Shown in pieces: positions 1-64,000 of a DNA stretch of 64,000 nucleotides. This DNA is from a phage. Below the pieces are notes generated by a model, which was not told where the DNA came from, did no database searches, and worked only from the letters and a program-made list of their open reading frames with translations. How positions within the stretch are numbered: position 1 is the first letter of the stretch; the number at the start of each line of letters is the position of its first letter. The DNA lies in the sequence record PX418922.1; one strand, 5' to 3'. The translations under genes and the position numbers were made by a program.

Positions 1-285
1 ATGTATTATTCACAAAATGAAGCAGCAAACATTAAACTGGCAGTTGGCGATCTTATTGTGTCACCTAACTACCATTGGGATAACACAGATTTGGTTGAAG
101 TAGTAACTCATGTTGGGTTTGAGGGTGTTGTGCTCTACACATTAGGTGGAGGTGTTGTTGGGGAAATGGAACGTTATACAACAACGAAGAAACTGGTAAG
201 CTCTTATCGCATGTTTTTACACCAAGGTTCGGAAGAGTATACAGCTTTCTTGTTGAAATTAGATGCAGATCGGGAGAAGGCATGA
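1..285 (+). CDS. hypothetical protein (94 aa)
   Basis: ATG at window position 1, 94-aa ORF; next gene overlaps by ATGA; upstream context not visible. Confidence 0.45.
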   Translation: MYYSQNEAANIKLAVGDLIVSPNYHWDNTDLVEVVTHVGFEGVVLYTLGGGVVGEMERYTTTKKLVSSYRMFLHQGSEEYTAFLLKLDADREKA

Positions 286-641
286 TGAAAATTGTACACG
301 ATGAAATTCAAATAGAAGAAAGTGACCTGATGGATTTGGATGCAGCTTTGGGGAAGGTAATCTATGCAGGAATTAAAGCCTTCCGTGAGAAGGCAAACAA
401 TAGCACGTTTGTCATGATCCCCACTAAACTGATGCGTGTTTTGTATCCAAATAGAAGTGCGCCGTATACAGATGAAGAAGAGGAGACAGGTAGAAGAGAG
501 TGGTTAAATATTTTAGAAAAGATGGAGAATGCTTTTATTGATAGTGGTAATCCAGAAATCGTGTATGCTGAAGATCAAAGGAAGGCACGGTTAGAGGGCC
601 GTCTTTTATTCGCTAGTTATTTTGATAATCTTTGGAGCTAA
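282..641 (+). CDS. hypothetical protein (119 aa)
   Basis: RBS GGGAGAAGG upstream; ATGA overlap with previous ORF. Confidence 0.55.
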   Translation: MMKIVHDEIQIEESDLMDLDAALGKVIYAGIKAFREKANNSTFVMIPTKLMRVLYPNRSAPYTDEEEETGRREWLNILEKMENAFIDSGNPEIVYAEDQRKARLEGRLLFASYFDNLWS

Positions 642-643
642 AT

Positions 644-820
644 ATGTCTGAATTCTTCACAATGGCTTTCTTAGGGATCTATCTGATTATTAGTGCTGTT
701 GGCTTAATCATGTCTCTAATAGAGGAAATGGGAATTAAGTGGAATTGTGCATTCGGTATAGCTCTTATGCTCACTCCGGTTTGGATCTACATCTGCAAAG
801 CAGTTGAACTAATTGGTTAA
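644..820 (+). CDS. small membrane protein (58 aa)
   Basis: RBS GGAG before ATG 644; hydrophobic segments FLGIYLIISAVGLI / FGIALMLTPVWIYI. Confidence 0.5.
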   Translation: MSEFFTMAFLGIYLIISAVGLIMSLIEEMGIKWNCAFGIALMLTPVWIYICKAVELIG

Positions 821-831
821 TAGGGGGTAAT

Positions 832-1083
832 ATGATTCAGTTTCAAAAAGGTCAAAAGATGACGGTATACGACGCAAAAGATATGGAATTTGCACTTGAA
901 CTTCTCGAAGATGCAGGTTTTGTGTGGATCAACGGCGGAGAGAAGCCTACGGCTTGGCTTCCACATGAAAAAGTAGTCAACCACACCTTTCCTGACAGTA
1001 TCAACTGGCATTCTGATGGTAAGATTTGCCGTGGAAGTTACCCAACAGGTGTCGAGTGGACCATTAAATTAGGAGGGCTTTAA
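832..1083 (+). CDS. hypothetical protein (83 aa)
   Basis: RBS AGGGGG 6 nt before ATG. Confidence 0.55.
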   Translation: MIQFQKGQKMTVYDAKDMEFALELLEDAGFVWINGGEKPTAWLPHEKVVNHTFPDSINWHSDGKICRGSYPTGVEWTIKLGGL

Positions 1084-1084
1084 T

Positions 1085-1423
1085 ATGTTTAGTAAAGAGA
1101 TGAGAGACGTAATTGCCACTCTGGTAGTTGATCATGGTGTTGAAGTTGAGCGTCACGTTTGGAAAGATGAGCCTCCTTTCTTTGATTTGGCATCACGGGC
1201 TAAAAGTCACATGTATCTCCTTGAAGATGATAAGGATTTTATTCTGCGTATGCGTTATGATCGAGAGTTTAGAATTCCTCTTGACACAGATCCTGATGAT
1301 GTAGTATTGTGGTTGGCAGAGCATTTCGCATTTAACGCTCTACATGGAAGAAGTTTTGGTAATGAACGTTGGGATACCATTTGTCGTAAACATAATATTG
1401 AACCAGAATACGGGAGTATGTAA
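1085..1423 (+). CDS. hypothetical protein (112 aa)
   Basis: RBS GGAGGG before ATG; tight spacing with neighbours. Confidence 0.55.
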   Translation: MFSKEMRDVIATLVVDHGVEVERHVWKDEPPFFDLASRAKSHMYLLEDDKDFILRMRYDREFRIPLDTDPDDVVLWLAEHFAFNALHGRSFGNERWDTICRKHNIEPEYGSM

Positions 1424-1674
1424 TGTTAAGCATCAAACCTAAAATGATTACTGAAGATCAAAAAGATTACATTTATAAATGTGGTCGGGTGTGGAAAGAA
1501 TACACTAAAGGTAATGAAGTTATTGTAGTTACGGAACATGCTATTTCTTTATCAGATCTTTTTGGTGATTATTTGCAAGTCATTAAAATTGGTATTGACA
1601 GAGGTTTGGTGCAGGTGTTAACATTATCCCAAGTTGAAGCAGAACACTTAGACAAAATCATTGTCGAGTTCTAA
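1423..1674 (+). CDS. hypothetical protein (83 aa)
   Basis: ATG overlaps upstream stop (ATGTAATG); RBS GGGAG. Confidence 0.5.
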   Translation: MLSIKPKMITEDQKDYIYKCGRVWKEYTKGNEVIVVTEHAISLSDLFGDYLQVIKIGIDRGLVQVLTLSQVEAEHLDKIIVEF

Positions 1675-1686
1675 GAGGAGAAAGAA

Positions 1687-1852
1687 TATGATCTCTTTAG
1701 AATCAATAGCTTTTAAGAAAGGGTATACCGCAGGGTTCAAGTTTGGTATGTTTAATAAAGTAAATCCATACTGTCCAATGACACACAAAAAGGAATTTGA
1801 AGAATGGGAAGATGGATTTTCTAAAGGCTACCAGGCAAAGGGTTGGTTGTAA
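1687..1852 (+). CDS. hypothetical protein (54 aa)
   Basis: RBS GAGGAG before ATG 1687; preferred over the overlapping start at 1661. Confidence 0.5.
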
Positions 1853-1861
1853 GGAGAGAAT

Positions 1862-2026
1862 ATGATTTTAAACTTCATCATCAACTTGTGTTTGACATTG
1901 GGACTACTCTGTGCAATAGTATCCCCTCTGATTGGTGAATATTTTTCTGAACTGGCGATGTTTATAGTTCTTGGTGCGGCTGTTGCTAACATGTTTGTCG
2001 CTGCGATTTGTATGTTGTGGGAATAG
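1862..2026 (+). CDS. small hydrophobic protein (54 aa)
   Basis: RBS AAGGAGAG before ATG 1862; predicted TM-rich; below ORF-track length cutoff. Confidence 0.4.
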   Translation: MILNFIINLCLTLGLLCAIVSPLIGEYFSELAMFIVLGAAVANMFVAAICMLWE

Positions 2027-2037
2027 GAGGGAAGTTT

Positions 2038-2394
2038 ATGAAAAAATTAATCTTAGCCACATTGCTGGCTACCGTAAGCTTCACCACTTACGCTCAAAAA
2101 TTTGTAGCAGTTAAAACAGATATTGGTAAAGATGTTGTGATCACAGGCAACAAGTTTTACTATACACCTGGAAATGGTGTTCTAGAAGAGTGTAAAGATG
2201 TTGAGGCATATACAGGAAAAGAAGATAACACGGAACGTCCTTTTTATTCGATTATAGCCACTTGCAAAAATGAAATAGTAGCTATTAAACAATATAAAGA
2301 TGCCCCTGGAGGAGAATACTTATTAGTCAAGAATATTAAGAGTGAAAAAACTGCAAAGTTTACAGTAATTATTTTAAAAGGAGAAACGTTCTAA
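2038..2394 (+). CDS. secreted or lipoprotein-like protein (118 aa)
   Basis: RBS GGAGGG; N-terminal signal peptide MKKLILATLLATVSFTTYA. Confidence 0.55.
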   Translation: MKKLILATLLATVSFTTYAQKFVAVKTDIGKDVVITGNKFYYTPGNGVLEECKDVEAYTGKEDNTERPFYSIIATCKNEIVAIKQYKDAPGGEYLLVKNIKSEKTAKFTVIILKGETF

Positions 2395-3533
2395 TGAAAT
2401 ACACTATTTTTGGAGATGTGGCTGTTGTAAATAAGGAATATGGTGTTGAAGCTAATAAACTTCCTGCTGGAGTTTGGGTTGTCAACTGCGATCCGCACGG
2501 TAACTACTCTTTAGTGCGTGGCGAAAGTTTCTCTCTTCCGAACACTCTTTATGGGGAAACTAAAGACCGCGCCGCACATGTTATTAAAACATTTGCTCGT
2601 CGTAGTAAAGAAGGTAAAAATACTGGGGTGTTACTGACAGGCACAAAAGGCAGTGGTAAGACGATGTTAGCTAAACTAATTAGCATGTCCCTAATGTCCA
2701 CAGAAGGTTTAGGTATTCCAACCATTTTGGTTACACAGCCTTACACAGATGCTGGCTTCTTAGAATTTATGAGTAAAATTACAGATCGTGCTGTTGTTTT
2801 ATTTGACGAATTTGATAAAGTGTACGCTAAGAAAGAAGATCAGGAAGCACTGTTGACCTTGTTGGATGGAACAGGAAGTGGGAATAAACTTTACATCCTA
2901 ACTAAAAATAGTGGTTATATCTCGGAATATTTTGTAAACCGTCCTAGTCGTATCTATTACAGTTTCAATTACGATAAACTGTCTAGTGAAACTATGTTAG
3001 ATTACTTGGATAAGAACTTGGTAAATAAAAAACACGTAGATAACTTCCAACGTTTATGGGATGTTAGCACAGAGTTGTCTTTCGATGTTATTCAAGGTAT
3101 TGTAGAAGAATTGAATTTCTATCCAAAAATGACTTTTAAAGAATGTCTTGAAATGATGGGTATTTCTTTAGGCAACGATGCTAAATGGAATGTGGCTTCT
3201 ATCGTAGCTAATGGCAAAACTCTGAAGGTGAATTGGATCAATAACTGGCACGACTTCACCCCTACTAAGTTTTTGTCGGGTGCTTGTTCCCTGAACATCT
3301 ATCTGCAAAGCTTGAAAGATGATGAAGTGGAAGCAATGGAAACCAACAGTTATGTTATCCTGGATGAAGATGGTGATCCACATATTGATCTATGTGCAAC
3401 TGCTGATGGTCTAACTTGTGATCTGATTGAAGGTGGTAAGATCCTGGTGATGAGCACTACACCAGGAAACACTCTGCGAGTGGTGCTGGAGCCTGTAACA
3501 CAACGTTCCACCACATTAGGTAGCGTGTTCTAA
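2394..3533 (+). CDS. P-loop NTPase (AAA-like ATPase)
   Basis: Walker A GTKGSGKT and Walker B VVLFDEFD motifs; RBS AAGGAG; 379 aa. Confidence 0.6.
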   Translation: MKYTIFGDVAVVNKEYGVEANKLPAGVWVVNCDPHGNYSLVRGESFSLPNTLYGETKDRAAHVIKTFARRSKEGKNTGVLLTGTKGSGKTMLAKLISMSLMSTEGLGIPTILVTQPYTDAGFLEFMSKITDRAVVLFDEFDKVYAKKEDQEALLTLLDGTGSGNKLYILTKNSGYISEYFVNRPSRIYYSFNYDKLSSETMLDYLDKNLVNKKHVDNFQRLWDVSTELSFDVIQGIVEELNFYPKMTFKECLEMMGISLGNDAKWNVASIVANGKTLKVNWINNWHDFTPTKFLSGACSLNIYLQSLKDDEVEAMETNSYVILDEDGDPHIDLCATADGLTCDLIEGGKILVMSTTPGNTLRVVLEPVTQRSTTLGSVF

Positions 3534-3549
3534 TAAGTTGAGATTTATT

Positions 3550-3573
3550 AAACCCGCTTCGGCGGGTTTTCTC
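3550..3573 (+). terminator. rho-independent terminator (CUUCGG tetraloop hairpin)
   Basis: AAACCCGC-TTCG-GCGGGTTT stem-loop followed by T-rich run. Confidence 0.6.
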
Positions 3574-3608
3574 TTGTATGGATATCAGATTAATAAGAGG
3601 AGCAACAG

Positions 3609-4595
3609 ATGGCAGCACCAAAATCATGGGAACAATATAAAGAAGAGTGTCAACCAATAGCAGAGAGTAAGCAAATCCAAATCTTAGGATGGACGGGAGA
3701 ATGGAAAGGGGTTAATACAAAACTTGATTTGTTGTGTCATTGTGGTTATAAATGGGATACTACAAGTATTAACAATTTTAAACGTGGTAGTGGTTGTCCT
3801 TTATGTGGATATGAGAATACAAGGAAGGCACAAACAATATCCGACGATCAACATATTGCAGATTTCTTTTCTACAGGGAAGTTTAAGGAAGGCACTATTT
3901 TCACCAATACGGGGGAACGTAAAGGGTGTGATCCAGTATGGATGATTCAGTGTCCTGTTTGTTCTCATGATGAATATGTTAAAGCTGGACTATGTGATGG
4001 TAAGTTTTATATGACGCGTGGCAATCTTAAATATGGATACTTACCCTGCCGTTGCTCTGCATCTTATAGGTATACAGCGGAACAGATTACGTATAAAGTA
4101 AGAAAGAAAATAGAAAAGAAAGGGTATGTTTGGATAGGATGGATTACCAAACCATCTTCTATAGGTAAGTTTAAATATATATGTAAGAGTCATGGGGAAC
4201 AAAAAGGAACTGCAAACAACCTTTTAAACATAGGACAAGGTTGTCCGCAGTGTGCTAACAAAAATCAACAACAAGCCTACATTAATTATATTTACGATGA
4301 GCAAGATATTATCTGTGCACTGAAGTTTGGTATTGCTAATAATAGTAATCGCCGTATGAAAGAACAAAATAGTCATAATGTGTTCACTATGAAACAACAC
4401 CAAGTGTGGCACTTCCCTACTGTTAAGCAATGCCAAAACGCAGAGAAATATTGCAAGAAGGTGTTAAACACGGAAGCAGTGAGCAAATATTCTATGCAAG
4501 ATGGCTACACAGAAACAGTGGAGCTATCTTGCATGGCATCCGTACAGAATATTTATAAACTTTATGGTGGAACATTACAGGAGGAAACATGTTAG
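3609..4595 (+). CDS. Cys-rich protein, paralogue of 20297-21277
   Basis: RBS GAGGAG; shares ILGWTGEWKG, QQAYIN..ALKFGIA and DGYTET blocks with 20297-21277; several CxxC pairs. Confidence 0.55.
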   Translation: MAAPKSWEQYKEECQPIAESKQIQILGWTGEWKGVNTKLDLLCHCGYKWDTTSINNFKRGSGCPLCGYENTRKAQTISDDQHIADFFSTGKFKEGTIFTNTGERKGCDPVWMIQCPVCSHDEYVKAGLCDGKFYMTRGNLKYGYLPCRCSASYRYTAEQITYKVRKKIEKKGYVWIGWITKPSSIGKFKYICKSHGEQKGTANNLLNIGQGCPQCANKNQQQAYINYIYDEQDIICALKFGIANNSNRRMKEQNSHNVFTMKQHQVWHFPTVKQCQNAEKYCKKVLNTEAVSKYSMQDGYTETVELSCMASVQNIYKLYGGTLQEETC

Positions 4596-4954
4596 TTGAC
4601 GTTCAAATTATGCGCAACGAAAGAATGGACTTCTTTGAAGCAGTAGAGAAACATCTGATCAGATGGGACTATGAATTTGTTCCTGCTGGATGTGGACCAG
4701 TAGAGCATTTAGCGGAAGACGACGATGTATACATGATCATTCGTCAAGTGTACCAGACAGACCAGTGTGAAGAAACGCCCGAACTGATTTTGTTTGAGTG
4801 TAAAGATCTTGCAAAATATTTTGACTATGGCGGAAAAGAGGGTCATAATCTCTCCAGATACAATAAACGTCTACTTATCTTAGACTACATGCGGAACAAC
4901 AAACACAAACTCATCGACGCAGACGCAGTTTATGGCTACTGGTGGATGGATTAA
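4589..4954 (+). CDS. hypothetical protein (121 aa)
   Basis: RBS AGGAGG before ATG. Confidence 0.5.
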   Translation: MLVDVQIMRNERMDFFEAVEKHLIRWDYEFVPAGCGPVEHLAEDDDVYMIIRQVYQTDQCEETPELILFECKDLAKYFDYGGKEGHNLSRYNKRLLILDYMRNNKHKLIDADAVYGYWWMD

Positions 4955-4967
4955 CAAAGGAGAAACT

Positions 4968-5156
4968 ATGGCACGTTTAGCAGATAACCCTGTATTCTAC
5001 CCCGTTCTTGATCTTTATGATGAATTGACATATGTTGTGGAGCGGTATAATTACAATGAAGACCTCTTGGAGACAAACCTTAAAGTAGTTCTGATGAAAG
5101 CCTATCAGCAAGGGCAACGTGAAATTTTGGAGAGTATGAAAAATGCGAATAACTGA
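4968..5156 (+). CDS. hypothetical protein (62 aa)
   Basis: RBS AAGGAG before ATG 4968. Confidence 0.45.
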   Translation: MARLADNPVFYPVLDLYDELTYVVERYNYNEDLLETNLKVVLMKAYQQGQREILESMKNANN

Positions 5157-5685
5157 TGATTATGTATTCTTCTTTTCACATAAAGATGTTTTTAGTAATT
5201 GGTATATTGCACCCTTTACAGAAACCGAACCAGGTTACAATCAGACATTTAATTGTGTCGAACAATACATGATGTGGCGTAAAGCTTTGCTTTTTAATGA
5301 CCACAACACTGCACAGGCTATTCTGACTCATAGTTTGATACGGAAAGATGAGAAGATCCAAGCTTATTACAAACGTATGGGTAAGGCAGTGTCGGATTTT
5401 GATAACAACGTATGGGAAGAGAACCGTGAGCGTATTGTTATGCGAGGTTTATGCTTGAAATATGTACAGAATCCAGATTTGTATGCAGACTTACACCTTT
5501 ACCAATACAAAACGTTTGTTGAAGCAAGCCCCTACGATAAGGTTTACGGAATTGGAATGGGGATGTATGAACCAGGGGTGCTAAACCCTGCCACCTGGAA
5601 AGGGCAGAATCTTTTAGGTAAATATCATAATAAACTGATCGAAATACTTTTCCCAGACAAAATACCGCAAAGACGATATTTGTGA
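5143..5685 (+). CDS. NADAR (YbiA-like) domain protein
   Basis: Motifs FFFS..FSNW, E.YMMWRKALLF, EASPYDKVYGIGMG..GQNLLGK resemble the YbiA/DUF1768 N-glycosidase family. Confidence 0.5.
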   Translation: MRITDDYVFFFSHKDVFSNWYIAPFTETEPGYNQTFNCVEQYMMWRKALLFNDHNTAQAILTHSLIRKDEKIQAYYKRMGKAVSDFDNNVWEENRERIVMRGLCLKYVQNPDLYADLHLYQYKTFVEASPYDKVYGIGMGMYEPGVLNPATWKGQNLLGKYHNKLIEILFPDKIPQRRYL

Positions 5686-5911
5686 TATTTTAACTTTTTT
5701 CATTTTTAGAACAAAGGTGTCACTTTGTAGCACAGAAATAAGGCTCCTACAGCACCGTAGAGAGCCTGTTATTTTGTCCTATACAAACCCTTGTCTTTTT
5801 CAGTTTGCATCACTAGGATTCGATCTAAGTAGGTTCCTGAAGGTCTACCAATAAGATTAAAGGTTATCTCAAATTACCACTACCTGTTATCTCAAAAATT
5901 CCTCAAATTAT

Positions 5912-6112
5912 TTAAACTTTTTAAGAATTTACAAAAGTGAAAGTTGAAAACCAAAATTTAAAGTTTAGGAAAATTATCTTAAAATGTCAGATACAAAACA
6001 AAACTCAAAAGTCAAGGAAAATTTTAAAAATTTTGCGCGCCCACAGTATTTAAAGTTTTTTTGCTTTTACAAAAATGAAAGTACAAAAGCAAAATTTAAA
6101 GTTTACAAAAAT
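5912..6112. repeat. tandem imperfect direct repeats (~46-bp core, ~136-bp period) in AT-rich non-coding tract
   Basis: TACAAAAGTGAAAGTTGAAAACCAAAATTTAAAGTTTAGGAAAATT (5930-5975) vs TACAAAAATGAAAGTACAAAAGCAAAATTTAAAGTTTACAAAAATT (6066-6111); TTTAAAGTTT recurs. Confidence 0.6.
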
Positions 6113-6119
6113 TTATGCA

Positions 6120-6240
6120 GATGGGAATGAGAAGAGTTCTCATGTGGAAATGCAAATGATAATGATTCGCATTTAGGTTTATAAATGAGATTGATTCTTA
6201 TTTAATAAAGTAAATGATAATCATTCTCATTTAGAGAATG
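6120..6240. promoter_or_regulatory. cluster of palindromic operator-like sites (half-site TTCTCAT/ATGAGAA), Fur-box-like
   Basis: ATGAGAAGAGTTCTCAT (6127-6143); AATGATAATGATTCGCAT (6155-6172); TAAATGATAATCATTCTCAT (6211-6230) followed by GAGAATG. Confidence 0.45.
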
Positions 6241-6459
6241 ACGCGCAGGGGCGGTGTTTGTCTCGCGCTCCCGTGTCCCCTCGCCATGTACTAAGAATAA
6301 CAGATCCAGCCAGGAAAGCAAGCGATTATTTTATCTTTACATTTCTTTACAAATATATAGCGCCCAGCCTACCGGCGATCAACCTTCCAACCAGTGCCCC
6401 TGGTATGTTAGCCCCGCCTTTACGCCGTGGGGTGGCGCTTCCTCTTCTGTATGTAAAAC

Positions 6460-6488
6460 AGTATAAGCCCTATCCCTGGGCTTGTCAA
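6460..6488 (-). promoter_or_regulatory. sigma70-like promoter on minus strand (TTGACA-N17-TATACT)
   Basis: On minus strand TTGACA (plus 6483-6488), 17-nt spacer, TATACT (plus 6460-6465); drives GC-rich transcript toward ~6250. Confidence 0.35.
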
Positions 6489-6490
6489 GA

Positions 6491-6757
6491 TTATTTTTTG
6501 TTTTCTTGCCAGGTCAGGACACCTAGCCAAAAATGAATATCACCTTTTCCCCAATGTGGTATATTGCTTTCTTTCCCACCTTCACGCGCCCAGGTAAAAC
6601 CGCCCGTGTAACTTTGTAATTGATAACTATCCTCGACCTTATAATCTGATAGGTTGAGAACGGTTTCAACCTTTAAGCCCGTTGCGCTTGCTACCTGGTG
6701 CACCGTGCCGCCTTGCCAGCCCAATGAGTGCATAAGATGTAATGTAGTATTTGTCAT
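6491..6757 (-). CDS. hypothetical protein (88 aa)
   Basis: Minus-strand ORF in the GC-rich block; RBS AAGGG and GC hairpin upstream; divergent from the plus-strand array. Confidence 0.4.
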   Translation of the reverse strand: MTNTTLHLMHSLGWQGGTVHQVASATGLKVETVLNLSDYKVEDSYQLQSYTGGFTWAREGGKESNIPHWGKGDIHFWLGVLTWQENKK

Positions 6758-6866
6758 GGTGTCGCCCTTTCTTTGTTGTGCGCCCTGGTTGGCGCGGTAG
6801 AAAGATGATAGCCCTTTCCTTTATATATAGCAAGCAAAAAGAAAATAAAAAAGATTGAAAAAGTGG

Positions 6867-6923
6867 TTGACGTTCGCCAGGTGGCGGCATAATATTTACC
6901 ACGTAGCGCGGCAATGGTGCCGC
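6867..6923 (+). promoter_or_regulatory. early promoter unit 1 with 5' hairpin
   Basis: TTGACG-N17-TAATAT; TTACCACGTAG start region; hairpin GCGGCA-ATGG-TGCCGC 6908-6923. Confidence 0.6.
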
Positions 6924-6944
6924 TCACTATTTGGAGTTAAGATC

Positions 6945-7142
6945 ATGGCAACATTGCACATTGTGGCGAAAGCTGGACAAATCAACGTAATAGTAAACGG
7001 TTTTACTGAGTTCAGTCATCCCCAGGATGATCATGAAACGGTTTTATCTTTCATTGATTCCCTGTTAGAAATGGGAGTCATTACAGAAGACCAGCACGCT
7101 ACAAAATGCAAGCGCGTTAATCAAATTGCAGGGATAGAATAA
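6945..7142 (+). CDS. hypothetical early protein (65 aa)
   Basis: ATG 6945 after RBS GGAG downstream of unit 1. Confidence 0.5.
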   Translation: MATLHIVAKAGQINVIVNGFTEFSHPQDDHETVLSFIDSLLEMGVITEDQHATKCKRVNQIAGIE

Positions 7143-7148
7143 AAAGTA

Positions 7149-7203
7149 TTGACAACAAACAACAACCTGATAAGATGTATCACATAGGGGCGACAAGCGC
7201 CCC
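7149..7203 (+). promoter_or_regulatory. early promoter unit 2 with 5' hairpin
   Basis: TTGACA-N16-TAAGAT; GTATCACATAGGG; hairpin GGGGCG-ACAAG-CGCCCC 7187-7203. Confidence 0.6.
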
Positions 7204-7227
7204 GCCTAACAGAAGAGAGAAATCATC

Positions 7228-7500
7228 ATGGCATCATATAGCGCAACAATGATCGTAACTGGCACCACTGGTAAACCTATGAGCGGTGGCGGATCTTTCG
7301 CTAATATTAATATTGACGGGCGCTTATCCCTGGACGCAGCGATCACCGTGGCGCGGGAAACATTTAAGAAAGAATGTAAATTCAATAAACAAGATTATCT
7401 CGGTTTCGCTATTGAAAAAACCGCGCGCTTTGTTGATTATAAAAGCCCGAAAATGGTTGATACTACACTGAAAGCGCAAGATGTAGCCTTTTTGCTTTAA
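7228..7500 (+). CDS. hypothetical early protein (90 aa)
   Basis: RBS AGAGAGAAATCATC-ATG; follows unit 2. Confidence 0.55.
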   Translation: MASYSATMIVTGTTGKPMSGGGSFANINIDGRLSLDAAITVARETFKKECKFNKQDYLGFAIEKTARFVDYKSPKMVDTTLKAQDVAFLL

Positions 7501-7503
7501 GGC

Positions 7504-7559
7504 TTGACATTAACGAATAATTTGTTAATATGTTACATAAAGCGGGAATAGTTCCCGCT
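7504..7559 (+). promoter_or_regulatory. early promoter unit 3 with 5' hairpin
   Basis: TTGACA-N16-TAATAT; hairpin AGCGGGAA-TAG-TTCCCGCT 7541-7559. Confidence 0.55.
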
Positions 7560-7576
7560 ATTTGTAAGGTGGTAGA

Positions 7577-7834
7577 ATGTTTTACATCAAATTAAAAGGT
7601 CACGTGATCGCGTTCAAAGATAACGCTTTTTACAGATTAGCAAAATATGCGTTAATACATCCCCACTATGTTTATATAAGGGGGCGTGATGAAATAAATA
7701 TTTTTGATCAAACAACATGCGAAAACATCGAGATCCGCAAGGTTGGCGTACGTGATTATCGTACATCTTTCTACCCTTGCAAGGATTCAGCAAGTCTTTT
7801 TAAAGTATGCCAATTGTTGAAAAAAGGTGGTTAA
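7577..7834 (+). CDS. hypothetical early protein (85 aa)
   Basis: RBS AAGGTGG before ATG. Confidence 0.55.
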   Translation: MFYIKLKGHVIAFKDNAFYRLAKYALIHPHYVYIRGRDEINIFDQTTCENIEIRKVGVRDYRTSFYPCKDSASLFKVCQLLKKGG

Positions 7835-7835
7835 T

Positions 7836-8393
7836 ATGGGCCGCGAATATGTGATCCAGTCTTGGGTAAAACATGAAGCAGATGATCCGCGCATCATTCC
7901 CGATCATCTTATCGATGAATCCACGGGATATAGCGGTGAGCAAATAGGTAACAGATTAGCACGTAGTAACGGCAACGTAAAAGCGCGTTATGTGCGCCCT
8001 GGCTGGCTGGCAAATGGTAACGCTGATTTATCCAGTGCGGAAGATGCGAGCGACGGCGCGAAAGATAATCCTTTGTACAAAATTGATCCGGCTTTTCGTG
8101 TCCTGGATGAATACCCCAGCAAGATAGCGGCGCTCGATCAGGCCCTGGAAAGTAAGCGCATCACCTGGACCGCTTACAACATGGCAAAAAACGTACTTGA
8201 TGGTAAATTGATTCAAGCTGAAAGAAAATTAGCCAAAATTGCAGCCATAACCCAGGAGGAAGACGAGGAGACAACGGAAGAGGAAGAGTACGAAGAGATC
8301 CCGCCGTTGTTGTGTGTTGATGCTTTCCCTGATTATCAGCCGACAGAGGAAGAAAAAAGGATCGCACTAGAAAACTTTGAAAATAGTCTTTGA
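7836..8393 (+). CDS. hypothetical protein with acidic C-terminal region (185 aa)
   Basis: RBS AAAGGTGG before ATG 7836; acidic tract EEDEETTEEEEYEE. Confidence 0.55.
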   Translation: MGREYVIQSWVKHEADDPRIIPDHLIDESTGYSGEQIGNRLARSNGNVKARYVRPGWLANGNADLSSAEDASDGAKDNPLYKIDPAFRVLDEYPSKIAALDQALESKRITWTAYNMAKNVLDGKLIQAERKLAKIAAITQEEDEETTEEEEYEEIPPLLCVDAFPDYQPTEEEKRIALENFENSL

Positions 8394-8446
8394 CATATCG
8401 CCGCCACTGGCATAATATTTACCACGTAGGGCGGCAATGGTGCCGC
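8390..8446 (+). promoter_or_regulatory. early promoter unit 4 with 5' hairpin
   Basis: TTGACA-N17-TAATAT; TTACCACGTAGGG; hairpin GCGGCA-ATGG-TGCCGC 8431-8446. Confidence 0.6.
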
Positions 8447-8475
8447 TCATAGTGAAATTATGCAAGAGGTTTGCA

Positions 8476-8571
8476 ATGATTAATAAAGAAAATAGCTTGA
8501 CGGTTGGAACGATTAACGCTATCATTCTTGCCGTTCCATTTTGGATTGTATTAGCGGCTATTATTTTCTAA
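8476..8571 (+). CDS. small membrane peptide (31 aa)
   Basis: RBS AAGAGG; hydrophobic INAIILAVPFWIVLAAIIF; sits between unit 4 and unit 5. Confidence 0.4.
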   Translation: MINKENSLTVGTINAIILAVPFWIVLAAIIF

Positions 8572-8580
8572 AAAATATTC

Positions 8581-8641
8581 TTGACAACGTTTTTTAATCT
8601 GATAAGATGTATCACATAGGGCGGCGGAATACTTCCCCGCC
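8581..8641 (+). promoter_or_regulatory. early promoter unit 5 with 5' hairpin
   Basis: TTGACA-N16-TAAGAT; GTATCACATAGGG; hairpin GGCGGCGGAA-TACT-TCCCCGCC 8619-8641. Confidence 0.6.
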
Positions 8642-8662
8642 AAAACAAAAAAGGGTAACACA

Positions 8663-9025
8663 ATGAGCAAGCAAATCAATACTATCATGTTTAATCTGGT
8701 ATCTTTCCGCGATGATATGAAAAATTTACCACGTGAAACGGTTGATATTCATGTTTCAGCTTATCGCGCCCTTATTGATATGTTACCGCTAAAACGTGAT
8801 CAACATGCCGCTAATATGATGCTTAATGCTATGCTTAAAAAGATGATTCAAACGGATCTCACCCTGGCGTATGAGTATCAAGGGCGCTTATATGCAACTT
8901 ACAACAAGGCGGTACCTGGTCTGGGAAGTACCGAAGAGTTGCACGGCTTAAACCTGGATCAAAACACTTGGGATAGTATGCGCCGCGTTATGGTATGGGC
9001 CGAAAGCGGTAAAATTTACGAATAA
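8663..9025 (+). CDS. hypothetical early protein (120 aa)
   Basis: RBS AAAAGGG before ATG. Confidence 0.55.
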   Translation: MSKQINTIMFNLVSFRDDMKNLPRETVDIHVSAYRALIDMLPLKRDQHAANMMLNAMLKKMIQTDLTLAYEYQGRLYATYNKAVPGLGSTEELHGLNLDQNTWDSMRRVMVWAESGKIYE

Positions 9026-9031
9026 AAACGG

Positions 9032-9091
9032 TTGACATTGTTTAAAATTCTAGTATAGTTTACCACATAGGGCGGGAAGTGGTTTCCCGCC
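9032..9091 (+). promoter_or_regulatory. early promoter unit 6 with 5' hairpin
   Basis: TTGACA-N16-TATAGT; TTACCACATAGGG; hairpin GGCGGGAA-GTGGT-TTCCCGCC 9071-9091. Confidence 0.6.
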
Positions 9092-9113
9092 AACAATGAA
9101 AAAGGTTATCATC

Positions 9114-9479
9114 ATGGCTATTAATATTAATGTTTCCGCTTATGCTACCCTGGCTAACACGGCTAAAATTGAATTATCCAGCATTGAGGCGGTGCATATT
9201 AGCGCCCGTCGCTGGTTTCAACGGTCCTACGGTAACACATATTTTTCTTTAATGGTTGACGTTGAGATCGGCGGTAAACTGATCGAGGTGGTTAACGTTC
9301 CGTTTCAATATGGCTATGGTGATCATTTTGATACCGTCGCCCTAGAAGAGTTTAGCAAGGTTATCAACCTGGAAGGTAAAGAGTTTTCAAATTATGCCTA
9401 CCTTTCCCGTTTTTGCCGTGACAATGGGATCACTGTATACAGTCATGCGAGCGATGTAAAACGTAAAAAAGATTTATAA
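9114..9479 (+). CDS. hypothetical early protein (121 aa)
   Basis: ATG 9114 preceded by conserved AAAAAGGT..ATC context; alternative in-frame ATG at 9096. Confidence 0.5.
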   Translation: MAININVSAYATLANTAKIELSSIEAVHISARRWFQRSYGNTYFSLMVDVEIGGKLIEVVNVPFQYGYGDHFDTVALEEFSKVINLEGKEFSNYAYLSRFCRDNGITVYSHASDVKRKKDL

Positions 9480-9485
9480 AAAGCA

Positions 9486-9545
9486 TTGACAGCACGAATA
9501 AAAAGAGTAAACTGTATTACATAGAGAGCGGGAACACTTCCCGCC
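9486..9545 (+). promoter_or_regulatory. early promoter unit 7 with 5' hairpin
   Basis: TTGACA-N16-TAAACT; GTATTACATAGAG; hairpin GCGGGAA-CAC-TTCCCGC 9528-9544. Confidence 0.6.
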
Positions 9546-9568
9546 TCACTGAAAAAGAGAGAAAAATC

Positions 9569-9808
9569 ATGGCTAAATCTAAAATGTACAACGGTCACAA
9601 AAACAAAACTCATTGGAATGTAAGCCTTTGGATTAATAACGATGAATCGTTATACCGGTTGGCCCAAGATTTTATTAACGCTAATGCTAATCGTAATGAT
9701 GCGGCGCGGGATATGATGCTTTTTCTGGAACAAACTGGACAAGATAAAACGCCAGACGGTTTCAAATATAGCACTACTGCGATCCGTGCCGCGATGGTTG
9801 GAATGTAA
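9569..9808 (+). CDS. hypothetical early protein (79 aa)
   Basis: RBS AAGAGAGAAAAATC-ATG. Confidence 0.55.
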   Translation: MAKSKMYNGHKNKTHWNVSLWINNDESLYRLAQDFINANANRNDAARDMMLFLEQTGQDKTPDGFKYSTTAIRAAMVGM

Positions 9809-9817
9809 TAAAAACAG

Positions 9818-9877
9818 TTGACAACGTTTAAAATTAGTGTAAGATGTATCACATAGGGCGGGAAGTGGTTTCCCGCC
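9818..9877 (+). promoter_or_regulatory. early promoter unit 8 with 5' hairpin
   Basis: TTGACA-N16-TAAGAT; GTATCACATAGGG; hairpin GGCGGGAA-GTGGT-TTCCCGCC 9857-9877 (identical to unit 6). Confidence 0.6.
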
Positions 9878-9898
9878 AAAACAAAGAGATTAAAGATT

Positions 9899-10126
9899 AT
9901 GGCTATCAATATTGTTCGCGTATCCGGCACCGTTGGCACTTCCCAGGTTATTGCAGTTGTAACAAACAAAAAGATTAATGATGTATGTGAGATCTTGAAT
10001 AAGTGGGCTATTGCTAATTTTGGGGAATATGCAAGCGTCGAGTACATCGAATCCTACCAGGTGCCAACCATCAGCCTAACCGATCTCAACGTTGATCGCC
10101 TGTTATGCCTGGATGAATTGATCTGA
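9899..10126 (+). CDS. hypothetical early protein (75 aa)
   Basis: RBS AAAGAGA..ATT-ATG after unit 8. Confidence 0.55.
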   Translation: MAINIVRVSGTVGTSQVIAVVTNKKINDVCEILNKWAIANFGEYASVEYIESYQVPTISLTDLNVDRLLCLDELI

Positions 10127-10135
10127 AAAAGATTG

Positions 10136-10191
10136 TTGACACCGGAAAGAAAAAGAGTAAACTGTATTACGTAGGGCGGCAATGGTGCCGC
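10136..10191 (+). promoter_or_regulatory. early promoter unit 9 with 5' hairpin
   Basis: TTGACA-N16-TAAACT; GTATTACGTAGGG; hairpin GCGGCA-ATGG-TGCCGC 10176-10191. Confidence 0.6.
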
Positions 10192-10216
10192 TCACAACAA
10201 AAGAGAGATTATTACG

Positions 10217-10429
10217 ATGGCTAATATCCGCACACTGTTAAAAAATGCAAGTCAAGTTTTATTTTCAGATGACGAGTATTTCAATAAAGACATTACAGGC
10301 GTGAAGAATATCAAAGATGTAAAAAGTGTTATGGGTATATATTGCAATGTTAAACGTGTTGGAACGTTCGGTGATAAAGTATTGTACCAATCAGGTGATT
10401 ACAATTTTACTTTGACGATTATTTCATAA
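10217..10429 (+). CDS. hypothetical early protein (70 aa)
   Basis: RBS AAGAGAGA before ATG. Confidence 0.55.
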   Translation: MANIRTLLKNASQVLFSDDEYFNKDITGVKNIKDVKSVMGIYCNVKRVGTFGDKVLYQSGDYNFTLTIIS

Positions 10430-10434
10430 AACGC

Positions 10435-10496
10435 TTGCAATACTGCAAAAATAAAGTAAACTGTATTACATCAAGGCGGCGGAATGGTCCACCGCC
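10435..10496 (+). promoter_or_regulatory. early promoter unit 10 with 5' hairpin
   Basis: TTGCAA-N16-TAAACT; GTATTACATCAAGG; hairpin GGCGGCGGA-ATGG-TCCACCGCC 10475-10496. Confidence 0.55.
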
Positions 10497-10520
10497 TAAC
10501 AAAGAGAAGAGGAAAATATC

Positions 10521-10688
10521 ATGATCACTTTCGCTACCCGTGAAGCCGCTCGCAACGTTGCACGTAAAGTTAACGCCGCCAACCTGGGCGCTACTTTTAA
10601 AGCGCCTGTAAAAGATGAATCAGGAAAATGGATCTTCCCTGGTCTGCGTCACGCTGATAAGCTAGGCACTTTAAGCCTTAAAAAATAA
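10521..10688 (+). CDS. small basic protein (55 aa)
   Basis: RBS AGAGGAAAATATC-ATG; first 16 nt of coding sequence identical to the next ORF (ATGATCACTTTCGCTA). Confidence 0.45.
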   Translation: MITFATREAARNVARKVNAANLGATFKAPVKDESGKWIFPGLRHADKLGTLSLKK

Positions 10689-10691
10689 TCG

Positions 10692-10729
10692 TTGACTTTT
10701 CGTTATAGCGCCCATTATAAGGCGCTATA
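10692..10729 (+). promoter_or_regulatory. early promoter unit 11 (variant hairpin)
   Basis: TTGACT-N17-TTATAA; 9-bp inverted repeat TATAGCGCC..GGCGCTATA 10705-10729 overlaps the -10 region. Confidence 0.45.
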
Positions 10730-10762
10730 GAGAAGAGAAACCACTACTAACAAGGAAACATC

Positions 10763-10984
10763 ATGATCACTTTCGCTATTGTCGCCGTTGTCGCTGGTCA
10801 GGTTTACGTAAACGATACATTCACCACAGAAGACAAGGCCGCAGGAGACATAACCGCCGTTTACAATGAGTGCAAGGCAGTAGAAAGGATGTTAGCGCCT
10901 TGTATGTTAATGAGTGAACGCCAGGACGGGATAACAGTGTTTACTAACATTGAAACAGGGTACCAAATGGTAGTAACAAAATAA
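10763..10984 (+). CDS. hypothetical early protein (73 aa)
   Basis: RBS-like AAGGAAA; N-terminus MITFA shared with previous small ORF. Confidence 0.5.
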   Translation: MITFAIVAVVAGQVYVNDTFTTEDKAAGDITAVYNECKAVERMLAPCMLMSERQDGITVFTNIETGYQMVVTK

Positions 10985-10987
10985 AGC

Positions 10988-11044
10988 TTGACACGGATTT
11001 AATTTTCAGTAAACTGTTACACGTAGGGCGGGAATAGTTCCCGC
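10988..11044 (+). promoter_or_regulatory. early promoter unit 12 with 5' hairpin
   Basis: TTGACA-N16-TAAACT; GTTACACGTAGGG; hairpin GGCGGGAA-TAG-TTCCCGC 11027-11044. Confidence 0.6.
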
Positions 11045-11062
11045 TAAAAAGAGAGAAAGACC

Positions 11063-11416
11063 ATGAAAGCACAAAATGCAATTAAAGAGTACATCCTTGC
11101 CGCTATCGATTTTAATGATTACGGTATTACAACCGAAAAAGAGAAGATCGCGGAATTGATGCGCCGTTTTAATTCCGAGTACTGGTACCCTGATAATCAA
11201 TCACGTTTTAATTATAGTATTGTTAAAGCACTTGCATCATGGTTACAAGGCTTGCCATCAGATATTAATATAGCTTTCGAATATTGGGAAATTGATCGTT
11301 TGTTAACATCCTGGGGATACATTAAAGAGAATAGCAGCGATGATAAAATCCAACGAGAAAGGGAAAATTATTGGCTTTATATTGCAGGCGTGATCCTTGC
11401 TTGCTCTTATGAATGA
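11063..11416 (+). CDS. hypothetical early protein (117 aa)
   Basis: RBS AAGAGAGAAAGACC-ATG. Confidence 0.55.
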   Translation: MKAQNAIKEYILAAIDFNDYGITTEKEKIAELMRRFNSEYWYPDNQSRFNYSIVKALASWLQGLPSDINIAFEYWEIDRLLTSWGYIKENSSDDKIQRERENYWLYIAGVILACSYE

Positions 11417-11422
11417 TAAACC

Positions 11423-11476
11423 TTGACAATTTTACAAAACAGTTTAAATTAATAATATAGCGGCAATGGTGCCGCT
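11423..11476 (+). promoter_or_regulatory. early promoter unit 13 with 5' hairpin (spacing atypical)
   Basis: TTGACA then TAAATT or TAATAT; hairpin GCGGCA-ATGG-TGCCGC 11460-11475 lies closer to -10 than in other units. Confidence 0.4.
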
Positions 11477-11495
11477 CATATAAAGAGGAAACAAA

Positions 11496-11642
11496 ATGAA
11501 TACATCTAATCGCGCAGAAAAAATTCAATCTTCCAAGATCCGCAAGGCCTGGAATGAGGAAGTGATCCGCAAAGGCGACAAGCGCAATAAAACAAAGCGC
11601 GGGAAGAGTGACAAATATAATTGGATGGATTTAGAGGATTAA
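11496..11642 (+). CDS. small basic protein (48 aa)
   Basis: RBS AAGAGGAAACAAA-ATG; Lys/Arg-rich; followed by terminator. Confidence 0.45.
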   Translation: MNTSNRAEKIQSSKIRKAWNEEVIRKGDKRNKTKRGKSDKYNWMDLED

Positions 11643-11650
11643 CATAACAA

Positions 11651-11676
11651 GGGCGCACCAAGCGCCCTTTCTTTTT
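11651..11676 (+). terminator. rho-independent terminator
   Basis: GGGCGCACCAAGCGCCC hairpin followed by TTTCTTTTT. Confidence 0.65.
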
Positions 11677-11697
11677 ACATGTAGAGGATAAACAAAA

Positions 11698-11883
11698 ATG
11701 ACTTTAAACGAGCTTAAAACAGCCTATAACGCAACATTAAAAATAGCCGTGCGTTACCGTGACGAATACGGTTTTATTGCGCAGGGCGTGATCCTGGGCT
11801 TTTCTGACGATGGTTTGATCTATGTTGATGCACATCACAACAAGGTTAAACCGGAAAACGTTATCAGTATAAAATATCTTTAA
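11698..11883 (+). CDS. hypothetical protein (61 aa)
   Basis: RBS GAGGATAAACAAAA-ATG. Confidence 0.5.
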   Translation: MTLNELKTAYNATLKIAVRYRDEYGFIAQGVILGFSDDGLIYVDAHHNKVKPENVISIKYL

Positions 11884-11889
11884 AAGTGG

Positions 11890-11946
11890 TTGACACCATA
11901 ACCGGACCTGTTAAACTGTATTACATCAGGCGGGGAATAGTTCCCC
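11890..11946 (+). promoter_or_regulatory. early promoter unit 14 with 5' hairpin
   Basis: TTGACA-N16-TAAACT; GTATTACATCAGG; hairpin GGGGAA-TAG-TTCCCC 11929-11946. Confidence 0.55.
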
Positions 11947-11969
11947 AACCATACAAAAAGGTAAATATT

Positions 11970-12176
11970 ATGATCACCGCAAAACAAGAAAAAATCATTA
12001 TCGACGTTGCAGCCGTTGCCGCTATTGCTATTATTGGATCTTATTATGATACCCGTTTCCCGTCGGCTATGCATGAGATCGCCGCCGTTGCATCAGTTGG
12101 CGTGCTGTTTTACGTTGGTAAACGCTATTTATCACCAATGATTAACAAGCTGACACCGTGGAAAAATAAAGGTTGA
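11970..12176 (+). CDS. small membrane protein (68 aa)
   Basis: ATG 11970 preceded by AAAAAGGTAAATATT; hydrophobic IIIDVAAVAAIAIIGSYY. Confidence 0.5.
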   Translation: MITAKQEKIIIDVAAVAAIAIIGSYYDTRFPSAMHEIAAVASVGVLFYVGKRYLSPMINKLTPWKNKG

Positions 12177-12230
12177 TCCTGTTTTATATTGTGTTATAGT
12201 TATCGTGTAGGGCGGCAATGGTGCCGCGCC
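12173..12230 (+). promoter_or_regulatory. early promoter unit 15 with 5' hairpin
   Basis: TTGATC-N16-TATAGT; TATCGTGTAGGG; hairpin GCGGCA-ATGG-TGCCGC 12212-12227. Confidence 0.5.
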
Positions 12231-12247
12231 CCTTTGAGGATGCAATC

Positions 12248-12532
12248 ATGAGTAAAGCTAACACCGTGCTAATGTTTTCCCTGATTAATGATCCCGCTTA
12301 CTTGTCCAACATGACGCAGGAGGGTAACACATTAACGGCAACATTCACCAATAAGCTTGACCGAGTGATCATCATCTCACTGAAAACAGTTAGTAAAGGC
12401 TTTTACTCGTTAGCTTATCATTGGATCACTGATACCGATGAGACAAGCCAGGACTATAGCGCCCCTTTCCCTGAATCAATGGCACGGGAGATCATCGCCG
12501 CCGTTGTAAATGATGGTTTGTTTACTGCATAA
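12248..12532 (+). CDS. hypothetical early protein (94 aa)
   Basis: RBS GAGGATGCAATC-ATG. Confidence 0.5.
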   Translation: MSKANTVLMFSLINDPAYLSNMTQEGNTLTATFTNKLDRVIIISLKTVSKGFYSLAYHWITDTDETSQDYSAPFPESMAREIIAAVVNDGLFTA

Positions 12533-12549
12533 ATAATTTAGAAAAAGGC

Positions 12550-12606
12550 TTGCAATCATTTTGAGATAGTGTATATTTAATTCATAGGGCGGCGGGAATA
12601 GTTCCC
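12550..12606 (+). promoter_or_regulatory. early promoter unit 16 with 5' hairpin
   Basis: TTGCAA-N16-TATATT; TTCATAGGG; hairpin GGGAA-TAG-TTCCC 12587-12606. Confidence 0.5.
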
Positions 12607-12629
12607 AAAGCAAACGAGAGGATTACACG

Positions 12630-12749
12630 ATGAGCAAGTACACAGTAGAATACACGGTAGAGAATCCGGCAGTATCCGAAGGTAAAAAGATGACATTTGC
12701 CATCAGTATAATCGCTTTCGTTGTCACTATCTTATCAATCATCTTATAA
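12630..12749 (+). CDS. small membrane peptide (39 aa)
   Basis: RBS GAGAGGATTACACG-ATG; hydrophobic C-terminus AISIIAFVVTILSIIL. Confidence 0.4.
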   Translation: MSKYTVEYTVENPAVSEGKKMTFAISIIAFVVTILSIIL

Positions 12750-12759
12750 GGTACACACC

Positions 12760-12921
12760 ATGAAAATAACAGACATTATCAAAGAGATCGCCCTTGCCGC
12801 TGGCGTTGAAGTCGAGGAAGTGATCGCGCTCAATCTTACAGAAAACGATCTGCGCAACTATGAAGCGGAAAGCGTGAAAGCAAGCGGCGCGGTCCTGGTA
12901 TATGATCCGGCTAACAAGTAA
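12760..12921 (+). CDS. hypothetical small protein (53 aa)
   Basis: ATG 12760 with weak AAGG RBS. Confidence 0.4.
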   Translation: MKITDIIKEIALAAGVEVEEVIALNLTENDLRNYEAESVKASGAVLVYDPANK

Positions 12922-12930
12922 GGGGGTAAC

Positions 12931-13041
12931 ATGAATCCGAAAGATATGCAAGCATGGAAAGGGTACGACGATCTAAGCGCCTTGCGCAATAAGTCAAGCC
13001 GTAACTTTAGACGGTTGGAAGCAAAGAAAAAGAAAAAATAG
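12931..13041 (+). CDS. small basic peptide (36 aa)
   Basis: RBS AAGGGGG before ATG 12931; Lys-rich C-terminus. Confidence 0.35.
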   Translation: MNPKDMQAWKGYDDLSALRNKSSRNFRRLEAKKKKK

Positions 13042-13042
13042 T

Positions 13043-13098
13043 TTGACAAGTCCGCCTAGTCTGATAATATGTATCTTGTAGGGCGGCAATGGTGCCGC
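13043..13098 (+). promoter_or_regulatory. early promoter unit 17 with 5' hairpin
   Basis: TTGACA-N16-TAATAT; GTATCTTGTAGGG; hairpin GCGGCA-ATGG-TGCCGC 13083-13098. Confidence 0.6.
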
Positions 13099-13119
13099 TC
13101 ACAAGAAGAGAGAAAAATC

Positions 13120-13404
13120 ATGAAAATTACAAAAAGCCTAACTAATTATGCAGCACGTCGCGGATTATGTTTAACCGTTGAAAACTTAGGGAAAGAAGAC
13201 TTTTTGTGTTTTTGGGAGCTTGAGAATGATTGCGAGTGGATGTTTTCTTATTCTATCTGCGAAGATCAAAACGGTTGTTTGTTAACCTGGCGCGGTAATA
13301 TCTATTTACCGGAAGAAATTAAAGAAGAGTTACCAGGTACGATCATGACAGAGAGACAGCTTAAGGAAGTGATCAATTTTGTAGGGCAAAACATTAAAAA
13401 ATAA
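13120..13404 (+). CDS. hypothetical early protein (94 aa)
   Basis: RBS AGAAGAGAGAAAAATC-ATG. Confidence 0.55.
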   Translation: MKITKSLTNYAARRGLCLTVENLGKEDFLCFWELENDCEWMFSYSICEDQNGCLLTWRGNIYLPEEIKEELPGTIMTERQLKEVINFVGQNIKK

Positions 13405-13405
13405 T

Positions 13406-13466
13406 TTGACAGCAGGCAAACAACGTAGTAAAGTTTACCACATAGGGCGGCGGAATGGTCCACCGC
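13406..13466 (+). promoter_or_regulatory. early promoter unit 18 with 5' hairpin
   Basis: TTGACA-N17-TAAAGT; TTACCACATAGGG; hairpin GGCGGCGGA-ATGG-TCCACCGC 13446-13466. Confidence 0.55.
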
Positions 13467-13489
13467 TCACAACAGAAGAGAAACAAATC

Positions 13490-13660
13490 ATGATCCCGAC
13501 TATGTTTTATGTATCGCGCAAAGGTCACAATATTTTTTGGTCTGAAGATTTAAATGAAGCTATGACGTTTGCCCGTGATCGTGTTGCTATCGGTGGCGTT
13601 AACATCACCGTAACCGATGAAAATGGCATTGAATACTATAACGGCGACGATGAAGAATAA
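13490..13660 (+). CDS. hypothetical early protein (56 aa)
   Basis: RBS AGAAGAGAAACAAATC-ATG. Confidence 0.5.
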   Translation: MIPTMFYVSRKGHNIFWSEDLNEAMTFARDRVAIGGVNITVTDENGIEYYNGDDEE

Positions 13661-13667
13661 TTAATGA

Positions 13668-13688
13668 GGCGGGGGAGTATTCCCCGCC
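13668..13688 (+). promoter_or_regulatory. 5' UTR hairpin without a clear -35/-10
   Basis: GGCGGGGGA-GTAT-TCCCCGCC stem-loop 20 nt before RBS of 13708 gene; promoter hexamers not convincing. Confidence 0.35.
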
Positions 13689-13707
13689 GTCAATAAAGAG
13701 GTAAATC

Positions 13708-13977
13708 ATGAAAATATCATTAGACGTTGCAATCAAGGCCATCGAATCCGGTTACACCCTGGTAAAAGATGATAAGGCTAAAACCGTGCACCACGTTAAC
13801 AAAGAAACAGGCGAAAGCATGATCACATATAAAGCCGCCTACTTTCTCCAATCAGTAGCAGATCCGCGCGTACAACGCCAGGTTACAGCGGCTATTGCTA
13901 AAAAATTATGTGCTTTACAGGGCACAAGTTTTAACGAGATCGCCCCGTGTTTTGACTGGTCGAGCTTGAAAAAATAG
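13708..13977 (+). CDS. hypothetical early protein (89 aa)
   Basis: RBS AAAGAGGTAAATC-ATG. Confidence 0.55.
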   Translation: MKISLDVAIKAIESGYTLVKDDKAKTVHHVNKETGESMITYKAAYFLQSVADPRVQRQVTAAIAKKLCALQGTSFNEIAPCFDWSSLKK

Positions 13978-13978
13978 T

Positions 13979-14040
13979 TTGACAACAATTATAAATCGGG
14001 TAGAATGTATTTCGTAGGGCGGGGCAATGGTGCAACGCCT
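13979..14040 (+). promoter_or_regulatory. early promoter unit 20 (degenerate hairpin)
   Basis: TTGACA-N16-TAGAAT; GTATTTCGTAGGG; weaker stem GGCG...CGCC 14018-14040. Confidence 0.5.
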
Positions 14041-14058
14041 ACTAATGAGGGTAAAATC

Positions 14059-14163
14059 ATGTTAGAGAAAATTTTCACGGTTGTAGTAGTGGGCCTGGTG
14101 TTATCGGTTGGAGTGGTTGCAACTATGGCTAACATGATCCTATCTTCCCACGGTATTGGATAA
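14059..14163 (+). CDS. small membrane peptide (34 aa)
   Basis: RBS GAGGGTAAAATC-ATG; hydrophobic FTVVVVGLVLSVGVVATMANMIL. Confidence 0.4.
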   Translation: MLEKIFTVVVVGLVLSVGVVATMANMILSSHGIG

Positions 14164-14173
14164 GGTGAATCAA

Positions 14174-14389
14174 ATGATCACGAATAAGACAGGTAAAACA
14201 GAATTTTTACGCGCCTTGCAGATCGGCAAGCCTGAGATCTGGCATTGCACTAAATCCGCGCATAATGAAATGAAAGATTTTACCGCTACTTTACAACGTG
14301 TTAAAATATCTATCACACAGAAAAAAGCCTTGTTAGTAGTAGAAAACGAGATCCCGCAAACTATTATTATTGTCGAGCGTACAGCATGA
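14174..14389 (+). CDS. hypothetical protein (71 aa)
   Basis: RBS AAGGTG before ATG 14174; alternative TTG start at 14156. Confidence 0.5.
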   Translation: MITNKTGKTEFLRALQIGKPEIWHCTKSAHNEMKDFTATLQRVKISITQKKALLVVENEIPQTIIIVERTA

Positions 14390-14772
14390 AAACAGAAATC
14401 ATTATTGAAATCATCAACGGTTATAAAGAAGCCTTTATTTTTGCTGAATCAGCAAGGGATCATGAAGGTAATTTTATTGATAACTTAGACGATTATGATT
14501 TTTCTCCTAGCGTGGATCAACGGATCGCCCAGGATGTAACAGCCTTTATTAATGCTAATCTTGCCGCTATCTCTGAGGCAATGAGCGACGGCGCAACAGC
14601 CAACCAGATCGGGAATGATTTACATTTTACCCGTAACGGTCACGGCGTAGGCTTTTGGGATCGCCCTGAAATATACACCACTAACACGGCGAACCGCCTA
14701 ACCAATGCAGCTAAGTTTATGCCGAACGTGTCGGCTTACATTGGTGAAGATAATTTGATTTATATTGAATAA
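14386..14772 (+). CDS. hypothetical protein (128 aa)
   Basis: ATGA overlap with upstream ORF. Confidence 0.55.
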   Translation: MKTEIIIEIINGYKEAFIFAESARDHEGNFIDNLDDYDFSPSVDQRIAQDVTAFINANLAAISEAMSDGATANQIGNDLHFTRNGHGVGFWDRPEIYTTNTANRLTNAAKFMPNVSAYIGEDNLIYIE

Positions 14773-14778
14773 AAAGTA

Positions 14779-14837
14779 TTGACACCGATCCCCAATATGG
14801 TACTATTTACCACGTAGGCGGGAAATGGTTTCCCGCC
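14779..14837 (+). promoter_or_regulatory. early promoter unit 21 with 5' hairpin
   Basis: TTGACA-N16-TACTAT; TTACCACGTAGG; hairpin GGCGGGAAA-TGG-TTTCCCGCC 14817-14837. Confidence 0.6.
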
Positions 14838-14860
14838 AGGTAATCAAAAAGGTAAATACT

Positions 14861-15250
14861 ATGCGCAACCTGGTTTCTGTTTCTAACGTTGAAAAATTTC
14901 AATCTTTACAGGGTATCGTTAACAACGTAGCGCCTTTTTTAGTCAACGGCTTGATTGCAAAGATGAAAAATAAACATCATGCGGCATGGTCTGCTTACTG
15001 CTTTGATAATGATGAAAAAGCGGCTGAAATGATGTTAAATATGCTGTTAGACAGTGTAGAATCATCTTTACCGGAAAACATCGCAGAAGAGATCACCTAT
15101 CGTTATAATATGGCGATCACTTACCAGGAGGTTGCGCAATTTAATATGATGGACGATGACGAACAACAGGATCAGGAAATGTTTTGGGAGTATGCTGATC
15201 GTCAATCGGCTTTTGATGAAAAATTAGCGATGTATTATAACGAATATTAA
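14861..15250 (+). CDS. hypothetical early protein (129 aa)
   Basis: ATG 14861 preceded by AAAAAGGTAAATACT. Confidence 0.55.
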   Translation: MRNLVSVSNVEKFQSLQGIVNNVAPFLVNGLIAKMKNKHHAAWSAYCFDNDEKAAEMMLNMLLDSVESSLPENIAEEITYRYNMAITYQEVAQFNMMDDDEQQDQEMFWEYADRQSAFDEKLAMYYNEY

Positions 15251-15266
15251 TACACGGTAAAAGAAA

Positions 15267-15290
15267 GGGGCGCACTAAGCGCCCTTTTTT
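15267..15290 (+). terminator. rho-independent terminator
   Basis: GGGGCGCACTAAGCGCCC hairpin followed by TTTTTT. Confidence 0.7.
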
Positions 15291-15635
15291 GTATTCTTTT
15301 TTCACGATGGAAACAACACGTAAAGAATAGGCGTAAAGGTGGCGTAAAACCATCTAAAACCGACTGTAACCGCTTAAACAAGGTAGGAATGATTAATCAC
15401 CTTGCCAGGATGAAAAAGCCGTTATAAAGCTATCTAGAGCGTTTAAAGCACATAGGAAATAATTTGCTTTTTATCTTGCCTTTTACCCTGCTTTTGATTA
15501 TTATTATGGAACGGGCGGCACCTGGAGACAGGGGAAGATAATCACCGGAAGATCCCGCTATATATTGATAGCTAATACCTATTAAACAACAAAACATCAA
15601 AGGAATAAACTATCAAATCTTTACAATTCTACCTA

Positions 15636-15670
15636 TTGACACCGGATCGCCCTTATACTAAGATGTATCA
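15636..15670 (+). promoter_or_regulatory. early promoter unit 22 (no GC hairpin)
   Basis: TTGACA-N17-TAAGAT; GTATCACGTAGGG conserved start region but downstream hairpin absent. Confidence 0.5.
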
Positions 15671-15710
15671 CGTAGGGCAAATGATTTTAAACGGTAAACG
15701 AGGAATCACC

Positions 15711-16094
15711 ATGAGCAATATCATCAACCTGGCAGCGACTGTAAACGGTAAAGACTTTAACGGCGCTGTAGACCGTGATCCTATGTGGTACTTGTCAGTG
15801 TTTAAAGGCGATCTGGTTGAAGTTAGAACAACCGAAGGGTATAGCGATGATTATAAATGCGAGATTCATTTACATAATTGGTACACGGGTAAAACTTATG
15901 CGCTGAATCACGCGTTTATCGGAAAAATCGAATATCGTGAGATGATCGACGAAGAAACGGGGCAAGATTTTAGCGAAAACGTTTATATTCGTTCCGAGAC
16001 ATTAGCCGAACGTTTGATCGAGAAAATGAAAGCAAAAAATAAAATTAATTTATCTCATTGGATTGATATAACAAACGATCCAGCTTATCAGTAA
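15711..16094 (+). CDS. hypothetical early protein (127 aa)
   Basis: RBS CGAGGAATCACC-ATG. Confidence 0.55.
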   Translation: MSNIINLAATVNGKDFNGAVDRDPMWYLSVFKGDLVEVRTTEGYSDDYKCEIHLHNWYTGKTYALNHAFIGKIEYREMIDEETGQDFSENVYIRSETLAERLIEKMKAKNKINLSHWIDITNDPAYQ

Positions 16095-16110
16095 ATAACA
16101 TTTCATACCA

Positions 16111-16136
16111 GGGCGCACAAAGCGCCCTTTCTTTTT
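16111..16136 (+). terminator. rho-independent terminator
   Basis: GGGCGCACAAAGCGCCC hairpin followed by TTTCTTTTT. Confidence 0.7.
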
Positions 16137-16139
16137 GCC

Positions 16140-17150
16140 CGAACAATGTTGATAGATTCCGCCTATGGAAAACCGACACAGAACAAAACTGAATAAATAG
16201 CGGTATCAAGCTAATCAACCATTAAATGAATAACCATACCTCCCAGGGTAACAGGCTGTTAGAGAGCCATTTAAAGCGGTTAAAATCGATCAACAACCAA
16301 CAACAAACCATCAAAAACACCCTTTTACCTCCTTTCTAGTGCAATGATAACCATTATCATCTATCCATGTTTATCTATACAATATAAGTGCATAATTATA
16401 ATGTTGATAATAGTTCGCAACAACTAACCAACAAACAACATAAAACAATAAGCAAACTAATCATAATCAAAGGAATAATAGCAAGATGATTGATAACAAC
16501 AAACAATCAAACCATGATGAATACTAAGCAAGATAACGATAACACGACAAAACAACCAACTAACGAACAATAACAAACGAAACCATTAAAATAATAACTA
16601 TTGCCATAATAGTGACTAAATGAAATCATTACAAAACGAATCATTCACAGAGTCATCATTAGCACGCTATGCCGGACACATAGCGAGCTAATAATAAGCC
16701 AACTACACCCCAACAATCATAACCATCGGTGATGGTTATTTCTTGTTACTGCGTAGCTTGCAATAATTGCAAGCGTAATGACGCTTACACTTATTGCGCT
16801 GGCTTATTATTAGCATTATATGTAATTACCAAGATCATAACATTAGCGCAATAACAATAATCATTGTGGTAATTACGTAAGGAAACAATTAGCATGGCAA
16901 TAATTATGGGGCAATGGGAGGATGATTATCATCATTCCGATACATTGCACACTATGCACATAATAGAATAAAAAGCAATAATTTTGGGGGCGAAATGTTA
17001 CCGCCACAGGCGGGAATGTTGAGCACTAAGAAAAGAGATAAACCTTAATCATGGGGGCGTAAATATCCGCAGGATTGCCAACGGCGATCCGGTAGGATGT
17101 TGAGCATCTTCTCTTAAACGTAAATAAAATCAGAAAATTCTTGATTTATT
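16140..17150. other. A+C-rich, G-poor non-coding tract with palindromes (candidate origin, regulatory region or ncRNA)
   Basis: About 1 kb without credible ORF; runs of CAACAA/AACAAA; palindromes CTTGCAATAATTGCAAG (~16757), GATGATTATCATC (~16920), AGCGT-AATG-ACGCT (~16774). Confidence 0.45.
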
Positions 17151-17174
17151 TTAGTTTTTATGTTAATAAACGTT

Positions 17175-17379
17175 TAAATAATAATCATTCTCATATAAAT
17201 AATAGTCTGCTTGTCATGAGCGGGATTAGTTGACAATGTTCCGTCATATGATGAAGTTGCCAACCTATTGATAAATAAGTGTTTGTGTGATTTATAATCA
17301 AGTGGCCCACCTTGTCGCTACGTTGGCATAAGCCTTGCATAAGTCATTGAATACGAATGATAATTATTCTCATTCGCAT
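17175..17379. promoter_or_regulatory. second cluster of Fur-box-like / TTCTCAT palindromic sites
   Basis: TAAATAATAATCATTCTCAT (17175-17194) is 19/20 identical to 6211-6230; AATGATAATTATTCTCATTCGCAT (17356-17379) matches 6155-6172. Confidence 0.45.
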
Positions 17380-17493
17380 GATATTTGGGAATTGTCGCTG
17401 CGTGGACCTGACGGCCCGAAAATTCGCGTTAAGCACTTCTTACGTATGCGCCATGATTTTTGCCATATGATATTGATTCTATTAGATATTCTT

Positions 17494-17678
17494 GCCATGA
17501 TTGCCATGAAACAGGGTGTCCCGAAATAATCTTTCCCCGTAGATATTTTGGGTTACTTTTTATACAAGAGTGGGGTGTCAAAAATAATCGGTATATATGG
17601 GATAATTGATAGGAATCCCCTATGATAATTCGATTGTAATTCCCTGAGATTGATCGTATGATGTTGGTGATTGATGAT
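17494..17678. repeat. direct repeats ATGATTGCCATGAAA (two copies ~170 bp apart) and GGTGTC..AAATAATC
   Basis: Copies at ~17494-17508 and ~17664-17678; GGTGTCCCGAAATAATC (~17515) vs GGTGTCAAAAATAATC (~17573). Confidence 0.35.
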
Positions 17679-17715
17679 TGCCATGAAAGATGGCTAACGA
17701 TGAGAGGAGATTATC

Positions 17716-18090
17716 ATGCAAGAGAGTAAAAATATTCCGTTGAGCAGTGCAGCATTGCTTCGCTTCTATAAAGCATGGATTGCCAACTATCCTGCAATGA
17801 ATCGCACAACGAGTGGCTTATGTGGTTGTCTGGTGGATTATGTAGATGATTTTGTTGGTGAGACAACTAGAGAAGAAGATAGAAGATGGCGGGATAGTTT
17901 GTTGGACCGTTTGAAATATGAAATGAGGAGACAATTTACATGTGCAGGGCTGGACTATAATCTTCCGTTCAATGCAGATTGCATGGATTACCTTTCAGAG
18001 TGTATAAACTTGGCGTGTCATACCAACACGTTACGTCTTCAGTGGGTGAAAGACAGAATTGAAGATGCAAATAATGTTTGCATTGAATAA
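17716..18090 (+). CDS. GLCxCL-family small protein (124 aa), paralogue set member 1
   Basis: RBS GAGGAG; motifs FYKAW..YP, GLCGCL, C-terminal LRLQWVKDR shared with 22323, 28117, 29422 ORFs. Confidence 0.6.
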   Translation: MQESKNIPLSSAALLRFYKAWIANYPAMNRTTSGLCGCLVDYVDDFVGETTREEDRRWRDSLLDRLKYEMRRQFTCAGLDYNLPFNADCMDYLSECINLACHTNTLRLQWVKDRIEDANNVCIE

Positions 18091-18149
18091 AAATGTCTGT
18101 ATAGTGGTTTGCATACCGCGCATAACAGATAGCCAATGAGGAGATTGAA

Positions 18150-18359
18150 ATGTCAAATATGAAAACTGTATCCTTGTATTTAGCTAACACTGATCGTGTG
18201 CACACCCTTGCTAACGCAAGTCGTGTACTCGTGCAGTTCCGAAACTTTAAGCCGTCCGTTGTGACAGGCAGTGAAACGTGTGTTATCGATTTCATTAACG
18301 AATACTTCCGAGGGAATCCGGTTGGTCGTTACTTTATTAAGGGTTTGAAGGATGCATAG
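18150..18359 (+). CDS. hypothetical protein (69 aa)
   Basis: RBS GAGGAG before ATG. Confidence 0.55.
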   Translation: MSNMKTVSLYLANTDRVHTLANASRVLVQFRNFKPSVVTGSETCVIDFINEYFRGNPVGRYFIKGLKDA

Positions 18360-18360
18360 T

Positions 18361-18582
18361 ATGAAACGCATGAAAATTCGTATTGAGAATGATGGTGGTT
18401 ATAAAGGATTGGCACATGCAAAATTTCCACTTGTGTTGGAAGCTACGGTGGAATACAGTGGGCTTGCTCATGTGCGATTCTCGAAGATGATGGAAGTGCA
18501 GGAATGGTTTTGGGACGAGATAGATGCACGAGAAGGAGAAGATTATGTTTTCTTTCCTCACGAATATAACATTGTTTATTAA
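18361..18582 (+). CDS. hypothetical protein (73 aa), paralogue of 23033-23254
   Basis: Shared block EWFWDE..EGEDYVFF with 23033 ORF; alternative ATG at 18352. Confidence 0.5.
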   Translation: MKRMKIRIENDGGYKGLAHAKFPLVLEATVEYSGLAHVRFSKMMEVQEWFWDEIDAREGEDYVFFPHEYNIVY

Positions 18583-18594
18583 AGGTTGTGTGCA

Positions 18595-18834
18595 ATGATC
18601 ACACCACAACAGAATGAAGCAGCAATGGATCTTCTTGATAGTTTGTATTTCGATAATTGGTACTCTGAATGTGAATGGATGAATATGCAAACTCTGAAAG
18701 AGAAGACAAAAGCGTTGATTACAGTAGATCAATTTCTTGCAGAGACGGAAAGAATGAATTATGATATGGCATCTCGCGCACGACGCGTTTCCATTTTCAA
18801 TAAAATGTTAGCATTATGGGGAGGTAGAAAATGA
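18595..18834 (+). CDS. hypothetical protein (79 aa)
   Basis: ATG 18595 after AAAGG; in-frame GTG at 18586 possible. Confidence 0.5.
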   Translation: MITPQQNEAAMDLLDSLYFDNWYSECEWMNMQTLKEKTKALITVDQFLAETERMNYDMASRARRVSIFNKMLALWGGRK

Positions 18835-19292
18835 GACAACCATCTATACTGGAAGCGCATGTGCAATGTGTTGTAGATTATGTCAAAGAACACTCAAGTT
18901 TGTTGAATGTAACCTGTGCAGTGCAAAATGATGTAGGTATTGTCTGTGTGCAACATATCTTATCTGAAACTCGTTATGAAGTATTTCGTGCCACGTTGTT
19001 TGGATGTGATCGAGTGCATGTAAACTTCCTGGACTCCAATTATCGTTATGCTTTAGAAAATATTGATGATTATCTTCCTTGCTCTCCGACAGGATATGTA
19101 ATGGTAACAGCAAACGAAGTAACACCGAGCAACAGTGAACAGGAAGCTTTGTTACGGAAGAAAATACGCCAACTGCAAGTGTTGAATGAACTGAAAGAAG
19201 AGATTGAAAAAGAACTGAAAGAAGATTTTGGTATGCTTCCAAAAGACGCTTTGAAATGGTATGATGAGTTAGGAGGAGAGAACAATGTTTAA
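18831..19292 (+). CDS. hypothetical protein (153 aa)
   Basis: RBS GGAGG; ATGA overlap with upstream ORF. Confidence 0.55.
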   Translation: MRQPSILEAHVQCVVDYVKEHSSLLNVTCAVQNDVGIVCVQHILSETRYEVFRATLFGCDRVHVNFLDSNYRYALENIDDYLPCSPTGYVMVTANEVTPSNSEQEALLRKKIRQLQVLNELKEEIEKELKEDFGMLPKDALKWYDELGGENNV

Positions 19293-19743
19293 AGAAGGTC
19301 ATGTCTACCGTTTCCAGGATGAGGATTATATGCGATTATATTCTACCTTTGATAACAGTATTGCTGCTATCATTGGAGAGAATTTTTTCGAGGTGTTGAG
19401 CACTGATGCAAATGGTAATATCTTGTCAATGGTTGTAATAGGTATGAGAGACGGTATTATCACTGCTGGTGATGGGGATCGTTACATAATCAATTCTGCT
19501 CATATAGATTATTTTGTTGACGGTGGTGTTCGTGGTGGTCGTGGAAAACCCCAAGAAGAACCTGTTGATACAACAAAAGAAGAGTGGTATGTTGTAATGA
19601 CTGATGACACCTGTATTTCTGGATTTGAAAGTTATGAAGAAGCTTTGAAAGAAGCAGCAGAGCATAAAATGGCTAATCCTACAGAAGAGGTTGAAGTTTA
19701 TAAACGTTTGGTTGTTGCTACCATCGGCGTATCTTTTGTTTAA
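19285..19743 (+). CDS. hypothetical protein (152 aa)
   Basis: RBS AGGAGGAG; overlaps upstream stop. Confidence 0.55.
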   Translation: MFKEGHVYRFQDEDYMRLYSTFDNSIAAIIGENFFEVLSTDANGNILSMVVIGMRDGIITAGDGDRYIINSAHIDYFVDGGVRGGRGKPQEEPVDTTKEEWYVVMTDDTCISGFESYEEALKEAAEHKMANPTEEVEVYKRLVVATIGVSFV

Positions 19744-19755
19744 AAGGGGAATGTT

Positions 19756-20193
19756 ATGTTTAAAGTTAATGCTGTTTACTGTTTCAAAAGTAAAGCTGCC
19801 TGTGAAGCTTTCTCTATGATCTCTGATGAAAATTTCAAAATGGCAGCTTTGATTGAAGGGTCTTGTTTCCGCGTCGAGGATGTTAGTGAATCAGGGTCTG
19901 TTTGCTCATTGACTTTATTGGACAGCGGGGATATTATTGAAGCTGGACAGTATCCGTTCAGGAGTTGGGAGATATTGTTAGCTCGCGGAGAGCGTAACTT
20001 TTTTATGTGCGTGTCTGCGGGGGAAGTTGTGAAAGAAACTAAGGATGTTTCTGTTTACAATTCTGAATTTATAAGTTATAGTGAGTATCAACATCTGGAA
20101 GGCATTGTTGGTCACTTGTTATCTCTGATTGACATTGAATGTGACCTGCCTGAATCATTGAAAGAAGAGTTGAAAGCATTAGATCTGCTGTAA
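19756..20193 (+). CDS. hypothetical protein (145 aa)
   Basis: RBS AAAGGGG before ATG. Confidence 0.55.
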   Translation: MFKVNAVYCFKSKAACEAFSMISDENFKMAALIEGSCFRVEDVSESGSVCSLTLLDSGDIIEAGQYPFRSWEILLARGERNFFMCVSAGEVVKETKDVSVYNSEFISYSEYQHLEGIVGHLLSLIDIECDLPESLKEELKALDLL

Positions 20194-20296
20194 TGTTTCG
20201 CACAACGGAGACTAAGCATGTCGATTGTTTACCTGGCTGTTTGGTTCCGCTGTGATTTGTTTGTCCTGTCGGGGCATTTTTAGGAGTCTGGAAGTA

Positions 20297-21277
20297 ATGG
20301 CTAAAACTAAAAGTTGGGAAGAACATTTAAAAGATTGTTTAGAGGTTGTAAAACCAGGTGTTAAGATACTAGGATGGTCAGGAGAATGGAAAGGAGCACA
20401 TACCCGTTTGCGGTGCGTGTGTTCTGTTCACGGGGAATGGACTTCCACCACAATACATAAGTTTAAAATGGGGAGAAGTTGTCCAGGTTGTAGGACAGAT
20501 GCTTCAGCCCATGCTAGACACAACGGAGATAAGTTTTGGTTGGATTTGTTGTATAATTTTTGTCAAGAACGAGATTTCTTTTTTGAAGTGCCTCAACCTC
20601 CTATCTACGGTAGGTCTGAAATCAAGATCTGCTGCCCGAAACACGGTACATTTAGAAGTACACTAAGTAATATACAAAAACAAAGATCATGTCCCATGTG
20701 TAAAGTAGATGCAGCCAGAGAGAATAATCTTTTACCTGACCAATATCACGTGGAGAAGTACATGGCGACAGGTTCTTTTCCACAGGGCAGTTTATTTCGT
20801 AGAATAGGTAAAACAAGAAGTTCGAAAGGTTCAGCACAAACATGGGAGTGCTACTGTCCCACATGCAATGAAACACATCTTGCACGTGATAGCAATCTGG
20901 CTCAAGGTAAGCGACCATGTTCTTGTTCAGGGAATAATCAGAAGCAAGCGTACATTAATGTGGTATTTGACAACAACACTCCTATAGCTTTAAAGTTTGG
21001 AATAGCAAGAAACAGTGCACAAAGATTAGCCGCACAAAATAAAAAGAATTTTTTGAAGATGGATTGCTTGGCGGTATATTCTTTCAGAACAGTCAGAGAA
21101 TGTAAAGCTGCGGAACGCGCTTGTAAGAGGATGCTGGTCTGTAGTACAGTAGGTAAGAAAGAAATGGTTGACGGGTATACTGAAACAACATATATTTCTA
21201 ATTACGATACAATTGTGGATATCTATAAGAAGTTTGGAGGTGTGAAGTTGCAAATGATAAAGAAGAGTACCGAGTGA
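20297..21277 (+). CDS. Cys-rich protein, paralogue of 3609-4595
   Basis: RBS AGGAG before ATG 20297; N-terminus MAKTKSWEEHLKDC parallels MAAPKSWEQYKEEC; shared ILGWSGEWKG, KQAYIN..ALKFGIA, DGYTET. Confidence 0.55.
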   Translation: MAKTKSWEEHLKDCLEVVKPGVKILGWSGEWKGAHTRLRCVCSVHGEWTSTTIHKFKMGRSCPGCRTDASAHARHNGDKFWLDLLYNFCQERDFFFEVPQPPIYGRSEIKICCPKHGTFRSTLSNIQKQRSCPMCKVDAARENNLLPDQYHVEKYMATGSFPQGSLFRRIGKTRSSKGSAQTWECYCPTCNETHLARDSNLAQGKRPCSCSGNNQKQAYINVVFDNNTPIALKFGIARNSAQRLAAQNKKNFLKMDCLAVYSFRTVRECKAAERACKRMLVCSTVGKKEMVDGYTETTYISNYDTIVDIYKKFGGVKLQMIKKSTE

Positions 21278-21374
21278 GGCGTACACATATCTATTAAATT
21301 TGGATTGTTTATAAAGAAATGGATCTAAACGGAGCATATGAGTGGATCACTATTGATTGGTCGGAGGTGAAATA

Positions 21375-21584
21375 ATGGTTACTATCACGTTGACAGTTAC
21401 ACAAGAGCAAGCAGAAGAATTACGTGATGCACTGGCATATATGGGACGCGCTTATTATATGCCTCACAAATCTCAAGATGTTTTTGCTACAGCCGTTGAG
21501 AAAGCTTTAAACAAATACCGAGAAACTCATGCCGTTCCTAAAGTATCAGCAGAAGAGTTTGGCACTTGGCACGAAGTTCACTGA
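21375..21584 (+). CDS. hypothetical protein (69 aa)
   Basis: RBS GGAGGTG before ATG 21375. Confidence 0.5.
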   Translation: MVTITLTVTQEQAEELRDALAYMGRAYYMPHKSQDVFATAVEKALNKYRETHAVPKVSAEEFGTWHEVH

Positions 21585-21595
21585 GGAGGTTTCGA

Positions 21596-21849
21596 TGAAA
21601 GGTAACAAGATGAAAGTTAATCAAGTGCCGAGCGCATACACTTTGTGGCTTGCGCGAGCGTTACACCAGACGATCAAAGACCCTAAGAAGCCAATGAAGA
21701 GTGGGAAGAAGTTTATGTCTAAGGGCAAAACAACCTTTGGCTTCACTCGTATGTCTGTTAAGATGAAAAGGCTGGGGGGTACAAGCCAAACTACGCTCGT
21801 TACCCTTCTGAATACAACTGGTTTGATTAAAGAGGAGAACAAAACATGA
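21596..21849 (+). CDS. small basic protein (84 aa)
   Basis: RBS GAGGAGG before ATG 21596; Lys-rich, possible nucleic-acid binding. Confidence 0.5.
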
Positions 21850-22130
21850 AAACATCTATTCGCGTAAAACATGATCCAAACAGCAGTTACCCATATGTGT
21901 ATGTTGAACGTCATGAAGGGGACTATTACACCATAAAACGTAAAGTCCCAACTGATACAGGGTTTAACTTTGATGTTATTGCACTGGATGATCAAGGTGT
22001 TGATAATCTGGTAAATGCATTACTCGCATTGAAGGAAGTACGACATGAAAATCAGACTAAAGGTAAAGTGGCTTTCGATTCTTGTGATCGTTTAGCCGAA
22101 GAGATTGCCGAATGGCGTGATACTCACTAA
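21846..22130 (+). CDS. hypothetical protein (94 aa)
   Basis: RBS AGAGGAG; ATGA overlap. Confidence 0.55.
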   Translation: MKTSIRVKHDPNSSYPYVYVERHEGDYYTIKRKVPTDTGFNFDVIALDDQGVDNLVNALLALKEVRHENQTKGKVAFDSCDRLAEEIAEWRDTH

Positions 22131-22145
22131 AACAGGAGAAAGATT

Positions 22146-22322
22146 ATGGCTACTTTTCAACAACTGAAAGATGTTTCACGTTTAGTAAGAAAAATCCGAG
22201 AAGCAGACGCTGCTGTGCGGAATGCATTAACGCCAGCAGAGCGTGAAGATCTTGAAGAGGAGGTGAAAACAGCCGAGAATGCTTTTGCTGCGTATCTTTC
22301 AACACTGTATACAGGAGGTTAA
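22146..22322 (+). CDS. hypothetical small protein (58 aa)
   Basis: RBS ACAGGAG before ATG 22146; fills gap between neighbours. Confidence 0.45.
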   Translation: MATFQQLKDVSRLVRKIREADAAVRNALTPAEREDLEEEVKTAENAFAAYLSTLYTGG

Positions 22323-22637
22323 ATGTCAGAAGAACTTAAAGAATTTTATCAAGCATATCATAACTGGCTGTTAGCTGGTGCTCCAGATAATAATCCTTTC
22401 TGGCATGATAAAGGATTATGTAGTTGCCTCTACCTTTGGACTGGAGGTTATGATGATCTAAATTATGAAATGCAAATGCAATTCCGTGAGGCAGGATTGT
22501 CTGAAGAATACCCGTTTGATGACGGAGACTGGTTTAAATATGATTTTGCACAAAGAAACGGGCTATTGCATTTGAATGCTGCCCGTATAAAATGGGTAAA
22601 AGACCATGCTACACAGGAGGATGTGCAATGCCAATAG
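22323..22637 (+). CDS. GLCxCL-family small protein (104 aa), member 2
   Basis: RBS AGGAGG; FYQAYHNWLLAGAP, GLCSCL, ARIKWVKDH motifs. Confidence 0.6.
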   Translation: MSEELKEFYQAYHNWLLAGAPDNNPFWHDKGLCSCLYLWTGGYDDLNYEMQMQFREAGLSEEYPFDDGDWFKYDFAQRNGLLHLNAARIKWVKDHATQEDVQCQ

Positions 22638-22828
22638 TGTTTAGTTTCTTAGTAATTGTTATGGTTGTTCTTTTCGCGGCATGGCTTTGGGATTTTGACC
22701 CAGGAGCAGCGCAGCAAAGAGCTACAGACTGGAAAGAACAATGTATTGTGCTCAAACATGAACGAAATGCGGAGAAATTTCTTGACCTAGAGTGTGATCG
22801 CCTTGTAAGATACAAGCAAGATAAATAA
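22628..22828 (+). CDS. small membrane protein (66 aa)
   Basis: RBS GGAGG before ATG 22628; hydrophobic PIVFSFLVIVMVVLFAAWLW. Confidence 0.45.
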   Translation: MPIVFSFLVIVMVVLFAAWLWDFDPGAAQQRATDWKEQCIVLKHERNAEKFLDLECDRLVRYKQDK

Positions 22829-22842
22829 CCTTGAGGTGCAAA

Positions 22843-23031
22843 ATGGTAATTGAGATTAAACTTGAATATGCTGGGGCTGTTGCTCTGATCGCACAAATGC
22901 TTGGAGCAAAGATTGAAGAAGTGTATATCAATGCCTGGAGCGTAGAGATTGATGTTCCTATGGACAACATTGCTAATCGCTTGCTGGTGGCAGAGTGTGA
23001 ACGCACCAACATAATCTACAAAGGAGCATAA
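22843..23031 (+). CDS. hypothetical protein (62 aa)
   Basis: RBS GAGGTG before ATG 22843. Confidence 0.5.
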   Translation: MVIEIKLEYAGAVALIAQMLGAKIEEVYINAWSVEIDVPMDNIANRLLVAECERTNIIYKGA

Positions 23032-23032
23032 T

Positions 23033-23254
23033 ATGAAAATTAGAGTTTGTGATGTATTGGGTTATGTTGGTTTTGAGAATGTTCAGATTCCTTTTGTTGT
23101 TGAAGCACATCTTGTTAGCGACGATATGACAACATTCTTTGTTACGATAGAAGAAATGTCCAAAGTTGAGGGATGGGAGTGGTTTGAAGAAGATGTTTGG
23201 GAAGGTTGTGATTACGTATTTTTCTCTGACGAAGTGAATGTTCTTGCGGAGTAG
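23033..23254 (+). CDS. hypothetical protein (73 aa), paralogue of 18361-18582
   Basis: RBS AAGGAG; shared WEWFEED.WEGCDYVFF block. Confidence 0.5.
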   Translation: MKIRVCDVLGYVGFENVQIPFVVEAHLVSDDMTTFFVTIEEMSKVEGWEWFEEDVWEGCDYVFFSDEVNVLAE

Positions 23255-23256
23255 GT

Positions 23257-23463
23257 ATGTCTTGTTTTACAAAAGCAGTGTCCATATGTAAGAAACAGTA
23301 TGAAAGTGATTACGGAATATTTAATATTCCAGCAGATCATACAAAGTATTGTTCATGTGGTGGCAGAATGAAGAAAACAGTGATTTATGCGGATAGTGGA
23401 GACGAACTTGTTCCGGTTATGGTTTGCAAAGCTTGTCATTCTGTTAAAACATTAAAAGCGTAA
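23257..23463 (+). CDS. Cys-containing small protein (68 aa)
   Basis: RBS GGAG; Cys pairs CSCGG and CKACH suggest a zinc-binding fold. Confidence 0.5.
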   Translation: MSCFTKAVSICKKQYESDYGIFNIPADHTKYCSCGGRMKKTVIYADSGDELVPVMVCKACHSVKTLKA

Positions 23464-23558
23464 GGAGTCGGGACACCCGACGATTGGAGCTAAAAATTTT
23501 GCGTACAACCCTTTCCGCCCAACAGGGGCGCGTCGGGTAAATAAAGAGGAGAGTTTAT

Positions 23559-23957
23559 ATGAAAAAGATCATCGTAGGTTTATTGTTACTCATTGCATCA
23601 CTCGGAACAGCAAATGCGTCTCAAGTTTATGAGTGTGTGTCAGATGTGGTTGTTAAAAATCTGAAAGGTGAAGTGATTTCTGGTCCTAAGAAAATGGCTT
23701 CTGTTGTCATTAATAAAGATAACTCCTTTATCCTTAAAAATTCAGGTGGTGCTTTGATGAGTGGCATTCTGCAATACACAGGAGAAAAAAGTAAAGATGG
23801 TAGTGCTATGTATGGTTCACAACAGTTTATTGGCACTACTGAAGTTGTGATGATGCGCACAGAGTATCGAGACACTTTAGCTTGGTTTGCATTTCTAAAA
23901 AATGATAAAACAATAACAAATGTTCTTACTCTAGAAGCCGATTGTACGCAACGATAA
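23559..23957 (+). CDS. secreted protein (132 aa)
   Basis: RBS GAGGAG; signal peptide MKKIIVGLLLLIASLGTANA. Confidence 0.55.
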   Translation: MKKIIVGLLLLIASLGTANASQVYECVSDVVVKNLKGEVISGPKKMASVVINKDNSFILKNSGGALMSGILQYTGEKSKDGSAMYGSQQFIGTTEVVMMRTEYRDTLAWFAFLKNDKTITNVLTLEADCTQR

Positions 23958-23967
23958 GGGGGTATTT

Positions 23968-24423
23968 ATGACTAAAGTGCGACATTACGCTGTAAACTGC
24001 AACGATGCTTGGCGTTTGTGTCCTGATGATCCGACAGAAGGCACATTTGTAAGATATGAGGATTATAAAGAATTATCGGATGCTGTAATCGCATTGTTAA
24101 CTGATATCCGTTCACGTTATCCAGGACAAGATTTCACTTGCCCTCACATCAAACTTCTTGCTTGCCTGGTAGAAGGTGAGAAAGAAGTGGAAGATGGCTT
24201 CAAGCGTGTAGAGTATCAAGGTGAAACTTTAGATGTTCCTGAATTTGTTAATTATATTGCAACAGATTCGAGTGGCGAGCGTTATGGTTACACTCATAAA
24301 CCGGAGATTCCAGATTTCGCTTATGCGTGGCGTATTCCTTATGAAGTTTTTAATGTTGCAGATTGCTGGTATTTAGGAGAAGGAAACAACCTTAATTGGC
24401 GTGATTCCTTGGTTCAGGTTTAA
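23968..24423 (+). CDS. hypothetical protein (151 aa)
   Basis: RBS AAGGGGG before ATG. Confidence 0.55.
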   Translation: MTKVRHYAVNCNDAWRLCPDDPTEGTFVRYEDYKELSDAVIALLTDIRSRYPGQDFTCPHIKLLACLVEGEKEVEDGFKRVEYQGETLDVPEFVNYIATDSSGERYGYTHKPEIPDFAYAWRIPYEVFNVADCWYLGEGNNLNWRDSLVQV

Positions 24424-24427
24424 CAAT

Positions 24428-24691
24428 ATGAAAGAGACATTGCCAGCAGCATACCGTTTGAATGATGAACGTATTTGGGAGTGGACCGACGTTTCTTGTT
24501 TTTACCCTGAAATAGTTCAATATTGGCGAGCAAAAGGGTGTGTTGTAGTTATCAACCCATGTGGACCAGTGGATGAAGATTGCTTGTATCTCGATGGAAA
24601 GTGGCACAGTTATTGTCGCTGGCCTTTTGAGTGGATGTGTAAAGAAGATCTCCCAGAGGGTTGGGAGTATCCAAAAGCAAATAGGAGATAA
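24428..24691 (+). CDS. hypothetical Cys/Trp-rich protein (87 aa)
   Basis: ATG 24428 just after upstream stop; alternative GTG at 24401. Confidence 0.45.
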   Translation: MKETLPAAYRLNDERIWEWTDVSCFYPEIVQYWRAKGCVVVINPCGPVDEDCLYLDGKWHSYCRWPFEWMCKEDLPEGWEYPKANRR

Positions 24692-24692
24692 T

Positions 24693-25055
24693 ATGTCTAA
24701 AGATTTTGTTGAAATGTTTGTCAAAGATGAAGAAACTGGTTTAGGCACAGGTTTCATTTGTGAAGAAACCTTTAAACGTGAACAAGAAAAAGCTATTCTT
24801 ATGCGAAACTATGATCACGCATTAGAACAATGGAAAAATGCAGAACAAAAATGCAAAAACCTTTATGCAGAAAATAGAAAACTACAAGATCAAATGGAGT
24901 TGTTAGCTATCAGTTTACGATCTCTCATTTTGGCTGTAGAAGATGGTTTTAAAAATCCAGATGGTTTTCCTGTGAGCGATATTGAACATGATTTGTATCT
25001 TGCTCGTGGTGCTTACTTCTATGTTAAACAGAAGTCTGTAGAAGGAGAGAAGTGA
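24693..25055 (+). CDS. hypothetical protein (120 aa)
   Basis: RBS AGGAG before ATG 24693. Confidence 0.5.
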   Translation: MSKDFVEMFVKDEETGLGTGFICEETFKREQEKAILMRNYDHALEQWKNAEQKCKNLYAENRKLQDQMELLAISLRSLILAVEDGFKNPDGFPVSDIEHDLYLARGAYFYVKQKSVEGEK

Positions 25056-25252
25056 TGGAAGAAAAACTGGAACGTATTATCGAGTTAGCCATGTCTATTG
25101 GCTACGACGATTGTTTTCTCCAAACTATTGGAGAAATAGAGAACGATTACGACTCTTGGGTGAAAGAGTTGGAAGAACTTAAAACTTCCTTGATTGCTGA
25201 CTTTGCTGAAGCAGAGGATAAAGCAGATCGTTACAACTATCTGTGTCGATAA
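25052..25252 (+). CDS. hypothetical protein (66 aa)
   Basis: RBS AAGGAGAG; ATGA overlap. Confidence 0.5.
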   Translation: MMEEKLERIIELAMSIGYDDCFLQTIGEIENDYDSWVKELEELKTSLIADFAEAEDKADRYNYLCR

Positions 25253-25255
25253 AGC

Positions 25256-25283
25256 TTGACACACGCTTCCTGTATGGTATGCT
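25256..25283 (+). promoter_or_regulatory. sigma70-like promoter
   Basis: TTGACA 25256-25261, 16-nt spacer, TATGCT; TTACCACATCAAG start region resembles array units but no GC hairpin. Confidence 0.45.
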
Positions 25284-25312
25284 TACCACATCAAGACAAT
25301 AAGGAGAGAAAA

Positions 25313-25657
25313 ATGACTAAACTTTTGTGCGTATCATCTTCCGTTCCATATTTCACTGTTGGTAAGCAATACCCTGTGACAAATACGGACGAGGATGTAG
25401 ATTACTACTGGATCAATAGTGATGACGGAACAGATTGTGTTATTGAGTTGAGAATGCGCTGCGCCACTTTTGAGGTGGTAACTGAAAACGTGATGCGTCT
25501 TTTCGAGATCCGATATACAAAAGATAACGGCAGTATTAAAACTTATCAGATCCCAGCCCTTTCTATCTACGACGCATGTGTACGTTTGGGTCAGATTTAC
25601 GGGGACGATAAATACTACCGTGACGATGTGTCCATTCATGTGGTAGAGGTGGTGTAA
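25313..25657 (+). CDS. hypothetical protein (114 aa)
   Basis: RBS AAGGAGAG before ATG 25313. Confidence 0.55.
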   Translation: MTKLLCVSSSVPYFTVGKQYPVTNTDEDVDYYWINSDDGTDCVIELRMRCATFEVVTENVMRLFEIRYTKDNGSIKTYQIPALSIYDACVRLGQIYGDDKYYRDDVSIHVVEVV

Positions 25658-25658
25658 T

Positions 25659-25931
25659 ATGAATAAAGATCGGTTTCTTTCTTTAGTCGCGGAAGCTCCT
25701 TTTGATGTTCTTGGGGTGAGATTATGGAAAGACAGAAACTATGGGTTAGATGTTCAAACATACTCTCTTTGGTTGGTTGGGGAGCACAGCTTAGATGAAA
25801 GCTTGTGCATGGGTAGGGATTCTCGTTCCCTCTGTTTAAAGTTCAGAAGCTTAGAACGCGCAAACAAAGAGCAAGAAAAACTAACGAGGTGGCTAAATGA
25901 AAACAAGCGCAAGGTTGATGGAGTTTTATAA
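25659..25931 (+). CDS. hypothetical protein (90 aa)
   Basis: RBS GAGGTGG before ATG. Confidence 0.55.
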   Translation: MNKDRFLSLVAEAPFDVLGVRLWKDRNYGLDVQTYSLWLVGEHSLDESLCMGRDSRSLCLKFRSLERANKEQEKLTRWLNENKRKVDGVL

Positions 25932-26101
25932 AATTTATCTAGCATGGATTGATGTTGGTGCTCCTGATGGTAAACCTTTTCGGCGGGATTGACTTTGGGT
26001 CATTGTTTGGCAAACATTGAAGATGTTGTGATCCAAAGGGTTGTTTTAGAGAAAGAGGCTATTTGAGAGAAGACGGCACAATACTTAAATATAAAGATTA
26101 A
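25918..26101 (+). pseudogene. decayed GLCxCL-family gene remnant
   Basis: MEFYKIYLAWIDVGAPDGKPFRRD* matches family N-terminus; downstream frame-shifted ILKYKD* matches C-terminal (I/L)KWVKD; ~184 nt vs ~320-375 nt for intact members. Confidence 0.45.
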
Positions 26102-26118
26102 CCACAAAGGAGATAGAT

Positions 26119-26418
26119 ATGCAAGTTGAAGACCTGATTAAAATTTTGAATGAAGCTAAAGAGAAAGGTGCTATCAAGGACTGGAAACGTGAAACAAGTG
26201 AAGACCTATCTCATTGTTGCCGAGAGTTTTACATCGAAGGTATTGCTGACGATCATTATACTATCGAATGGTATATCAACTTAATGACCCTTAAGCACGG
26301 TTCATTTGAGATTTGGTTTGATGACATTGATGTAAATGGTTTTCATCCTGGCTATAAAATCGCTATGCAGTTATCTTATCGTAGAGAAGTTGTAGCACAT
26401 TTGGGTTTACATAACTAA
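26119..26418 (+). CDS. hypothetical protein (99 aa)
   Basis: RBS AAGGAG before ATG. Confidence 0.55.
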   Translation: MQVEDLIKILNEAKEKGAIKDWKRETSEDLSHCCREFYIEGIADDHYTIEWYINLMTLKHGSFEIWFDDIDVNGFHPGYKIAMQLSYRREVVAHLGLHN

Positions 26419-26428
26419 GGAGAAAAGA

Positions 26429-26752
26429 ATGCAAGCAGTTGTTAACGAAGCTATTATGAACTTATCCTTCTTGTTAGCTGGTTTAGGAGGTGTTCTCATA
26501 GGTTTGGCTCTTATCTGGTGTATTCGTCGATTAATCGGGTACCGACAAAAAGGTGTTTCATGTTTTGTATCTTACAATTTTACAACTGCTTACAGCAATG
26601 AAGTTGGATCTGGTAATGCTCAAGCATTTTTACCAACATATCCTCCTACGGTGGAAGATATTCGAAACTTGGAAGTACAACTTATGGGACTAGGTGATAA
26701 CTATACATCTCTAGTTATTCAAAATATTTTTCGACTAAAACAGGGGGCGTGA
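26429..26752 (+). CDS. membrane protein (107 aa)
   Basis: RBS AAGGAG; N-terminal TM segment LSFLLAGLGGVLIGLALIWCI. Confidence 0.55.
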   Translation: MQAVVNEAIMNLSFLLAGLGGVLIGLALIWCIRRLIGYRQKGVSCFVSYNFTTAYSNEVGSGNAQAFLPTYPPTVEDIRNLEVQLMGLGDNYTSLVIQNIFRLKQGA

Positions 26753-26965
26753 ATGAAGGTACATTACCCTCATCCATTTGATCCTAAAAACAAAGCCGTA
26801 ATTCTTCGTCAGTGGCAACGGGTTTGTCGTACTAAATGTCCAATCAATAGCCCACACAATGTAGACAAGGACTATCTTGGGACATTTGTTGAATACACTT
26901 ACATAGACAAAAACAAGCGTAAACAGCATGTCGAGGAATACTGCTTAAGAGTAGAATGGCTGTAA
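26753..26965 (+). CDS. hypothetical protein (70 aa)
   Basis: RBS GGGGG; ATG overlaps upstream stop. Confidence 0.5.
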   Translation: MKVHYPHPFDPKNKAVILRQWQRVCRTKCPINSPHNVDKDYLGTFVEYTYIDKNKRKQHVEEYCLRVEWL

Positions 26966-26977
26966 ATAATAAATACC

Positions 26978-27006
26978 TTGACAAGTGTTTATTCGTTTTG
27001 TAAAGT
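26978..27006 (+). promoter_or_regulatory. sigma70-like promoter for recombinase gene
   Basis: TTGACA 26978-26983, 17-nt spacer, TAAAGT 27001-27006. Confidence 0.5.
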
Positions 27007-27035
27007 GAGAATACAGCAATGGTTTAGGAGTGGTT

Positions 27036-27707
27036 ATGAAAAAGTTTGTTGTTTACAGTCGTCTTTCTAAACAGAAAAAAGGTGAGGCACAATATGGTAT
27101 GGAGAGCCAAGAGAATGATATCCGTTACTTCTTAGACTCTGTGCCTGATGCGGAAGTTATTGGTCAATTTTCTGAATACTATTCGGGTAAGGGCGATTGG
27201 AAGCAACGTAAGGAACTGGTTAAAGCGGTTGAAATGTGTAAAGCTACCGGAGCAACTTTATTGGTAGCTAAAGTTGACCGCTTGGGTCGTAACAACGCCT
27301 CCGTAGCAACTCTTCTAGAAATGATCGATGTTAAGATAGCCATTATGCCAGACGCAGATAAAATGGTTATACAGCTTCTGTCTGTTCTGGCTGAACAAGA
27401 AGTTAGAGGTATTGCTGATCGTATTAAAAAGGGTCTTGCTGTAGCAAAAAGCAAAGGTGTTTTATTAGGCAGTGCTAATCCTAAAACTGCCGCTGCACGT
27501 AGAAAAGGAAAAATGGAATACAACTCTGTTAAAGCAGACGCTTTTGCAGAGACATTCCGTGAACGCTTGGAGATCCTTAGAGATTTAAATACACCTTACA
27601 AAACTATTGCTGAAAAATTCAATAGTAAGAAAATAGCAACAGCACGTGGTGGTAAATGGGATGCTAAAACTGTTTCTCGTTTGTGTGCCAGACTGAACAT
27701 TAAATAG
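27036..27707 (+). CDS. serine recombinase (resolvase/invertase family)
   Basis: N-terminal VYSRLSKQ (catalytic Ser context), LLVAKVDRLGRN motif, C-terminal basic HTH-like region; RBS AGGAG. Confidence 0.65.
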   Translation: MKKFVVYSRLSKQKKGEAQYGMESQENDIRYFLDSVPDAEVIGQFSEYYSGKGDWKQRKELVKAVEMCKATGATLLVAKVDRLGRNNASVATLLEMIDVKIAIMPDADKMVIQLLSVLAEQEVRGIADRIKKGLAVAKSKGVLLGSANPKTAAARRKGKMEYNSVKADAFAETFRERLEILRDLNTPYKTIAEKFNSKKIATARGGKWDAKTVSRLCARLNIK

Positions 27708-27715
27708 GAGAGGAT

Positions 27716-28138
27716 ATGAAACAAGAAAATGAATCTGTAGATCACTTAATCATGCTGTCAGCCCTTTTTGCCGGATGGGACGTATTTTTTGAAAATTTGT
27801 TCAATTCTGCTACAGATGGTTCCGATTTTATGCGCCAGTTTAAACGACGAACTGTTGAGGACTATGCTTTCTATTCAGGTCGGATTGAAAAAGGTTACGA
27901 AGATACAAATACAACACTCACCATTAAAGTTTTAGATGTGATGTTTAGTGTTATAGATGCTATCGACGAAAGTCTTCCGATCCTAGACAATTGTAATACG
28001 AAAGCCTATGTTTACAAAATAGCTCGTGCTTATGTGTCTGCAAACAGTTGTCTTCTTTCCACCCAGATTGCCGTGAACAATCTTGCCAACTTGTTTGATG
28101 AAGGAGAAACTTTTTATGACAATCGATTTGAAGTGTAA
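27716..28138 (+). CDS. hypothetical protein (140 aa)
   Basis: RBS AGGAGAGG before ATG. Confidence 0.55.
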   Translation: MKQENESVDHLIMLSALFAGWDVFFENLFNSATDGSDFMRQFKRRTVEDYAFYSGRIEKGYEDTNTTLTIKVLDVMFSVIDAIDESLPILDNCNTKAYVYKIARAYVSANSCLLSTQIAVNNLANLFDEGETFYDNRFEV

Positions 28139-28481
28139 GAGGATTCTTTTAGATTTCTATAATAATTGGTTAGAACACCTCCGGCTCTTTCCAAGAGAAA
28201 GTGGTTACGCTGATGTTGGCTTATGCCGAGGTCTACGTATGTATATAAGTGGTGAATTTCGGGCCGAGCATTCTTTAGCATATTCTGTTTATGGTATGCA
28301 ATTAGCCAGTTTTGAAAACGCTGGCTTAGATACAACTTTCCCATTTAACACAGCAAAATCTTTTGAGCAAGAGTGTAAGGAAAAACGTTGCATGTTTAAT
28401 GAAAAACGTGTACAGTGGGTTAAGGATCGAGTTAAACAACTGGAACAAGAGTTGGATTTCTTCTATGATGAGGCAGAATAA
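28117..28481 (+). CDS. GLCxCL-family small protein (121 aa), member 3
   Basis: RBS GGAGAAA; FYNNWLEHL, GLCRGL, KRVQWVKDR motifs. Confidence 0.55.
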
Positions 28482-28753
28482 TGGATAGACAAACCTTAAA
28501 AACAATGGCAGATGCCACTAATTCCCCGTACTTTGAAAAAGTAAGTAAATTGGTAGCTAAAGCCGCAGAGGAAGGATATTATAACATAAACATCCATAAC
28601 CCAAGTCTTATACTAGAAATGCCAAGTGATAAGAAGATACAAGAGAGTATCTGTGAAGGTATTGTTAGTTACTGGCGCGAGCGTGGGTGTGGTGCAAACA
28701 TGGCTTTAGACAGTGCAAACATTGTAAGATATATAAATATTTCTTGGGGGTGA
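28481..28753 (+). CDS. hypothetical protein (90 aa)
   Basis: Start overlaps upstream stop (TAATG). Confidence 0.5.
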   Translation: MDRQTLKTMADATNSPYFEKVSKLVAKAAEEGYYNINIHNPSLILEMPSDKKIQESICEGIVSYWRERGCGANMALDSANIVRYINISWG

Positions 28754-28794
28754 TTTTATGATTCAATGCACTCATATCCAAATTACTTGGAGAG

Positions 28795-29370
28795 ATGAAC
28801 TTTACCATTTTGGGACAATTTACTGTAGGGGAAACATACCCTGTCATTAAACATAATCCTAACATCGCAAACTTTGATAGGATGGTTCTTGTTGAGGACG
28901 ATCTGGGTCAAACTTATTCTTTAGATCTAAAATATCCGTTTTCTTACGGCTACGATTGGATCGTTACTTTTGAAGACGTGGAGGAAAATAAAACAATGAA
29001 CGAAAAAAATTCTTGGTATTATCGTTGTGAACTGCCGCCAGTAGGTGAAAAGGTTATCTTTGTTCCTGATTTGGAAAGATATTCTTGGGACAGTTCTTAT
29101 TCTATTCCTAAAGAAGGCACCGAAGTTGAAGTTATTGCACATCGCACAACTTCGCATGGTAACGATGTAGCAGTTGTTTTCTGGGATGATGAAGGTGCTG
29201 CTTGTGCAGGTGGCTTTGTTGCAGGTAATTTTGAACCCCTGCCAGATCCTTTGAAGGAGGCAATTTTAGGCGTAGCTTCTTTTGGACTCTCTTACACATC
29301 TGCACAAGAGATCGTAGAAGGTATTTTAAACGGTACCGTTCCAAACGAAATTTTTAAACAGATTAAATAA
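28795..29370 (+). CDS. hypothetical protein (191 aa)
   Basis: RBS GGAGAG before ATG. Confidence 0.55.
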   Translation: MNFTILGQFTVGETYPVIKHNPNIANFDRMVLVEDDLGQTYSLDLKYPFSYGYDWIVTFEDVEENKTMNEKNSWYYRCELPPVGEKVIFVPDLERYSWDSSYSIPKEGTEVEVIAHRTTSHGNDVAVVFWDDEGAACAGGFVAGNFEPLPDPLKEAILGVASFGLSYTSAQEIVEGILNGTVPNEIFKQIK

Positions 29371-29375
29371 TAGTT

Positions 29376-29400
29376 GCACCCCGTTCTGCGGGGTGTTATT
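29376..29400 (+). terminator. rho-independent terminator
   Basis: GCACCCCG-TTCT-GCGGGGTG hairpin then TTATT. Confidence 0.6.
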
Positions 29401-29421
29401 GTATATGTAAAGGAGGCGCTA

Positions 29422-29760
29422 ATGTATTACACTGAAGACTACATATTGTATAACTTTTTTAAAGGTTGGTTGAAATGGGCGGAACAAGCTCCTGTCGGAG
29501 ATTGTGTTTTTCCTTGGGATTCTCGTCAAGGCTTGTGTCGTTGTTTGGAAGATTGGCTTATAACCACAAACTACAATTCAGAAACTAAGAAATCTACATC
29601 AAACAGATTAAAAATGTTGTTTGAAGAAGATGGTTTAGATCCAATTTATCCTTTCGGTGAGGAAAGTTTCCACAATGGTCTTTTCCTTGGCACTCAACAT
29701 TATGATAAAGATCGTGTAGATTGGGTAAAAGAAAAGGTAGCACAGTATGAATGGGGTTAA
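29422..29760 (+). CDS. GLCxCL-family small protein (112 aa), member 4
   Basis: RBS AAGGAGG before ATG 29422; FFKGWLKWAEQAP, GLCRCL, DRVDWVKEK motifs. Confidence 0.6.
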   Translation: MYYTEDYILYNFFKGWLKWAEQAPVGDCVFPWDSRQGLCRCLEDWLITTNYNSETKKSTSNRLKMLFEEDGLDPIYPFGEESFHNGLFLGTQHYDKDRVDWVKEKVAQYEWG

Positions 29761-29950
29761 GAATTATCACCGCTGGTTAGAAAGCTATCTTAAGAAATGT
29801 GAACTTGGTGTTCCAGGTTATACTTACGACACGGACGAGATCCTTGATGAAATGGAAGTTTGGTTTAAAGAGCCTCGTGAACTATTGGAAAACATTCTAA
29901 TGGCTTGGGATGGTACGGCACAAAGCATTGAAGGAGGTAGAAATGAGTAA
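29747..29950 (+). CDS. hypothetical protein (67 aa)
   Basis: Overlaps upstream gene end; weak RBS. Confidence 0.45.
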   Translation: MNGVKNYHRWLESYLKKCELGVPGYTYDTDEILDEMEVWFKEPRELLENILMAWDGTAQSIEGGRNE

Positions 29951-30077
29951 GAAATTGTTTAATATTCGTGAGAATCGTGATGGATCGTTCTCTGTAGTCA
30001 ATGAGTTTAATGTTTCGGTTGGGACTTTTATTACTAAACGTCAAGCAGAACAAGTAAGAGATACTTTAAACAAGTAA
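29943..30077 (+). CDS. hypothetical small protein (44 aa)
   Basis: RBS AAGGAGG before ATG 29943; below ORF-track cutoff. Confidence 0.4.
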   Translation: MSKKLFNIRENRDGSFSVVNEFNVSVGTFITKRQAEQVRDTLNK

Positions 30078-30094
30078 ATTTTTAAGGGGGACTT

Positions 30095-30514
30095 ATGTTA
30101 GGTAAGATCAAAGCTTTTTTCAAACGTATTGTTGAAGGAAGTCCAACAGAAGGTGCATTAGGAAGATCTCTAACAGGAGAACCGCTTGCCATAATTTCTA
30201 TCAGTCGGTATGGTGGATATTCAATTAAACAAACACCTTTAGGTATAGAAGGTAGTATGCTTTCTTGGACAATATCTCAAGTTGGTGATAACAGGCTTGC
30301 AGCTATAGCATTGCTTCGTGGGGAGTATGACTATTGTTTATCAGCGCCTTGTAAAAAGCATCTCATAGAGCACATTAGAGATAGAGTAGAAAGAGAAGGC
30401 GGATACTTCTTCGAAACTAAGAGAAACGAACAAGGAACTCTTGACTTCACTAAGGTTTACTGGGACAATCATACTCGTCAAACTGTTGAACAACTTCTGG
30501 AGGAAAGATGTTAA
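30095..30514 (+). CDS. hypothetical protein (139 aa)
   Basis: RBS AAGGGGG before ATG. Confidence 0.55.
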   Translation: MLGKIKAFFKRIVEGSPTEGALGRSLTGEPLAIISISRYGGYSIKQTPLGIEGSMLSWTISQVGDNRLAAIALLRGEYDYCLSAPCKKHLIEHIRDRVEREGGYFFETKRNEQGTLDFTKVYWDNHTRQTVEQLLEERC

Positions 30515-30717
30515 AAGCTTTTGCTGTATACTCTACTGTAGGATTCTTTTATTGGATTATAGTTGTTGTTGGATGTTGGTTGGGTTCTTCTGTTGTGATG
30601 GGAGAATGGTTAACATACAATGTATTTGAATGGAATGTAGTTTGTAGATCATTACTTGTTATATGGACTGCTATTGTTTGTTGGATAACTGTTAGTCTAA
30701 CATTAGATCTATATTGA
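30508..30717 (+). CDS. membrane protein (69 aa)
   Basis: RBS GGAGG; two hydrophobic segments. Confidence 0.5.
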   Translation: MLKAFAVYSTVGFFYWIIVVVGCWLGSSVVMGEWLTYNVFEWNVVCRSLLVIWTAIVCWITVSLTLDLY

Positions 30718-31010
30718 TTAATAGATGGTAGATAGATGATCATAGTTTATCTACCTTCACTTACGTTTCATACCTCACTATCGTGAGTAACATGAAACAT
30801 TATTATATAGAAATCTACTACTCGCTATCGCTCGTAAACATATGTTTAGGGTACCATATTTTTTTGAAAAAGTCAATGCTGATTCACCTATCAATTATCT
30901 GTTTAAGATAAATCTTACCTATCAATCTAACTCTTAACTAGTATTGCACCTATAGTAAGACTATTCCTATAGTTATTAACCCTCTTCTTCTGTAGAATGT
31001 AATTAGATCC

Positions 31011-31040
31011 TTGACAAACTCACAAAGCTTGTGTTACATT
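31011..31040 (+). promoter_or_regulatory. sigma70-like promoter
   Basis: TTGACA 31011-31016, 17-nt spacer, TTACAT/TACATT; follows 300-bp non-coding gap. Confidence 0.4.
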
Positions 31041-31077
31041 GTGTCTCACAAGTGAATAATACCGAACAGGAGGAAGA

Positions 31078-31293
31078 ATGAGTTCCAATTTTCTATACAA
31101 AGCAAAAGATTCACGAGATGGAGAGAACCATTGGTGGTTGATCACAGAAGATGGTGTTATCATCCTACCGTGGGACGGAGAGACGAAAGTTCAAATACTA
31201 GAGAAAGTAAAAGGTGTTAGTTTTAATGTTAATCATGATATAACAACTTTCAAAGCTTTTGCTATGAATCCTAGTCTTGTTGCTGAATGGTAA
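31078..31293 (+). CDS. hypothetical protein (71 aa)
   Basis: RBS AGGAGG before ATG; C-terminus ..LVAEW. Confidence 0.55.
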   Translation: MSSNFLYKAKDSRDGENHWWLITEDGVIILPWDGETKVQILEKVKGVSFNVNHDITTFKAFAMNPSLVAEW

Positions 31294-31305
31294 TCCAGGA
31301 GAAGA

Positions 31306-31525
31306 TATGACTAAAATGTATGCAGCCGTTGATAAGCTGGATGGGTCTGATTCTGTTTTTATTTTGAATAAAATGGGTGTCTTAGTTTATGCCCGAACTT
31401 CTCAAAACATAGAGCACCAAGTGGAAGCAGCACAAATTTTAGAGCAAATAACCCCTCCATACCTATACTCAAATGTTGAGCGTTTTAACGATGCACTTGG
31501 TTTGACGTTAATAGCGGAATGGTAA
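31306..31525 (+). CDS. hypothetical protein (72 aa)
   Basis: RBS AGGAGAAG before ATG 31306; C-terminus ..LIAEW similar to previous ORF. Confidence 0.5.
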
Positions 31526-31725
31526 TAATGGCGAAAATGTTGAAAATTGATAATGTCGTAACAATCACTACGTCCATACCTTGTCCTCCTATGCCTTGCC
31601 CCTATTGTGGTGGTGCAGGATATGTTATGGCGGATGTAGGTCAAATTTACGAGTGTAACCCGTGCAAAACCACAGGTTATATCCAAATAGAATCAGAGGA
31701 GAAACACTATGAGCCAAAACGCTAA
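31519..31725 (+). CDS. zinc-ribbon small protein (68 aa)
   Basis: CPYCGG..CNPCK Cys pairs; start ATG 31519 or 31528. Confidence 0.5.
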   Translation: MVIMAKMLKIDNVVTITTSIPCPPMPCPYCGGAGYVMADVGQIYECNPCKTTGYIQIESEEKHYEPKR

Positions 31726-32158
31726 AGAAAAAGAAGTAATCACGGTAATCCGTCAGATGGAAGGTGCCGAAAACAATGCTTTTGTTACTAAGATTCTTCT
31801 TAATATCTTTGAAGATGTTATTTTAAACAATCCTGGTCATAAAGATTATCAGTATGATGTTATGATGGGTGCTTTGCTTGAGATTAACAAAAACACTTTT
31901 GCTGAATATGAGCAACACATGCTTTTACCAGAGGAAGATCAGGATTATTTGTTATCTGGTGCTTTAAGTGCACAAGAAAATTTCTACCACGTTCTTAATA
32001 TGGCTTATGCAGATGAACTTGCTGTCTCCCTTGAAGAGCGGATTCAAATGGTTCGTGACGTAATGAATGAACAAATCCAAGAAGTTGAGGATCTGGTGGC
32101 AGAGCCTTTAGCAGAAATTCGTGCAGCTATTGAAAAACAAAAAGGAACTCAATCATGA
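31709..32158 (+). CDS. hypothetical protein (149 aa)
   Basis: RBS GAGGAG before ATG. Confidence 0.55.
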   Translation: MSQNAKEKEVITVIRQMEGAENNAFVTKILLNIFEDVILNNPGHKDYQYDVMMGALLEINKNTFAEYEQHMLLPEEDQDYLLSGALSAQENFYHVLNMAYADELAVSLEERIQMVRDVMNEQIQEVEDLVAEPLAEIRAAIEKQKGTQS

Positions 32159-32322
32159 TGCAAGTAGGTGATGTGGTTTGCCTTAAAGGTGCAAACAAAC
32201 AAATGACAGTAATAGAAAGTTATGGTGAATCTTGTAAAGTAACTTGGTTCGATGAAAACGGGGAATTGCAACACGCCATATTCGATCAAAAAGCTTTGAG
32301 GAAGGTTGAAGAAAAAGAATGA
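32155..32322 (+). CDS. hypothetical small protein (55 aa)
   Basis: RBS AAAGGA; ATGA overlap with upstream gene; below ORF-track cutoff. Confidence 0.4.
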   Translation: MMQVGDVVCLKGANKQMTVIESYGESCKVTWFDENGELQHAIFDQKALRKVEEKE

Positions 32323-32582
32323 GCCATCCGTCAATATTTTTCTGTTTTGTAGATCTTGAAAACGAGTCTTTAATCGTTGATAGTGAGGGTTACTTCACTT
32401 ATTGGGAATCCGAGCACGAAACTATAAGTGTAGTGAAAGAAATTATGCAAACCAATCCAAACCTACCAGCACATAAGTACGGTATTGCAAAAGTGTTTGT
32501 TACTAAAACAGAGTACACAAAAGAGCGAAGCACTTTGTACCATAATATTGAAGTGATTCACTATTTCAAAGATGTTATTTAG
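32319..32582 (+). CDS. hypothetical protein (87 aa)
   Basis: ATGA overlap with upstream ORF. Confidence 0.5.
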   Translation: MSHPSIFFCFVDLENESLIVDSEGYFTYWESEHETISVVKEIMQTNPNLPAHKYGIAKVFVTKTEYTKERSTLYHNIEVIHYFKDVI

Positions 32583-32590
32583 GAGGTTAT

Positions 32591-33199
32591 ATGGAAGAGA
32601 AGATTTGGGATGGTAAAGATCCTTTAGAAGTTGGACACGTAGCACGTGTCAAAAAATCTACTACAGGTCCTGGTTTTTCTGGTTTGTATCATATACCAGA
32701 AGAAGGTCAGCACGTTACAATTTTGGCTCGTGACAAACAAAACGGAGCAACGCCTGTGTGGATTGTTCGCTGGTATGACAAAGATCTTAACATTTGCTTG
32801 TCACCTATTATGGCTCATTTGCTGGAAGCCCCTTGCTCTGAAGAAGCTCTAATTTTTGTTTCGGCTTTTCAGAAAGCCACAGGTTTAACATTAGATGCAA
32901 AAGATGTGCAAAAAGCATTTGACATTATTCAGGAAGACAACGATACTACATCTAACGACGAACTGGTTGAAGTTACAATCTTATCTTCAGCAGATATCCG
33001 AGAGATTGATAATTGTGATTTTCCAATCACATTTAAAATGTCGCAGAAAGACATGCAGTCATCTGGAAGTTGTTTTGGTATACCTCGTTGGTTTTTTGAT
33101 TCTATCAAAAATTCTACTACAGAGGGATCAGACTATGATCAAGATGACATGCTTTGGTTCTTAAAAAACCGAGAGATTGTTCTCTCACCACTTAAATAA
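32591..33199 (+). CDS. hypothetical protein (202 aa)
   Basis: RBS AGGAGG before ATG. Confidence 0.55.
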   Translation: MEEKIWDGKDPLEVGHVARVKKSTTGPGFSGLYHIPEEGQHVTILARDKQNGATPVWIVRWYDKDLNICLSPIMAHLLEAPCSEEALIFVSAFQKATGLTLDAKDVQKAFDIIQEDNDTTSNDELVEVTILSSADIREIDNCDFPITFKMSQKDMQSSGSCFGIPRWFFDSIKNSTTEGSDYDQDDMLWFLKNREIVLSPLK

Positions 33200-33362
33200 G
33201 GAGAAATAATGGTTTCATTTATCGTAGGTGTAGTTGTAGGCTATCTGATTAACAAATATCAAGACGTTATCACGGCAAAAGTAAAAGACATTTTAGACTC
33301 ATCTAAATAATCTATCAAAGCTGCATCTTCAATAGGTGCAGCCTTTTAAAAGGAGATATGGC

Positions 33363-33536
33363 ATGACTAAACGCACTGATTTTAAATGTATGCATTGTGG
33401 GAAATCTTTTGGGGATCATCAAGCTCGCACATTCAACTGTCCACGTAAAGGTCGCGGAAATTTTAAAGGTTTTAATCCCGCACATGTTTATTCTCCAGAT
33501 TACGATAAGCCAGAAGAAGAAAAATTTGTTATTTAA
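33363..33536 (+). CDS. zinc-finger small protein (57 aa)
   Basis: RBS AAGGAG before ATG 33363; CMHCG..CPRKG Cys pairs. Confidence 0.5.
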   Translation: MTKRTDFKCMHCGKSFGDHQARTFNCPRKGRGNFKGFNPAHVYSPDYDKPEEEKFVI

Positions 33537-33548
33537 TAAGGAGGTCAT

Positions 33549-33830
33549 ATGGAACTCGTTCAAGAATTGTATAATGCTTTAGGAGCAAAAGGAAAAGATT
33601 GGCCCGAACATGCGCTTATTGCTATAAGAGACTCCGATGGTGAGATTAAGTTTTCAAGCGTAAGTAAAGAGCACATCGTAGAAACAAAACTGGGTATTTA
33701 CATGCGTGGAACTTATTGCTTATTCAACACCAGAATGGTAGAAGCTCCTGTTATTGAAAATGGGACAAAAGATTGCCCCACAATCGTAACAAAAGCTGAA
33801 TATGAGAAGTTTTTCTACGCTAAGGCTTGA
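33549..33830 (+). CDS. hypothetical protein (93 aa)
   Basis: RBS AAGGAGG before ATG. Confidence 0.55.
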   Translation: MELVQELYNALGAKGKDWPEHALIAIRDSDGEIKFSSVSKEHIVETKLGIYMRGTYCLFNTRMVEAPVIENGTKDCPTIVTKAEYEKFFYAKA

Positions 33831-33874
33831 CACAGGAACAATACTATAGGATAGTAATCCTATCGTAGCAATAG

Positions 33875-33897
33875 AACCCGCTTCGGCGGGTTTTTTC
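33875..33897 (+). terminator. rho-independent terminator (CUUCGG hairpin)
   Basis: AACCCGC-TTCG-GCGGGTT followed by TTTTTT. Confidence 0.7.
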
Positions 33898-33921
33898 ATA
33901 TCTGTAGCAATAGGAGGTCGT

Positions 33922-34152
33922 GTGTTAAATAAAATCGAAGAAGGTTGTATGGCATTTTTGGTAGATAACCCGTTTCCCTTTATGGTTAAGGTCCATGTAG
34001 GAGAGTATTTAGGTTATGACGAATGGGATTGTATTATCAATAGTGAAATGCACCACTACCAACCAACAATACTTAAGACGGATCAAATGGCGCGTATTAC
34101 AGTAGAGGATGAATTGATCATTGAGTTATACGAGAGAGCACTACACAAGTAA
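33922..34152 (+). CDS. hypothetical protein (76 aa)
   Basis: GTG start 33922 with RBS AGGAGG 5 nt upstream. Confidence 0.45.
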   Translation: MLNKIEEGCMAFLVDNPFPFMVKVHVGEYLGYDEWDCIINSEMHHYQPTILKTDQMARITVEDELIIELYERALHK

Positions 34153-34193
34153 GCTAGAACCCACCTAAATCGAACAGAGACGCTCTAAAATAG

Positions 34194-34224
34194 AAAAGGC
34201 ACCCACTTGGGTGCCTTTGTTTTA
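34194..34224. terminator. bidirectional terminator at convergence of plus and minus gene blocks
   Basis: AAAAGGCACCC-ACTT-GGGTGCCTTT with A-run upstream and T-run downstream. Confidence 0.65.
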
Positions 34225-34494
34225 TTCTTCGTTAGATTGCGTTTCAGACGCGTTAAATTCGGTTTCAGTACAACTTGCTAGGTAACTTATATTTTGCATC
34301 ACTACAACTACAGGTGTTTGAAGTTTATCTTCTAGCCCAGCAGCCACTTGAGCCAAAGCATTATCAATATTCGATTTCCTAACACCTGTTCCATGTCCTG
34401 TTGCCAAGTAAAGATTACCTTCCCCTTTTTGTGTAGCATTGGCAAAGTAGTAAACGTAATGTGCAAGGTAGTAATCACGGATTTCTTCAGTCAT
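34222..34494 (-). CDS. hypothetical protein (90 aa)
   Basis: Minus-strand ORF; RBS AGGAG upstream. Confidence 0.5.
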   Translation of the reverse strand: MTEEIRDYYLAHYVYYFANATQKGEGNLYLATGHGTGVRKSNIDNALAQVAAGLEDKLQTPVVVVMQNISYLASCTETEFNASETQSNEE

Positions 34495-34514
34495 TTTATT
34501 CTCCTAATAAGAAA

Positions 34515-34528
34515 GGGGCCGAAGCCCC
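34515..34528 (-). terminator. GGGGCUUCGGCCCC tetraloop hairpin (terminator/attenuator)
   Basis: Minus-strand GGGGC-TTCG-GCCCC followed by TTTCTT, between Sir2 gene and next RBS. Confidence 0.5.
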
Positions 34529-34537
34529 TTGAGTGGT

Positions 34538-35338
34538 TTATTTGTTTAAGTGGTCTTCGACCATTTTAATAAAACCTTCATTGCTGAAGGCTGTTGCAGC
34601 TTTTTCTCGGTAAACAAAAACTCCACGATCTTCATAGAGAAGTGTTTCTTCGTAATTAACTTCAGGGTTAACTACAACCATTTTTGTCCCGATGTTAAGA
34701 GCAGGAAAAAGCTCCCAGTTAAAATTGATAACTTGATTAGAGCAACCCACTACAATCACCATATCTTGAGCCGTCAAGCCGTCTAAGATGTGGTACATAT
34801 CGTTATACAATGGGGCAGTCTCCCCAAAGAACACTACATTAGGCTTCACATACTTGTAATCATCTACATCGATAGCAGCATAGCCAACATCTTTGATGAT
34901 TCTATTGTCTACGATCACTTCAGGCAGGAAGCCGTGAACATGTAGAACATCTTCATGAACAACACCCGCTTGTTCCAGAAGATCATCTACGTTTGTCGTG
35001 ATGTTGATAACACGATCACAGCCGTACTCTTGAAACCATTCCGCGATCTGGTAATGCGCAGCGTTAGGAGTTACACTATCCATCTCTACGCGACGTTTAT
35101 TGTAGAAGTCATGAGTTTTACGGTAGAGGTTGTATCCCTCTGCATCTAATCCGCCAACAGCCCCAGGAACACACTGTTCTTGTTGGTATCCAGCACGGAA
35201 GTTGAAAATGTCACACACTTCAGAAAGGTCGTATTCATCCCACAAAGCTTTCCCACTATCTGTATCAGTGCGGAAAGTACGTACACCGCTATCGGCGCTT
35301 AAGCCAGCGCCGCTGATCACTATTAATCGTCTTGGCAT
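34538..35338 (-). CDS. Sir2-family NAD-dependent protein (sirtuin-like)
   Basis: GAGLSADSGVRTFR NAD-binding motif, TTNVDDL, catalytic-type HVHG, VVFFGE; no CxxC zinc ribbon seen. Confidence 0.6.
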   Translation of the reverse strand: MPRRLIVISGAGLSADSGVRTFRTDTDSGKALWDEYDLSEVCDIFNFRAGYQQEQCVPGAVGGLDAEGYNLYRKTHDFYNKRRVEMDSVTPNAAHYQIAEWFQEYGCDRVINITTNVDDLLEQAGVVHEDVLHVHGFLPEVIVDNRIIKDVGYAAIDVDDYKYVKPNVVFFGETAPLYNDMYHILDGLTAQDMVIVVGCSNQVINFNWELFPALNIGTKMVVVNPEVNYEETLLYEDRGVFVYREKAATAFSNEGFIKMVEDHLNK

Positions 35339-35835
35339 TCTTCCTCCTCATAATCATCATAATCTTCATCATCCAAATCGTACACTTCGTCTTGAGAATA
35401 ACTCACTTCAAAGTAAATATCAAACTCTGCAAACAAACGTAGAATGTTGGACATGCTGTAATAGTTATCATAAGCTTCCTCTGCTTCATAGTAGAGGCGT
35501 AGCAAACGTTCAGCTTCTTCGTCTTCTACCCATTTATGATCAACATAAACAGAAGCGGCATAAATATTGTAGGCTTGTTCTCGACTATCAGCAAGATTTC
35601 GGCTTAACAGTTCAGGGAAGTCTTTACCATTTACATTTAGTCTTCCGCATAACCACAAAGCAATATCATGCCAATCTGCATCCTCTCCGCTGAAGCAGCT
35701 TGCGACTTCGCCAAACTTGGCATCCCCTAAGTCTCCGCTAATAGTGATCATGGTTGAACTATTGTAACCACAAGTTTCGCAATTTGAACAACTGTTGTGC
35801 ACATGAATTTCTACTTGAAACATATTTCCTCCCAT
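35323..35835 (-). CDS. hypothetical protein with acidic C-terminus (170 aa)
   Basis: Minus-strand ORF overlapping Sir2 start; C-terminal DLDDEDYDDYEEEE. Confidence 0.5.
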   Translation of the reverse strand: MGGNMFQVEIHVHNSCSNCETCGYNSSTMITISGDLGDAKFGEVASCFSGEDADWHDIALWLCGRLNVNGKDFPELLSRNLADSREQAYNIYAASVYVDHKWVEDEEAERLLRLYYEAEEAYDNYYSMSNILRLFAEFDIYFEVSYSQDEVYDLDDEDYDDYEEEECQDD

Positions 35836-35881
35836 AAAAGAAAAGCCCCCTGAAACAGGAGGCTTTGTTCAGATTCTGACA

Positions 35882-36532
35882 CTATACCAGACTTTGTAGG
35901 TATTTGTCAAGGGCTTCTTGATCACCTTGACAAACATAGCAACGGAAGTCTTGAGCCGAAGGTTGTTTATTCTCATCCCAGTCCCACATTATATTACCTT
36001 TGTAACGTGAACCAGGGAAGTCGAAAAATGCTGTATGGGTGATGTGGTGTGGACCGCCCCAAACCTCTGTAAAGGTGAACTGCGGATACGCTACCTTCAC
36101 CGCCTCCATAAACCAAGCTTTACGAATCAAAGCATTGTTGATAAAATGCGCGTGACGTTCCATTTCTTCCCAGTTCTTCCACACGCTTTTCTCGTCAAGG
36201 GAAAATACAAGATCCTCTTCAATATACAAGCCATCTTCGCATTCGTCAAAATCTGCCTCAAGACCTCCTACAGGTTCGTCGAGTCTAACACCATCAAAAG
36301 CAGAATATACCCACCAACCATCTTCCAGTAAGGCTTTGATAGGGACGAAGCCTTTATCAGCATATTGATCGAATTGTTTCACACGGTGGCTTGTGCAGTC
36401 TTCAAACTCACATTCTAAACGATATGCACCTTTTCGACGAGCCTCAAGACCGTGTGTACTGAAAATAACAACACTTCCTTCACCATCATTACGATCTACT
36501 TGATAAGCAACTACTGGTTTTGAATTTGACAT
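35882..36532 (-). CDS. hypothetical protein (216 aa)
   Basis: Minus-strand ORF. Confidence 0.5.
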   Translation of the reverse strand: MSNSKPVVAYQVDRNDGEGSVVIFSTHGLEARRKGAYRLECEFEDCTSHRVKQFDQYADKGFVPIKALLEDGWWVYSAFDGVRLDEPVGGLEADFDECEDGLYIEEDLVFSLDEKSVWKNWEEMERHAHFINNALIRKAWFMEAVKVAYPQFTFTEVWGGPHHITHTAFFDFPGSRYKGNIMWDWDENKQPSAQDFRCYVCQGDQEALDKYLQSLV

Positions 36533-37215
36533 TATTTCTCCTTATCTAGAAGATTGTTAGACAAAAACACGGCACGAGCAAAACCACGTGCGGTTAGGGA
36601 TCTAAGTTGTTTTGTTTTTGCACTAGCTCCACCTAAGCTTTTCCAACCCCAGAAGCAGCCTATATGATCTACTGGTTTCTTCACTGGTTGAACAAAACCA
36701 TTGCCGTGCCAAATACAAGTTTTCTTTGTATACCCATCACGGGTAGGCATTTTAGGATGAAAGCTTCCTTCCTCTTCAAACAAATACCCACCATATTCAT
36801 AAGGATTAAAGTAAAAATCGGGTTTACGCCATAAGGTTGAAAGTTTACCTACTGGGTTCTCAATCATCCAAGGAACATTATATTTGTTACCCAAAGCTTC
36901 CACTACACGAATATTAGCTAAAGCTTCATCTAATTCCTCTGTGCTACGTTCGTGTTTGCTACCACTACCTGCTAACATAGTACAAGGTGGAAATCCAAAA
37001 ATAATATCGGGTTTAGGTATCCCATGATCTTCAGGGTTGAATGTAGAATCTATCCAGGCATTCACATAGGTTATGTTTGGGTGCTCCATCCTAACCTCGT
37101 ATTTACCGTGATCCCCTTCATCAGCGTTTACACAAAAACACTTGTGACCTGCTTCGGCATAACGTAACACCATGATCCCAGATCCGTCAAACATAGACAA
37201 AACTGTTTTACTCAT
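36532..37215 (-). CDS. DNA (cytosine-5)-methyltransferase-like protein
   Basis: Motif I LSMFDGSG, motif IV FGFPPC, motif VI-like ENPVG; start ATG 37215 with RBS GGAGGGG; short for the family (227 aa). Confidence 0.5.
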   Translation of the reverse strand: MSKTVLSMFDGSGIMVLRYAEAGHKCFCVNADEGDHGKYEVRMEHPNITYVNAWIDSTFNPEDHGIPKPDIIFGFPPCTMLAGSGSKHERSTEELDEALANIRVVEALGNKYNVPWMIENPVGKLSTLWRKPDFYFNPYEYGGYLFEEEGSFHPKMPTRDGYTKKTCIWHGNGFVQPVKKPVDHIGCFWGWKSLGGASAKTKQLRSLTARGFARAVFLSNNLLDKEK

Positions 37216-37621
37216 TACCCCTCCATTCAAGACAAGCCATAACTTTACGCCAATCACTTTCTGTAAGAAAAATCTCGTTTGCTTTCTTCCACAAATCTAA
37301 ATCGTGAAGGGTTGGAATACGATATGTTAGTTCACAGAATCTATGCTCTTCTTCTGTAATATAACCAAAATGCAGAGCCACATCGTGAAACCAACACCAA
37401 CCATGCATCTCTCGAACAACATGGTCATGCTGAGACATTGTTTTATGCCGTAAACCTAACCAACAAGGAACAGATACTTTAGTAGTCTTTAATCTGTGAT
37501 CAACAGTATTAGAGTATTCAATAATAGCTGTCAGTTTCAATCGTGCTTTTTCTAAATCCTCATGGGTCACTTTGAAATAACTTTCTGAAAGATATCCACA
37601 CATATTAATAACCTCCTTCAA
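37208..37621 (-). CDS. hypothetical protein (137 aa)
   Basis: Minus-strand ORF with several His/Cys/Trp. Confidence 0.5.
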   Translation of the reverse strand: MKEVINMCGYLSESYFKVTHEDLEKARLKLTAIIEYSNTVDHRLKTTKVSVPCWLGLRHKTMSQHDHVVREMHGWCWFHDVALHFGYITEEEHRFCELTYRIPTLHDLDLWKKANEIFLTESDWRKVMACLEWRGNE

Positions 37622-38546
37622 AAGGCTTTACTACATGTTGATTAGCTTTAAAACGTTCAACATAGTCGTTTTCACCCATGTTTTCATATAGTTTAGTAAC
37701 AACATAAAAGTTTTCCCAAGCATATTCCCTAAACCAACCACTAGTGATGGAGGTGCAGACTTTTGATAAAGCCATTATAAAACTTTGCTTAGGGGTTGGA
37801 CCTCCGATCTCTTCACCGAAAGGAATTTGTGAACGTTCCAAAGCCAAAACACACGCTTCTTCATAAACACCTAACAGGCGCACATGTTTTGGTTGAGCAA
37901 AAAACTTTTCTTTGCTGGTCATAACTTCACTTCCATCTTTCATATAAGATTTATATGCTGGAGCATCCATTAACGCGATTGCTTCATGGATAGAATCATG
38001 ATCATAAACATACGGAACCTCGTCACCTTTAAAGAACTCTTTACTTTTTACGTTTAAGTTCGGATGAGAGTAAGTGTATGTTTCTTTCTCACGCAACTCA
38101 TAAATACTCTTAAGATTTTCTGGGATCTTTGCGCCCAGTGACCGCATGAAATGAATATCTTTCATAGTTTTAAAGAAGTGAGGACTATCCTTTTTAAAAC
38201 GATGACTCATTTTAAGAAGGTAGAGCACATCTAAAGGAGCAACAACATGTCCAGCGTAAGTTCGACGAACATCATCAGAATCTTCACAATAACTAATCAA
38301 AGCTTCTGTGCTATCTCCTTGAGAAGCAATATCGTATTCCAAATGTGCACCAGCTATCATTTTGACATGGCCTTTGTTCCCTTTACGTTCTACAAGTTCA
38401 ACAAACTCGTCTTGAGAGAACATTTTTGATAATTCTTCCCACTCTTGTTCTGTACACAGGTAATCTAAATCTACACAAGGGCGATACAAGTCTTTTCCCA
38501 TGTCCATAGCATGAATTTGTAATGCACGGCTACCAATTAACACCAT
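37605..38546 (-). CDS. hypothetical protein, possible nucleotidyltransferase-fold (313 aa)
   Basis: N-terminal IGSRAL...VDLDYL resembles GS..DxD NTase signature with longer spacing; RBS GAGGAG. Confidence 0.4.
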   Translation of the reverse strand: MVLIGSRALQIHAMDMGKDLYRPCVDLDYLCTEQEWEELSKMFSQDEFVELVERKGNKGHVKMIAGAHLEYDIASQGDSTEALISYCEDSDDVRRTYAGHVVAPLDVLYLLKMSHRFKKDSPHFFKTMKDIHFMRSLGAKIPENLKSIYELREKETYTYSHPNLNVKSKEFFKGDEVPYVYDHDSIHEAIALMDAPAYKSYMKDGSEVMTSKEKFFAQPKHVRLLGVYEEACVLALERSQIPFGEEIGGPTPKQSFIMALSKVCTSITSGWFREYAWENFYVVTKLYENMGENDYVERFKANQHVVKPFEGGY

Positions 38547-38576
38547 AATATTTCTCCTCTATTGGTTGATAGGTTA

Positions 38577-38605
38577 AGTTTATCAAGCTTCCAGATTCCT
38601 GTCAA
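38577..38605 (-). promoter_or_regulatory. sigma70-like promoter on minus strand
   Basis: Minus-strand TTGACA-N17-TAAACT immediately after terminator hairpin. Confidence 0.5.
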
Positions 38606-38627
38606 TAAAAAACCCGCCGAAGCGGGT
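38606..38627 (-). terminator. rho-independent terminator (CUUCGG hairpin), minus strand
   Basis: Minus-strand AACCCGC-TTCG-GCGGGTT followed by TTTTTT. Confidence 0.65.
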
Positions 38628-38636
38628 TATTATTTA

Positions 38637-38909
38637 CTAACACATTGAGGAAGAAGAGATCCAAACACCTCTTGTGGTTAAACCATTTTCATCCAACTCT
38701 ACACCATAATCTTCACAAATGAAATCAATATAGTGATCTGCGGCTGGCGTTCCTGTAGGGTAATAAGTTTCTCCGTTACCGTAGTCACCTATCCAAGCTT
38801 GTTCCTGAAACTGTTCACAAAGTTCTTCAATTTCCTTACGAAACTTTCCTTGTGCTTGTTCCATCTCTTTAACTTTCTTTTTTATCAGCAGTTCGCCTTC
38901 AGACTCCAC
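38637..38909 (-). CDS. small acidic protein with C-terminal W-x-SSS-x-C motif (paralogue 1)
   Basis: GTG start with RBS AAGGAGAG; C-terminus GVWISSSSMC. Confidence 0.5.
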   Translation of the reverse strand: MESEGELLIKKKVKEMEQAQGKFRKEIEELCEQFQEQAWIGDYGNGETYYPTGTPAADHYIDFICEDYGVELDENGLTTRGVWISSSSMC

Positions 38910-38918
38910 AATCTCTCC

Positions 38919-39137
38919 TTAACAGCTACTACTGTGCCAAACGCCTTGAGAATTAACAACGAAACCATCATCACCTTCACCATAACAAGAAGAGGATTGC
39001 CAATCTTCAAAACAGATTGCGTCATCTTCTAAACTAAGACCAAAACCAGCATCTTCAGCTTCTTTTGTAAGTTCGTCCACCAAAGCCATAATAGCTTGGG
39101 CTTTTTCAGTTAATTCTTCAACATTACGATAACTCAT
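38919..39137 (-). CDS. small acidic protein with C-terminal W-x-SSS-C motif (paralogue 2)
   Basis: ATG 39137 with RBS GAGGAG; shared VEEL..A..L..E block; C-terminus GVWHSSSC. Confidence 0.5.
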   Translation of the reverse strand: MSYRNVEELTEKAQAIMALVDELTKEAEDAGFGLSLEDDAICFEDWQSSSCYGEGDDGFVVNSQGVWHSSSC

Positions 39138-39451
39138 TAGTATTTCTCCTCTGGTTGGAAAACGGAACGACAAGCCCACATACTAGCTTCTTTTAAATGT
39201 TTAATAGCACAACGGATTTGATCAATACGTTCGTATGCAAGATCTAATTCTTTTTCTGTGCCGTCAAAAGACCCATGATATGCTTCACAATACTCTTCCT
39301 CTAAAGCTTTGAAGATTAAACCTAAACGCTCTTCTGCATCTTTAATAGCGTTAACCTTGCCAATCTTATCGTCAGTATGCGCCTTATAACCTTTGATATC
39401 TTCGATTCCCACTTTACCTCCTATTAACAACTTAAAGAAGATGGATGCCAA
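39137..39451 (-). CDS. hypothetical protein (104 aa)
   Basis: Minus-strand ORF overlapping neighbours by 1 nt. Confidence 0.5.
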   Translation of the reverse strand: MASIFFKLLIGGKVGIEDIKGYKAHTDDKIGKVNAIKDAEERLGLIFKALEEEYCEAYHGSFDGTEKELDLAYERIDQIRCAIKHLKEASMWACRSVFQPEEKY

Positions 39452-39621
39452 TTTGTTCCAGTATTCTCATTTTCATCTTCTGGATCATAATAGCCACCCA
39501 TCCCATATTCAGGGGAGAAACGGAAACCTTTACCAGTCTCATCTGCTAACTGCTCTGCTTCCGCTAAAGCCTCATAAGCTGCTTTTACGGCTTCTTCTAC
39601 TGTTTTAAACTTGGTCGTCAT
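39424..39621 (-). CDS. small acidic protein with C-terminal W-x-SS-x-SC motif (paralogue 3)
   Basis: RBS AGGAGAGGAG; VEEAVKAAYEALAEAE block; C-terminus NWHPSSLSC. Confidence 0.5.
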   Translation of the reverse strand: MTTKFKTVEEAVKAAYEALAEAEQLADETGKGFRFSPEYGMGGYYDPEDENENTGTNWHPSSLSC

Positions 39622-39895
39622 AAAATTTCTCCTCTCCTAAAGACATGTTGACATGAAATGCACGATATGTAAATTCGTTGTCCGTTGTGTTTGAATAAAA
39701 CTCAAATTGAACAACACCGTCTTGAGAAGACAGATACATGCCAATTTGAACTGTTCCTTCTGGTACCAGGTAAGCATACTCTGGACGTAGTGTTACATTG
39801 TAAAAATAAAGTTCCCCAACACCCATTTCATCCCAAGCTTCCCAAGCGGTAACGAAGTTACTTTCAAAACTTGTTACTGATCTGAACTCTGCCAT
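39605..39895 (-). CDS. hypothetical protein (96 aa)
   Basis: Minus-strand ORF. Confidence 0.5.
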   Translation of the reverse strand: MAEFRSVTSFESNFVTAWEAWDEMGVGELYFYNVTLRPEYAYLVPEGTVQIGMYLSSQDGVVQFEFYSNTTDNEFTYRAFHVNMSLGEEKFYDDQV

Positions 39896-40386
39896 AAAAC
39901 CTCCTCAATCTTGTAGTTTGACTCCATCTCCAATACATTTCCACGAACGTCTCTCCGAAGAAAGGCATAAGCTTTATTAGGTATTGTAGACTCATATTTA
40001 ACCATATCTGGCACAGCAAAAGATACTACTACTCCTGCTGGGCTTCTGTCAAGAGCCTTATTAATATTTCTAAGGATATCGTTAGCCAAGATTTCTGCCA
40101 ATTCTCCAAGAACGGTTTCGGTTATATCTTTATATCCCATTAAGTATTTGTTGATATCTTTCATCTCTGTATTGTTCAGAGTATAATCCAAAGGATAGAA
40201 ATTCAAAGCGGAGTCACTTTTATGTGTCCACATGAAATGCACCCGATCCGAGCAGAATCGTAACCCTCTTTGAAGAATATCTTCTACAACAGGCAGAATT
40301 TCTTTTGTCACATCATTAACCATGTTGTAATCTAAGATTTCTGCCAAGTTTGTTCTTTGTTCACCACGTTTACGTTTAGGAATCAC
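39874..40386 (-). CDS. hypothetical protein (170 aa)
   Basis: Minus-strand ORF. Confidence 0.5.
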   Translation of the reverse strand: MIPKRKRGEQRTNLAEILDYNMVNDVTKEILPVVEDILQRGLRFCSDRVHFMWTHKSDSALNFYPLDYTLNNTEMKDINKYLMGYKDITETVLGELAEILANDILRNINKALDRSPAGVVVSFAVPDMVKYESTIPNKAYAFLRRDVRGNVLEMESNYKIEEVLWQSSDQ

Positions 40387-40957
40387 TTGTTATTGCCCTC
40401 ATTACCAAAGGTCGTAGAAAATCGTAAATCTCTTGTTTTGTTTTCCCACGAATGTTTAAACAAGGAACATTATTGGCTTTAGCTATCTTCCAAGCCGTAG
40501 CTGTTCCACCTTTTGCATCTCCATGTTTATCAGTATTAGCACAAGCCAACAAGAAACATGATGGAGCAGGATTCTCCAAATCTCTACCTAACACTTGATG
40601 CACATTACGTTGGTGCAATTTTCTAGCACCCTGCTTAAGCTTTTCATAGGCTGGGTGAACATCTTTGATCCATTGCACAGAGATAGCATAGTTCATTGTA
40701 TCTGGTTTTGCAAGAACAATAACATCCCCTGGAATCTGATTACCTTTGAAATTTTCCCAAGGAACATAAATCTCCTTGTTAGTAGGATTTTCAGACTCTT
40801 GGACACCTGTTTCAAAAGCAGAATCACTACCCTCTGCCTTCCCAGACCTTAATTTAAACCCAAGGTTTGAAAGCCATTTCCCTATGCCTACCATCAAAGC
40901 CCACTCTTCTTCGGATATGTCTCTACTTCCAACTCCCGTATAGAACAGTTCTGCCAT
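40376..40957 (-). CDS. DprA/Smf-like (SLOG-type Rossmann) protein
   Basis: TGVGSR...SGKAEGSDSAFETGV and ..RNVHQVLG.. resemble the DprA Rossmann core; ATG 40957 with RBS GAGGTGA. Confidence 0.4.
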   Translation of the reverse strand: MAELFYTGVGSRDISEEEWALMVGIGKWLSNLGFKLRSGKAEGSDSAFETGVQESENPTNKEIYVPWENFKGNQIPGDVIVLAKPDTMNYAISVQWIKDVHPAYEKLKQGARKLHQRNVHQVLGRDLENPAPSCFLLACANTDKHGDAKGGTATAWKIAKANNVPCLNIRGKTKQEIYDFLRPLVMRAITSDS

Positions 40958-40964
40958 AATCACC

Positions 40965-41273
40965 TCAACAAGTAATTTCAAAAGGTGTATACGGTTCCGT
41001 ATTTCTCATGATCCAAGGACTGCTAGGATTGCTCGGATCATAAGGACCAAAAGGTTTTATGGTCGGTTGTGTTTCTTTCTTCTGAATCTCTTCAAAAATA
41101 CGACGAAGTTCAGAATATTCTTGATCCACCATAAGATTCGGTGCATCTGATTCTACAGCTTGCAGGTTATCTTCCTTAAGAACAATCTCACGAACAAGAT
41201 TAACATCTTCTGTTTCTAAGATAACTTCTTTACGGATATTACCTACACTTTGAATAATTGTAATCTTATACAT
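40965..41273 (-). CDS. hypothetical protein (102 aa)
   Basis: Minus-strand ORF. Confidence 0.5.
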   Translation of the reverse strand: MYKITIIQSVGNIRKEVILETEDVNLVREIVLKEDNLQAVESDAPNLMVDQEYSELRRIFEEIQKKETQPTIKPFGPYDPSNPSSPWIMRNTEPYTPFEITC

Positions 41274-42016
41274 TAATCCTCCTCAAGAGTTGAATAAAAT
41301 TGAAGACCACCGTCCATATCGAAATAAGCAAATGTTAAGTTATTATTGAACACAGATCCAGTATCCATATAAACACGATTCGCATTGATAATAGGTGTTT
41401 TTACATAAGAGTGTCCATGAAACACATAATCCACACCCATCACAACAGGAAGTTTCATTCCCTCTTTAGCACAGTCTACCATATCTCTGTCCCACATAAG
41501 TGCTTCAGCAAAACGGTTTTCCTGTGTTTTTGTCATCTTCGAAATGTATTCTGGAATATCTGTTACAGGGAGATATTCCAAAGAAGATGGATACCCACCA
41601 TGAATAAACGCAAGTTTCATGCCTCTGTAGTTAACAATGAGAACAACAGGTAAATCTTCTGTCATCATTGTTAAGGCTGTAGCTCCTTCTTCACCACATT
41701 CTTCAAAGACCGTATATCCTCCATTTTGATACCAACACTCGTAGTAGCTACGATCTCCTTCCAGCATACCTTTAATCATCATGTCTTCATGATTGCCACG
41801 AATAGCGTAGCGATTGTGTTTACGAGTAAATTCTAAAACACAACGAAAGTTTTGCTTTCCACGGTCAGTAAGATCTCCTAGAGATACAACCACATCTGTA
41901 TCTCGGATACCTAACTTTGCCTTTCCTTTTTCATACAAATTATAACAACCGTGTAGATCTCCAATTATAAAAAGATCTTGATCGCTTTTAACAGTAATTT
42001 CTCTGTGTATGATCAC
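41273..42016 (-). CDS. Ser/Thr protein phosphatase (calcineurin-like metallophosphatase)
   Basis: GDLHG, GDLTDRG, GNHE metallophosphatase motifs. Confidence 0.8.
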   Translation of the reverse strand: MIIHREITVKSDQDLFIIGDLHGCYNLYEKGKAKLGIRDTDVVVSLGDLTDRGKQNFRCVLEFTRKHNRYAIRGNHEDMMIKGMLEGDRSYYECWYQNGGYTVFEECGEEGATALTMMTEDLPVVLIVNYRGMKLAFIHGGYPSSLEYLPVTDIPEYISKMTKTQENRFAEALMWDRDMVDCAKEGMKLPVVMGVDYVFHGHSYVKTPIINANRVYMDTGSVFNNNLTFAYFDMDGGLQFYSTLEED

Positions 42017-42342
42017 TTATCCTCCTCAAAATCTAAGAAAATAAAAATATTCACCTTTCCTTCAATCTCTTGTTCTAAAACAAGATCGGCAAATTCTGCA
42101 TAAGCTTTCTCTTCAACTTTTTCAATATGTTCTGCGGCATCTTTAAAAGGCGTATCCCCATCCACCTTTACTAATAAGAAAAGAGATCGCATTTCGACGT
42201 TTTTACTGTTACGAGGAAGGAAATCTACAGCTTCAACAATTCTCCAACCCAAATAGCCAGGGGTTTTATGAATCTCCCCTAAATACTTTTCTAAGATTTT
42301 ACGACCCTCGTCGATAAGGGCTTGTTCTGTAGTAATTTCCAT
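42013..42342 (-). CDS. hypothetical protein (109 aa)
   Basis: ATGA overlap with downstream phosphatase gene. Confidence 0.5.
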   Translation of the reverse strand: MEITTEQALIDEGRKILEKYLGEIHKTPGYLGWRIVEAVDFLPRNSKNVEMRSLFLLVKVDGDTPFKDAAEHIEKVEEKAYAEFADLVLEQEIEGKVNIFIFLDFEEDK

Positions 42343-42352
42343 TCCTTCCTCC

Positions 42353-42925
42353 TCAAATTATTAACGAAACCGCATGACTAAATCTTGGTTCAGATATAAC
42401 CTCTGCTACAGTCACATATGTATCGTGCAGCCAAAAAGATTCTACTCTACAAACACAAATACCGTTGATAATGAAATCTACACAGGCTTTATTATTTTCG
42501 CACACTTGTTGACTATAAACAACCCCTAAAGAGTCATAAAGTGATCTCACTGTTGCTACCATTTCATCTGTTTCGTCTTCCTGTGAAACAAAGAAAACGA
42601 ATACAGACAAGTTATTAGCGAAAGTATTGCTATTCTCTACTTCAACCGACTTACAAGGTAAAAAGGAGTAATATTTACCGTTAGGTATCAATTTCGCCTC
42701 AACCTGGTTAAGTATGCTTTGAGATGGTTTTGTTACATAAAAAAGATTTTCTGTTGGGTTTTCAACATTGCTCCTTACTATGCAACGAGTGGGGTTCGAA
42801 GGATCAAAAACATGATCGAAATCGACACACACAGGTAAGTTAACAACTTTAAACTTTTTGCTAAGAATGCTTACTGCTGTAAAAATCAAACCAGCATTTA
42901 TTTTGCCAGTGAAAGTTGAACGCAT
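42353..42925 (-). CDS. hypothetical protein (190 aa)
   Basis: ATG 42925 with RBS GAGGAG; in-frame upstream ATG at 42943 also possible. Confidence 0.5.
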   Translation of the reverse strand: MRSTFTGKINAGLIFTAVSILSKKFKVVNLPVCVDFDHVFDPSNPTRCIVRSNVENPTENLFYVTKPSQSILNQVEAKLIPNGKYYSFLPCKSVEVENSNTFANNLSVFVFFVSQEDETDEMVATVRSLYDSLGVVYSQQVCENNKACVDFIINGICVCRVESFWLHDTYVTVAEVISEPRFSHAVSLII

Positions 42926-42939
42926 AACTACTCCTCGGA

Positions 42940-43134
42940 TCATTCTACCAAAGAGAATTCCGCCTCTTCCAGGTAGATTACAGACCTTGTTGCATGATAT
43001 TTAACGCTCCAGAAATTACCTTCGCGCCGTAAAAGTATCTCATTCACATCAAGATTGCTTAGAAAAACCATATAACTTAAAGCTTGTTGACGCGTTGAGA
43101 ATTGTTTCTCTAAAAGTTCTTCTCCGCTCTGCAT
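42940..43134 (-). CDS. hypothetical protein (64 aa)
   Basis: Minus-strand ORF. Confidence 0.45.
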   Translation of the reverse strand: MQSGEELLEKQFSTRQQALSYMVFLSNLDVNEILLRREGNFWSVKYHATRSVIYLEEAEFSLVE

Positions 43135-43180
43135 AATCCCTCCTTAAAGATACTCCCTCCGAAAAGGGAGTATAAGTATA

Positions 43181-43384
43181 TCACGTAGTTGTTATGTTGT
43201 CTTCTTGGATACTAGAATCCACTTCTGCAAACATATCTTCTGCACTGTAATTATTTCCAGTCCAGCGTGATAAAAGGATAGCACCAATCTCTTTTGCATG
43301 AGATTCGGACTCCGCATAAACGTTAGTCCCAGTGTCACCTTTTTTCTTTTCATGTGCATAAATGCAGTAATAATTGTAAGCCAT
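43181..43384 (-). CDS. hypothetical protein (67 aa)
   Basis: Minus-strand ORF. Confidence 0.45.
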   Translation of the reverse strand: MAYNYYCIYAHEKKKGDTGTNVYAESESHAKEIGAILLSRWTGNNYSAEDMFAEVDSSIQEDNITTT

Positions 43385-43620
43385 TAATCTTCCCAGTCAT
43401 TGCCCTCGGTAGAGTGAACTAAAGCTCGCACGATACCACCGTAATCTACTGCCTGATTTGCAGCATGTTCGGCATAAACTTCAATGGCTTTTTTGAAGAA
43501 AAGAGCAGTAGCTGCTTCAATATTATCCATTTCGCCATCTACGTCAGTAGAAAGTGAAAGGTTGAGGCTTTCATCTACTTCATCAAAATCAATAGCCACT
43601 GTCATAATTAGTTTACCCAT
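43384..43620 (-). CDS. hypothetical acidic protein (78 aa)
   Basis: Minus-strand ORF; overlaps downstream start by 1 nt. Confidence 0.5.
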   Translation of the reverse strand: MGKLIMTVAIDFDEVDESLNLSLSTDVDGEMDNIEAATALFFKKAIEVYAEHAANQAVDYGGIVRALVHSTEGNDWED

Positions 43621-43632
43621 AGTTCACACTCC

Positions 43633-44142
43633 TTAAACAAAATAAAATGGTTGAGAGAGGCCCAAACGATTCTTTGGGTCGTATACATACCAAGCGTATG
43701 CTGTCTTATCTGTTCCACCTGCAACAAACGAAGGCCGTTCTGAAAGGACTATAAGGTTTGTTGGTGGATTCTTTTGATGGAACTCTCGTCGTTTCTTTGA
43801 CTCCAAGAAGCCCAACCGAAGAAGATAAATACAAACATCCGCCTCTTTTAAGCTCTTTTCCAAGAACTCCATTGCCAACTTAAATGGAGGATTTGTGATT
43901 ATAATGTCGGGACGATTTTCCCATTCATGACTAAAATAATCTTTACCTTCTTCAAGTTCGCAATATTCTGAACCTTCAGGAAAATGGCGATAAATCGCTT
44001 CAGCTTCACCTCTGCAAGGTTCTGCAAAAACCCAACCTTCTTCCTTTAGATTTTTGAAATCTATAACACTAAACAAACTATTGATTGCTTTTTGCGGTGT
44101 CGGATAATAATCGCTCGTTGGGCGATCATAATCTAATGCCAT
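43633..44142 (-). CDS. DNA N6-adenine methyltransferase (small phage Dam-like)
   Basis: Catalytic DIIITNPPF (NPPF) motif and N-terminal YYPTPQKAINSL. Confidence 0.7.
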   Translation of the reverse strand: MALDYDRPTSDYYPTPQKAINSLFSVIDFKNLKEEGWVFAEPCRGEAEAIYRHFPEGSEYCELEEGKDYFSHEWENRPDIIITNPPFKLAMEFLEKSLKEADVCIYLLRLGFLESKKRREFHQKNPPTNLIVLSERPSFVAGGTDKTAYAWYVYDPKNRLGLSQPFYFV

Positions 44143-44560
44143 CTAAAATCTCCTCTTTTGTAATATTATCCAACTCTTTAAAGGATGAAATCTCGTTTAA
44201 TAATCCTATTTGATCAGCCTCTAGAGGATAAGTGTTTTTATCTGTTTTTCTAGACAGAATATCTTCAACAAACTTATCAATAGCCAAAGAAGAATCATAA
44301 AATTTTAAAAGTTGGTAATCCATAGGAGATATTTTGTCATCTCTTAGAAATATTTCTAACATGTTTTCAGGAGTATCGTGGTTTAGTTTATGTTCACCAA
44401 AAATATTAACTTCGTAAACATCTTTGCCAAACCAACGTTTTTTCTTTTCAACAGTATAGGTTTTTGCCACCAGACCATCTAAACAGTTTCTTGCCCTCTT
44501 ACATGTTTGACGGTAAGAGTGGATAGCGCCTTCAACAAACTTAGCAGGAACTTGTAACAT
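44126..44560 (-). CDS. hypothetical protein (144 aa)
   Basis: RBS AGGAG before ATG 44560. Confidence 0.5.
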   Translation of the reverse strand: MLQVPAKFVEGAIHSYRQTCKRARNCLDGLVAKTYTVEKKKRWFGKDVYEVNIFGEHKLNHDTPENMLEIFLRDDKISPMDYQLLKFYDSSLAIDKFVEDILSRKTDKNTYPLEADQIGLLNEISSFKELDNITKEEILDGIRL

Positions 44561-44584
44561 TATTAATCTCCTATGTTTAAGAAA

Positions 44585-44600
44585 TGCCCCCGAAGGGGCA
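44585..44600 (-). terminator. CUUCGG-type hairpin terminator, minus strand
   Basis: Minus-strand TGCCCC-TTCG-GGGGCA followed by TTTCTT. Confidence 0.55.
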
Positions 44601-44605
44601 GTTTG

Positions 44606-45298
44606 TTAAATAGCGGTTCCTTCGAAATCCGCCACATTTACGAGATTAATATTTTCAGATTTAGAAGTCAAGTTGTTTTCTGCAACAGATTTTTCTTCAG
44701 TATCCGCCTCGTTACCTGCCACGTTACGAGGTTCTTCTTCACCGTAGGGATTACCGAATTTCAAAAGATTGATCAATTCTTCTTTGGAGAAGTTTTCTAA
44801 ATCATCGTCTGTTAATTCAATAATCTCGTCTTGTTCTTCAATAAATGTTTCACCACCAGAAAAAGCATCTCGCTTTTTAGCTACTTCCATAGCCTGTTCT
44901 GGTGTTGCCCCTGCATCAAGAGCAGCTAAAGCAAAGTCTGACCCACTTCCTACCGCATAATATTCTTCATCAATCGGATATGCACGTGTTGGGTTGTTAC
45001 CTTCGTGCAGGAAAATACGTCCGTCTGGATGAACAACAAGTGCAATAAACTCTTCATCTTCTTTATCTGGATCAGAGTGAATCATCAAACCAGGGACAGC
45101 ATCACGTGCTGCTTCGCACTGTAGATTTTGTTCAAACCATTGAAAGAAAGAAAGCACGGAGGTCAGACGACCAGCACCACCTACAAGGTAATCTCCAATT
45201 TTTCGGACCTTTTTGAAATTAATAGAATCTACACGTCCACCAAAAGTTACCTTACCATCACTCAAAATCTTATTTTTGGTTGCAATAATTGTCGTCAC
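44606..45298 (-). CDS. HslV-like Ntn-hydrolase peptidase with acidic C-terminal extension
   Basis: N-terminal MTTIIATKN (Thr nucleophile after Met), GG..D motif, YAVGSGSDFALAALDAG resemble HslV/ClpQ; ~50-aa acidic tail. Confidence 0.7.
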   Translation of the reverse strand: MTTIIATKNKILSDGKVTFGGRVDSINFKKVRKIGDYLVGGAGRLTSVLSFFQWFEQNLQCEAARDAVPGLMIHSDPDKEDEEFIALVVHPDGRIFLHEGNNPTRAYPIDEEYYAVGSGSDFALAALDAGATPEQAMEVAKKRDAFSGGETFIEEQDEIIELTDDDLENFSKEELINLLKFGNPYGEEEPRNVAGNEADTEEKSVAENNLTSKSENINLVNVADFEGTAI

Positions 45299-45801
45299 TA
45301 TTCTTCCTCCTCTGTTAATGTTTTAAGAACCGCTTTCCCACCATTCACATATTTGCAGATGTATTCTATCGCACGTAGTGTCTCTTTGTCAACAAAAATT
45401 TGATCAGACGTTGCGAGCGGGTTATTAAGAAGATCACTGCAATCACGAACAAGCAGTGCTTTCTTATTAAACAAATTACTTAAGAACAGTAACTTCGCCT
45501 CTTCTTCTGTTATGTGCAGAAGGCTAGGATCGGAGCCAGCTATTCCTATTATACAATCAAACAAGCTTTCTTTACTATCAGAAAGTTCTTGAAAATGGTT
45601 TAAAAGCCAATCTTCTCCTAGACACCAACATTTAAACATTTCCAGTTTATCTCGGAGGGTCATATTCTCTAAAGTAAGAGCAATCTCTTTTTCAATATGG
45701 TTTACACAAATTTGACGAAATTCGTTAGGTTTTACGAGTCCCGTTTGATAGCACTCATCTATACCGCTTCTTCCGATAGCTATTGTTGCTACACCCATCA
45801 A
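45298..45801 (-). CDS. hypothetical protein (167 aa)
   Basis: Minus-strand ORF immediately upstream of HslV-like gene. Confidence 0.5.
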   Translation of the reverse strand: MMGVATIAIGRSGIDECYQTGLVKPNEFRQICVNHIEKEIALTLENMTLRDKLEMFKCWCLGEDWLLNHFQELSDSKESLFDCIIGIAGSDPSLLHITEEEAKLLFLSNLFNKKALLVRDCSDLLNNPLATSDQIFVDKETLRAIEYICKYVNGGKAVLKTLTEEEE

Positions 45802-45833
45802 TCCTCCTTATAAATGGCTTCCCTGCCATGTTA

Positions 45834-46592
45834 TTAAATAAACACTTCAGTAATCAGTTTAGACAAACGTCCACGTTTATTATCGTCCGTTGTCAGTTCA
45901 ACGTATCCAATAAAATCTACAATTGGCTCACGAACACCTTCTTCATTTTCTGGATATAAAAGTTCCAAAATTTGATGCAGACCATTGCTACGTTTTTTAA
46001 TTGCATATGTCTGGCGAACATCGCCTAATACAATAACATGCGTATTAATACCTGCACGTTCAATAAGAAGTTTAAGTGTTTCTGTTGACATAAGTTGTGC
46101 TTCGTCAATAATGACGATTGTATTATCCAGGGTGGCCCCCAACAAATAGTTAGGAATATTCAATTCGATCTTACCTGATCCAATATCGTTTTCCAATTTG
46201 TTGGCTGTCATGAATTGCTGGAAAATACGTTTTGTAGATTCATAGTGTGCTGCTAGTTTATCTGTTTTATCCCCAGACAAGAAACCAATCTGGTCATCTC
46301 CGACTTCAGTAGGGTTCTTGATAAAAAGTAGTTTACGGAAGTCTCCTGAACGAAGCATCTGCAAAGCTTTCCATAAAGCAACAGAGGTTTTACCAGTCCC
46401 TGCCGGAGCATTTACAACAGTCAGATCATTCCAGATCATGCTTTGAACAATCTTATTTTGGTCCCCTTCAGGCATAAATTCATCTAAACGGTAATCGTCA
46501 TTACCTACCGCTTTTGCTGCATAACGGCTTTCAATCTTTGCTGAATTAGCCAATTTCTGCCGTTGTGTTTTAGCTGCGGTTTTATTTCCCAT
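45834..46592 (-). CDS. phoH: PhoH-like ATPase
   Basis: Walker A GTGKTSVA, Walker B IVIIDEAQ; start ATG 46592 with RBS AAGGAG (ORF-track start 46643 lies in terminator). Confidence 0.8.
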   Translation of the reverse strand: MGNKTAAKTQRQKLANSAKIESRYAAKAVGNDDYRLDEFMPEGDQNKIVQSMIWNDLTVVNAPAGTGKTSVALWKALQMLRSGDFRKLLFIKNPTEVGDDQIGFLSGDKTDKLAAHYESTKRIFQQFMTANKLENDIGSGKIELNIPNYLLGATLDNTIVIIDEAQLMSTETLKLLIERAGINTHVIVLGDVRQTYAIKKRSNGLHQILELLYPENEEGVREPIVDFIGYVELTTDDNKRGRLSKLITEVFI

Positions 46593-46609
46593 AGTAGCAC
46601 TCCTTTTAG

Positions 46610-46627
46610 AAGGGGCCGAAGCCCCTT
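46610..46627 (-). terminator. GGGGCUUCGGCCCC hairpin terminator, minus strand
   Basis: Minus-strand AAGGGGC-TTCG-GCCCCTT right after lysozyme stop. Confidence 0.55.
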
Positions 46628-46629
46628 TA

Positions 46630-47130
46630 TTAGTTGTAAGCATCTAAAGTTCCAGAAGTCAGAACTTTAATTACTCGTTCAGCACGGTTTGGCGTCTGGC
46701 TATACCATCGGCTTTTACGCATGTTTTTACCTGCTTGAGTATAATATGCATTGCTGATTAAAGTCAAGCTATTTTGAAACCCTTCAGCACCTTTTAACCC
46801 CAACTGGAAAACCATGTTGATTATTCCCAATTTACGAGTATCACTAACCTTATCATAGATTGGTGATAAGATAGCACTGTTTTTTATGTCTCTCTTCACT
46901 TTTGCAACATCGTCAGCAAAGATTTGACGGGCTTCTTTTTCTGTGATAACTCCATTAGTCTTACGACCAAGAAGATTATCTAAGATTTGAATAGCCTTTG
47001 CTTTATCTTTTATTTTAGTCAGAAGGTGTCCTATGCCGACTGTCCAATAACCAAGATGGTCTTGATAAACAGTAAGCTTCAGTCCTTCATCGACTCGTAG
47101 CATATCAAACTCATCTACTACTTTAGCCAT
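46630..47130 (-). CDS. e: T4-type lysozyme (endolysin, muramidase)
   Basis: Strong similarity to T4 lysozyme: MLRVDEGLKL..Y.D..GYWTVGIGHLLTK, catalytic Glu/Asp context, INMVFQLG, KSRWYSQTPNRAERVI. Confidence 0.85.
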   Translation of the reverse strand: MAKVVDEFDMLRVDEGLKLTVYQDHLGYWTVGIGHLLTKIKDKAKAIQILDNLLGRKTNGVITEKEARQIFADDVAKVKRDIKNSAILSPIYDKVSDTRKLGIINMVFQLGLKGAEGFQNSLTLISNAYYTQAGKNMRKSRWYSQTPNRAERVIKVLTSGTLDAYN

Positions 47131-47137
47131 TTACTTC

Positions 47138-47287
47138 CTATTCGTCGTCTCCTACTCCGTGATCCAACTCGTTAAACAACAGATGTTCTGGAGAAGTTTC
47201 ACGTTTTGGTTTCGTTTTCTTTATGTTGGACTTCAGCTCATTTGCCAAAGCACGAGAAAAGATCTTACGTTTCTGTTTACTTTTCAT
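47138..47287 (-). CDS. small basic protein (49 aa)
   Basis: ATG 47287 with RBS GGAG; Lys/Arg-rich; below ORF-track cutoff. Confidence 0.4.
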   Translation of the reverse strand: MKSKQKRKIFSRALANELKSNIKKTKPKRETSPEHLLFNELDHGVGDDE

Positions 47288-47292
47288 AATTG

Positions 47293-47553
47293 TTACTCCG
47301 CAATTTGAGCCATGAGATCACGCAGTTCGGTAAAACCGCCTACGTATGTTACCTCCCCGTTCACTTCAGACAGAATTTGTGGAAATGTGCGTGGAGGAAC
47401 TCCGGTAAGATCAACAACTGTTTTAGTCATTGATTCTAAATCATAGTCTTGATCAAGACTTAAATATTCAAACTGTTTATTGCGCATGGTTAATAGTTGT
47501 TTTGACATTTCACAAAATTGACAGTTAGGTTTACCAAAAATTACAAATTCCAT
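47293..47553 (-). CDS. glutaredoxin/NrdH-like redoxin
   Basis: CQFC active-site motif in GKPNCQFCE context, thioredoxin-fold size (86 aa); RBS AAGGAG. Confidence 0.75.
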   Translation of the reverse strand: MEFVIFGKPNCQFCEMSKQLLTMRNKQFEYLSLDQDYDLESMTKTVVDLTGVPPRTFPQILSEVNGEVTYVGGFTELRDLMAQIAE

Positions 47554-48395
47554 TACCTCTCCTTATTAAGTAATACTGCTAAAGACTGTTCAATACCTTT
47601 ATTTAAATCTGATTTTGTAAGATAGTGACTGGTTACTAGTTGTGACTTCACCGGACGTGCTGCTGGAGCATTATAGGTTGAAGCTGATACCGCCGATATC
47701 TTAACAGGTTCTGGCATCTGTGTCAAGATCTTTTCCGCAAACTCCGCCCAAGAAATAAGATGGCTTCCTGCAAAATGGTAAGTCTTAACAGACCTTGACC
47801 AACCTGTTTTTAATACTTCAAAAATAGCTTCTGCTAAATCTGGAGCATATGTTGGACAAGAGAACTGATCAGCAACAATAATAAAATCACGTTGTCCATC
47901 ATTATAGCGAGACAACATGGTTTTTAGAAAGTTATTTCCAAATTCGCTATATACCGAGGCTGTTCGAATAATATATGCATTTGGGTTAACTCCTCGCACC
48001 ATTTTTTCACCAAGTTCTTTCGTATACCCATAATTGTTTATTGGGTTAGGTGTAGTATCTTCAAAAATAGGATGAGAATAATTAAAAATATAGTCTGTAG
48101 AAATATGCACAAAATCAATTTTAAGTTTGCTGCACACTGCCGCAATATTTGCAGGTCCATACGCATTAACAGCCAAAGCAGTAGCAAAATCATGTTCTGC
48201 TTTATCTACAGCCGTATAAGCGGCGCAATTAATAACACCATCTACATAATCTTCAATAATAGCGTTTCGCACAGCTTCAAAATTTGTAATATCTACACGT
48301 TCTTTAGGATAAATTAAAGATACATTTGAAGGAGCCACTTTACGTAAAGCTTGTCCCAGTTGTCCATTACCGCCCAATACCAGATATGTTAGCAT
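47553..48395 (-). CDS. rmlD: dTDP-4-dehydrorhamnose reductase
   Basis: N-terminal LVLGGNGQLGQAL Rossmann motif and overall RmlD-like sequence; last gene of rmlBACD block. Confidence 0.8.
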   Translation of the reverse strand: MLTYLVLGGNGQLGQALRKVAPSNVSLIYPKERVDITNFEAVRNAIIEDYVDGVINCAAYTAVDKAEHDFATALAVNAYGPANIAAVCSKLKIDFVHISTDYIFNYSHPIFEDTTPNPINNYGYTKELGEKMVRGVNPNAYIIRTASVYSEFGNNFLKTMLSRYNDGQRDFIIVADQFSCPTYAPDLAEAIFEVLKTGWSRSVKTYHFAGSHLISWAEFAEKILTQMPEPVKISAVSASTYNAPAARPVKSQLVTSHYLTKSDLNKGIEQSLAVLLNKER

Positions 48396-48955
48396 ACACC
48401 CTCGCTACGTAACTGTTGAAAAGATTTAGCCATTGCATCTTTTGTTGATAGGATAGGTTTAAAACCTTCGTCAAAAATCATATCGAAGCCCCAATCGATC
48501 CCTATATCAGGATCATCCCAACGTAAACTTTGTTCACTAGAAGGGTCGTATGGAGTTGTGCATTTGTATTCAAAGATAGCATCCATACTCAAAACTATAA
48601 AACCATGAGCCAAACCAGGCGGAAGCCAAAACTGCGTATGGTGTCGTGCACGAAGAACAACACCGTCCCAAGCACCGTAAGTTGGACTATCTTTACGTAA
48701 ATCTACAGCGAAATCCAATACTTCCCCACTTACACAACGAACTAGCTTACCTTGCGGGTTATTTGTTTGAAAGTGCATTCCTCGCAAAACACCGAAGTTT
48801 GATTTAGACATGTTATCTTGAACGAAAGTTTGTCTACCAATAATATCTTCGTATTTTTGTTCATTATATGTTTCTAGAAAGAAACCACGATCATCTTTAT
48901 AAACGTCTGGTTTGATAATTACCGCACCTTCAATTTTTGTTTTTTCTACTTTCAT
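48389..48955 (-). CDS. rmlC: dTDP-4-dehydrorhamnose 3,5-epimerase
   Basis: RmlC-like DDRGFF..E and RGMHFQ motifs; ATG 48955 with RBS GGAGAG overlapping rmlA stop (ATGA). Confidence 0.8.
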
Positions 48956-49830
48956 TTTCTCTCCGCTAATTTGAGTAGGTATTGCCCGTACTCTGTTTTC
49001 TTCAGTGAGTTTCCATGATACACCAAAGTCTCTAAAGAAATCCACCCTTTTTTGAAAGCAATTTCTTCCAGGCACGCAATCTTCAATCCTTGACGGTTCT
49101 CAATAGTCTGCACGAATTGACCAGCTTCCATCAGACTGGCGTGTGTTCCTGTGTCAAGCCAAGTAAATCCTCGTCCGAGAACTTCCACTTGTAACTTCCT
49201 GTCTTCTAGGTAGCTGCGATTGATATCAGTGATCTCCAGTTCTCCACGCGCGGAAGGGGTTACTTCTAATGCACGTTGAATAACAGAGTTATCATAGAAA
49301 TACAAACCTGTGACAGCATAATCTGATTTAGGATTTTCAGGTTTCTCTTCAATAGAAATAGCTTGACGATTACTCCCAAATTCAACCACACCGAATCGTT
49401 CAGGATCTTTCACCAAATACCCGAAGATACAAGCTCCACCCCAAACATCTACCATCTCACTAGCGTTAATCAGTAGTTTACCAAAGCTTTGTCCGAAGAA
49501 TAGGTTGTCACCTAAAATAAGAGCAACAGAGTCTTCTCCGATAAAATCTTTACCGATGATGAAAGCGTCAGCAAGACCTCGTGGCTCGGATTGGATTGCG
49601 TAAGTGAGTTTTATCCCAAACATAGATCCATCTCCGAGAAGATACTCAAAGTCTTCCTGATCGCCTGGTGTGGTGATGATTAAGATATCCTTAATATCAG
49701 CCAACATCAATACCGATAAAGGGTAGTAGATCATGGGTTTGTCATACACAGGGAGCAATTGCTTGCTCACACTGCGTGTTACCGGATGAAGGCGGGTTCC
49801 ACTTCCTCCCGCCAAAATAATACCTTTCAT
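48952..49830 (-). CDS. rmlA: glucose-1-phosphate thymidylyltransferase
   Basis: N-terminal [18 protein letters not shown] nucleotidyltransferase motif; RmlA-like throughout. Confidence 0.85.
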
Positions 49831-49838
49831 AACCCTCC

Positions 49839-50831
49839 TTAAATCTTCTCACTCCACCATTGAGGGTTGTTTAAGTACCATTCAATCGTTGAGTAGAGAT
49901 CTTGTTCAAATGTAGAGTTTGCACTCCAACCCAGTTCAGACTCTATTTTAGAAGGATTGATTTCATAACGCAAGTCATGTCCTTTACGATCTTCAACAAA
50001 AGTTATCAAGTTGGAAGAAGGGTAGGTTCCTGCTTCTGGATGTACAGCATCCATGTAGTCACAAACCATATAGATGATCTCCATATTGGTTTTGGGATTA
50101 CGTGTTCCAACATTATACGTTTGACCTGGTTCTCCACCTGTTGCCACTTGAAGAATAGCTCGCGCATGATCCTCAACAAAAAGCCAGTCTCGCACCTGAT
50201 CGCCTTTACCATACACCGGAATCTCTTTATTCGTCAAGATATTTGTGATGATTTTTGGGATCAGCTTTTCTGGATGTTGATAAGGTCCAAAGTTATTGGA
50301 GCAGTTGGTTATCACAACAGGTAAATCGTAGGTACGGTACCAAGCTTTCACAAGATGGTCAGATGCCGCCTTAGACGCACTGTATGGGCTTGAAGGGGCA
50401 TAAGCTGTCTCTTCGGTAAAAGGAACGCCAGAGTCTGCCATATCGCCGTACACTTCGTCTGTGGAGACGTGTACGAACATCTTCAGTTTATTTTTTGGGA
50501 GGAGCCTTGCAGCTTCCAATAAATTGTATGTACCAATAATATTGGAGTCAATGAAAACTCGTGGATTCTTGATAGAATTATCCACATGACTCTCTGCCGC
50601 TAAGTGAATGATGAAATCGGGATTGCACTCTACTACTAAACTTTTGACCTGGGTTTCGTTTGCCAAATCTGTTATGCTTAGTTTAACGTGAGTGATATCG
50701 CCTACATTCTCAATATCTGCTGCATAGCCCATCTTATCAACGACAAAAACTTCGTTATTAGGATCTTGACAAAGAGAGCGCACCACGGCACTCCCAATAA
50801 AACCAAGACCACCTGTTACCAGATAGCGCAT
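49839..50831 (-). CDS. rmlB: dTDP-glucose 4,6-dehydratase
   Basis: N-terminal [16 protein letters not shown]-binding motif; SDR catalytic YSASK. Confidence 0.85.
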
Positions 50832-50840
50832 CAGTTCTCC

Positions 50841-51167
50841 TTACCAGACATGTTGAGAAATAATAGTTTCCGTTTTAATGTTATATTTTTCAAGTAGCTT
50901 TGCATAGGCTTCTTTTGCATTCTCATTCAATTGCTCAAGATCTACAGCTATGCTTCCCTCTCCGCCTTCTAAATCAAGGCCATATATGCAATAAGACTCA
51001 TCCGCATCGTAGAAAGGAGAGATGCGGCTTAAGTCCAGACCTTCTTGTAAGAACCAGTTAAAATCTCCATCAAATTCTTCTTCAATTCTAGGATCTTCTC
51101 CTACAGCCTCTTCCCATTTATTAAAAGGTGCACCCTGTAACATACGCCATGCAATATCAACTCCCAC
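50841..51167 (-). CDS. hypothetical acidic protein (108 aa)
   Basis: GTG start; minus-strand ORF. Confidence 0.45.
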   Translation of the reverse strand: MGVDIAWRMLQGAPFNKWEEAVGEDPRIEEEFDGDFNWFLQEGLDLSRISPFYDADESYCIYGLDLEGGEGSIAVDLEQLNENAKEAYAKLLEKYNIKTETIISQHVW

Positions 51168-51303
51168 TATCTTCCTCCTCTTCTTTTTCTTCTGTATGAA
51201 CGAAACCTAAGCCGTTACAATTCCAACAAGGAATAAATTGTTCCATACTAACAATAAAATTCCCAGTGCCGCCGCAGATAGGACAAATACTTACATCATC
51301 CAT
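51166..51303 (-). CDS. zinc-ribbon small protein (45 aa)
   Basis: ATG 51303 with RBS GGAG; CPICGGTG..CWNCNG; acidic tail; below ORF-track cutoff. Confidence 0.4.
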
Positions 51304-51305
51304 TA

Positions 51306-51512
51306 TTAAAGCTCCTTAATCTTTTCTAACATCTGTTCTAACTCATTCTCTGTTAACAGAATTTCTGTGATACCATCATAAGTTTCTACCATCAGAGTAA
51401 AACATTTTTCCCCATCTGAACACACAAAAGCGCCACCTTCATCTTCTGTTAAGTCAGAATTAATATCTACATCACCAAAATCAATCATCTTTTTCTCCTT
51501 TGATAATTTCAA
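51306..51512 (-). CDS. hypothetical acidic protein (68 aa)
   Basis: Minus-strand ORF. Confidence 0.45.
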   Translation of the reverse strand: MKLSKEKKMIDFGDVDINSDLTEDEGGAFVCSDGEKCFTLMVETYDGITEILLTENELEQMLEKIKEL

Positions 51513-51699
51513 ACTTGGCTACACCATTAACTATAATGTGACCACAAGACATAACTCCTAGCCAAGGATCGCCGTTTTTCTTCAGGCGTTTACCGAATAC
51601 ATCACAAAAACCATTCTTCATTTCGGAGGCTTCATAAGAAGCCCCTTTATCAAAAACGTCTTTGAATGTGTCGATTATACCAACACATCTCAAAATCAT
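51481..51699 (-). CDS. hypothetical protein (72 aa)
   Basis: Minus-strand ORF abutting nrdB stop. Confidence 0.45.
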   Translation of the reverse strand: MILRCVGIIDTFKDVFDKGASYEASEMKNGFCDVFGKRLKKNGDPWLGVMSCGHIIVNGVAKFEIIKGEKDD

Positions 51700-52784
51700 T
51701 AGAAGTCAAGCTCCTCATCATCAGAGAGATCTTTGTTAGCTGAATTCAATTTGTAATTAGTTAACTGAATCTCTTGGGCTGCTGACTGAATCAAATCAGG
51801 ATTCAACCATTTTTCCATCCAAGCTAAAGGACTATGTTTAGGTGCTTTAAACTTGGCTTTCATTTTCAATCGACGATAAATAGGAGCAGCATTGAAATAA
51901 ACCCACTGTTTAGACAATTCGGCGTTAAGACCTACAATAAAACGACCTTCACTAAACAGGTAGTCACACCACTGTTCCTCTTGTTCAACAACAGTGTCGA
52001 GGATCAAAGTCAACTCTTCAATATTATCTTCGTAAATTTTACGCCAAATTGGGTCATGCATCAATGCATCAATTACAGCATAATCCATCTTAACATGCAA
52101 GATTTCATCTAGCATAATTTTCTGGATCAGTTTACAAGCCCCAACAAACAGTTGTTGTTCTGCCATAGCAAAAGTAGCAGAGAAGGAAGATATAAACTGA
52201 ATACCTTCTAATCCAATCAGGGCTACCATCCCTTTAAGAATCAGCAATCGAAGTTCATCGTTAGCTTCAATCAATCCTAGAGCATACTTATGACCAGCTT
52301 CTTCCAACTGACCCATGATATCAGCAATGATACCCATACGATTGAAAATTTTATCATTAATCATAATCTGATTGATGACTTCAATTGGATCTGGAGTACA
52401 TTGACGGATTATTTCAGAATACGTTAACGCATGGAGAACTTCCATTTCACTCTGCTTCATCATCATAGCACAGGCTTCATTGTTACTCAAGAATGGAGAG
52501 AACAAAGTGATGATTGATTTTGCAAGAGAATCATTTTCCCATTGGAACGATAAGTTTTTAATCATAACATCATAGTTGTTTTTAGAACAAGCTACGAAAT
52601 CTTTACGTGTCTGATCCAGATTAACTTCGTTTTCATCCCAATCTTGTGCTTTTTGAAGTTTGTAGAGTTTGTGCATTTCTGGATAAGTTACGTTAACAGA
52701 ATCAAAGATCCCTAATTGCTCCCCCAAAAATACTGGATATTTTCCTGTTTTGTAAACTTCATTGTGTAAATTAATTGCTGCCAT
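51699..52784 (-). CDS. nrdB: ribonucleotide reductase class Ia small subunit
   Basis: Ferritin-like di-iron R2 fold; size and position next to nrdA. Confidence 0.8.
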   Translation of the reverse strand: MAAINLHNEVYKTGKYPVFLGEQLGIFDSVNVTYPEMHKLYKLQKAQDWDENEVNLDQTRKDFVACSKNNYDVMIKNLSFQWENDSLAKSIITLFSPFLSNNEACAMMMKQSEMEVLHALTYSEIIRQCTPDPIEVINQIMINDKIFNRMGIIADIMGQLEEAGHKYALGLIEANDELRLLILKGMVALIGLEGIQFISSFSATFAMAEQQLFVGACKLIQKIMLDEILHVKMDYAVIDALMHDPIWRKIYEDNIEELTLILDTVVEQEEQWCDYLFSEGRFIVGLNAELSKQWVYFNAAPIYRRLKMKAKFKAPKHSPLAWMEKWLNPDLIQSAAQEIQLTNYKLNSANKDLSDDEELDF

Positions 52785-52805
52785 TTAAAATTCTCCTCAA
52801 TAAAA

Positions 52806-52821
52806 GGGGGCCGAAGCCCCT
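52806..52821 (-). terminator. GGGGCUUCGGCCCC hairpin between HEG and nrdB
   Basis: Minus-strand GGGGC-TTCG-GCCCCC followed by TTTTATT, then RBS of nrdB. Confidence 0.5.
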
Positions 52822-52827
52822 TTATAT

Positions 52828-53484
52828 TTAGCCTCGAAATACTGTTTTTGTTTCCGCCAGGTGCCAATAGAAATCAGCTTTGTTTACAAGAGTGTTGTAC
52901 ACCTCTGGATAAAAATGTTCTTCCTCTTTGTAACGATCTGCTGTTTCCCTGATTGACTTAGCTTTATCCTTTAGCCAATCGAAGTGTGCCTCTTCCTCTG
53001 TAGAGAAGTAGCCTAAATGCTTTCCTTTACTCCCAGAAGCTTTGGCATAAATCTTACCATCTTTCCTAACATGTGCTCCTAGTAAGTATTTTCTTTCATA
53101 CCTCTTAGCATAACTTAAGAGTGTATTTATATAAGGAGGAACAAACCTACAATATTCAGGACAATAAACAGTATTTCCTTCAAGAACAAGATCTTTATCT
53201 AAAACAAAGCCTTCCACATTGTGTTCTTGATACCAGTTATCAAAGTTTGAAAAGGTGAACCAAGCATCACACACAGTAACATCTTTATAACCTGGTCTAA
53301 TGTTTTCCATACGATATGCACGATTAAACATGCCTTTCCAAGCTGCATAGGAAGGGTCTATGAATGTATTAACCCTTTTCCCATTGATAACACCACCTTC
53401 CCACAATCTACGTTCAACATCCACAATCAAGGGGATTTCTCCCCTCTCTGTGAGAACGGTAACTTTACGTTTACCCTTCTTCAT
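52828..53484 (-). mobile_element. HNH homing endonuclease with AP2-like DNA-binding domain, inserted between nrdA and nrdB
   Basis: N-terminal phage HNH-type block (YAAWKGMFNRAY..VTVCDAWF.FSNF) and C-terminal KHLGYFSTEEEAHFDWL AP2-like motif; location mirrors T4 mobE. Confidence 0.6.
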
Positions 53485-53495
53485 CTGTTCTCCTA

Positions 53496-55739
53496 CTACA
53501 TTTTACAGGCACTACACCCTTCGTCTTCAGAATCTTCTTGTGCTAAAGAATCTGCTGATTTTGTTCTACTGTTAAGGTAATACAATGACTTACCACCCAG
53601 TCTAGCAAAATTCAGAATAAACTGCATCTCAGCTTTCACTGATAAACGTCCACCTACCAATTTAGAATAATCTAGCCAAGAATCACAAGAAATTCCTTGG
53701 TCCGTAAACTTGGTAAAGATACCATACATTTCTGCAAGGTCTTTAGCCGGAGTATCCCAGGCGGATTGGTAGAACATTTTCAGTTTTTCGTAGTCTGGAA
53801 CAATAAATAATACGCTACCTTTCTGACTTTGTTTATACATAATGGTATCACGAACAGGGTACAGAGAGTTAGTAGTATTGCTTACCAAACTGCTGGACTC
53901 ATTAGGTGCAATAGCAGCCAAGACACTGTTACGGATACCACCTTGTTCAATGATTTCAGCACGTAAGCCTTCCCAGTCCATTTTAAGATCAAAATTACCG
54001 ATACTATCTACTGTTTTAGCATAAGTGTCAATTGGTAGCCAACCTTGAGGCCATTTGGTCTTATCGATCCATTCTGCATTACCTTTTTCCTTAGCCAGAC
54101 GCAGAGAGGCTTTTGCCAACCAAAAGTAATGACGTTCTGCAAGTTCATGCATTAATTTTTTAGCATAAGCATCTGAATAATTTACAAAATTACTTGCCAA
54201 ATAATGCGCTAAGTTTGTAATACCTACACCAATAGATCTACGTGCTTTAGCAGTTATTTCGTTATGTTTAAATGGATAATCCATTGTTTCAATAACGTTG
54301 TCAATTGTCAATACAGTGTAGTATGCAACATCCTCATATTCTTCAGGTAAGACACGACCAGCGACAATAGAAGATAAGAAGCATAAAGCCAATTCTTGAT
54401 CTTCTGTATTCTCACCAGTAAAGAGATCCGGCATACTGTGGAAAGCTTTAGTTGGTAAGAAGATCTCTTGACACAGGTTTGATTGATACACCGTATCCAG
54501 GAAAGGTGTATGGTTGTTAACGTTGTCAGCAAAGAACATGTAAATACGTCCTGTTTCTGCACGTTGAACAATAATCTCTGTCAGAAGATCACGAGCCTTA
54601 ACAAATTTTTTCTTAATGCGACGACGGCTTACTTTGTCATAAACTGCATCAAACTCTTCTTCACTTTTATACAAGGCTTCATAAAGTTCAGGAGCATCAT
54701 CACAACTAACTAACATCCAGTCTTCGTTTTTTGCTGCTCGACGCAAGAACGAACGGTTAACAACAATAGAATAATCTAGTTTGTCTACTCGTTTATCTAT
54801 AGGTGTTGTTGGATTCTTCAGTCGAATCAGATCGTCGAAGTCTGGTTCAAGTATGGTAAAGGTAACTGTAGCACTACCTCCACGGCTTGCTTGCTTCGAA
54901 GCTCCAACACTATCTTCCATCCATTTCAGATACGGAAGAAGACCACCATGAATAATACGATTATTCTTAACACCTTGACCTGTGGCACGAGTTTGAAGAT
55001 TAACACCAATACCTGCGTTATTCAACGTATACTCATGAGCTAAGTAATTAGCAATGGCTAAAGATTCTGCCGTATCGTCTGCACGGAATAAACAACAAGA
55101 CGCACTTCCTTTGATTGGAGTTCGTAGAGTTGTCAGATACGGCGATGGCAGATTAATCTTAAGATCGCTAACATAAGTATAAAGTTTTTTAATATCTTCT
55201 ATACGGCGTTCTTTTGGTTGGATCTCCATAACCTTCATTGCGATACCAATGAAAAGAAACTGTGGAGACTCATGCACCACATCGTTTACTGCATCTCGAA
55301 TAAGATATTTATCTACCATCTGACGTAAAACAGAATAACCATAAGTTAGATTTTTATTATGCTTTACAATCTTACCTATTTCTTTGATCTCTTCATCAGT
55401 ATAATCCATTTTAGCCCAATGTCCACGTTCTACCATATCATGATAAAAGGTATTCAGTGAAGGGATGCTGTGGTATCCCCCATGAGCCTGTTTGTAAATC
55501 ATACCCAGAAGAAGTCTTCCTGCCATATCACTGTAAGCTTGTGTTTTCTTGTCAATACACGCTGCAATCATTGCTTTATGCAGATCACGCGTAGACACAC
55601 CGTCATAACACCGCTTCACAGCTTCTAATTCAATTTCAGACCAGTTTAGTTTACCTGCTGCAAATTCAGACCACTTGCGAAGTTTTTCTGGATTAAACTC
55701 CTCTGTCTTACCGTTAGATTTAGTTACAAAACGAATCAA
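53496..55739 (-). CDS. nrdA: ribonucleotide reductase class Ia large subunit
   Basis: N-terminal ATP-cone; active-site NLCQEI and ESSS motifs; C-terminal CSACKM redox cysteines; 747 aa. Confidence 0.9.
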   Translation of the reverse strand: MIRFVTKSNGKTEEFNPEKLRKWSEFAAGKLNWSEIELEAVKRCYDGVSTRDLHKAMIAACIDKKTQAYSDMAGRLLLGMIYKQAHGGYHSIPSLNTFYHDMVERGHWAKMDYTDEEIKEIGKIVKHNKNLTYGYSVLRQMVDKYLIRDAVNDVVHESPQFLFIGIAMKVMEIQPKERRIEDIKKLYTYVSDLKINLPSPYLTTLRTPIKGSASCCLFRADDTAESLAIANYLAHEYTLNNAGIGVNLQTRATGQGVKNNRIIHGGLLPYLKWMEDSVGASKQASRGGSATVTFTILEPDFDDLIRLKNPTTPIDKRVDKLDYSIVVNRSFLRRAAKNEDWMLVSCDDAPELYEALYKSEEEFDAVYDKVSRRRIKKKFVKARDLLTEIIVQRAETGRIYMFFADNVNNHTPFLDTVYQSNLCQEIFLPTKAFHSMPDLFTGENTEDQELALCFLSSIVAGRVLPEEYEDVAYYTVLTIDNVIETMDYPFKHNEITAKARRSIGVGITNLAHYLASNFVNYSDAYAKKLMHELAERHYFWLAKASLRLAKEKGNAEWIDKTKWPQGWLPIDTYAKTVDSIGNFDLKMDWEGLRAEIIEQGGIRNSVLAAIAPNESSSLVSNTTNSLYPVRDTIMYKQSQKGSVLFIVPDYEKLKMFYQSAWDTPAKDLAEMYGIFTKFTDQGISCDSWLDYSKLVGGRLSVKAEMQFILNFARLGGKSLYYLNSRTKSADSLAQEDSEDEGCSACKM

Positions 55740-55755
55740 CTTCTCCTCCCTATTA

Positions 55756-55998
55756 TTAATGCATATTCAAAACATCTACATCATAACCGAACTTCATTTC
55801 ATTAAAAAGTCCATTAGCATATAGAAAACCTTCAAAATGAGTTATGTCATCAAACCCTTTTGCTTTTGCTCGACGGTCTGCTTCTTGTCTTTTAGGAGAT
55901 AAACGTTTTGAAGTGTCTAGAATTACAGTTACATTACAACCAACAGTTTCATCAAAATAGACTTCGATTTCACAGCCTTCATATTTATTATCAGTCAT
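55756..55998 (-). CDS. hypothetical protein (80 aa)
   Basis: ATG 55998 with RBS GAGAGGGA. Confidence 0.45.
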   Translation of the reverse strand: MTDNKYEGCEIEVYFDETVGCNVTVILDTSKRLSPKRQEADRRAKAKGFDDITHFEGFLYANGLFNEMKFGYDVDVLNMH

Positions 55999-56006
55999 TG
56001 TCCCTC

Positions 56007-56417
56007 TCATTGATTAGTATCATCTGCTTTCGCAGGATCATAAGAGTTACCGAAATCATCCATCTTAATATGTGACGCACCCCAACCTGTAAATTCTTCA
56101 TCACCAAAATGAAAAATATCATTTTCTTGATAGATTCGTTTAAAACCACAATTAGGTGAAACAGGGAAAGTGAAAAGCGTTGTATTTGCAAACACTACTC
56201 GCTTATCGTTATTGCTTCGGATATTCACATTACGCTCAACAGAATAGTGTGAATCTTCAGCCATACCCAGCATTACAAGCGACGCTCTAATAACAGCATT
56301 TTGTTTCTCGTGTGGGATATTGCCATTGTGTTTATTTGATTCTAGTTTCCAGATAGGGGTAGACATTACAGTAGACATGCTTACGGTAGCCCAAGTTGTA
56401 GTATTTACTAATGACAT
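56007..56417 (-). CDS. hypothetical protein (136 aa)
   Basis: ATG 56417 with RBS AAGGAG; preceded by promoter plus 5' hairpin. Confidence 0.5.
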   Translation of the reverse strand: MSLVNTTTWATVSMSTVMSTPIWKLESNKHNGNIPHEKQNAVIRASLVMLGMAEDSHYSVERNVNIRSNNDKRVVFANTTLFTFPVSPNCGFKRIYQENDIFHFGDEEFTGWGASHIKMDDFGNSYDPAKADDTNQ

Positions 56418-56438
56418 ATTTTCTCCTTCATTTTGAAT

Positions 56439-56499
56439 GGGAGGACTCACCTCCTCCCAGTATTGTGCTATATTATACTAAAACTAATACTAAAGTCAA
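56439..56499 (-). promoter_or_regulatory. sigma70 promoter with 5' GC hairpin, minus strand
   Basis: Minus-strand TTGACT-N16/17-TATAAT followed by hairpin GGGAGGA-GGTGA-GTCCTCCC and RBS AAGGAG. Confidence 0.55.
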
Positions 56500-56515
56500 T
56501 AACTATTTAAACAGA

Positions 56516-57514
56516 TCACCATTTAGTATGATTTGTTAAAAGTTGACGATGTTGAATCCAGCCTTTGAAATTGCCAGACCAAAACTTACCATTACGATCT
56601 ACATGGGTAATACCTGGTTCCCAAGAGTTAAAATCCCAAGGAGCATTGATAAACAAATCTTCAAAACAGTTCTCTCCATATTGTTCGCATGTTTCTTGAA
56701 TTGGAGTGGCTTGATGTTCAAACGGAGAAGCATGAACCTTGCGCCCAGTCAGCAAGCGACCATAGATATCTAAAGCTTTATCTTTAGTTGCATTTAAACG
56801 ACGATAGCTAACCTGTGCACAACATGAAGCTGAAATAGCTTTGGCTTCTTCCAAAGTAAGCACAACAACTTCTCCAGATTCATCTTGAACGTAGTATCCA
56901 CCAAAAACAAAATGATCGTCACCTTCTGTGCCAATATTATCGTAGAAATGGTCTACATAAGGTGTGTGCCATTGCCCTGGTTTCAGCACTTCTGGTGTAG
57001 ATCCTTCATACTCTTTGTGCATCTCTTTAGCCAAAGCTTCGATAGTAGGATCGGCTTCTTTGTCATCACGTAGCCACCAGAAATTTTCATATTCTGTTGC
57101 TGTCAGAACTGTTTTAATTCGTTGGAAAGGTTCCAGAAGACGGTTTGCAACTTGTTTGTGGTACCCTGCCAAAGAGAATTCTTCTGCAAAACGTGCTGCA
57201 CTAAGCGCGGCAAGATCCCACCACTCTTGAGCAGTATAACCTGCATCAATAAGAGCGTCATGATCAACACCTTTATCCTGCATACCAGGTTGGTTAGCCC
57301 CAAAACGATAAGGACGAGCAGGTTGATTTCGCACCATTTCAATCAGTGTTTTAACAGGTATAGCACGGCTAGAAGCAGCATTACGACTGAACAGGCGGTG
57401 AGTCATCAATTCTGAATGAATAATACGTGGATATTCTAGTTCAAAAGTTACAATCTCTTTTCCGTCTTCAGTGATGGAATGCGCAATAATACTAGCCGAA
57501 ATCTGTTTTGTCAT
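56516..57514 (-). CDS. thyX: ThyX-like protein with variant signature motif (putative flavin-dependent thymidylate synthase)
   Basis: ELMTHRLFSRNAASSRA aligns to ThyX signature LIRHRHFSYSQLSQRY with R to T and Y to A changes; 332 aa, longer than typical ThyX. Confidence 0.5.
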   Translation of the reverse strand: MTKQISASIIAHSITEDGKEIVTFELEYPRIIHSELMTHRLFSRNAASSRAIPVKTLIEMVRNQPARPYRFGANQPGMQDKGVDHDALIDAGYTAQEWWDLAALSAARFAEEFSLAGYHKQVANRLLEPFQRIKTVLTATEYENFWWLRDDKEADPTIEALAKEMHKEYEGSTPEVLKPGQWHTPYVDHFYDNIGTEGDDHFVFGGYYVQDESGEVVVLTLEEAKAISASCCAQVSYRRLNATKDKALDIYGRLLTGRKVHASPFEHQATPIQETCEQYGENCFEDLFINAPWDFNSWEPGITHVDRNGKFWSGNFKGWIQHRQLLTNHTKW

Positions 57515-57523
57515 TTTTTCTCC

Positions 57524-58132
57524 TTAGTTTTTAAAATTGTTCAAAGTGTTAAAAACATCCAAACATGTTAGCCACTGATCTTCTAAACCTGTGATCACAA
57601 CATTTGGTTTTTTCTTTAGTTCTTCTAGATGGTTATCTTTATAAGGCGTATTAAAATATATTTTAACCACTTCATCTGGAAAATATAGTAGGTTATCAGC
57701 CCTGTCATCTATTGCTATATCACAAGGCAATAAGTATTTTTCTTTCGTAGCAAAAAAGCCGTTACCAGATCCTTTGCTAAAATCAATCGTATCTAATGTT
57801 CTTAAAACATGCTTATGTTTAGAACTTAAGTGACCACCTTTTGTCACACTTGCGATCAAAAGATCGCTACCTTTCCTTGAAACATACTTTAAGAAATCTG
57901 GCATACCTGGAACAAAACCCATTGTATCATAGAGATGAGGATTATCCAGAAATCCGTAAGGATCTATATTGAACTCCTCCCTGAAACCAGGAAAGTAGTT
58001 GGTAAGATCATAGTCTGCATTTTTTGTGAATGTGTCTATCTTAACACCAAGTCCACTAATCTTATTCAACCATTCTAACCAAGCAACATCTAATGGAGCC
58101 ACAACTAAATCCCAATCACATACTATCTGCAT
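57524..58132 (-). CDS. HAD-family 5'(3')-deoxyribonucleotidase-like protein
   Basis: N-terminal IVCDWDLV DxD motif typical of 5'-nucleotidases; nucleotide-metabolism neighbourhood. Confidence 0.45.
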   Translation of the reverse strand: MQIVCDWDLVVAPLDVAWLEWLNKISGLGVKIDTFTKNADYDLTNYFPGFREEFNIDPYGFLDNPHLYDTMGFVPGMPDFLKYVSRKGSDLLIASVTKGGHLSSKHKHVLRTLDTIDFSKGSGNGFFATKEKYLLPCDIAIDDRADNLLYFPDEVVKIYFNTPYKDNHLEELKKKPNVVITGLEDQWLTCLDVFNTLNNFKN

Positions 58133-58168
58133 AAAACCTCCTCTCTCTTTTAGTATAGTTATCTTATA

Positions 58169-58744
58169 CTAACTTTCAATTTCCTGCAATAGGATTTTGA
58201 CTATTTGTTTACGGCGTTTTGCTACTGTGCTTTCAGGTTCTATTTTACGCTTCTTCAACCAAGCTTTATCTTTCTTAGCTCTACACAAAGCTATTGCTTC
58301 TTTTTCAGCTTTCGCTTCTTCAAAAGATATACCTTGTTTATCTGCATAAGCAAGAATAGAGTTGCACAATTTACAAACCATGCGCAAATCTTCTTCTTTC
58401 ACATAGATTAAACGGAAAACAAAAAGGGGAATATCCTCAAAACATTGAAGTTGTTTTGCTGCGTGAATATGATCCACTTGGAAGTCTTTCATTCCTCCTC
58501 TGTGTCCACATATTTCGCACTCACAATTCCAAACTTGTTTTGGTTTTCCAGTTTTCTTATCTATCATTACATTGCCGTCTTTATCTACACGATCAACTTT
58601 AAAACGCCTTGCATTGATAACCTTAATTTTATTAGGGTGTCTCATCCATGCTTTTCTAAAGCATCCCCTAAGATAAGTATAAAATTCAGCTTGTGTTTTC
58701 CAGGGTGTTCCTTCACCCCACATTATTTTTGGTTCACCTGCCAA
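58169..58744 (-). mobile_element. HNH endonuclease (probable homing endonuclease)
   Basis: CECEICGH...FQVDHIH...CKLCN HNH zinc-finger nuclease motif; basic C-terminus. Confidence 0.6.
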
Positions 58745-58802
58745 TATTGCTCACCTTTTTAGCTGTATATTCCCCTGGTGGGATATTATGTTTAAAAAAC
58801 AA

Positions 58803-58822
58803 AAGGCGGTCTAACCCCGCCT
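58803..58822 (-). terminator. hairpin terminator, minus strand
   Basis: Minus-strand GGCGG-GGTTAGA-CCGCC followed by TTTTGTTTTTT. Confidence 0.5.
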
Positions 58823-58911
58823 TGCACATTGTTTCTGGAATAGTCAAAGTTAGTAAAAGTTTATCACCTTTTCGGTTGAATATTTTATAAACTTCTCCTG
58901 CTCCATATTGT

Positions 58912-59313
58912 TTAGTATTGCTCGCCACTAATACGTTCCTTAAGTTGTTTAATAGCTTCGATTGCATCTACATAAGAAGAGTTATACATGTGTTTCAGTG
59001 CTACTCGTATTAAAGGATCTTTTGTGAAGAAATCAATAAGAAGCATAGCTTGATCATGTTTAGCTGCATTTGTCATAGATGGATAATTTTCACGAACCAT
59101 ATACGTGTTATTTTGCATAAGGGTTCTTTCTAGTTCAATACAATGAATAGCTTTATCTAGGTTAATCTGACGTTCACCTTTAATACGTGTTGCGTATTTT
59201 GCCAATTTGCAAAAACAAGGTGTGCCACCAACCAAATAAGCTAGTTCAATAGGTTGCATTGTCATTTTTGTGTAGTGATCACCGTCAACCTGATTATCAA
59301 AAGCATTAGACAT
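58912..59313 (-). CDS. hypothetical protein, possible DUF3310-like (133 aa)
   Basis: GDHYTK..QPIE..GG..C..A.KY..R block loosely resembles phage DUF3310; unverified. Confidence 0.4.
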   Translation of the reverse strand: MSNAFDNQVDGDHYTKMTMQPIELAYLVGGTPCFCKLAKYATRIKGERQINLDKAIHCIELERTLMQNNTYMVRENYPSMTNAAKHDQAMLLIDFFTKDPLIRVALKHMYNSSYVDAIEAIKQLKERISGEQY

Positions 59314-59533
59314 AATTTTCCTCCTGAATTCCTACTGCACCTTCTTCTGGGTAGTCTGCATAATAAGCTACCCTACCTTGATAGATAATATCACCATCGT
59401 CATTATAAATTGCTGTATCTTCTTGGATTGTTATTTCAACGTCAAGTAAATCTGGGTCTTTCTCGATGGTATAGTTCAAACCTAACATTTCAAACAGTTC
59501 GAAAATTTCGTTACCTGTTAATGTAATGCTCAT
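59306..59533 (-). CDS. hypothetical protein (75 aa)
   Basis: ATG 59533 with RBS AAGGAGG downstream of promoter. Confidence 0.5.
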   Translation of the reverse strand: MSITLTGNEIFELFEMLGLNYTIEKDPDLLDVEITIQEDTAIYNDDGDIIYQGRVAYYADYPEEGAVGIQEENYV

Positions 59534-59560
59534 ATTTCCTCCTTTTATTGTGGTTAGCAG

Positions 59561-59589
59561 AGTATACACTAATATCAAATTTTTGTCAA
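59561..59589 (-). promoter_or_regulatory. sigma70-like promoter on minus strand
   Basis: Minus-strand TTGACA-N17-TATACT just after terminator hairpin. Confidence 0.55.
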
Positions 59590-59595
59590 TAAAAA

Positions 59596-59612
59596 AGGGA
59601 GCAATAAGCTCC
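59596..59612 (-). terminator. rho-independent terminator, minus strand
   Basis: Minus-strand GGGAGC-TTATT-GCTCCC followed by TTTTTT. Confidence 0.6.
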
Positions 59613-59619
59613 CTGATTA

Positions 59620-60579
59620 TTAGATTCCAATGATAGTTGCTGCTCGTTTATCCTTGGATCTGGTGTTTGCTCTACTACGTGACAAACCTCCACAAGATTC
59701 ACAACGAATGATATCGAAAGAACTTACCGCAGTGTGGTATTGTTTACCAGTAACAACGTGAACGTGATCACTGCCACAACGAGAACAACGGACCTTCTCA
59801 TCTGGGTAATAAGCGGATAAGTTAGGATGCTGTGGAATCCACGGAAGGATTTTCATATACAAATCACGGAGTGAAACAACATCACCATCATTGTAAATCT
59901 GCATACGTTCAAAAGCATCACGATCACCTTCACAACATGCTTTCCATAAAGGGAACCCCTCGTTATCCAGTTTTTCACTTTCTGTTTCGAAATATGCTCC
60001 CATTTCTTTAAGGGAGTTGGAAGGAAGTGCAAATTGTTTCTTAGCTGCCTTCAATGTATCAACAACTACATAATTAGAAGGAGGAGCCATATCGTGATAT
60101 GCAAATCGTTGGTTAATGTATGCACGGTCAAACTTATACCCGTTGTGTGCCACAACTACATCTGCCTCATTCAGAAGGTTCCAAAGATCTTGGCAAAGCT
60201 CCCAATCATCTGTATAATCAATATCAAAAAGAGGATAAGAAGACAAGTTCTTACCTTCCACTTCACCAGTATACAGGTCAGCAGAAGAGTAAGATAACAA
60301 ATAACCCCTACGAATTACTTGATCTGGAGAAATGAAGGCTTTGAATCGACGGAAAGTATATGCAATCTCTGGTGCAGTTTCAACATCAATAATTTTAATA
60401 ACGGGTTGTTTCTTTTTAACTGGCTCTTGTTTACTTGCTCCAAATCGTGCAAGGAAATCGTTCACTGTGCTTTTTCTTGTTGGACTACCTAAAACAATTG
60501 CTGCAATATTACGAGAAGACATACCCTCTGCACTCATACTAAGGATATCTGCTTTCTGCTCTTCTGTTAATCTGCTCAC
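59620..60579 (-). CDS. DEDD-family 3'-5' exonuclease with N-terminal HTH and C-terminal zinc ribbon
   Basis: Exo I IDVETAP, Exo II VAHNGYKFD, Exo III YNDGDVVSLRDLY; N-terminal sigma-region-4-like HTH; C-terminal CSRCG..CESCG. Confidence 0.6.
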   Translation of the reverse strand: MSRLTEEQKADILSMSAEGMSSRNIAAIVLGSPTRKSTVNDFLARFGASKQEPVKKKQPVIKIIDVETAPEIAYTFRRFKAFISPDQVIRRGYLLSYSSADLYTGEVEGKNLSSYPLFDIDYTDDWELCQDLWNLLNEADVVVAHNGYKFDRAYINQRFAYHDMAPPSNYVVVDTLKAAKKQFALPSNSLKEMGAYFETESEKLDNEGFPLWKACCEGDRDAFERMQIYNDGDVVSLRDLYMKILPWIPQHPNLSAYYPDEKVRCSRCGSDHVHVVTGKQYHTAVSSFDIIRCESCGGLSRSRANTRSKDKRAATIIGI

Positions 60580-61682
60580 TCTGCCTCCTGTTGTGAGATG
60601 TATGACTGAAGCATACTCTCAAATGTTGTATCGTCATTATCCCAGCGTTTCATGTATACCAACTGGAAAATTGTTTCTATCCATTCATCTGTTGTCATAT
60701 GGACTTCTTCTCCATCCCAAGAAGTAAAATTAACACCATCTGGGAACCATGAGTAGTAAGTATCTTTAACTGTTTGGAAAAGTTCTGCTTGAGTTTTACA
60801 AGCTGAAAGAAGATTAAAACAAGTAATATCTCCGAACTTAATATCAAAATCTTGATAAGGTCGAATACTATCTGTTTTATCTCCCATTAGCATCTGATAT
60901 GCTAACCAGTAACTGCCCCAACCTTTAACTTCTTTCTTTTTACCTTTATCTACGATCCATATATCGCCAATAGACTCGTCAATAAGAATTATATCTGGAT
61001 TTTTAAATACTCCATCCTCTTTGTAGAAATTAAAAAGGATACTAGGAGTATGTAAACTATCTTTATCTATAGATACTACGATATAAGAAAATTTACCCGT
61101 CCTTTTATAATCTTTATAACCTTGGAAACCATACTTCTCTAACTCATCATCAGCTTCTATTACAGTAACAACATCACCATTGTGGAACTCCACAAGATAA
61201 TCTTTGGTTTCTGAAAGCTGAAGTGGTTTGATATCTAATCGTTCAGATTTATATTCTACAGGCATTTTGAAGGCGTGTCTGAAAGTTTTTCCTACGCCAA
61301 TAACTCCGCAATATTTTTCTAAACGTAGATGTTTTAGAATACCTAAGACTTTTGTTTTAGCTGCTTGGAAGGTGTGTCCGATATCTTCTGGCGGGTATTG
61401 CTTATCAATGATTTCGAACTCTTCCTTTGTGAAGGGACGTTTGTTTTTGGAGGCTCTTTCTGCATTTGTATCTCCTAGCCAACCTCCAATTTTAGTCTTG
61501 CTTTTACCCCAAAACTCTGTCTTATTTTTAAATTCCTTTTGAGCACCTGAAGGGATGTGCTTCGCAATGATTGTTCTTTTCTCTAATGCAGATGCTGCTT
61601 GGAAAGCGATCTGATCATAATCAATTGCAGCTATTGTTTCTTCGTTGACATATAAATGAAGATCTTCAGGTTTAATTAAAAT
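60576..61682 (-). CDS. rnh: T4 RNase H-like 5'-3' exonuclease / flap endonuclease; 5' end uncertain
   Basis: ETIAAIDYDQIAFQAAS, VIEADDEL and MLMGDKTDSIRP match T4 rnh/FEN motifs; only ATG is internal (61265) but frame stays open to 61706 with no ATG/GTG/TTG. Confidence 0.5.
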   Translation of the reverse strand: MLIKPEDLHLYVNEETIAAIDYDQIAFQAASALEKRTIIAKHIPSGAQKEFKNKTEFWGKSKTKIGGWLGDTNAERASKNKRPFTKEEFEIIDKQYPPEDIGHTFQAAKTKVLGILKHLRLEKYCGVIGVGKTFRHAFKMPVEYKSERLDIKPLQLSETKDYLVEFHNGDVVTVIEADDELEKYGFQGYKDYKRTGKFSYIVVSIDKDSLHTPSILFNFYKEDGVFKNPDIILIDESIGDIWIVDKGKKKEVKGWGSYWLAYQMLMGDKTDSIRPYQDFDIKFGDITCFNLLSACKTQAELFQTVKDTYYSWFPDGVNFTSWDGEEVHMTTDEWIETIFQLVYMKRWDNDDTTFESMLQSYISQQEAE

Positions 61683-61706
61683 ATAACCGCTAATATTTCC
61701 CCCTAA

Positions 61707-61916
61707 TTATTCATCGTCATCCTCTGTTGAGAATGTTTTAGTATACGGACATTGACGACTTTTCGGGATTGCTATAACTTCATCTTGGTTAGCGTTAGAA
61801 TAGTAGCAATATTTTGTATTGCCATTAACTTCAGAATCAGACAAGATTAAAGTAATTTGACCTGCTGCTACTGTGAAACTAAAAGCTAAAAGAACGACTG
61901 TCAGAATCTTTTTCAT
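61707..61916 (-). CDS. secreted small protein (69 aa)
   Basis: Signal peptide MKKILTVVLLAFSFTVAAG; acidic C-terminus. Confidence 0.5.
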   Translation of the reverse strand: MKKILTVVLLAFSFTVAAGQITLILSDSEVNGNTKYCYYSNANQDEVIAIPKSRQCPYTKTFSTEDDDE

Positions 61917-61988
61917 AACGCCTCCTAAAAAGCCTACCTCATTAAGTAGGTAGGCATAATATCATAACTAATCCCGCAAGTCAAGAAC

Positions 61989-62867
61989 TTATTTAAGGAT
62001 TGTTGCTTTGGTTAAATCTTCCATCAGACCTCGAATCTCATTGAAGCACAGAAGGACCGAAGCTTCAATACTACCTTCTTCGTCTGCAAAATATTTCGGA
62101 AAACGTAGTTTAGAAAGTTTAAACTCTTTATCCACTACAAAATCTACAACACCGTCATATTCAAGACCGATTGCAACAACATCTTTACCATCTTCTTTTA
62201 GTTCGACAGCTTTAGACTCGTATAGGGATTCTTTACTCCAAACAACAACGCCCTCGCTATCCTCCATTTTGATATAATTTCCGAGAGTAATACGATCTGC
62301 TTCGTGATTCTCCAGCAATTCACCAAAACCTTTTACAATAGCTTCTTCGTGCACACTAAAACCTACCGAAGGGAAAGTCCCAAGAACGGAACGGAGGAAA
62401 GAAGTAATCTCTTCTGCAACCTTTTTACTTCCATTAAGAACATAAAGAAGATTCGTAGTTTTATCCAAGACAATATAGTTAAAGAAATCTTCAGGTTCTG
62501 TTTCAGGCAATAGTGCAAATTCAATATCTTCCTTCATTGCTTTGACTACTTCTTTATCGACATAAAACTCTTTACCTTCGCTCTCCATGTCCTGACGCAT
62601 TTCTTCTAGACGTTCATTCAGAATACGTTTAACTTTCTTTTTATCTACCTTCTTCACAGATTGACCTACATTAAGTAGTTCAAGATCTGAAAACTCTTTT
62701 ACAAATTTAGAGTCATCTTCGAAACGAACAAGACCGATAGTGTGTGACTGGGAGCCTTCTGCTGTTACAAATTCCAGAGGAATATCTGTAATGCTGTTAA
62801 GGGATGCTACAGAAGCATTGTCACCAACAACCATAGGCAGAGCAGATTTAAAAGATTTTACAAACAT
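61989..62867 (-). CDS. hypothetical protein (292 aa)
   Basis: Minus-strand ORF, acidic. Confidence 0.5.
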   Translation of the reverse strand: MFVKSFKSALPMVVGDNASVASLNSITDIPLEFVTAEGSQSHTIGLVRFEDDSKFVKEFSDLELLNVGQSVKKVDKKKVKRILNERLEEMRQDMESEGKEFYVDKEVVKAMKEDIEFALLPETEPEDFFNYIVLDKTTNLLYVLNGSKKVAEEITSFLRSVLGTFPSVGFSVHEEAIVKGFGELLENHEADRITLGNYIKMEDSEGVVVWSKESLYESKAVELKEDGKDVVAIGLEYDGVVDFVVDKEFKLSKLRFPKYFADEEGSIEASVLLCFNEIRGLMEDLTKATILK

Positions 62868-62922
62868 GTTTCCTCCTATTTAATACATCTCACATTACCG
62901 CCCGTAAAGGCGGCTTACAACA

Positions 62923-63648
62923 TTACTTGTTAATAATACCTGCAATATTAGGTTTAATGAAACCTGACCACTTCATGATCTTACCTTTATCATCAAAGAA
63001 CACATACACTTTCTGTTTTTCATTATAAACAGCATGAACACCAGTGTATGCCCCTTCTGGACGATTGGCATTTCGTTCTTCAATTGCAGCGCATTCTTGT
63101 GCAATGGCTGAATCGATATCCGAAGTTTTCCAAGTTTTCAGCAACTGTTGTTTAGTTGGATACTTGGAATCATTACTTTTCAATACCTCTTTAATAACTT
63201 TCTTTTCTGGATATTTTGAACGGATTAGAGTGTCACGAGACATACGCATAATACCAGCAGCCATTAGTGCCATTTGAACTGGCTCTGTAAATGTTTGTTC
63301 CAAAGCATCGAAATCGGTATACACAGTTGGAGTAAAAACATCGCCTACAGCATAGTCCAAGAAATTCATCGTATGTTCTTCACCAAAGAACATGTAAGTC
63401 AGATAACTGGATACTACAAAAATATCCGCTGCTGCATCCAAGAGTTCTACATGATCGTTTACTTTCGCGGCTGTTTCATACTCTTTAAGCTCTTCACGAA
63501 CGAACCCGATTTGGGACATAAATAACTCTTGAGTGAATTCAGGTTGTTCACCACCTCGTGCTTTGGCATTCCAATCAATTACGTGCTTTGCTGCATTTTT
63601 GAAAAATTCAGTATCGAATTTAATATCTTTAAAAAAATTCTCGATCAT
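62923..63648 (-). CDS. hypothetical protein, possible MazG-like NTP pyrophosphohydrolase
   Basis: EELKEYETAAK..D.VELLDAAADIFVVSSYL resembles all-alpha MazG-type motif; unverified. Confidence 0.35.
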   Translation of the reverse strand: MIENFFKDIKFDTEFFKNAAKHVIDWNAKARGGEQPEFTQELFMSQIGFVREELKEYETAAKVNDHVELLDAAADIFVVSSYLTYMFFGEEHTMNFLDYAVGDVFTPTVYTDFDALEQTFTEPVQMALMAAGIMRMSRDTLIRSKYPEKKVIKEVLKSNDSKYPTKQQLLKTWKTSDIDSAIAQECAAIEERNANRPEGAYTGVHAVYNEKQKVYVFFDDKGKIMKWSGFIKPNIAGIINK

Positions 63649-63657
63649 TATAACTCC

Positions 63658-63840
63658 TTATTTAAAATAGCTTTCTAGAAAGTTGCTAATATTTACTACA
63701 GACTCACCCATGTAAATCCCTGCGAAACCGAAAACAAGCATACGTGGAATATTGAAATACCATTTATCTGCCGGAAAAGATGCCAGGATTACAATAGCAA
63801 TTGCTATCAACATCATAAGAATTGTTGCTAAAATTATCAT
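63658..63840 (-). CDS. small membrane protein (60 aa)
   Basis: RBS GGAGG; hydrophobic MIILATILMMLIAIAIVILA. Confidence 0.5.
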   Translation of the reverse strand: MIILATILMMLIAIAIVILASFPADKWYFNIPRMLVFGFAGIYMGESVVNISNFLESYFK

Positions 63841-63893
63841 AAAAATGCCTCCAGGTATTTTTCACAATGATAAGCTAAGAACATTTTTCCTCC

Positions 63894-64000
63894 TTATTCT
63901 GCTGGTTCCCAAGTGCCTGGGATCATTTCTCGAATACGAACACCAACAGGTTTTGTTGGAATACCTTCATCTGAAAATTCTTCATACTCTATTTCAACGA
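63894..64000 (-). CDS. hypothetical protein, 3' end only (N-terminus beyond window)
   Basis: Minus-strand frame open from window edge to TAA at 63894-63896. Confidence 0.4.
   Translation of the reverse strand, partial: VEIEYEEFSDEGIPTKPVGVRIREMIPGTWEPAE

What the first reader, a model, noticed from the sequence alone, without database searches (positions are those of the whole stretch)
26978..27707. Serine recombinase with its own sigma70 promoter inside the early/accessory block
The 224-aa protein has the resolvase/invertase catalytic N-terminus (VYSRLS, VDRLGRN) and a basic C-terminal HTH-like region, and a good TTGACA-N17-TAAAGT promoter. Virulent T4-type phages do not normally need a site-specific recombinase. 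It could run an inversion switch, resolve replication multimers, or be a remnant of a mobile element. The direct repeats bounding the 6.2-17.3 kb block are candidate substrates, which is speculative.
Basis: partly seen in the sequence, partly recalled or inferred. Interest (0 to 1): 0.55.

Follow-up and report, generated by a model that had tools for sequence, protein, structure and literature searches.

The report
Orphan serine recombinase of phAPEC8-type phage
The gene is a real, intact and conserved site-specific DNA recombinase of a virulent phAPEC8-like E. coli phage, already annotated in public records; the DNA it acts on is still unknown, and I found no sign that it flips a segment or integrates the phage.

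Summary
Window 27036-27707 (+) encodes a 223-aa serine recombinase with all catalytic residues. A TTGACA-N17-TAAAGT promoter lies at 26978-27006.

The window is not T4-type. It is a Phapecoctavirus (phAPEC8-like, Stephanstirmvirinae). The protein is 100% identical in about 60 GenBank phage records, where it is already called putative site-specific recombinase, resolvase or DNA invertase.

It is a core gene under purifying selection, with orthologues in phi92-like, Klebsiella, Shewanella and Vibrio phages. Its C-terminal domain resembles the helical part of the "recombinase domain" of large serine integrases. It meets none of the defining features of Gin/Hin invertases, Tn3 resolvases or large integrases.

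- **Inversion switch:** not supported. About 63 genomes are collinear across roughly 125 kb of the 148-kb genome, and there are no flanking inverted repeats.
- **Integration:** not supported. There is no match in 5,426 complete E. coli genomes.
- **"Direct repeats" at 6.2 and 17.3 kb:** these are Fur-box-like palindromes, two of them inside the 328-bp terminal repeat. They are poor crossover candidates.
- **Relocation:** the gene has moved from an ancestral slot, which is empty at 43135-43180.

Relatives carry one dyad site just upstream of the gene. The window has a weak equivalent at 26968-26993.

The most likely role is recombination between copies of a single phage site, as with res or lox. 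This is inferred, not shown.

The parts
26978..27006 (+). Sigma-70-type promoter: -35 TTGACA (26978-26983), 17-nt spacer, -10 TAAAGT (27001-27006).
   Evidence: Sequence. The scan scores it 10 of 12. An equivalent TTGACA/TTGACT-N17-18 element lies about 55-60 nt before the ATG in the phiWec179, phi92 and FBKp34 orthologues.
26968..26993 (.). Candidate recombinase binding or crossover site (inferred, weak). It is a 12-2-12 dyad, AATAAATACCTT-GA-CAAGTGTTTATT, with 9 of 12 symmetric positions, and it overlaps the -35 hexamer.
   Evidence: Found. It is unique in the roughly 148-kb pseudo-genome. Relatives carry a single dyad site just upstream of the gene. Against: only 5 of 137 TTGACA sites reach this score, so it is suggestive rather than compelling, and the right arm is not conserved in phiWec179.
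27026..27030 (+). Ribosome-binding site AGGAG, 5 nt before the ATG.
   Evidence: Sequence.
27036..27707 (+). Serine recombinase gene, 223 aa; the nucleophile is S11 (codon 27066-27068). It is the same protein as phAPEC8_0049.
   Evidence: It is 100% identical in about 60 phage records and is annotated 'putative site-specific recombinase' in JX561091.
27036..27452 (+). Catalytic alpha/beta domain (aa 1 to about 105) plus the long helix E (aa 109-139).
   Evidence: AlphaFold2 model with mean pLDDT 89. The top Foldseek matches are Sin, Bxb1 and gamma-delta resolvase.
27480..27692 (+). Four-helix C-terminal DNA-binding domain (aa 149-219), related to the helical first part of the 'recombinase domain' of large serine integrases.
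   Evidence: Weak PF07508 match at aa 187-216. The family profile aligns aa 111-216 with SPbeta integrase residues 135-244, E = 1.6e-3. Helices are in the model.
43135..43180 (-). Empty ancestral slot of the recombinase gene: a 46-bp hairpin-containing spacer between the gp54-like gene (43181-43384) and the gp52-like gene (42940-43134).
   Evidence: In phi92 and FBKp34 the recombinase lies exactly between the homologues of these two small genes. Sequence.

Best explanation
**Shown.** The gene encodes a catalytically competent small serine recombinase. It has a resolvase-type catalytic domain, a long helix E, and a roughly 75-aa helical DNA-binding domain of the large-serine-integrase 'recombinase domain' type, with no zinc ribbon or coiled coil. 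It is a vertically inherited core gene of virulent Stephanstirmvirinae. It lies 9.6 kb from the left physical end of the genome, behind a host-type promoter, so it is probably made early.

**Inferred.** It most likely acts like a res/lox-type enzyme. It would bind one cognate dyad-symmetric site per genome, possibly the dyad over its own -35 box, which would also give autoregulation. It would then recombine two copies of that site whenever two are present, in dimers, concatemers or co-infecting genomes. That would interconvert monomeric circles and multimers of replicating phage DNA.

It does not appear to run an inversion switch or an integration reaction.
For: **Identity and integrity.**
- Family and structure matches.
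- Catalytic residues are invariant in the family.
- Purifying selection: dN/dS is about 0.18-0.20 against phiWec179 and FBKp34, and there are 3 synonymous and 0 non-synonymous differences against phAPEC8.

**Distribution.**
- The protein is at least 99% identical in 63 phage records, with orthologues in phi92-like, Klebsiella, Citrobacter, Shewanella and Vibrio phages.
- The exact protein occurs in 884 blocks of public assemblies. In the 10 places shown, the immediately flanking genes (DUF7202 upstream, a 136/140-aa ORF downstream) are the same.

**Ancestral neighbourhood.** In phi92, FBKp34 and Shewanella phage 1/4 the gene lies in a DNA-metabolism block with methyltransferase, DprA-like protein, ligase and phosphatase genes.

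**Single-site design in relatives.**
- In 33 of 80 alphaproteobacterial loci, one conserved dyad (CACAACs-NN-sGTTGAC with covarying outer arms) lies 66-79 nt before the ATG in 31 of the 33 (37-39 nt in the other two). No second copy lies within 5 kb.
- A separate tyrosine integrase is present in 35 of those 80 loci, so the serine enzyme is not the integrase there.
- Dyads scoring 9 of 12 or better lie upstream of the gene in 31% of 85 viral loci, against 6.6% of control windows.

**Window equivalent.** The dyad at 26968-26993 is unique in the genome.

**Rivals excluded.** No inversion polymorphism and no prophage or plasmid copy in 5,426 E. coli genomes.
Against: No substrate has been demonstrated.
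- The window's dyad is only in the top 4% or so of TTGACA sites.
- Its right arm is not conserved in the 74%-identical phiWec179 orthologue, whose DNA-binding helices are nearly the same.
- The ACG-NN-CGT core common in relatives is absent from the phage genome beyond chance.
- In many relatives the gene sits tightly inside operons, with almost no upstream gap.
- A phage that packages from concatemers with short terminal repeats has no obvious need to make monomers.
- No rV5-type (Vequintavirinae) phage appeared among the listed matches, which suggests related phages with similar biology manage without this gene. I did not check this exhaustively.
Confidence: 0.35

Rival explanations
1. It acts in trans on DNA other than the phage's own. 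For example, it might rearrange or break host elements such as defence islands, satellites or cryptic prophages, or the genomes of competing phages, as an early takeover or counter-defence function.
For: It has an early host-type promoter and lies among small early accessory genes. No convincing second site was found in the phage genome. In ICP1 a homologue lies in a stretch of genes that are not among the numbered ICP1 reference genes, which suggests a variable region. Published work shows recombinases being exploited in phage-host conflicts: ICP1 Adi turns a satellite's integrase into a nuclease at attP (PMC9638900).
Against: The orthologues infect very different hosts (Escherichia, Klebsiella, Vibrio, Shewanella), so a conserved host target is hard to imagine. 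No target has been identified. Relatives keep a cognate site next to the gene.
Confidence: 0.2
2. It is a selfish or drifting gene cassette with little benefit to the phage. On this view it is a mobile recombinase gene that moves between and within phage genomes and mainly regulates itself.
For: The gene has left its ancestral slot, now empty at 43135-43180, and sits 16 kb away on the other strand. Its neighbours differ between genera. Distribution is patchy in ICP1 and across many unrelated viral contigs.
Against: It is present in every Phapecoctavirus and phi92-like genome seen, always at a fixed place within each genus. It is under purifying selection with all catalytic residues kept. Only one relocation is inferred. 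The spacer left behind resembles the phi92 5' leader (ATACTT ... AGGAGGGaTTATG). That suggests ordinary illegitimate recombination at translation signals rather than self-transposition.
Confidence: 0.15
3. It is a DNA invertase that runs an on/off or host-range switch, like Gin of Mu or Cin of P1.
For: PHROG 125 and several GenBank records call it 'DNA invertase'.
Against: - There are no inverted repeats of useful quality near the gene or in the 64-kb window; the perfect ones are terminator hairpins.
- All tail-fibre genes lie on one strand, with no alternative inverted fibre ends.
- About 63 genomes are collinear with consistent strand over window 25-50 kb and phAPEC8 49.5-124.5 kb.
- Identity to Gin is only 23%.
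- There is no HTH_7 domain.
- The NCBIfam Mpi invertase model scores 22.6 bits against a cutoff of 272.
Confidence: 0.06
4. It is an integrase for lysogeny, pseudolysogeny or a plasmid-prophage state.
For: Small serine recombinases can integrate phages; phiRSM of Ralstonia is an example (from my own knowledge). PHROG 95 'integrase' also matches, E = 7.6e-22.
Against: A 3-kb region around the gene has no match in 5,426 complete E. coli genomes and their plasmids. All records are lytic phage isolates, and papers describe them as strictly lytic (PMC5374246; PMC10282059). The protein lacks the zinc-ribbon and coiled-coil domains of serine integrases.
Confidence: 0.03

Closest known systems
Small serine resolvases with one site next to the gene (Tn3/gamma-delta TnpR-res, Sin, beta, RK2 ParA-res)
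   Same: It shares the catalytic domain fold and residues and a long helix E. The size is about 200 aa. In relatives there is a single dyad site directly upstream of the gene that overlaps a TTGACA box, as expected for autoregulation.
   Different: The C-terminal domain is not the HTH_7 type. No three-subsite res array fits in the 70-bp gap, and there is no transposase or plasmid context. Sequence matches are weak, about 1e-6.
Large serine recombinases / phage serine integrases (Bxb1, SPbeta SprA, phiC31, TP901-1)
   Same: Helix E plus the first helical part of the 'recombinase domain' align. The N-terminal motif has the longer S-x9-13-Q spacing typical of this group.
   Different: It has 223 aa rather than 450-600. 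It lacks the beta-rich part of the recombinase domain, the zinc ribbon and the coiled coil. No attP/attB pair or prophage form exists.
DNA invertases Gin, Cin, Hin and Pin
   Same: It belongs to the same superfamily, and the candidate site has the 12-2-12 layout with a central GA, as in gix (the gix layout is from my own knowledge).
   Different: Identity to Gin is 23%. There is no invertible segment, no inverted site pair and no orientation polymorphism.
Cre/loxP of phage P1 (functional analogy only)
   Same: It is a phage-encoded recombinase acting on one site per genome to cyclise or monomerise phage DNA. This is the kind of role I propose, and it is inferred.
   Different: Cre is a tyrosine recombinase and P1 is temperate. 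The terminal repeat here is only 328 bp, and it holds no recognisable even-centred site.

Membership tests
Serine recombinase superfamily (Pfam PF00239 Resolvase) | Match to the family model above the curated cutoff. | tested here: met
   66 bits against a cutoff of 23.3, E = 5.2e-18, aa 5-142.
Serine recombinase superfamily (Pfam PF00239 Resolvase) | Nucleophilic serine and the conserved Arg/Asp residues (gamma-delta R8, S10, R45, D67, R68, R71). | tested here: met
   R9, S11, R58, D81, R82 and R85 align with them and are invariant in 42 family members.
Serine recombinase superfamily (Pfam PF00239 Resolvase) | Alpha/beta catalytic fold followed by the long helix E. | tested here: met
   AlphaFold2 model with pLDDT 89. 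Foldseek matches to Sin, gamma-delta, Bxb1 and TP901-1 catalytic domains have E values down to 9e-7.
Serine recombinase superfamily (Pfam PF00239 Resolvase) | Actual DNA cleavage and strand exchange. | not testable with these tools
   This needs an in vitro or in vivo recombination assay.
Gin/Hin/Cin/Pin DNA invertases | Invertible segment bounded by inverted 26-bp sites next to the gene. | tested here: not met
   There are no such repeats. About 63 genomes are collinear.
Gin/Hin/Cin/Pin DNA invertases | Close sequence relationship and a Hin-type C-terminal HTH (HTH_7). | tested here: not met
   Identity to Gin is 23%. No HTH_7 hit was found. The Mpi invertase model scores 22.6 bits against a cutoff of 272.
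Gin/Hin/Cin/Pin DNA invertases | Fis-dependent enhancer. | not tested
   I did not look for one, because there is no invertible segment for it to serve.
Tn3-family resolvases | A res site with three subsites (about 115 bp) upstream of the gene, and a linked transposase. | tested here: not met
   The upstream gap is 70 bp and holds one dyad at most. No transposase is nearby.
Large serine recombinases (integrases) | Full recombinase domain, zinc ribbon and coiled coil; more than 400 aa. | tested here: not met
   The protein has 223 aa. Only a 30-aa weak PF07508 match was found, 18.2 bits against a cutoff of 21.1. The model shows four helices and nothing more.
Large serine recombinases (integrases) | An integrated (prophage) form with attL and attR. 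| tested here: not met
   There is no match in 5,426 complete E. coli genomes.
IS607-type serine transposases | N-terminal MerR-like HTH followed by a C-terminal catalytic domain. | tested here: not met
   The domain order is the reverse: catalytic domain first, DNA-binding domain last.
Named NCBIfam equivalogs (YneB, XisF, Mpi, CcrB) | Score above the curated cutoff. | tested here: not met
   All four are far below cutoff: 32.5 against 175, 27.4 against 375, 22.6 against 272, and 17.5 against 900.

The most novel reading that the evidence does not exclude
A virulent myovirus with short (328-bp) terminal repeats uses an early-expressed 'mini' serine recombinase and a single cognate site to cyclise, monomerise or fuse its replicating genomes. 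This would be a Cre/loxP-like step carried out by a serine enzyme in a strictly lytic phage. It would be shared by a whole clade of 130-150-kb phages of Escherichia, Klebsiella, Vibrio and Shewanella.
Probability: 0.12. Interest if true: 0.6.

Novelty: already known. Interest (0 to 1): 0.33.

Why it matters
- **Safety screening.** Recombinase genes are used as red flags when phages are screened for therapy. This one sits in a widely isolated group of therapeutic candidate coliphages, and its annotations conflict: resolvase, invertase, hypothetical protein, even 'methionine ABC transporter ATP-binding protein'. The evidence here is reassuring on safety, because the phage never appears as a prophage and shows no inversion system.
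- **Biology.** A site-specific recombinase kept as a core gene by strictly lytic phages has no established function. Finding its substrate would reveal either a new step in the DNA metabolism of these phages or a new kind of host takeover.
- **Possible tool.** The compact architecture, a catalytic domain plus a truncated integrase-type DNA-binding domain, could be useful for DNA engineering if the cognate site is defined. The clearest place to start is the conserved dyad found upstream of the alphaproteobacterial relatives.

Tried and rejected
1. **Local invertible segment.** Repeat searches over the whole window and over +/-5 kb gave only low-identity chance pairs, terminator hairpins and similar ribosome-binding regions.
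2. **Inversion polymorphism among relatives.** Five 25-kb megablast searches were run. Window 1-25 kb is a mosaic of cassettes, but strands are consistent. The other four chunks are collinear in about 63 genomes. phAPEC8 124.5-136.9 kb was fetched but not searched.
They are Fur-box-like 7-1-7 palindromes, conserved in the terminal repeat of phi92-like phage BME3. They are odd-centred, so they fit a serine recombinase poorly.
4. **Conserved partner gene.** No neighbouring gene family is shared across 80 viral or 80 bacterial loci, apart from a tyrosine integrase in 35 bacterial islands.
5. **Second copy of the candidate site, or sites with the relatives' ACG-NN-CGT core.** A 148-kb pseudo-genome built from the window plus phAPEC8 showed nothing above chance.
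6. **Genome-wide dyad census.** Counts equal shuffled expectation, apart from terminators.
7. **Cassette shuffling by the recombinase.** Indels between the window and phage tuntematon fall within repeated modules of roughly 70-100 bp (promoter, stem-loop and the ribosome-binding region after it), as expected for homologous recombination. This neither supports nor excludes a role for the recombinase.
8. **Literature.** No paper in the library tests this gene. One calls it a resolvase for concatemers without data (PMC10282059). One states that no recombinase is present in two phages that do carry it (PMC5374246; compare).
9. **Empty version of the new site.** The upstream DUF7202 gene turned out to be shared with roughly 170-kb, probably T4-like, phages rather than with phi92-like ones, so no empty site was found.

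Full report
**What the window is.** A 3-kb stretch around the finding matches 66 phage records, 63 of them at 95-99% identity over at least 80% of its length. These are Escherichia phage phAPEC8 and its relatives: genus Phapecoctavirus, subfamily Stephanstirmvirinae, virulent myoviruses of about 150 kb. The phage is therefore not T4-type. phAPEC8's own annotation notes similarity to rV5, PVP-SE1 and FelixO1 for many genes.

**The observation.**
- The ORF is 27036-27707 (+), 223 aa, with AGGAG 5 nt before the ATG.
- It matches Pfam Resolvase at 66 bits (cutoff 23.3), PHROG 125 at 2.6e-32, and Tn3/gamma-delta resolvase structures at about 1e-6.
- Aligned with gamma-delta resolvase and Gin, the nucleophile and its partners are all present (Y7, R9, S11, R58, D81, R82, R85). 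They are invariant in a 42-member family alignment.
- An AlphaFold2 model (pLDDT 89) shows the catalytic alpha/beta domain, a long helix E (109-139) and a four-helix C-terminal domain (149-219).
- Foldseek returns Sin, Bxb1, gamma-delta and TP901-1.
- The C-terminal domain is not the Hin/resolvase HTH_7. It gives a weak PF07508 match, and the family profile aligns residues 111-216 with SPbeta integrase 135-244.
- The protein is therefore a compact enzyme. It is a resolvase-size protein whose DNA-binding domain resembles the first, helical part of the large-serine-integrase recombinase domain.

**The promoter.** TTGACA-N17-TAAAGT lies at 26978-27006. As a bare consensus match it is no better than chance, because the 15-kb scan found 47 sites against 42 +/- 6 in shuffles. 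However, it lies in a rare 70-bp gap, and an equivalent element lies at the same distance before the ATG in phiWec179, phi92 and FBKp34, whose flanks are otherwise different. No terminator precedes it, and the next gene follows after 9 nt. It is an internal promoter of a long early operon.

**Already known.** The identical protein is phAPEC8_0049, annotated in 2012 as 'putative site-specific recombinase'. Other records call it resolvase, serine recombinase or DNA invertase, and several mislabel it 'methionine ABC transporter ATP-binding protein'. No paper in the library tests it. One asserts, without data, a concatemer-resolving role (PMC10282059). Another says its two phages have no recombinase although both carry this gene (PMC5374246).

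**Conservation.**
- The protein is at least 99% identical in 63 records.
- It is 74% identical in phiWec179-type phages, 57% in phi92 and other Justusliebigvirus, and 52% in Klebsiella phage FBKp34.
- It is 35-38% identical in 130-150-kb Vibrio and Shewanella phages, and 30% in some ICP1 isolates.
- The exact sequence is found in 884 blocks of public assemblies. In the 10 places shown it has the same immediately flanking genes.
- dN/dS is about 0.18-0.20 against phiWec179 and FBKp34, and the only differences from phAPEC8 are 3 synonymous changes.
- It is a functional core gene, not a decaying remnant.

**Tests of the proposed roles.**
- *Inversion.* No useful inverted repeats occur near the gene or anywhere in the window. 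All tail-fibre and tailspike genes of phAPEC8 lie on one strand. Window 25-50 kb and phAPEC8 49.5-74.5, 74.5-99.5 and 99.5-124.5 kb are each matched as one collinear place in about 56-63 genomes. In the records listed, the strand always agrees with that of the recombinase gene. Differences are gene replacements such as tailspike swaps, not inversions. An active Gin/Cin-type switch would be expected to appear in both orientations among 60 independent assemblies.
- *Integration.* A 3-kb region around the gene finds nothing in 5,426 complete E. coli genomes with their plasmids.
Five of them lie in two ORF-poor regions, 5.7-6.9 kb and 16.1-17.7 kb. They are odd-centred, whereas serine recombinases cut around a 2-bp centre.

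**Genome ends.** The record of phage Mt1B1_P17 has identical 328-bp ends that map to window 17103-17430. The phi92-like phage BME3 was reported to have a 342-bp terminal repeat (PMC12210895). That repeat is homologous to the same region and starts with a perfect Fur-type box. The window therefore spans the concatemer junction. The recombinase gene lies 9.6 kb from the left physical end, in the first block to enter the cell.

**The gene has moved.**
- In phi92 the recombinase lies between two small genes, gp54 and gp52. These sit inside a block: lysozyme, PhoH, HslV, methyltransferase, [gp55, gp54, recombinase, gp52], HisRS-like, phosphatase, DprA-like.
- The same block is in the window on the minus strand (47130 to 39874). 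There the gp54 homologue (43181-43384, 69% identical) and the gp52 homologue (42940-43134) are adjacent, separated by a 46-bp hairpin spacer.
- FBKp34 has gp54-like, terminator, promoter, recombinase, gp52-like in a comparable PhoH, phosphatase, methyltransferase block.
- Shewanella phage 1/4 has the gene between an HslV-like gene and a DprA-like gene, with a DNA ligase gene in between.
- The ancestral place is therefore the DNA-metabolism block, and the Phapecoctavirus lineage relocated the gene to the left-end early block.
- The spacer left behind resembles the phi92 leader (ATACTT ... AGGAGGGaTTATG). That hints at ordinary recombination at translation signals rather than self-transposition. 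The evidence for this is thin.

**What relatives say about the mechanism.**
- No neighbouring gene is conserved across 80 viral or 80 bacterial loci.
- In viral contigs the gene often sits among ERF, methylase, phosphoesterase and DprA-like genes.
- In bacteria the closest relatives (35-41% identity) are mostly in Alphaproteobacteria. In 35 of 80 loci a tyrosine integrase lies 2-6 genes away, so the serine enzyme is not the integrase of those loci.
- In 33 of these 80 loci a conserved dyad, GTTGCAAt-CACAACs-NN-sGTTGACa-TTTGCAAC, occurs exactly once within +/-5 kb. In 31 of the 33 it lies 66-79 nt before the ATG, and in the other two 37-39 nt.
- The inner core around a central dinucleotide is conserved. 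The outer arms change together in some loci (for example TGTAACG...CGTTACA). This is what a serine-recombinase site bound by a dimer should look like. The site also contains a TTGACA box, which suggests autoregulation.
- Among 85 viral loci, 12-2-12 dyads with at least 9 of 12 symmetric positions lie in the 130 nt before the gene in 31%, against 6.6% of control windows. For at least 10 of 12 the figures are 13% against 1.2%. Many share an ACG-NN-CGT core.
- One cognate site next to the gene is the design of resolution systems (res, lox), and also of integrases. Since integration is excluded here, a resolution or fusion reaction between copies of one site is the best-supported inference.

**The candidate site in the window.**
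- At 26968-26993, AATAAATACCTT-GA-CAAGTGTTTATT is a 12-2-12 dyad (9 of 12) centred on the -35 box. It is unique in a 148-kb pseudo-genome built from the window and phAPEC8.
- It is weak evidence. Five of 137 TTGACA sites reach the same score.
- The right arm is not conserved in phiWec179, although the DNA-binding helices are nearly identical.
- No dyads with the relatives' core exceed chance in the phage genome.
- I therefore list it as a candidate only.

**Verdict.** The feature is real, ordinary in kind and already annotated. Its biological role is open. What this analysis adds:
- the correct taxonomic placement;
- exclusion of the inversion and integration readings as far as comparative data allow;
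- re-interpretation of the 'bounding repeats' as Fur-like boxes in and near the terminal repeat;
- the empty ancestral slot;
- a conserved dyad site in relatives that suggests how the family works.

The proposed mechanism has about one chance in three of being right. Interest is modest.

Noticed in passing
window 6157-6229, 16345-16359, 17179-17193, 17358-17372: Fur-box-like 7-1-7 palindromes (TGATAATnATTcTCA) give 7 matches against 0.79 expected by chance. Five cluster in two ORF-poor regions. The same boxes are conserved in the phi92-like phage BME3, whose terminal repeat begins with a perfect one. They might reflect iron-dependent control, use of Fur as a host factor, or a packaging signal. 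I found nothing on this in one literature search.
   Followed up: partly
window 17103-17430: This is the 328-bp direct terminal repeat, so the physical genome ends lie here. The two ends of record NC_052662 (Mt1B1_P17) are identical and map to this interval. It is homologous to the reported 342-bp repeat of BME3. The window therefore spans the end-to-end junction.
   Followed up: partly
window 17492-17509, 17678-17686: Three copies of TTGCCATGA lie within 200 bp to the right of the terminal repeat (4 in the window against 0.78 expected). Nearby there are also repeated GGGTGTC...AATAATC motifs. They look like iterons and could belong to an origin or a packaging signal.
   Followed up: no
window 6890-15680: This is an array of about 15 modules. 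Each has a TTGACA-N17-TAnnnT promoter followed at the transcript start by a GC-rich stem-loop (GGGCGG...CCGCC), and each precedes a small ORF. The region is highly mosaic between genomes; no record covers 80% of window 1-25 kb. Indels relative to phage tuntematon fall at these modules. This resembles the promoter-stem-loop cassette shuffling described for T4-type phages (from my own knowledge).
   Followed up: partly
window 42940-43620 (- strand): Three small genes are homologous to phi92 gp55, gp54 and gp52. A terminator-like hairpin (ATACTCCCTTTTCGGAGGGAGTAT, about 43150-43175) lies where phi92 and FBKp34 carry the recombinase.
   Followed up: yes
window 26753-26965: The gene just upstream of the recombinase is a DUF7202 protein. 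Its closest relatives in viral contigs (67-81% identical) lie in genomes of roughly 155-170 kb, probably T4-like, not in phi92-like phages. It looks like a small early gene exchanged between unrelated myoviruses.
   Followed up: no
GenBank records listed: Several records annotate this recombinase as 'methionine ABC transporter ATP-binding protein' (for example OR352956, MW175890, MT496970). Some records of this coliphage type carry unlikely host labels (Campylobacter phage B15, Acinetobacter phage ABPW7, Pseudomonas phage PsgM04F).
   Followed up: no
record PV691511.1 (Escherichia phage WPEC2): This 159-kb record matches the queries in 15 and 7 separate places, where other genomes give 1 to 6 or 1 to 2. 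It is either rearranged or misassembled.
   Followed up: no
L090-L169 (bacterial loci), about 66-79 nt before the recombinase start: A conserved dyad of about 34 bp, GTTGCAAt-CACAACs-NN-sGTTGACa-TTTGCAAC, has covarying outer arms. It is present once per locus in 33 of 80 alphaproteobacterial loci that also tend to carry a tyrosine integrase. It is probably the cognate site of that branch of the family.
   Followed up: partly
L006 (ICP1 isolate 2017_DRC_48), 3501-4256: A 30%-identical homologue lies in a stretch of ICP1 genes that carry no 'previously called GP' label, unlike the genes on either side, which suggests a variable region.
   Followed up: no

What the first reader, a model, noticed from the sequence alone, without database searches (positions are those of the whole stretch)
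34538..40957. Accessory island: Sir2-like protein, C5 methyltransferase-like protein, NTase-like protein and DprA/SLOG-like protein with unknown small genes
Within 6.5 kb on the minus strand lie a Sir2-family protein with intact NAD-binding and catalytic His motifs but no zinc ribbon, a short C5-cytosine methyltransferase-like protein, a 313-aa protein with a GS...DxD nucleotidyltransferase-like N-terminus, three W-SS-C paralogues, and a DprA/SLOG-type Rossmann protein. SIR2 and SLOG domains are the modules of bacterial NAD-depleting defence effectors (Thoeris ThsA), and a NADAR-like protein is encoded at 5143-5685. One hypothesis is a phage counter-defence module acting on NAD or ADP-ribose signalling; another is simple DNA/NAD metabolism. 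Domain calls other than Sir2 are low confidence.
Basis: inference. Interest (0 to 1): 0.6.

Follow-up and report, generated by a model that had tools for sequence, protein, structure and literature searches.

The report
Coliphage accessory block with Acb2 sponge

Summary
All 13 minus-strand genes are real and 92-98% identical to those of more than 60 Phapecoctavirus genomes. Profile or fold searches support the Sir2, nucleotidyltransferase (NTase), DprA/SLOG, W-SS-C-paralogue and NADAR calls. The C5-methyltransferase call has only weak support.

- **Missed gene.** The one gene with an established function is 39137-39412, a 91-aa homologue of T4 Vs.4/Acb2 (PDB 7UQ2, E 3e-28). Acb2 is a cyclic-oligonucleotide sponge that blocks CBASS, not an NAD-directed protein.
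- **Sir2 and SLOG are not a split ThsA.** They lie 5 kb apart and occur in different phage groups. The Sir2 is CobB-like and belongs to the rV5/T5 phage sirtuin clade, which has been predicted to act in RNA repair. The SLOG protein is DprA-like. In other phages its homologues sit beside NARP1-like and Macro genes, so a link to ADP-ribose remains plausible.
- **New result.** The three W-SS-C genes and the MenT-like NTase (DUF7277+DUF7275) form a conserved, phage-restricted module. In 80 viral loci, 73 carry 1-5 such genes, 204 in all, every one upstream of the NTase on the same strand. acb2 is inserted into this array. I found no paper that describes the module, and its function is unknown.

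The parts
34222..34494 (-). 90-aa protein of unknown function, the last gene of the leftward block. A bidirectional terminator-like hairpin lies at 34195-34218.
   Evidence: phrog_15991 5.8e-53. 100% identical in phAPEC8. Hairpin.
34538..35338 (-). Sir2-family protein of 266 aa, belonging to the phage clade shared with rV5 and T5-like phages. GAGxS, Asn116 and His135-Gly136 are intact, there is no Zn ribbon, and TQNxD reads TTNVD.
   Evidence: Pfam PF02146 5.6e-20 and phrog_2162 1e-101. CobB 1S5P 1.4e-15. Alignment with rV5, T5-like and Vibrio phage homologues. 979 phage records.
35323..35835 (-). 170-aa protein of unknown function with an N-terminal CxxCxxC and a very acidic C-terminus. It diverges rapidly: 77% and 63% identity to close relatives.
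   Evidence: phrog_9509. No Pfam, NCBIfam, PADLOC or PDB hit. Identities.
35882..36532 (-). 216-aa protein of unknown function. It is conserved together with Sir2 and the methyltransferase-like gene in related lineages.
   Evidence: phrog_8514. Present downstream of the NTase in 8 of 80 viral loci, always in the order NTase, methyltransferase-like, p216, Sir2. No PDB hit.
36532..37215 (-). Compact (227 aa) C5-cytosine-methyltransferase-like protein. Motifs I (FDGSG), IV (FPPCT) and VI (ENP) are present, but no recognisable target-recognition domain.
   Evidence: phrog_757 4e-85. Weak M.HaeIII and PADLOC MTase_II hits over the N-terminal half. 838 homologue clusters, all about 215-245 aa, some named 'DNA cytosine methyltransferase' by NCBI, and 1 of 120 with PF00145. 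Invariant motifs. Profile against PDB negative.
37208..37603 (-). 131-aa protein of unknown function.
   Evidence: phrog_16551. No other hits.
37605..38546 (-). MenT/AbiEii-like pol-beta nucleotidyltransferase (DUF7277) with a helical C-terminal domain (DUF7275). It is the enzyme partner of the W-SS-C array.
38577..38628 (-). Terminator-like hairpin (38628-38611) followed by a sigma-70-like promoter (38605-38577), between W-SS-C gene 1 and the NTase.
   Evidence: phAPEC8 carries an annotated terminator at the same place. These are consensus matches only.
38637..38909 (-). W-SS-C paralogue 1, 90 aa, tail GVWISSSSMC.
   Evidence: phrog_899 2e-13. tblastn finds 397 phage records. Module statistics.
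38919..39137 (-). W-SS-C paralogue 2, 72 aa, with an internal DWQSSSC and a terminal VWHSSSC. Its start codon overlaps the acb2 stop codon by 1 nt.
   Evidence: phrog_899..
39137..39412 (-). acb2/vs.4 homologue, 91 aa, with a GTG start 4 nt after AGGAGG. Predicted cyclic-oligonucleotide sponge (anti-CBASS), inserted into the W-SS-C array.
   Evidence: Pfam Acb2_Tad1_hairpin 2e-16, above the gathering score. T4 Vs.4 PDB 7UQ2 3e-28. The N- and C-terminal segments are 82-91% identical to Vs.4 and phAPEC8 Acb2, the middle third 30-36%. Start codon. The gene is absent from the otherwise collinear array in L015.
39424..39621 (-). W-SS-C paralogue 3, 65 aa, with YGMGGYYDP and the tail NWHPSSLSC.
   Evidence: phrog_899 1e-12..
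39605..39895 (-). 96-aa protein of unknown function.
   Evidence: phrog_4991. 44% homologue in Justusliebigvirus BME3.
39874..40386 (-). 170-aa protein of unknown function. Its LWQSSDQ tail looked like a decayed W-SS-C tail, but alignment did not support that.
   Evidence: phrog_8569. No PDB hit. Alignment test negative.
40376..40957 (-). Single-domain DprA-type SLOG protein, 193 aa. Invariant motifs are GxGSR, RSGxAxGxD, HxRNxxQ and GGTxT.
   Evidence: phrog_768 2e-62. Pfam PF02481 reaches only 12.8 bits against a cut-off of 29.6. Alignment of 50 homologues. AF2 pLDDT 96. Foldseek order: DprA, ShosA, Moco carrier protein, ThsA SLOG, LOG. 1443 phage records. Neighbours are NARP1-like or Macro genes in 14 of 80 viral loci.

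Best explanation
The stretch is the promoter-distal end of the long leftward early/middle gene block of a Phapecoctavirus (phAPEC8-like) coliphage. It ends at the convergent terminator near 34.2 kb. It is not one system but a patchwork of at least four accessory units with separate evolutionary histories.

1. acb2/vs.4 (39137-39412). By homology this makes a small oligomeric sponge that soaks up CBASS second messengers such as 3'3'-cGAMP, so the host effector is never triggered.
2. Three W-SS-C genes plus the MenT-like nucleotidyltransferase (NTase). This is a conserved, phage-restricted two-part module, and acb2 has been inserted into its array. My inference is that the NTase acts on or with the invariant C-terminal tail of the small acidic proteins, most simply by nucleotidylating a tail serine, and that the module serves host takeover or counter-defence.
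3. A block running from a compact C5-methyltransferase-like protein through p216 and p170 to Sir2. The Sir2 belongs to the ribbon-less rV5/T5 phage sirtuin clade. It is predicted to cleave NAD+ and transfer ADP-ribose to an unknown acceptor.
4. A DprA-type SLOG protein. It is predicted to bind or process a nucleotide, possibly an ADP-ribose derivative.

What is shown: homology, folds, catalytic motifs, synteny statistics and phyletic patterns. What is inferred: every biochemical activity.
For: - Identity of the phage and block. GC skew flips at about 34 kb, and a bidirectional hairpin lies at 34195-34218.
- Mosaic structure: the sister genus Justusliebigvirus (BME3) keeps Sir2, p170, p216, p137, p96, p170b and SLOG. 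It shows no tblastn match to the compact methyltransferase-like gene, the NTase, the three W-SS-C genes or acb2, although BME3 has a larger annotated C5-methyltransferase.
- Allele mixing: within the genus, flanking genes are 97-100% identical, while acb2 is 65-67% identical and Sir2 71% identical between isolates.
- Independent distributions: Sir2 979, SLOG 1443, NTase 735 and W-SS-C 397 phage records, in different host groups.
- Acb2. The cGAMP pocket is formed by the conserved N- and C-terminal segments (PMC10419184).
- NTase plus W-SS-C module: 73 of 80 NTase-seeded viral loci have 1-5 ORFs ending W.{0,3}SS.{0,4}C. That gives 204 ORFs, all upstream on the NTase strand, with none downstream or on the opposite strand. 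All 26 W-SS-C-seeded loci have the NTase 0.1-2 kb downstream.
- The module holds across Escherichia, Pseudomonas, Shewanella, Aeromonas, Acinetobacter and Stenotrophomonas phages.
- Background control: in 930 kb of SLOG-seeded phage DNA there are 16 regex hits, all in 6 loci of NTase-bearing lineages.
- The catalytic residues of the NTase are invariant.
Against: - No activity was measured.
- 7 of 80 NTase loci lack a recognisable W-SS-C gene, and in Stenotrophomonas phage BUCT608 the W-SS-C genes lie downstream.
- A terminator-like and a promoter-like element separate W-SS-C gene 1 from the NTase, so they may not be co-transcribed.
- The sampled loci are phylogenetically related. The counts overstate the number of independent events, and long-lived synteny in T4-like genomes could preserve linkage without any functional coupling.
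- The order NTase, methyltransferase-like, p216, Sir2 recurs in 8-9 of 80 loci, so units 2 and 3 may be less independent than stated.
- The acb2 middle third is only 30-36% identical to characterised relatives, so its ligand range could differ.
Confidence: 0.65

Rival explanations
1. One reading: the block is one counter-defence module against NAD or ADP-ribose signalling. Sir2 and SLOG would work together as a phage-side mirror of ThsA, helped by the distant NADAR protein.
For: - Both folds are present.
- The phage genome also has NADAR and Macro genes.
- SLOG homologues neighbour NARP1-like or Macro genes in 14 of 80 viral loci.
- Iyer et al. 2022 predicted that viral SLOG, Macro and NADAR domains counter soluble ADP-ribose derivatives and tend to co-occur.
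Against: - Sir2 and SLOG are unfused, 5 kb apart, and separated by genes that the sister genus lacks.
- Their phyletic patterns differ. Only 7 of 80 SLOG loci have Sir2 within 6 kb, and all 7 are from this lineage.
- Sir2 is CobB-like and hits no ThsA or DSR model.
- SLOG is closer to DprA than to the ThsA SLOG domain.
- NADAR is 29 kb away on the other strand, and Macro is about 90 kb away in phAPEC8.
- The one gene here with an established counter-defence function targets CBASS.
Confidence: 0.12
2. An RNA/tRNA-repair toolkit. Sir2 would remove 2'-phosphates from cleaved RNA in the manner of KptA/Tpt1. The MenT-like NTase would rebuild or edit tRNA 3' ends. The adjacent calcineurin-like phosphoesterase (41273-42016) would trim phosphate ends. 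Together they would counter host anticodon nucleases or tRNA-directed toxins.
For: - Iyer et al. 2022 assign the rV5/SP15-type phage sirtuin clade to RNA repair, from its linkage to RnlA, cREC, MazG and calcineurin-like genes.
- The window's Sir2 is 50% identical to rV5 Sir2 and 54% to a T5-like one.
- In rV5, Sir2 sits between MazG and RnlA.
- The closest folds to the NTase are tRNA-acceptor-stem-modifying MenT toxins.
- In Shewanella phage Thanatos-2 the NTase abuts two tRNA genes.
- A metallophosphatase lies beside SLOG.
Against: - phAPEC8 has no detectable RnlA homologue. Its cREC-like and MazG-like genes are about 30 kb from Sir2.
- There are no tRNA genes in the window.
- This reading does not explain the strictly conserved W-SS-C array.
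- The published assignment is itself only a computational prediction.
Confidence: 0.15
3. Ordinary phage DNA and nucleotide housekeeping. The DprA-like protein would load a recombinase on ssDNA, the methyltransferase-like protein would modify phage DNA against restriction, and Sir2 would deacylate proteins. The small genes would be unrelated early genes with no joint function.
For: - The block is continuous with the replication and nucleotide-metabolism genes (ligase, exonucleases, RNR, thymidylate synthase).
- SLOG homologues often sit next to PhoH, RNR, glutaredoxin, DHFR or thymidylate synthase.
- The best SLOG fold match is DprA bound to ssDNA.
- NCBI names relatives of the methyltransferase-like protein 'DNA cytosine methyltransferase'.
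Against: - The SLOG protein lacks the SAM and winged-helix domains of DprA and fails the Pfam DprA cut-off.
- The methyltransferase-like protein has no recognisable target-recognition domain.
- Sir2 lacks the Zn-ribbon module found in canonical deacylases such as CobB.
- acb2 is not housekeeping.
- The statistics for the NTase plus W-SS-C module argue against chance neighbours.
Confidence: 0.12
4. The NTase plus W-SS-C module is a toxin-antitoxin-like or superinfection-exclusion unit. The MenT-like NTase would be a translation-blocking toxin, held in check by the small acidic proteins encoded upstream, as MenA1 restrains MenT1.
For: - The fold match to MenT1, MenT3 and MenT4.
- The small partner genes always lie upstream on the same strand, as is typical for antitoxins.
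- MenA1 is a small protein that binds MenT1 asymmetrically (PMC10435456, abstract listed).
Against: - One to five paralogous 'antitoxins' per locus is unusual.
- The module occurs in strictly lytic phages and is almost absent from bacterial genomes.
- An invariant C-terminal Cys and Ser-Ser point to chemistry on the tail rather than simple binding.
Confidence: 0.1

Closest known systems
Acb2 / T4 Vs.4 (anti-CBASS 2; PDB 7UQ2; Pfam PF24729 Acb2_Tad1_hairpin)
   Same: About 66% identity to T4-type Vs.4 over the whole 89-91 aa. Same length. The N- and C-terminal segments, which form the cGAMP pocket, are nearly identical.
   Different: The middle third is only 30-36% identical. The gene sits inside a W-SS-C array rather than in the T4 vs.3-vs.5 context. 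Ligand range and activity are untested.
MenT / AbiEii (DUF1814) nucleotidyltransferase toxins (MenT1 8AN4, MenT3/TglT 6J7N, MenT4 6Y56)
   Different: No sequence-level membership: it hits Pfam DUF7277/DUF7275, not DUF1814. It has an extra helical domain of about 140 aa. It is phage-restricted. Its partners form an array of 1-5 acidic proteins with an invariant W-x-S-S-x-x-C C-terminus. Substrate unknown.
ThsA (type I Thoeris effector, SIR2-SLOG)
   Same: Both domain superfamilies occur in the region.
   Different: The two domains are in separate genes 5 kb apart, with independent distributions. The Sir2 is CobB-like, the SLOG DprA-like, and there is no PADLOC ThsA hit.
CobB / SIRT5 class III sirtuins, and the rV5/T5 phage sirtuin clade of Iyer et al. 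2022
   Same: GAGxS NAD loop, catalytic Asn and His-Gly. These are the best sequence hits. The protein is 50-54% identical to the rV5 and T5-like phage proteins.
   Different: There is no Zn ribbon, and Gln of TQNxD is replaced by Thr in all six phage sequences aligned. The rV5-type neighbours RnlA, cREC and MazG are not adjacent here.
DprA / ShosA / YpsA-like SLOG proteins
   Same: Rossmannoid SLOG fold with GSR, SGxAxGxD and GGT motifs.
   Different: It is a single 193-aa domain with no SAM or winged-helix domain. It has an extra invariant HxRNxxQ motif and falls below the Pfam DprA cut-off. In other phages it is linked to NARP1-like or Macro genes.
Type II C5 DNA cytosine methyltransferases (e.g. 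M.HaeIII 1DCT)
   Same: Motif I FxGxG, motif IV P-C and motif VI E-N-x are invariant.
   Different: It is 227 aa rather than about 310-370. There is no recognisable target-recognition domain or motifs IX-X, no PF00145 hit, and the family profile finds no PDB relative.

Membership tests
Acb2 / Vs.4 anti-CBASS sponge | Sequence homology to characterised members (T4 Vs.4, PF24729) above curated thresholds | tested here: met
   PF24729 60.4 bits against a cut-off of 27. 7UQ2 E 3e-28 over residues 3-89.
Acb2 / Vs.4 anti-CBASS sponge | Small size (about 90 aa) with conserved N- and C-terminal segments that build the cyclic-dinucleotide pocket | tested here: met
   91 aa. N-terminal 33 residues 85-91% identical and C-terminal 22 residues 82-86% identical to Vs.4 and phAPEC8 Acb2. 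Pocket description from PMC10419184.
Acb2 / Vs.4 anti-CBASS sponge | Homo-hexamer that binds 3'3'-cGAMP or cyclic trinucleotides and rescues phage from CBASS | not testable with these tools
   Needs binding and plaque assays.
Sirtuin (PF02146), deacylase type | Pfam SIR2 above the gathering score, with the GAGxS loop and catalytic Asn and His | tested here: met
   72.5 bits against 24. GAGLS, N116, H135-G136.
Sirtuin (PF02146), deacylase type | Four-Cys Zn-ribbon small domain and Gln of the TQNxD motif | tested here: not met
   No Cys falls in the region aligned to the CobB ribbon. The motif reads TTNVD in all six phage homologues. All NCBIfam deacylase models score far below their cut-offs.
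ThsA (Thoeris SIR2-SLOG effector) | SIR2 and SLOG fused in one polypeptide | tested here: not met
   They are separate genes at 34538-35338 and 40376-40957 with 11 genes between them.
ThsA (Thoeris SIR2-SLOG effector) | Match to defence-system SIR2 or ThsA profiles | tested here: not met
   The only PADLOC hit is PDC-S65 at E 3e-4. SLOG has no hit.
DprA (DNA processing protein A) | Rossmann/SLOG core with GSR, SGxAxGxD and GGT motifs | tested here: met
   Invariant columns. H. pylori DprA is the top Foldseek hit, E 1.7e-5, TM about 0.5.
DprA (DNA processing protein A) | PF02481 above the gathering score, with flanking SAM and winged-helix domains | tested here: not met
   12.8 bits against 29.6. 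The AF2 model shows a single 193-aa domain.
C5 DNA cytosine methyltransferase | Catalytic motifs I, IV (Pro-Cys) and VI (Glu-Asn-x) | tested here: met
   D10-G11-S12-G13, F75-P76-x-C78-T79 and E119-N120-P121 are invariant in 25 homologues.
C5 DNA cytosine methyltransferase | PF00145 match, target-recognition domain and motifs IX-X | tested here: not met
   No Pfam hit. PADLOC models match only the N-terminal 110-126 residues. Profile against PDB is empty at E 0.1.
Pol-beta nucleotidyltransferase, MenT/AbiEii-like | NTase fold with G-S, D-x-D and a third acidic residue | tested here: met
Pol-beta nucleotidyltransferase, MenT/AbiEii-like | Sequence membership in DUF1814, toxin activity on tRNA, and a cognate antitoxin | tested here: inconclusive
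   No DUF1814 hit: the protein falls in DUF7277/DUF7275. Upstream small partner genes exist. Toxicity and substrate cannot be tested here.
Phage MNT-like cyclic-dinucleotide-synthesising NTases (Ho et al., 10.1101/2022.06.09.495361) | Motif GS-x-AY[GAN]T-x4-SDxD | tested here: not met
   The protein reads IGSRALQIHAMDMGKDLYRPCVDLDY, with 19 residues between GS and DxD and no AYGT.
Other known signal sponges (Sequestin PF21825, Tad2 PF11195, Acb4 PF13876, Tad1) | Pfam match of any small ORF in the block | tested here: not met
   The Pfam scans of the block's ORFs return only PF24729, for the acb2 homologue. The W-SS-C family is unrelated to Acb2 by hhalign, probability 0.3%.
NARP1 (Adps + Namat NAD reconstitution) | PRPP-synthetase-like and Nampt-like gene pair | tested here: not met
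   No tblastn hit in the window or in the whole phAPEC8 genome.

The most novel reading that the evidence does not exclude
The W-SS-C array plus the DUF7277/DUF7275 nucleotidyltransferase (NTase) is a new, phage-exclusive two-component system. In this reading, a MenT-like NTase covalently modifies the invariant C-terminal G-G-W-x-S-S-S-x-x-C tail of one to five small acidic proteins. The modification could be nucleotidylation of a tail serine, or a RiPP-like dehydration and Ser-Cys cross-link. The layout of precursor genes lying directly upstream of an enzyme gene would fit the second option. The modified proteins would be the active agents in host takeover or counter-defence. The module is present in about 700 sequenced phages, including the model phage RB69 (ORF134c with ORFs 136c-138c), so it could be tested at once.
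Probability: 0.3. Interest if true: 0.8.

Novelty: new member of a known kind. Interest (0 to 1): 0.55.

Why it matters
- **Annotation.** Among the phage records I inspected, the acb2 homologue is labelled 'hypothetical protein' or left uncalled. Yet it predicts that these therapy-relevant coliphages resist CBASS. Its alleles differ sharply between near-identical isolates, which could explain host-range differences.
- **Interpretation.** The ThsA analogy is tempting but does not survive testing. That is a useful warning about reading function from domain co-occurrence in phage accessory regions.
- **A new lead.** The NTase plus W-SS-C pairing is one of the cleanest conserved gene neighbourhoods I could find here, and no paper in the library describes it. 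It occurs in genetically tractable phages such as RB69, so a mass-spectrometry experiment could show whether phages post-translationally modify small proteins through a MenT-like enzyme.
- **A candidate extra NARP1 component.** The repeated adjacency of this SLOG family to NARP1-like and Macro genes suggests it may take part in phage NAD/ADP-ribose counter-defence.

Tried and rejected
- **W-SS-C proteins as Acb2/Tad1 relatives:** hhalign probability 0.3%.
- **p170b (tail LWQSSDQ) as a decayed W-SS-C member:** the alignment with '...WCSSSMxC' proteins is poor, and the BME3 orthologue lacks the tail.
- **The NTase as one of the phage MNT-like cyclic-dinucleotide synthases of Ho et al.:** the motif does not fit.
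- **Link to NARP3 (PnuC plus NadR):** not related.
- **The methyltransferase-like protein or NTase in 5-hydroxycytosine/arabinosyl DNA modification, as in RB69:** that pathway uses a thymidylate-synthase homologue and a different NTase.
- **PDB sequence searches for SLOG, the NTase, p216, p170, p170b and the W-SS-C and methyltransferase-like family profiles:** nothing significant.
- **NCBIfam and PADLOC:** nothing beyond sub-threshold CobB models and weak methyltransferase models.
- **Rfam over 33.8-42.5 kb:** no family. No tRNAs in the window.
- **Bacterial homes for the NTase:** only 5 loci, all metagenome-assembled genomes, in 185,579 species genomes. Four of them carry W-SS-C genes upstream, so they are probably phage DNA.
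- **Literature searches for DUF7275, DUF7277, PF23940 and RB69 ORF names:** no relevant papers.
- **RnlA in phAPEC8, to support the RNA-repair reading:** absent.
- **NARP1 in phAPEC8:** absent.

Full report
**What the window is.** The query stretch 34538-40981 matches 135 phage records by megablast. In 63 of them at least 80% is covered at 92-98% identity, and all are phAPEC8-like Escherichia myoviruses of the genus Phapecoctavirus, subfamily Stephanstirmvirinae. GC skew changes sign near 34 kb. A bidirectional terminator-like hairpin lies at 34195-34218. In phAPEC8 the equivalent genes (gp185-gp198) form the end of a long leftward block that starts with ligase, exonucleases, DNA polymerase subunits, thymidylate synthase, RNR, an Rml sugar pathway, lysozyme and PhoH. 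Many small early genes converge on it from the other side. The 'island' is therefore the promoter-distal tail of the early/middle replication and metabolism block, not a mobile insert.

- Sir2 (34538-35338) passes Pfam SIR2. It is closest to E. coli CobB and to SIRT5. It keeps GAGLS, Asn116 and His135-Gly136. No cysteine aligns to the CobB Zn ribbon, and it reads TTNVD where sirtuins have TQNxD. Homologues from rV5, a T5-like phage, a Vibrio phage and two relatives share all these features.
- The SLOG call is also sound. An AF2 model with pLDDT 96 matches H. pylori DprA best, then ShosA, the Moco carrier protein, the ThsA SLOG domain and LOG enzymes, at TM about 0.5. Pfam DprA stays below its cut-off.
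- The methyltransferase call is the weakest. There is no Pfam hit, M.HaeIII scores E 0.093, and PADLOC methyltransferase models score 1e-4 to 4e-3 over the N-terminal half only. A family profile finds nothing in the PDB. Even so, motifs I, IV (Pro-Cys) and VI (Glu-Asn-Pro) are invariant in a large family of uniformly short (215-245 aa) proteins.
- The three W-SS-C proteins all hit phrog_899.
- NADAR at 5143-5685 is confirmed.

The ORF at 39137-39451 hits Pfam Acb2_Tad1_hairpin above its cut-off and T4 Vs.4 (PDB 7UQ2) at E 3e-28. The real start is a GTG at 39412, 4 nt after AGGAGG, which gives 91 aa. Vs.4/Acb2 is the phage sponge that sequesters CBASS cyclic oligonucleotides. Its ligand pocket is built from the conserved N- and C-terminal segments of neighbouring protomers (PMC10419184). 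Those segments are 82-91% identical between the window protein, phAPEC8 Acb2 and a T4-type Vs.4. The middle third is only 30-36% identical. The window allele is 98% identical to that of phage Ro121lw but only 67% to phAPEC8's, although the flanking genes are 97-100% identical. This looks like an allele swap, of the kind often seen in genes under arms-race pressure.

**Mosaic structure.**
- The sister genus Justusliebigvirus (BME3) keeps Sir2, p170, p216, p137, p96, p170b, SLOG and the flanking phosphatase. It shows no tblastn match to the compact methyltransferase-like gene, the NTase, all three W-SS-C genes or acb2, although BME3 has a larger annotated C5-methyltransferase.
- The NTase and W-SS-C genes recur in Mosigvirus (ST0, RB69), in the e/nudE region.
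- vs.4 recurs in hundreds of T4-like phages at about 70% nucleotide identity.
- Sir2 homologues occur in 979 phage records (T5-like, rV5-like, KVP40-like), SLOG in 1443 (Pseudomonas, Klebsiella, Aeromonas, N4-like and others), the NTase in 735 and W-SS-C gene 1 in 397.

The components therefore have separate histories.

**The NTase plus W-SS-C module.** A simple test, stop-to-stop ORFs of at least 35 aa that end in W.{0,3}SS.{0,4}C, gave the following results.

- It finds only the three known genes in the 64-kb window.
- It finds 1-4 genes on the NTase strand within 3 kb of every NTase homologue I fetched. These came from Escherichia, Pseudomonas, Shewanella, Aeromonas, Acinetobacter and Stenotrophomonas phages.
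- It finds none in five loci without the NTase.
- In 80 IMG/VR loci seeded with the NTase alignment (41-77% identity), 73 have at least one such ORF. That is 204 ORFs in all, every one upstream of the NTase on the same strand, with none downstream or on the other strand.
- In the reverse test, all 26 loci seeded with the tail pattern have the NTase 0.1-2 kb downstream.
- As a control, 930 kb of phage DNA seeded with SLOG gave 16 hits. All were in 6 loci that belong to NTase-bearing lineages.
- phAPEC8's whole genome gave the three genes plus one spurious 39-aa ORF.

The family comprises 206 unique sequences with a median length of 81 aa and a median pI of 4.4. Its tail consensus is G-G-W-(V/I)-S-S-S-x-x-C at the C-terminus. 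The Cys is terminal by construction of the pattern. Trp sits at -7 in 72% of sequences and Ser at -4 and -3 in about 80%. There is also a mid-protein YGxGGxYxP motif. A three-sequence profile finds 103 cluster representatives among 1.8 billion proteins, and almost all of them match up to their last residue. The NTase is essentially phage-restricted: 5 loci, all in metagenome-assembled genomes, among 185,579 species genomes, and 4 of those carry W-SS-C genes upstream. An IMG/VR relative (L015) has the three W-SS-C genes contiguous without acb2, so acb2 is an insertion into the array. No paper in the library mentions DUF7275, DUF7277 or the RB69 ORFs.

I infer a functional unit. The invariant catalytic residues, together with an invariant Ser-Ser and a C-terminal Cys, suggest chemistry on the tail. 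An antitoxin-like or regulator role is also possible. Caveats: 7 of 80 loci lack W-SS-C genes, the order is reversed in one phage, a terminator/promoter-like pair separates W-SS-C gene 1 from the NTase, and the sampled loci are not phylogenetically independent.

**Sir2 and SLOG.** The ThsA analogy fails the tests available here. The genes are unfused and 5 kb apart. Their distributions differ. There is no PADLOC ThsA, DSR or SIR2-HerA hit. The sequence is CobB-like. The SLOG domain is DprA-like.

Iyer et al. 2022 (PMC9503650) place the rV5/SP15-type phage sirtuins in a clade they predict to act like KptA in RNA repair. The window's Sir2 is 50% identical to rV5's. In rV5, Sir2 sits between MazG and RnlA. 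phAPEC8, however, has no RnlA, and its cREC-like and MazG-like genes are distant. The activity of Sir2 therefore remains open. Loss of the Zn-ribbon module argues against a classical protein deacylase.

For SLOG, context in other phages is informative. Of 80 SLOG-seeded viral loci, 11 carry a PRPP-synthetase-like plus Nampt-like (NARP1-like) pair and 12 carry a Macro gene within 6 kb. These usually lie immediately upstream, once downstream, and in at least five different arrangements. Other loci show PhoH, RNR, glutaredoxin or metallophosphatase neighbours instead. The same paper predicted that viral SLOG domains process cADPR-like signals and associate with Macro and NADAR. phAPEC8 itself has Macro, NADAR and Sir2 genes scattered around the genome, but no NARP1.

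**Verdict.** The region is a typical phage accessory mosaic. Its one assignable function is a known anti-CBASS sponge. The most interesting content is the conserved, uncharacterised NTase plus W-SS-C module, together with the SLOG-NARP1/Macro linkage. No biochemical activity has been measured for any gene here.

Noticed in passing
window 5143-5685 (+): A NADAR-domain protein (Pfam 2e-35) lies among the rightward early genes. It is 98% identical to phAPEC8 gp010. It is 29 kb from the block and on the other strand.
   Followed up: partly
window 62923-63648 (-): A MazG-like (PRA-PH family) nucleotide pyrophosphohydrolase, 30% identical to the rV5 MazG that sits beside Sir2. It is a candidate Atd1-like anti-TIR gene: the AntiDefenseFinder paper reports Atd1 in Phapecoctavirus.
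   Followed up: partly
window 47553-50831 (-): A complete RmlA-D set for dTDP-L-rhamnose synthesis, with strong Pfam hits. phAPEC8 also has four glycosyltransferase genes at 109.6-112.8 kb. The sugar acceptor (DNA, virion or host surface) is not obvious.
   Followed up: no
window 39137-39412 compared with L001:10594-10863 and L006:6103-6375: There are two very different acb2 alleles among near-identical phages. They are 67% identical overall and 30% in the middle third, while neighbouring genes are 97-100% identical. Sir2 shows a similar pattern: 99% to phAPEC8 but 71% to Ro121lw.
   Followed up: partly
window 41273-42016 (-) and 40965-41273 (-): A NinI-like calcineurin-type metallophosphatase and a 102-aa unknown gene lie immediately upstream of SLOG. 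Metallophosphatase-SLOG adjacency recurs in BME3 (L005), in L133, and in 11 of 80 SLOG-seeded viral loci.
   Followed up: partly
L131:935-4567; L173, L181, L183, L184, L193, L194, L195, L197, L202 (about 2000-6550); L176:6001-9102: SLOG homologues lie directly next to NARP1-like gene pairs (PRPP-synthetase-like plus Nampt-like). In most of these loci a Macro gene lies between the pair and SLOG. The SLOG protein could be an accessory part of phage NAD reconstitution or ADP-ribose clean-up.
   Followed up: partly
window 37605-38546 (-), residues 264-271: The invariant NTase loop C-T-S-I-T-S-G-W reads like the W-SS-C tail (W-x-S-S-S-x-x-C) in reverse. This may be chance, or it may hint at antiparallel pairing or a Cys-Cys contact between the enzyme and the tail.
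   Followed up: no
L010:3001-4801 (Shewanella phage Thanatos-2) and L012:2992-4497 (Acinetobacter phage AM101): In Thanatos-2 the NTase is followed by two tRNA genes and then a DprA-like SLOG gene. In AM101 it is followed closely by a putative ADP-ribosyltransferase.
   Followed up: no
window 57524-58132 (-) and 44606-45298 (-): An NT5C-like 5'-deoxynucleotidase, comparable in activity to the T5 Dmp that counters Kongming defence, and an HslV/proteasome-like peptidase.
   Followed up: no
window 42353-42943 (-) and 43633-44142 (-): RefSeq/PHROG labels on the homologues of these genes, 'histidyl tRNA synthetase' (196 aa) and 'DNA methyltransferase' (169 aa), have no Pfam support here and look unreliable.
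   Followed up: partly
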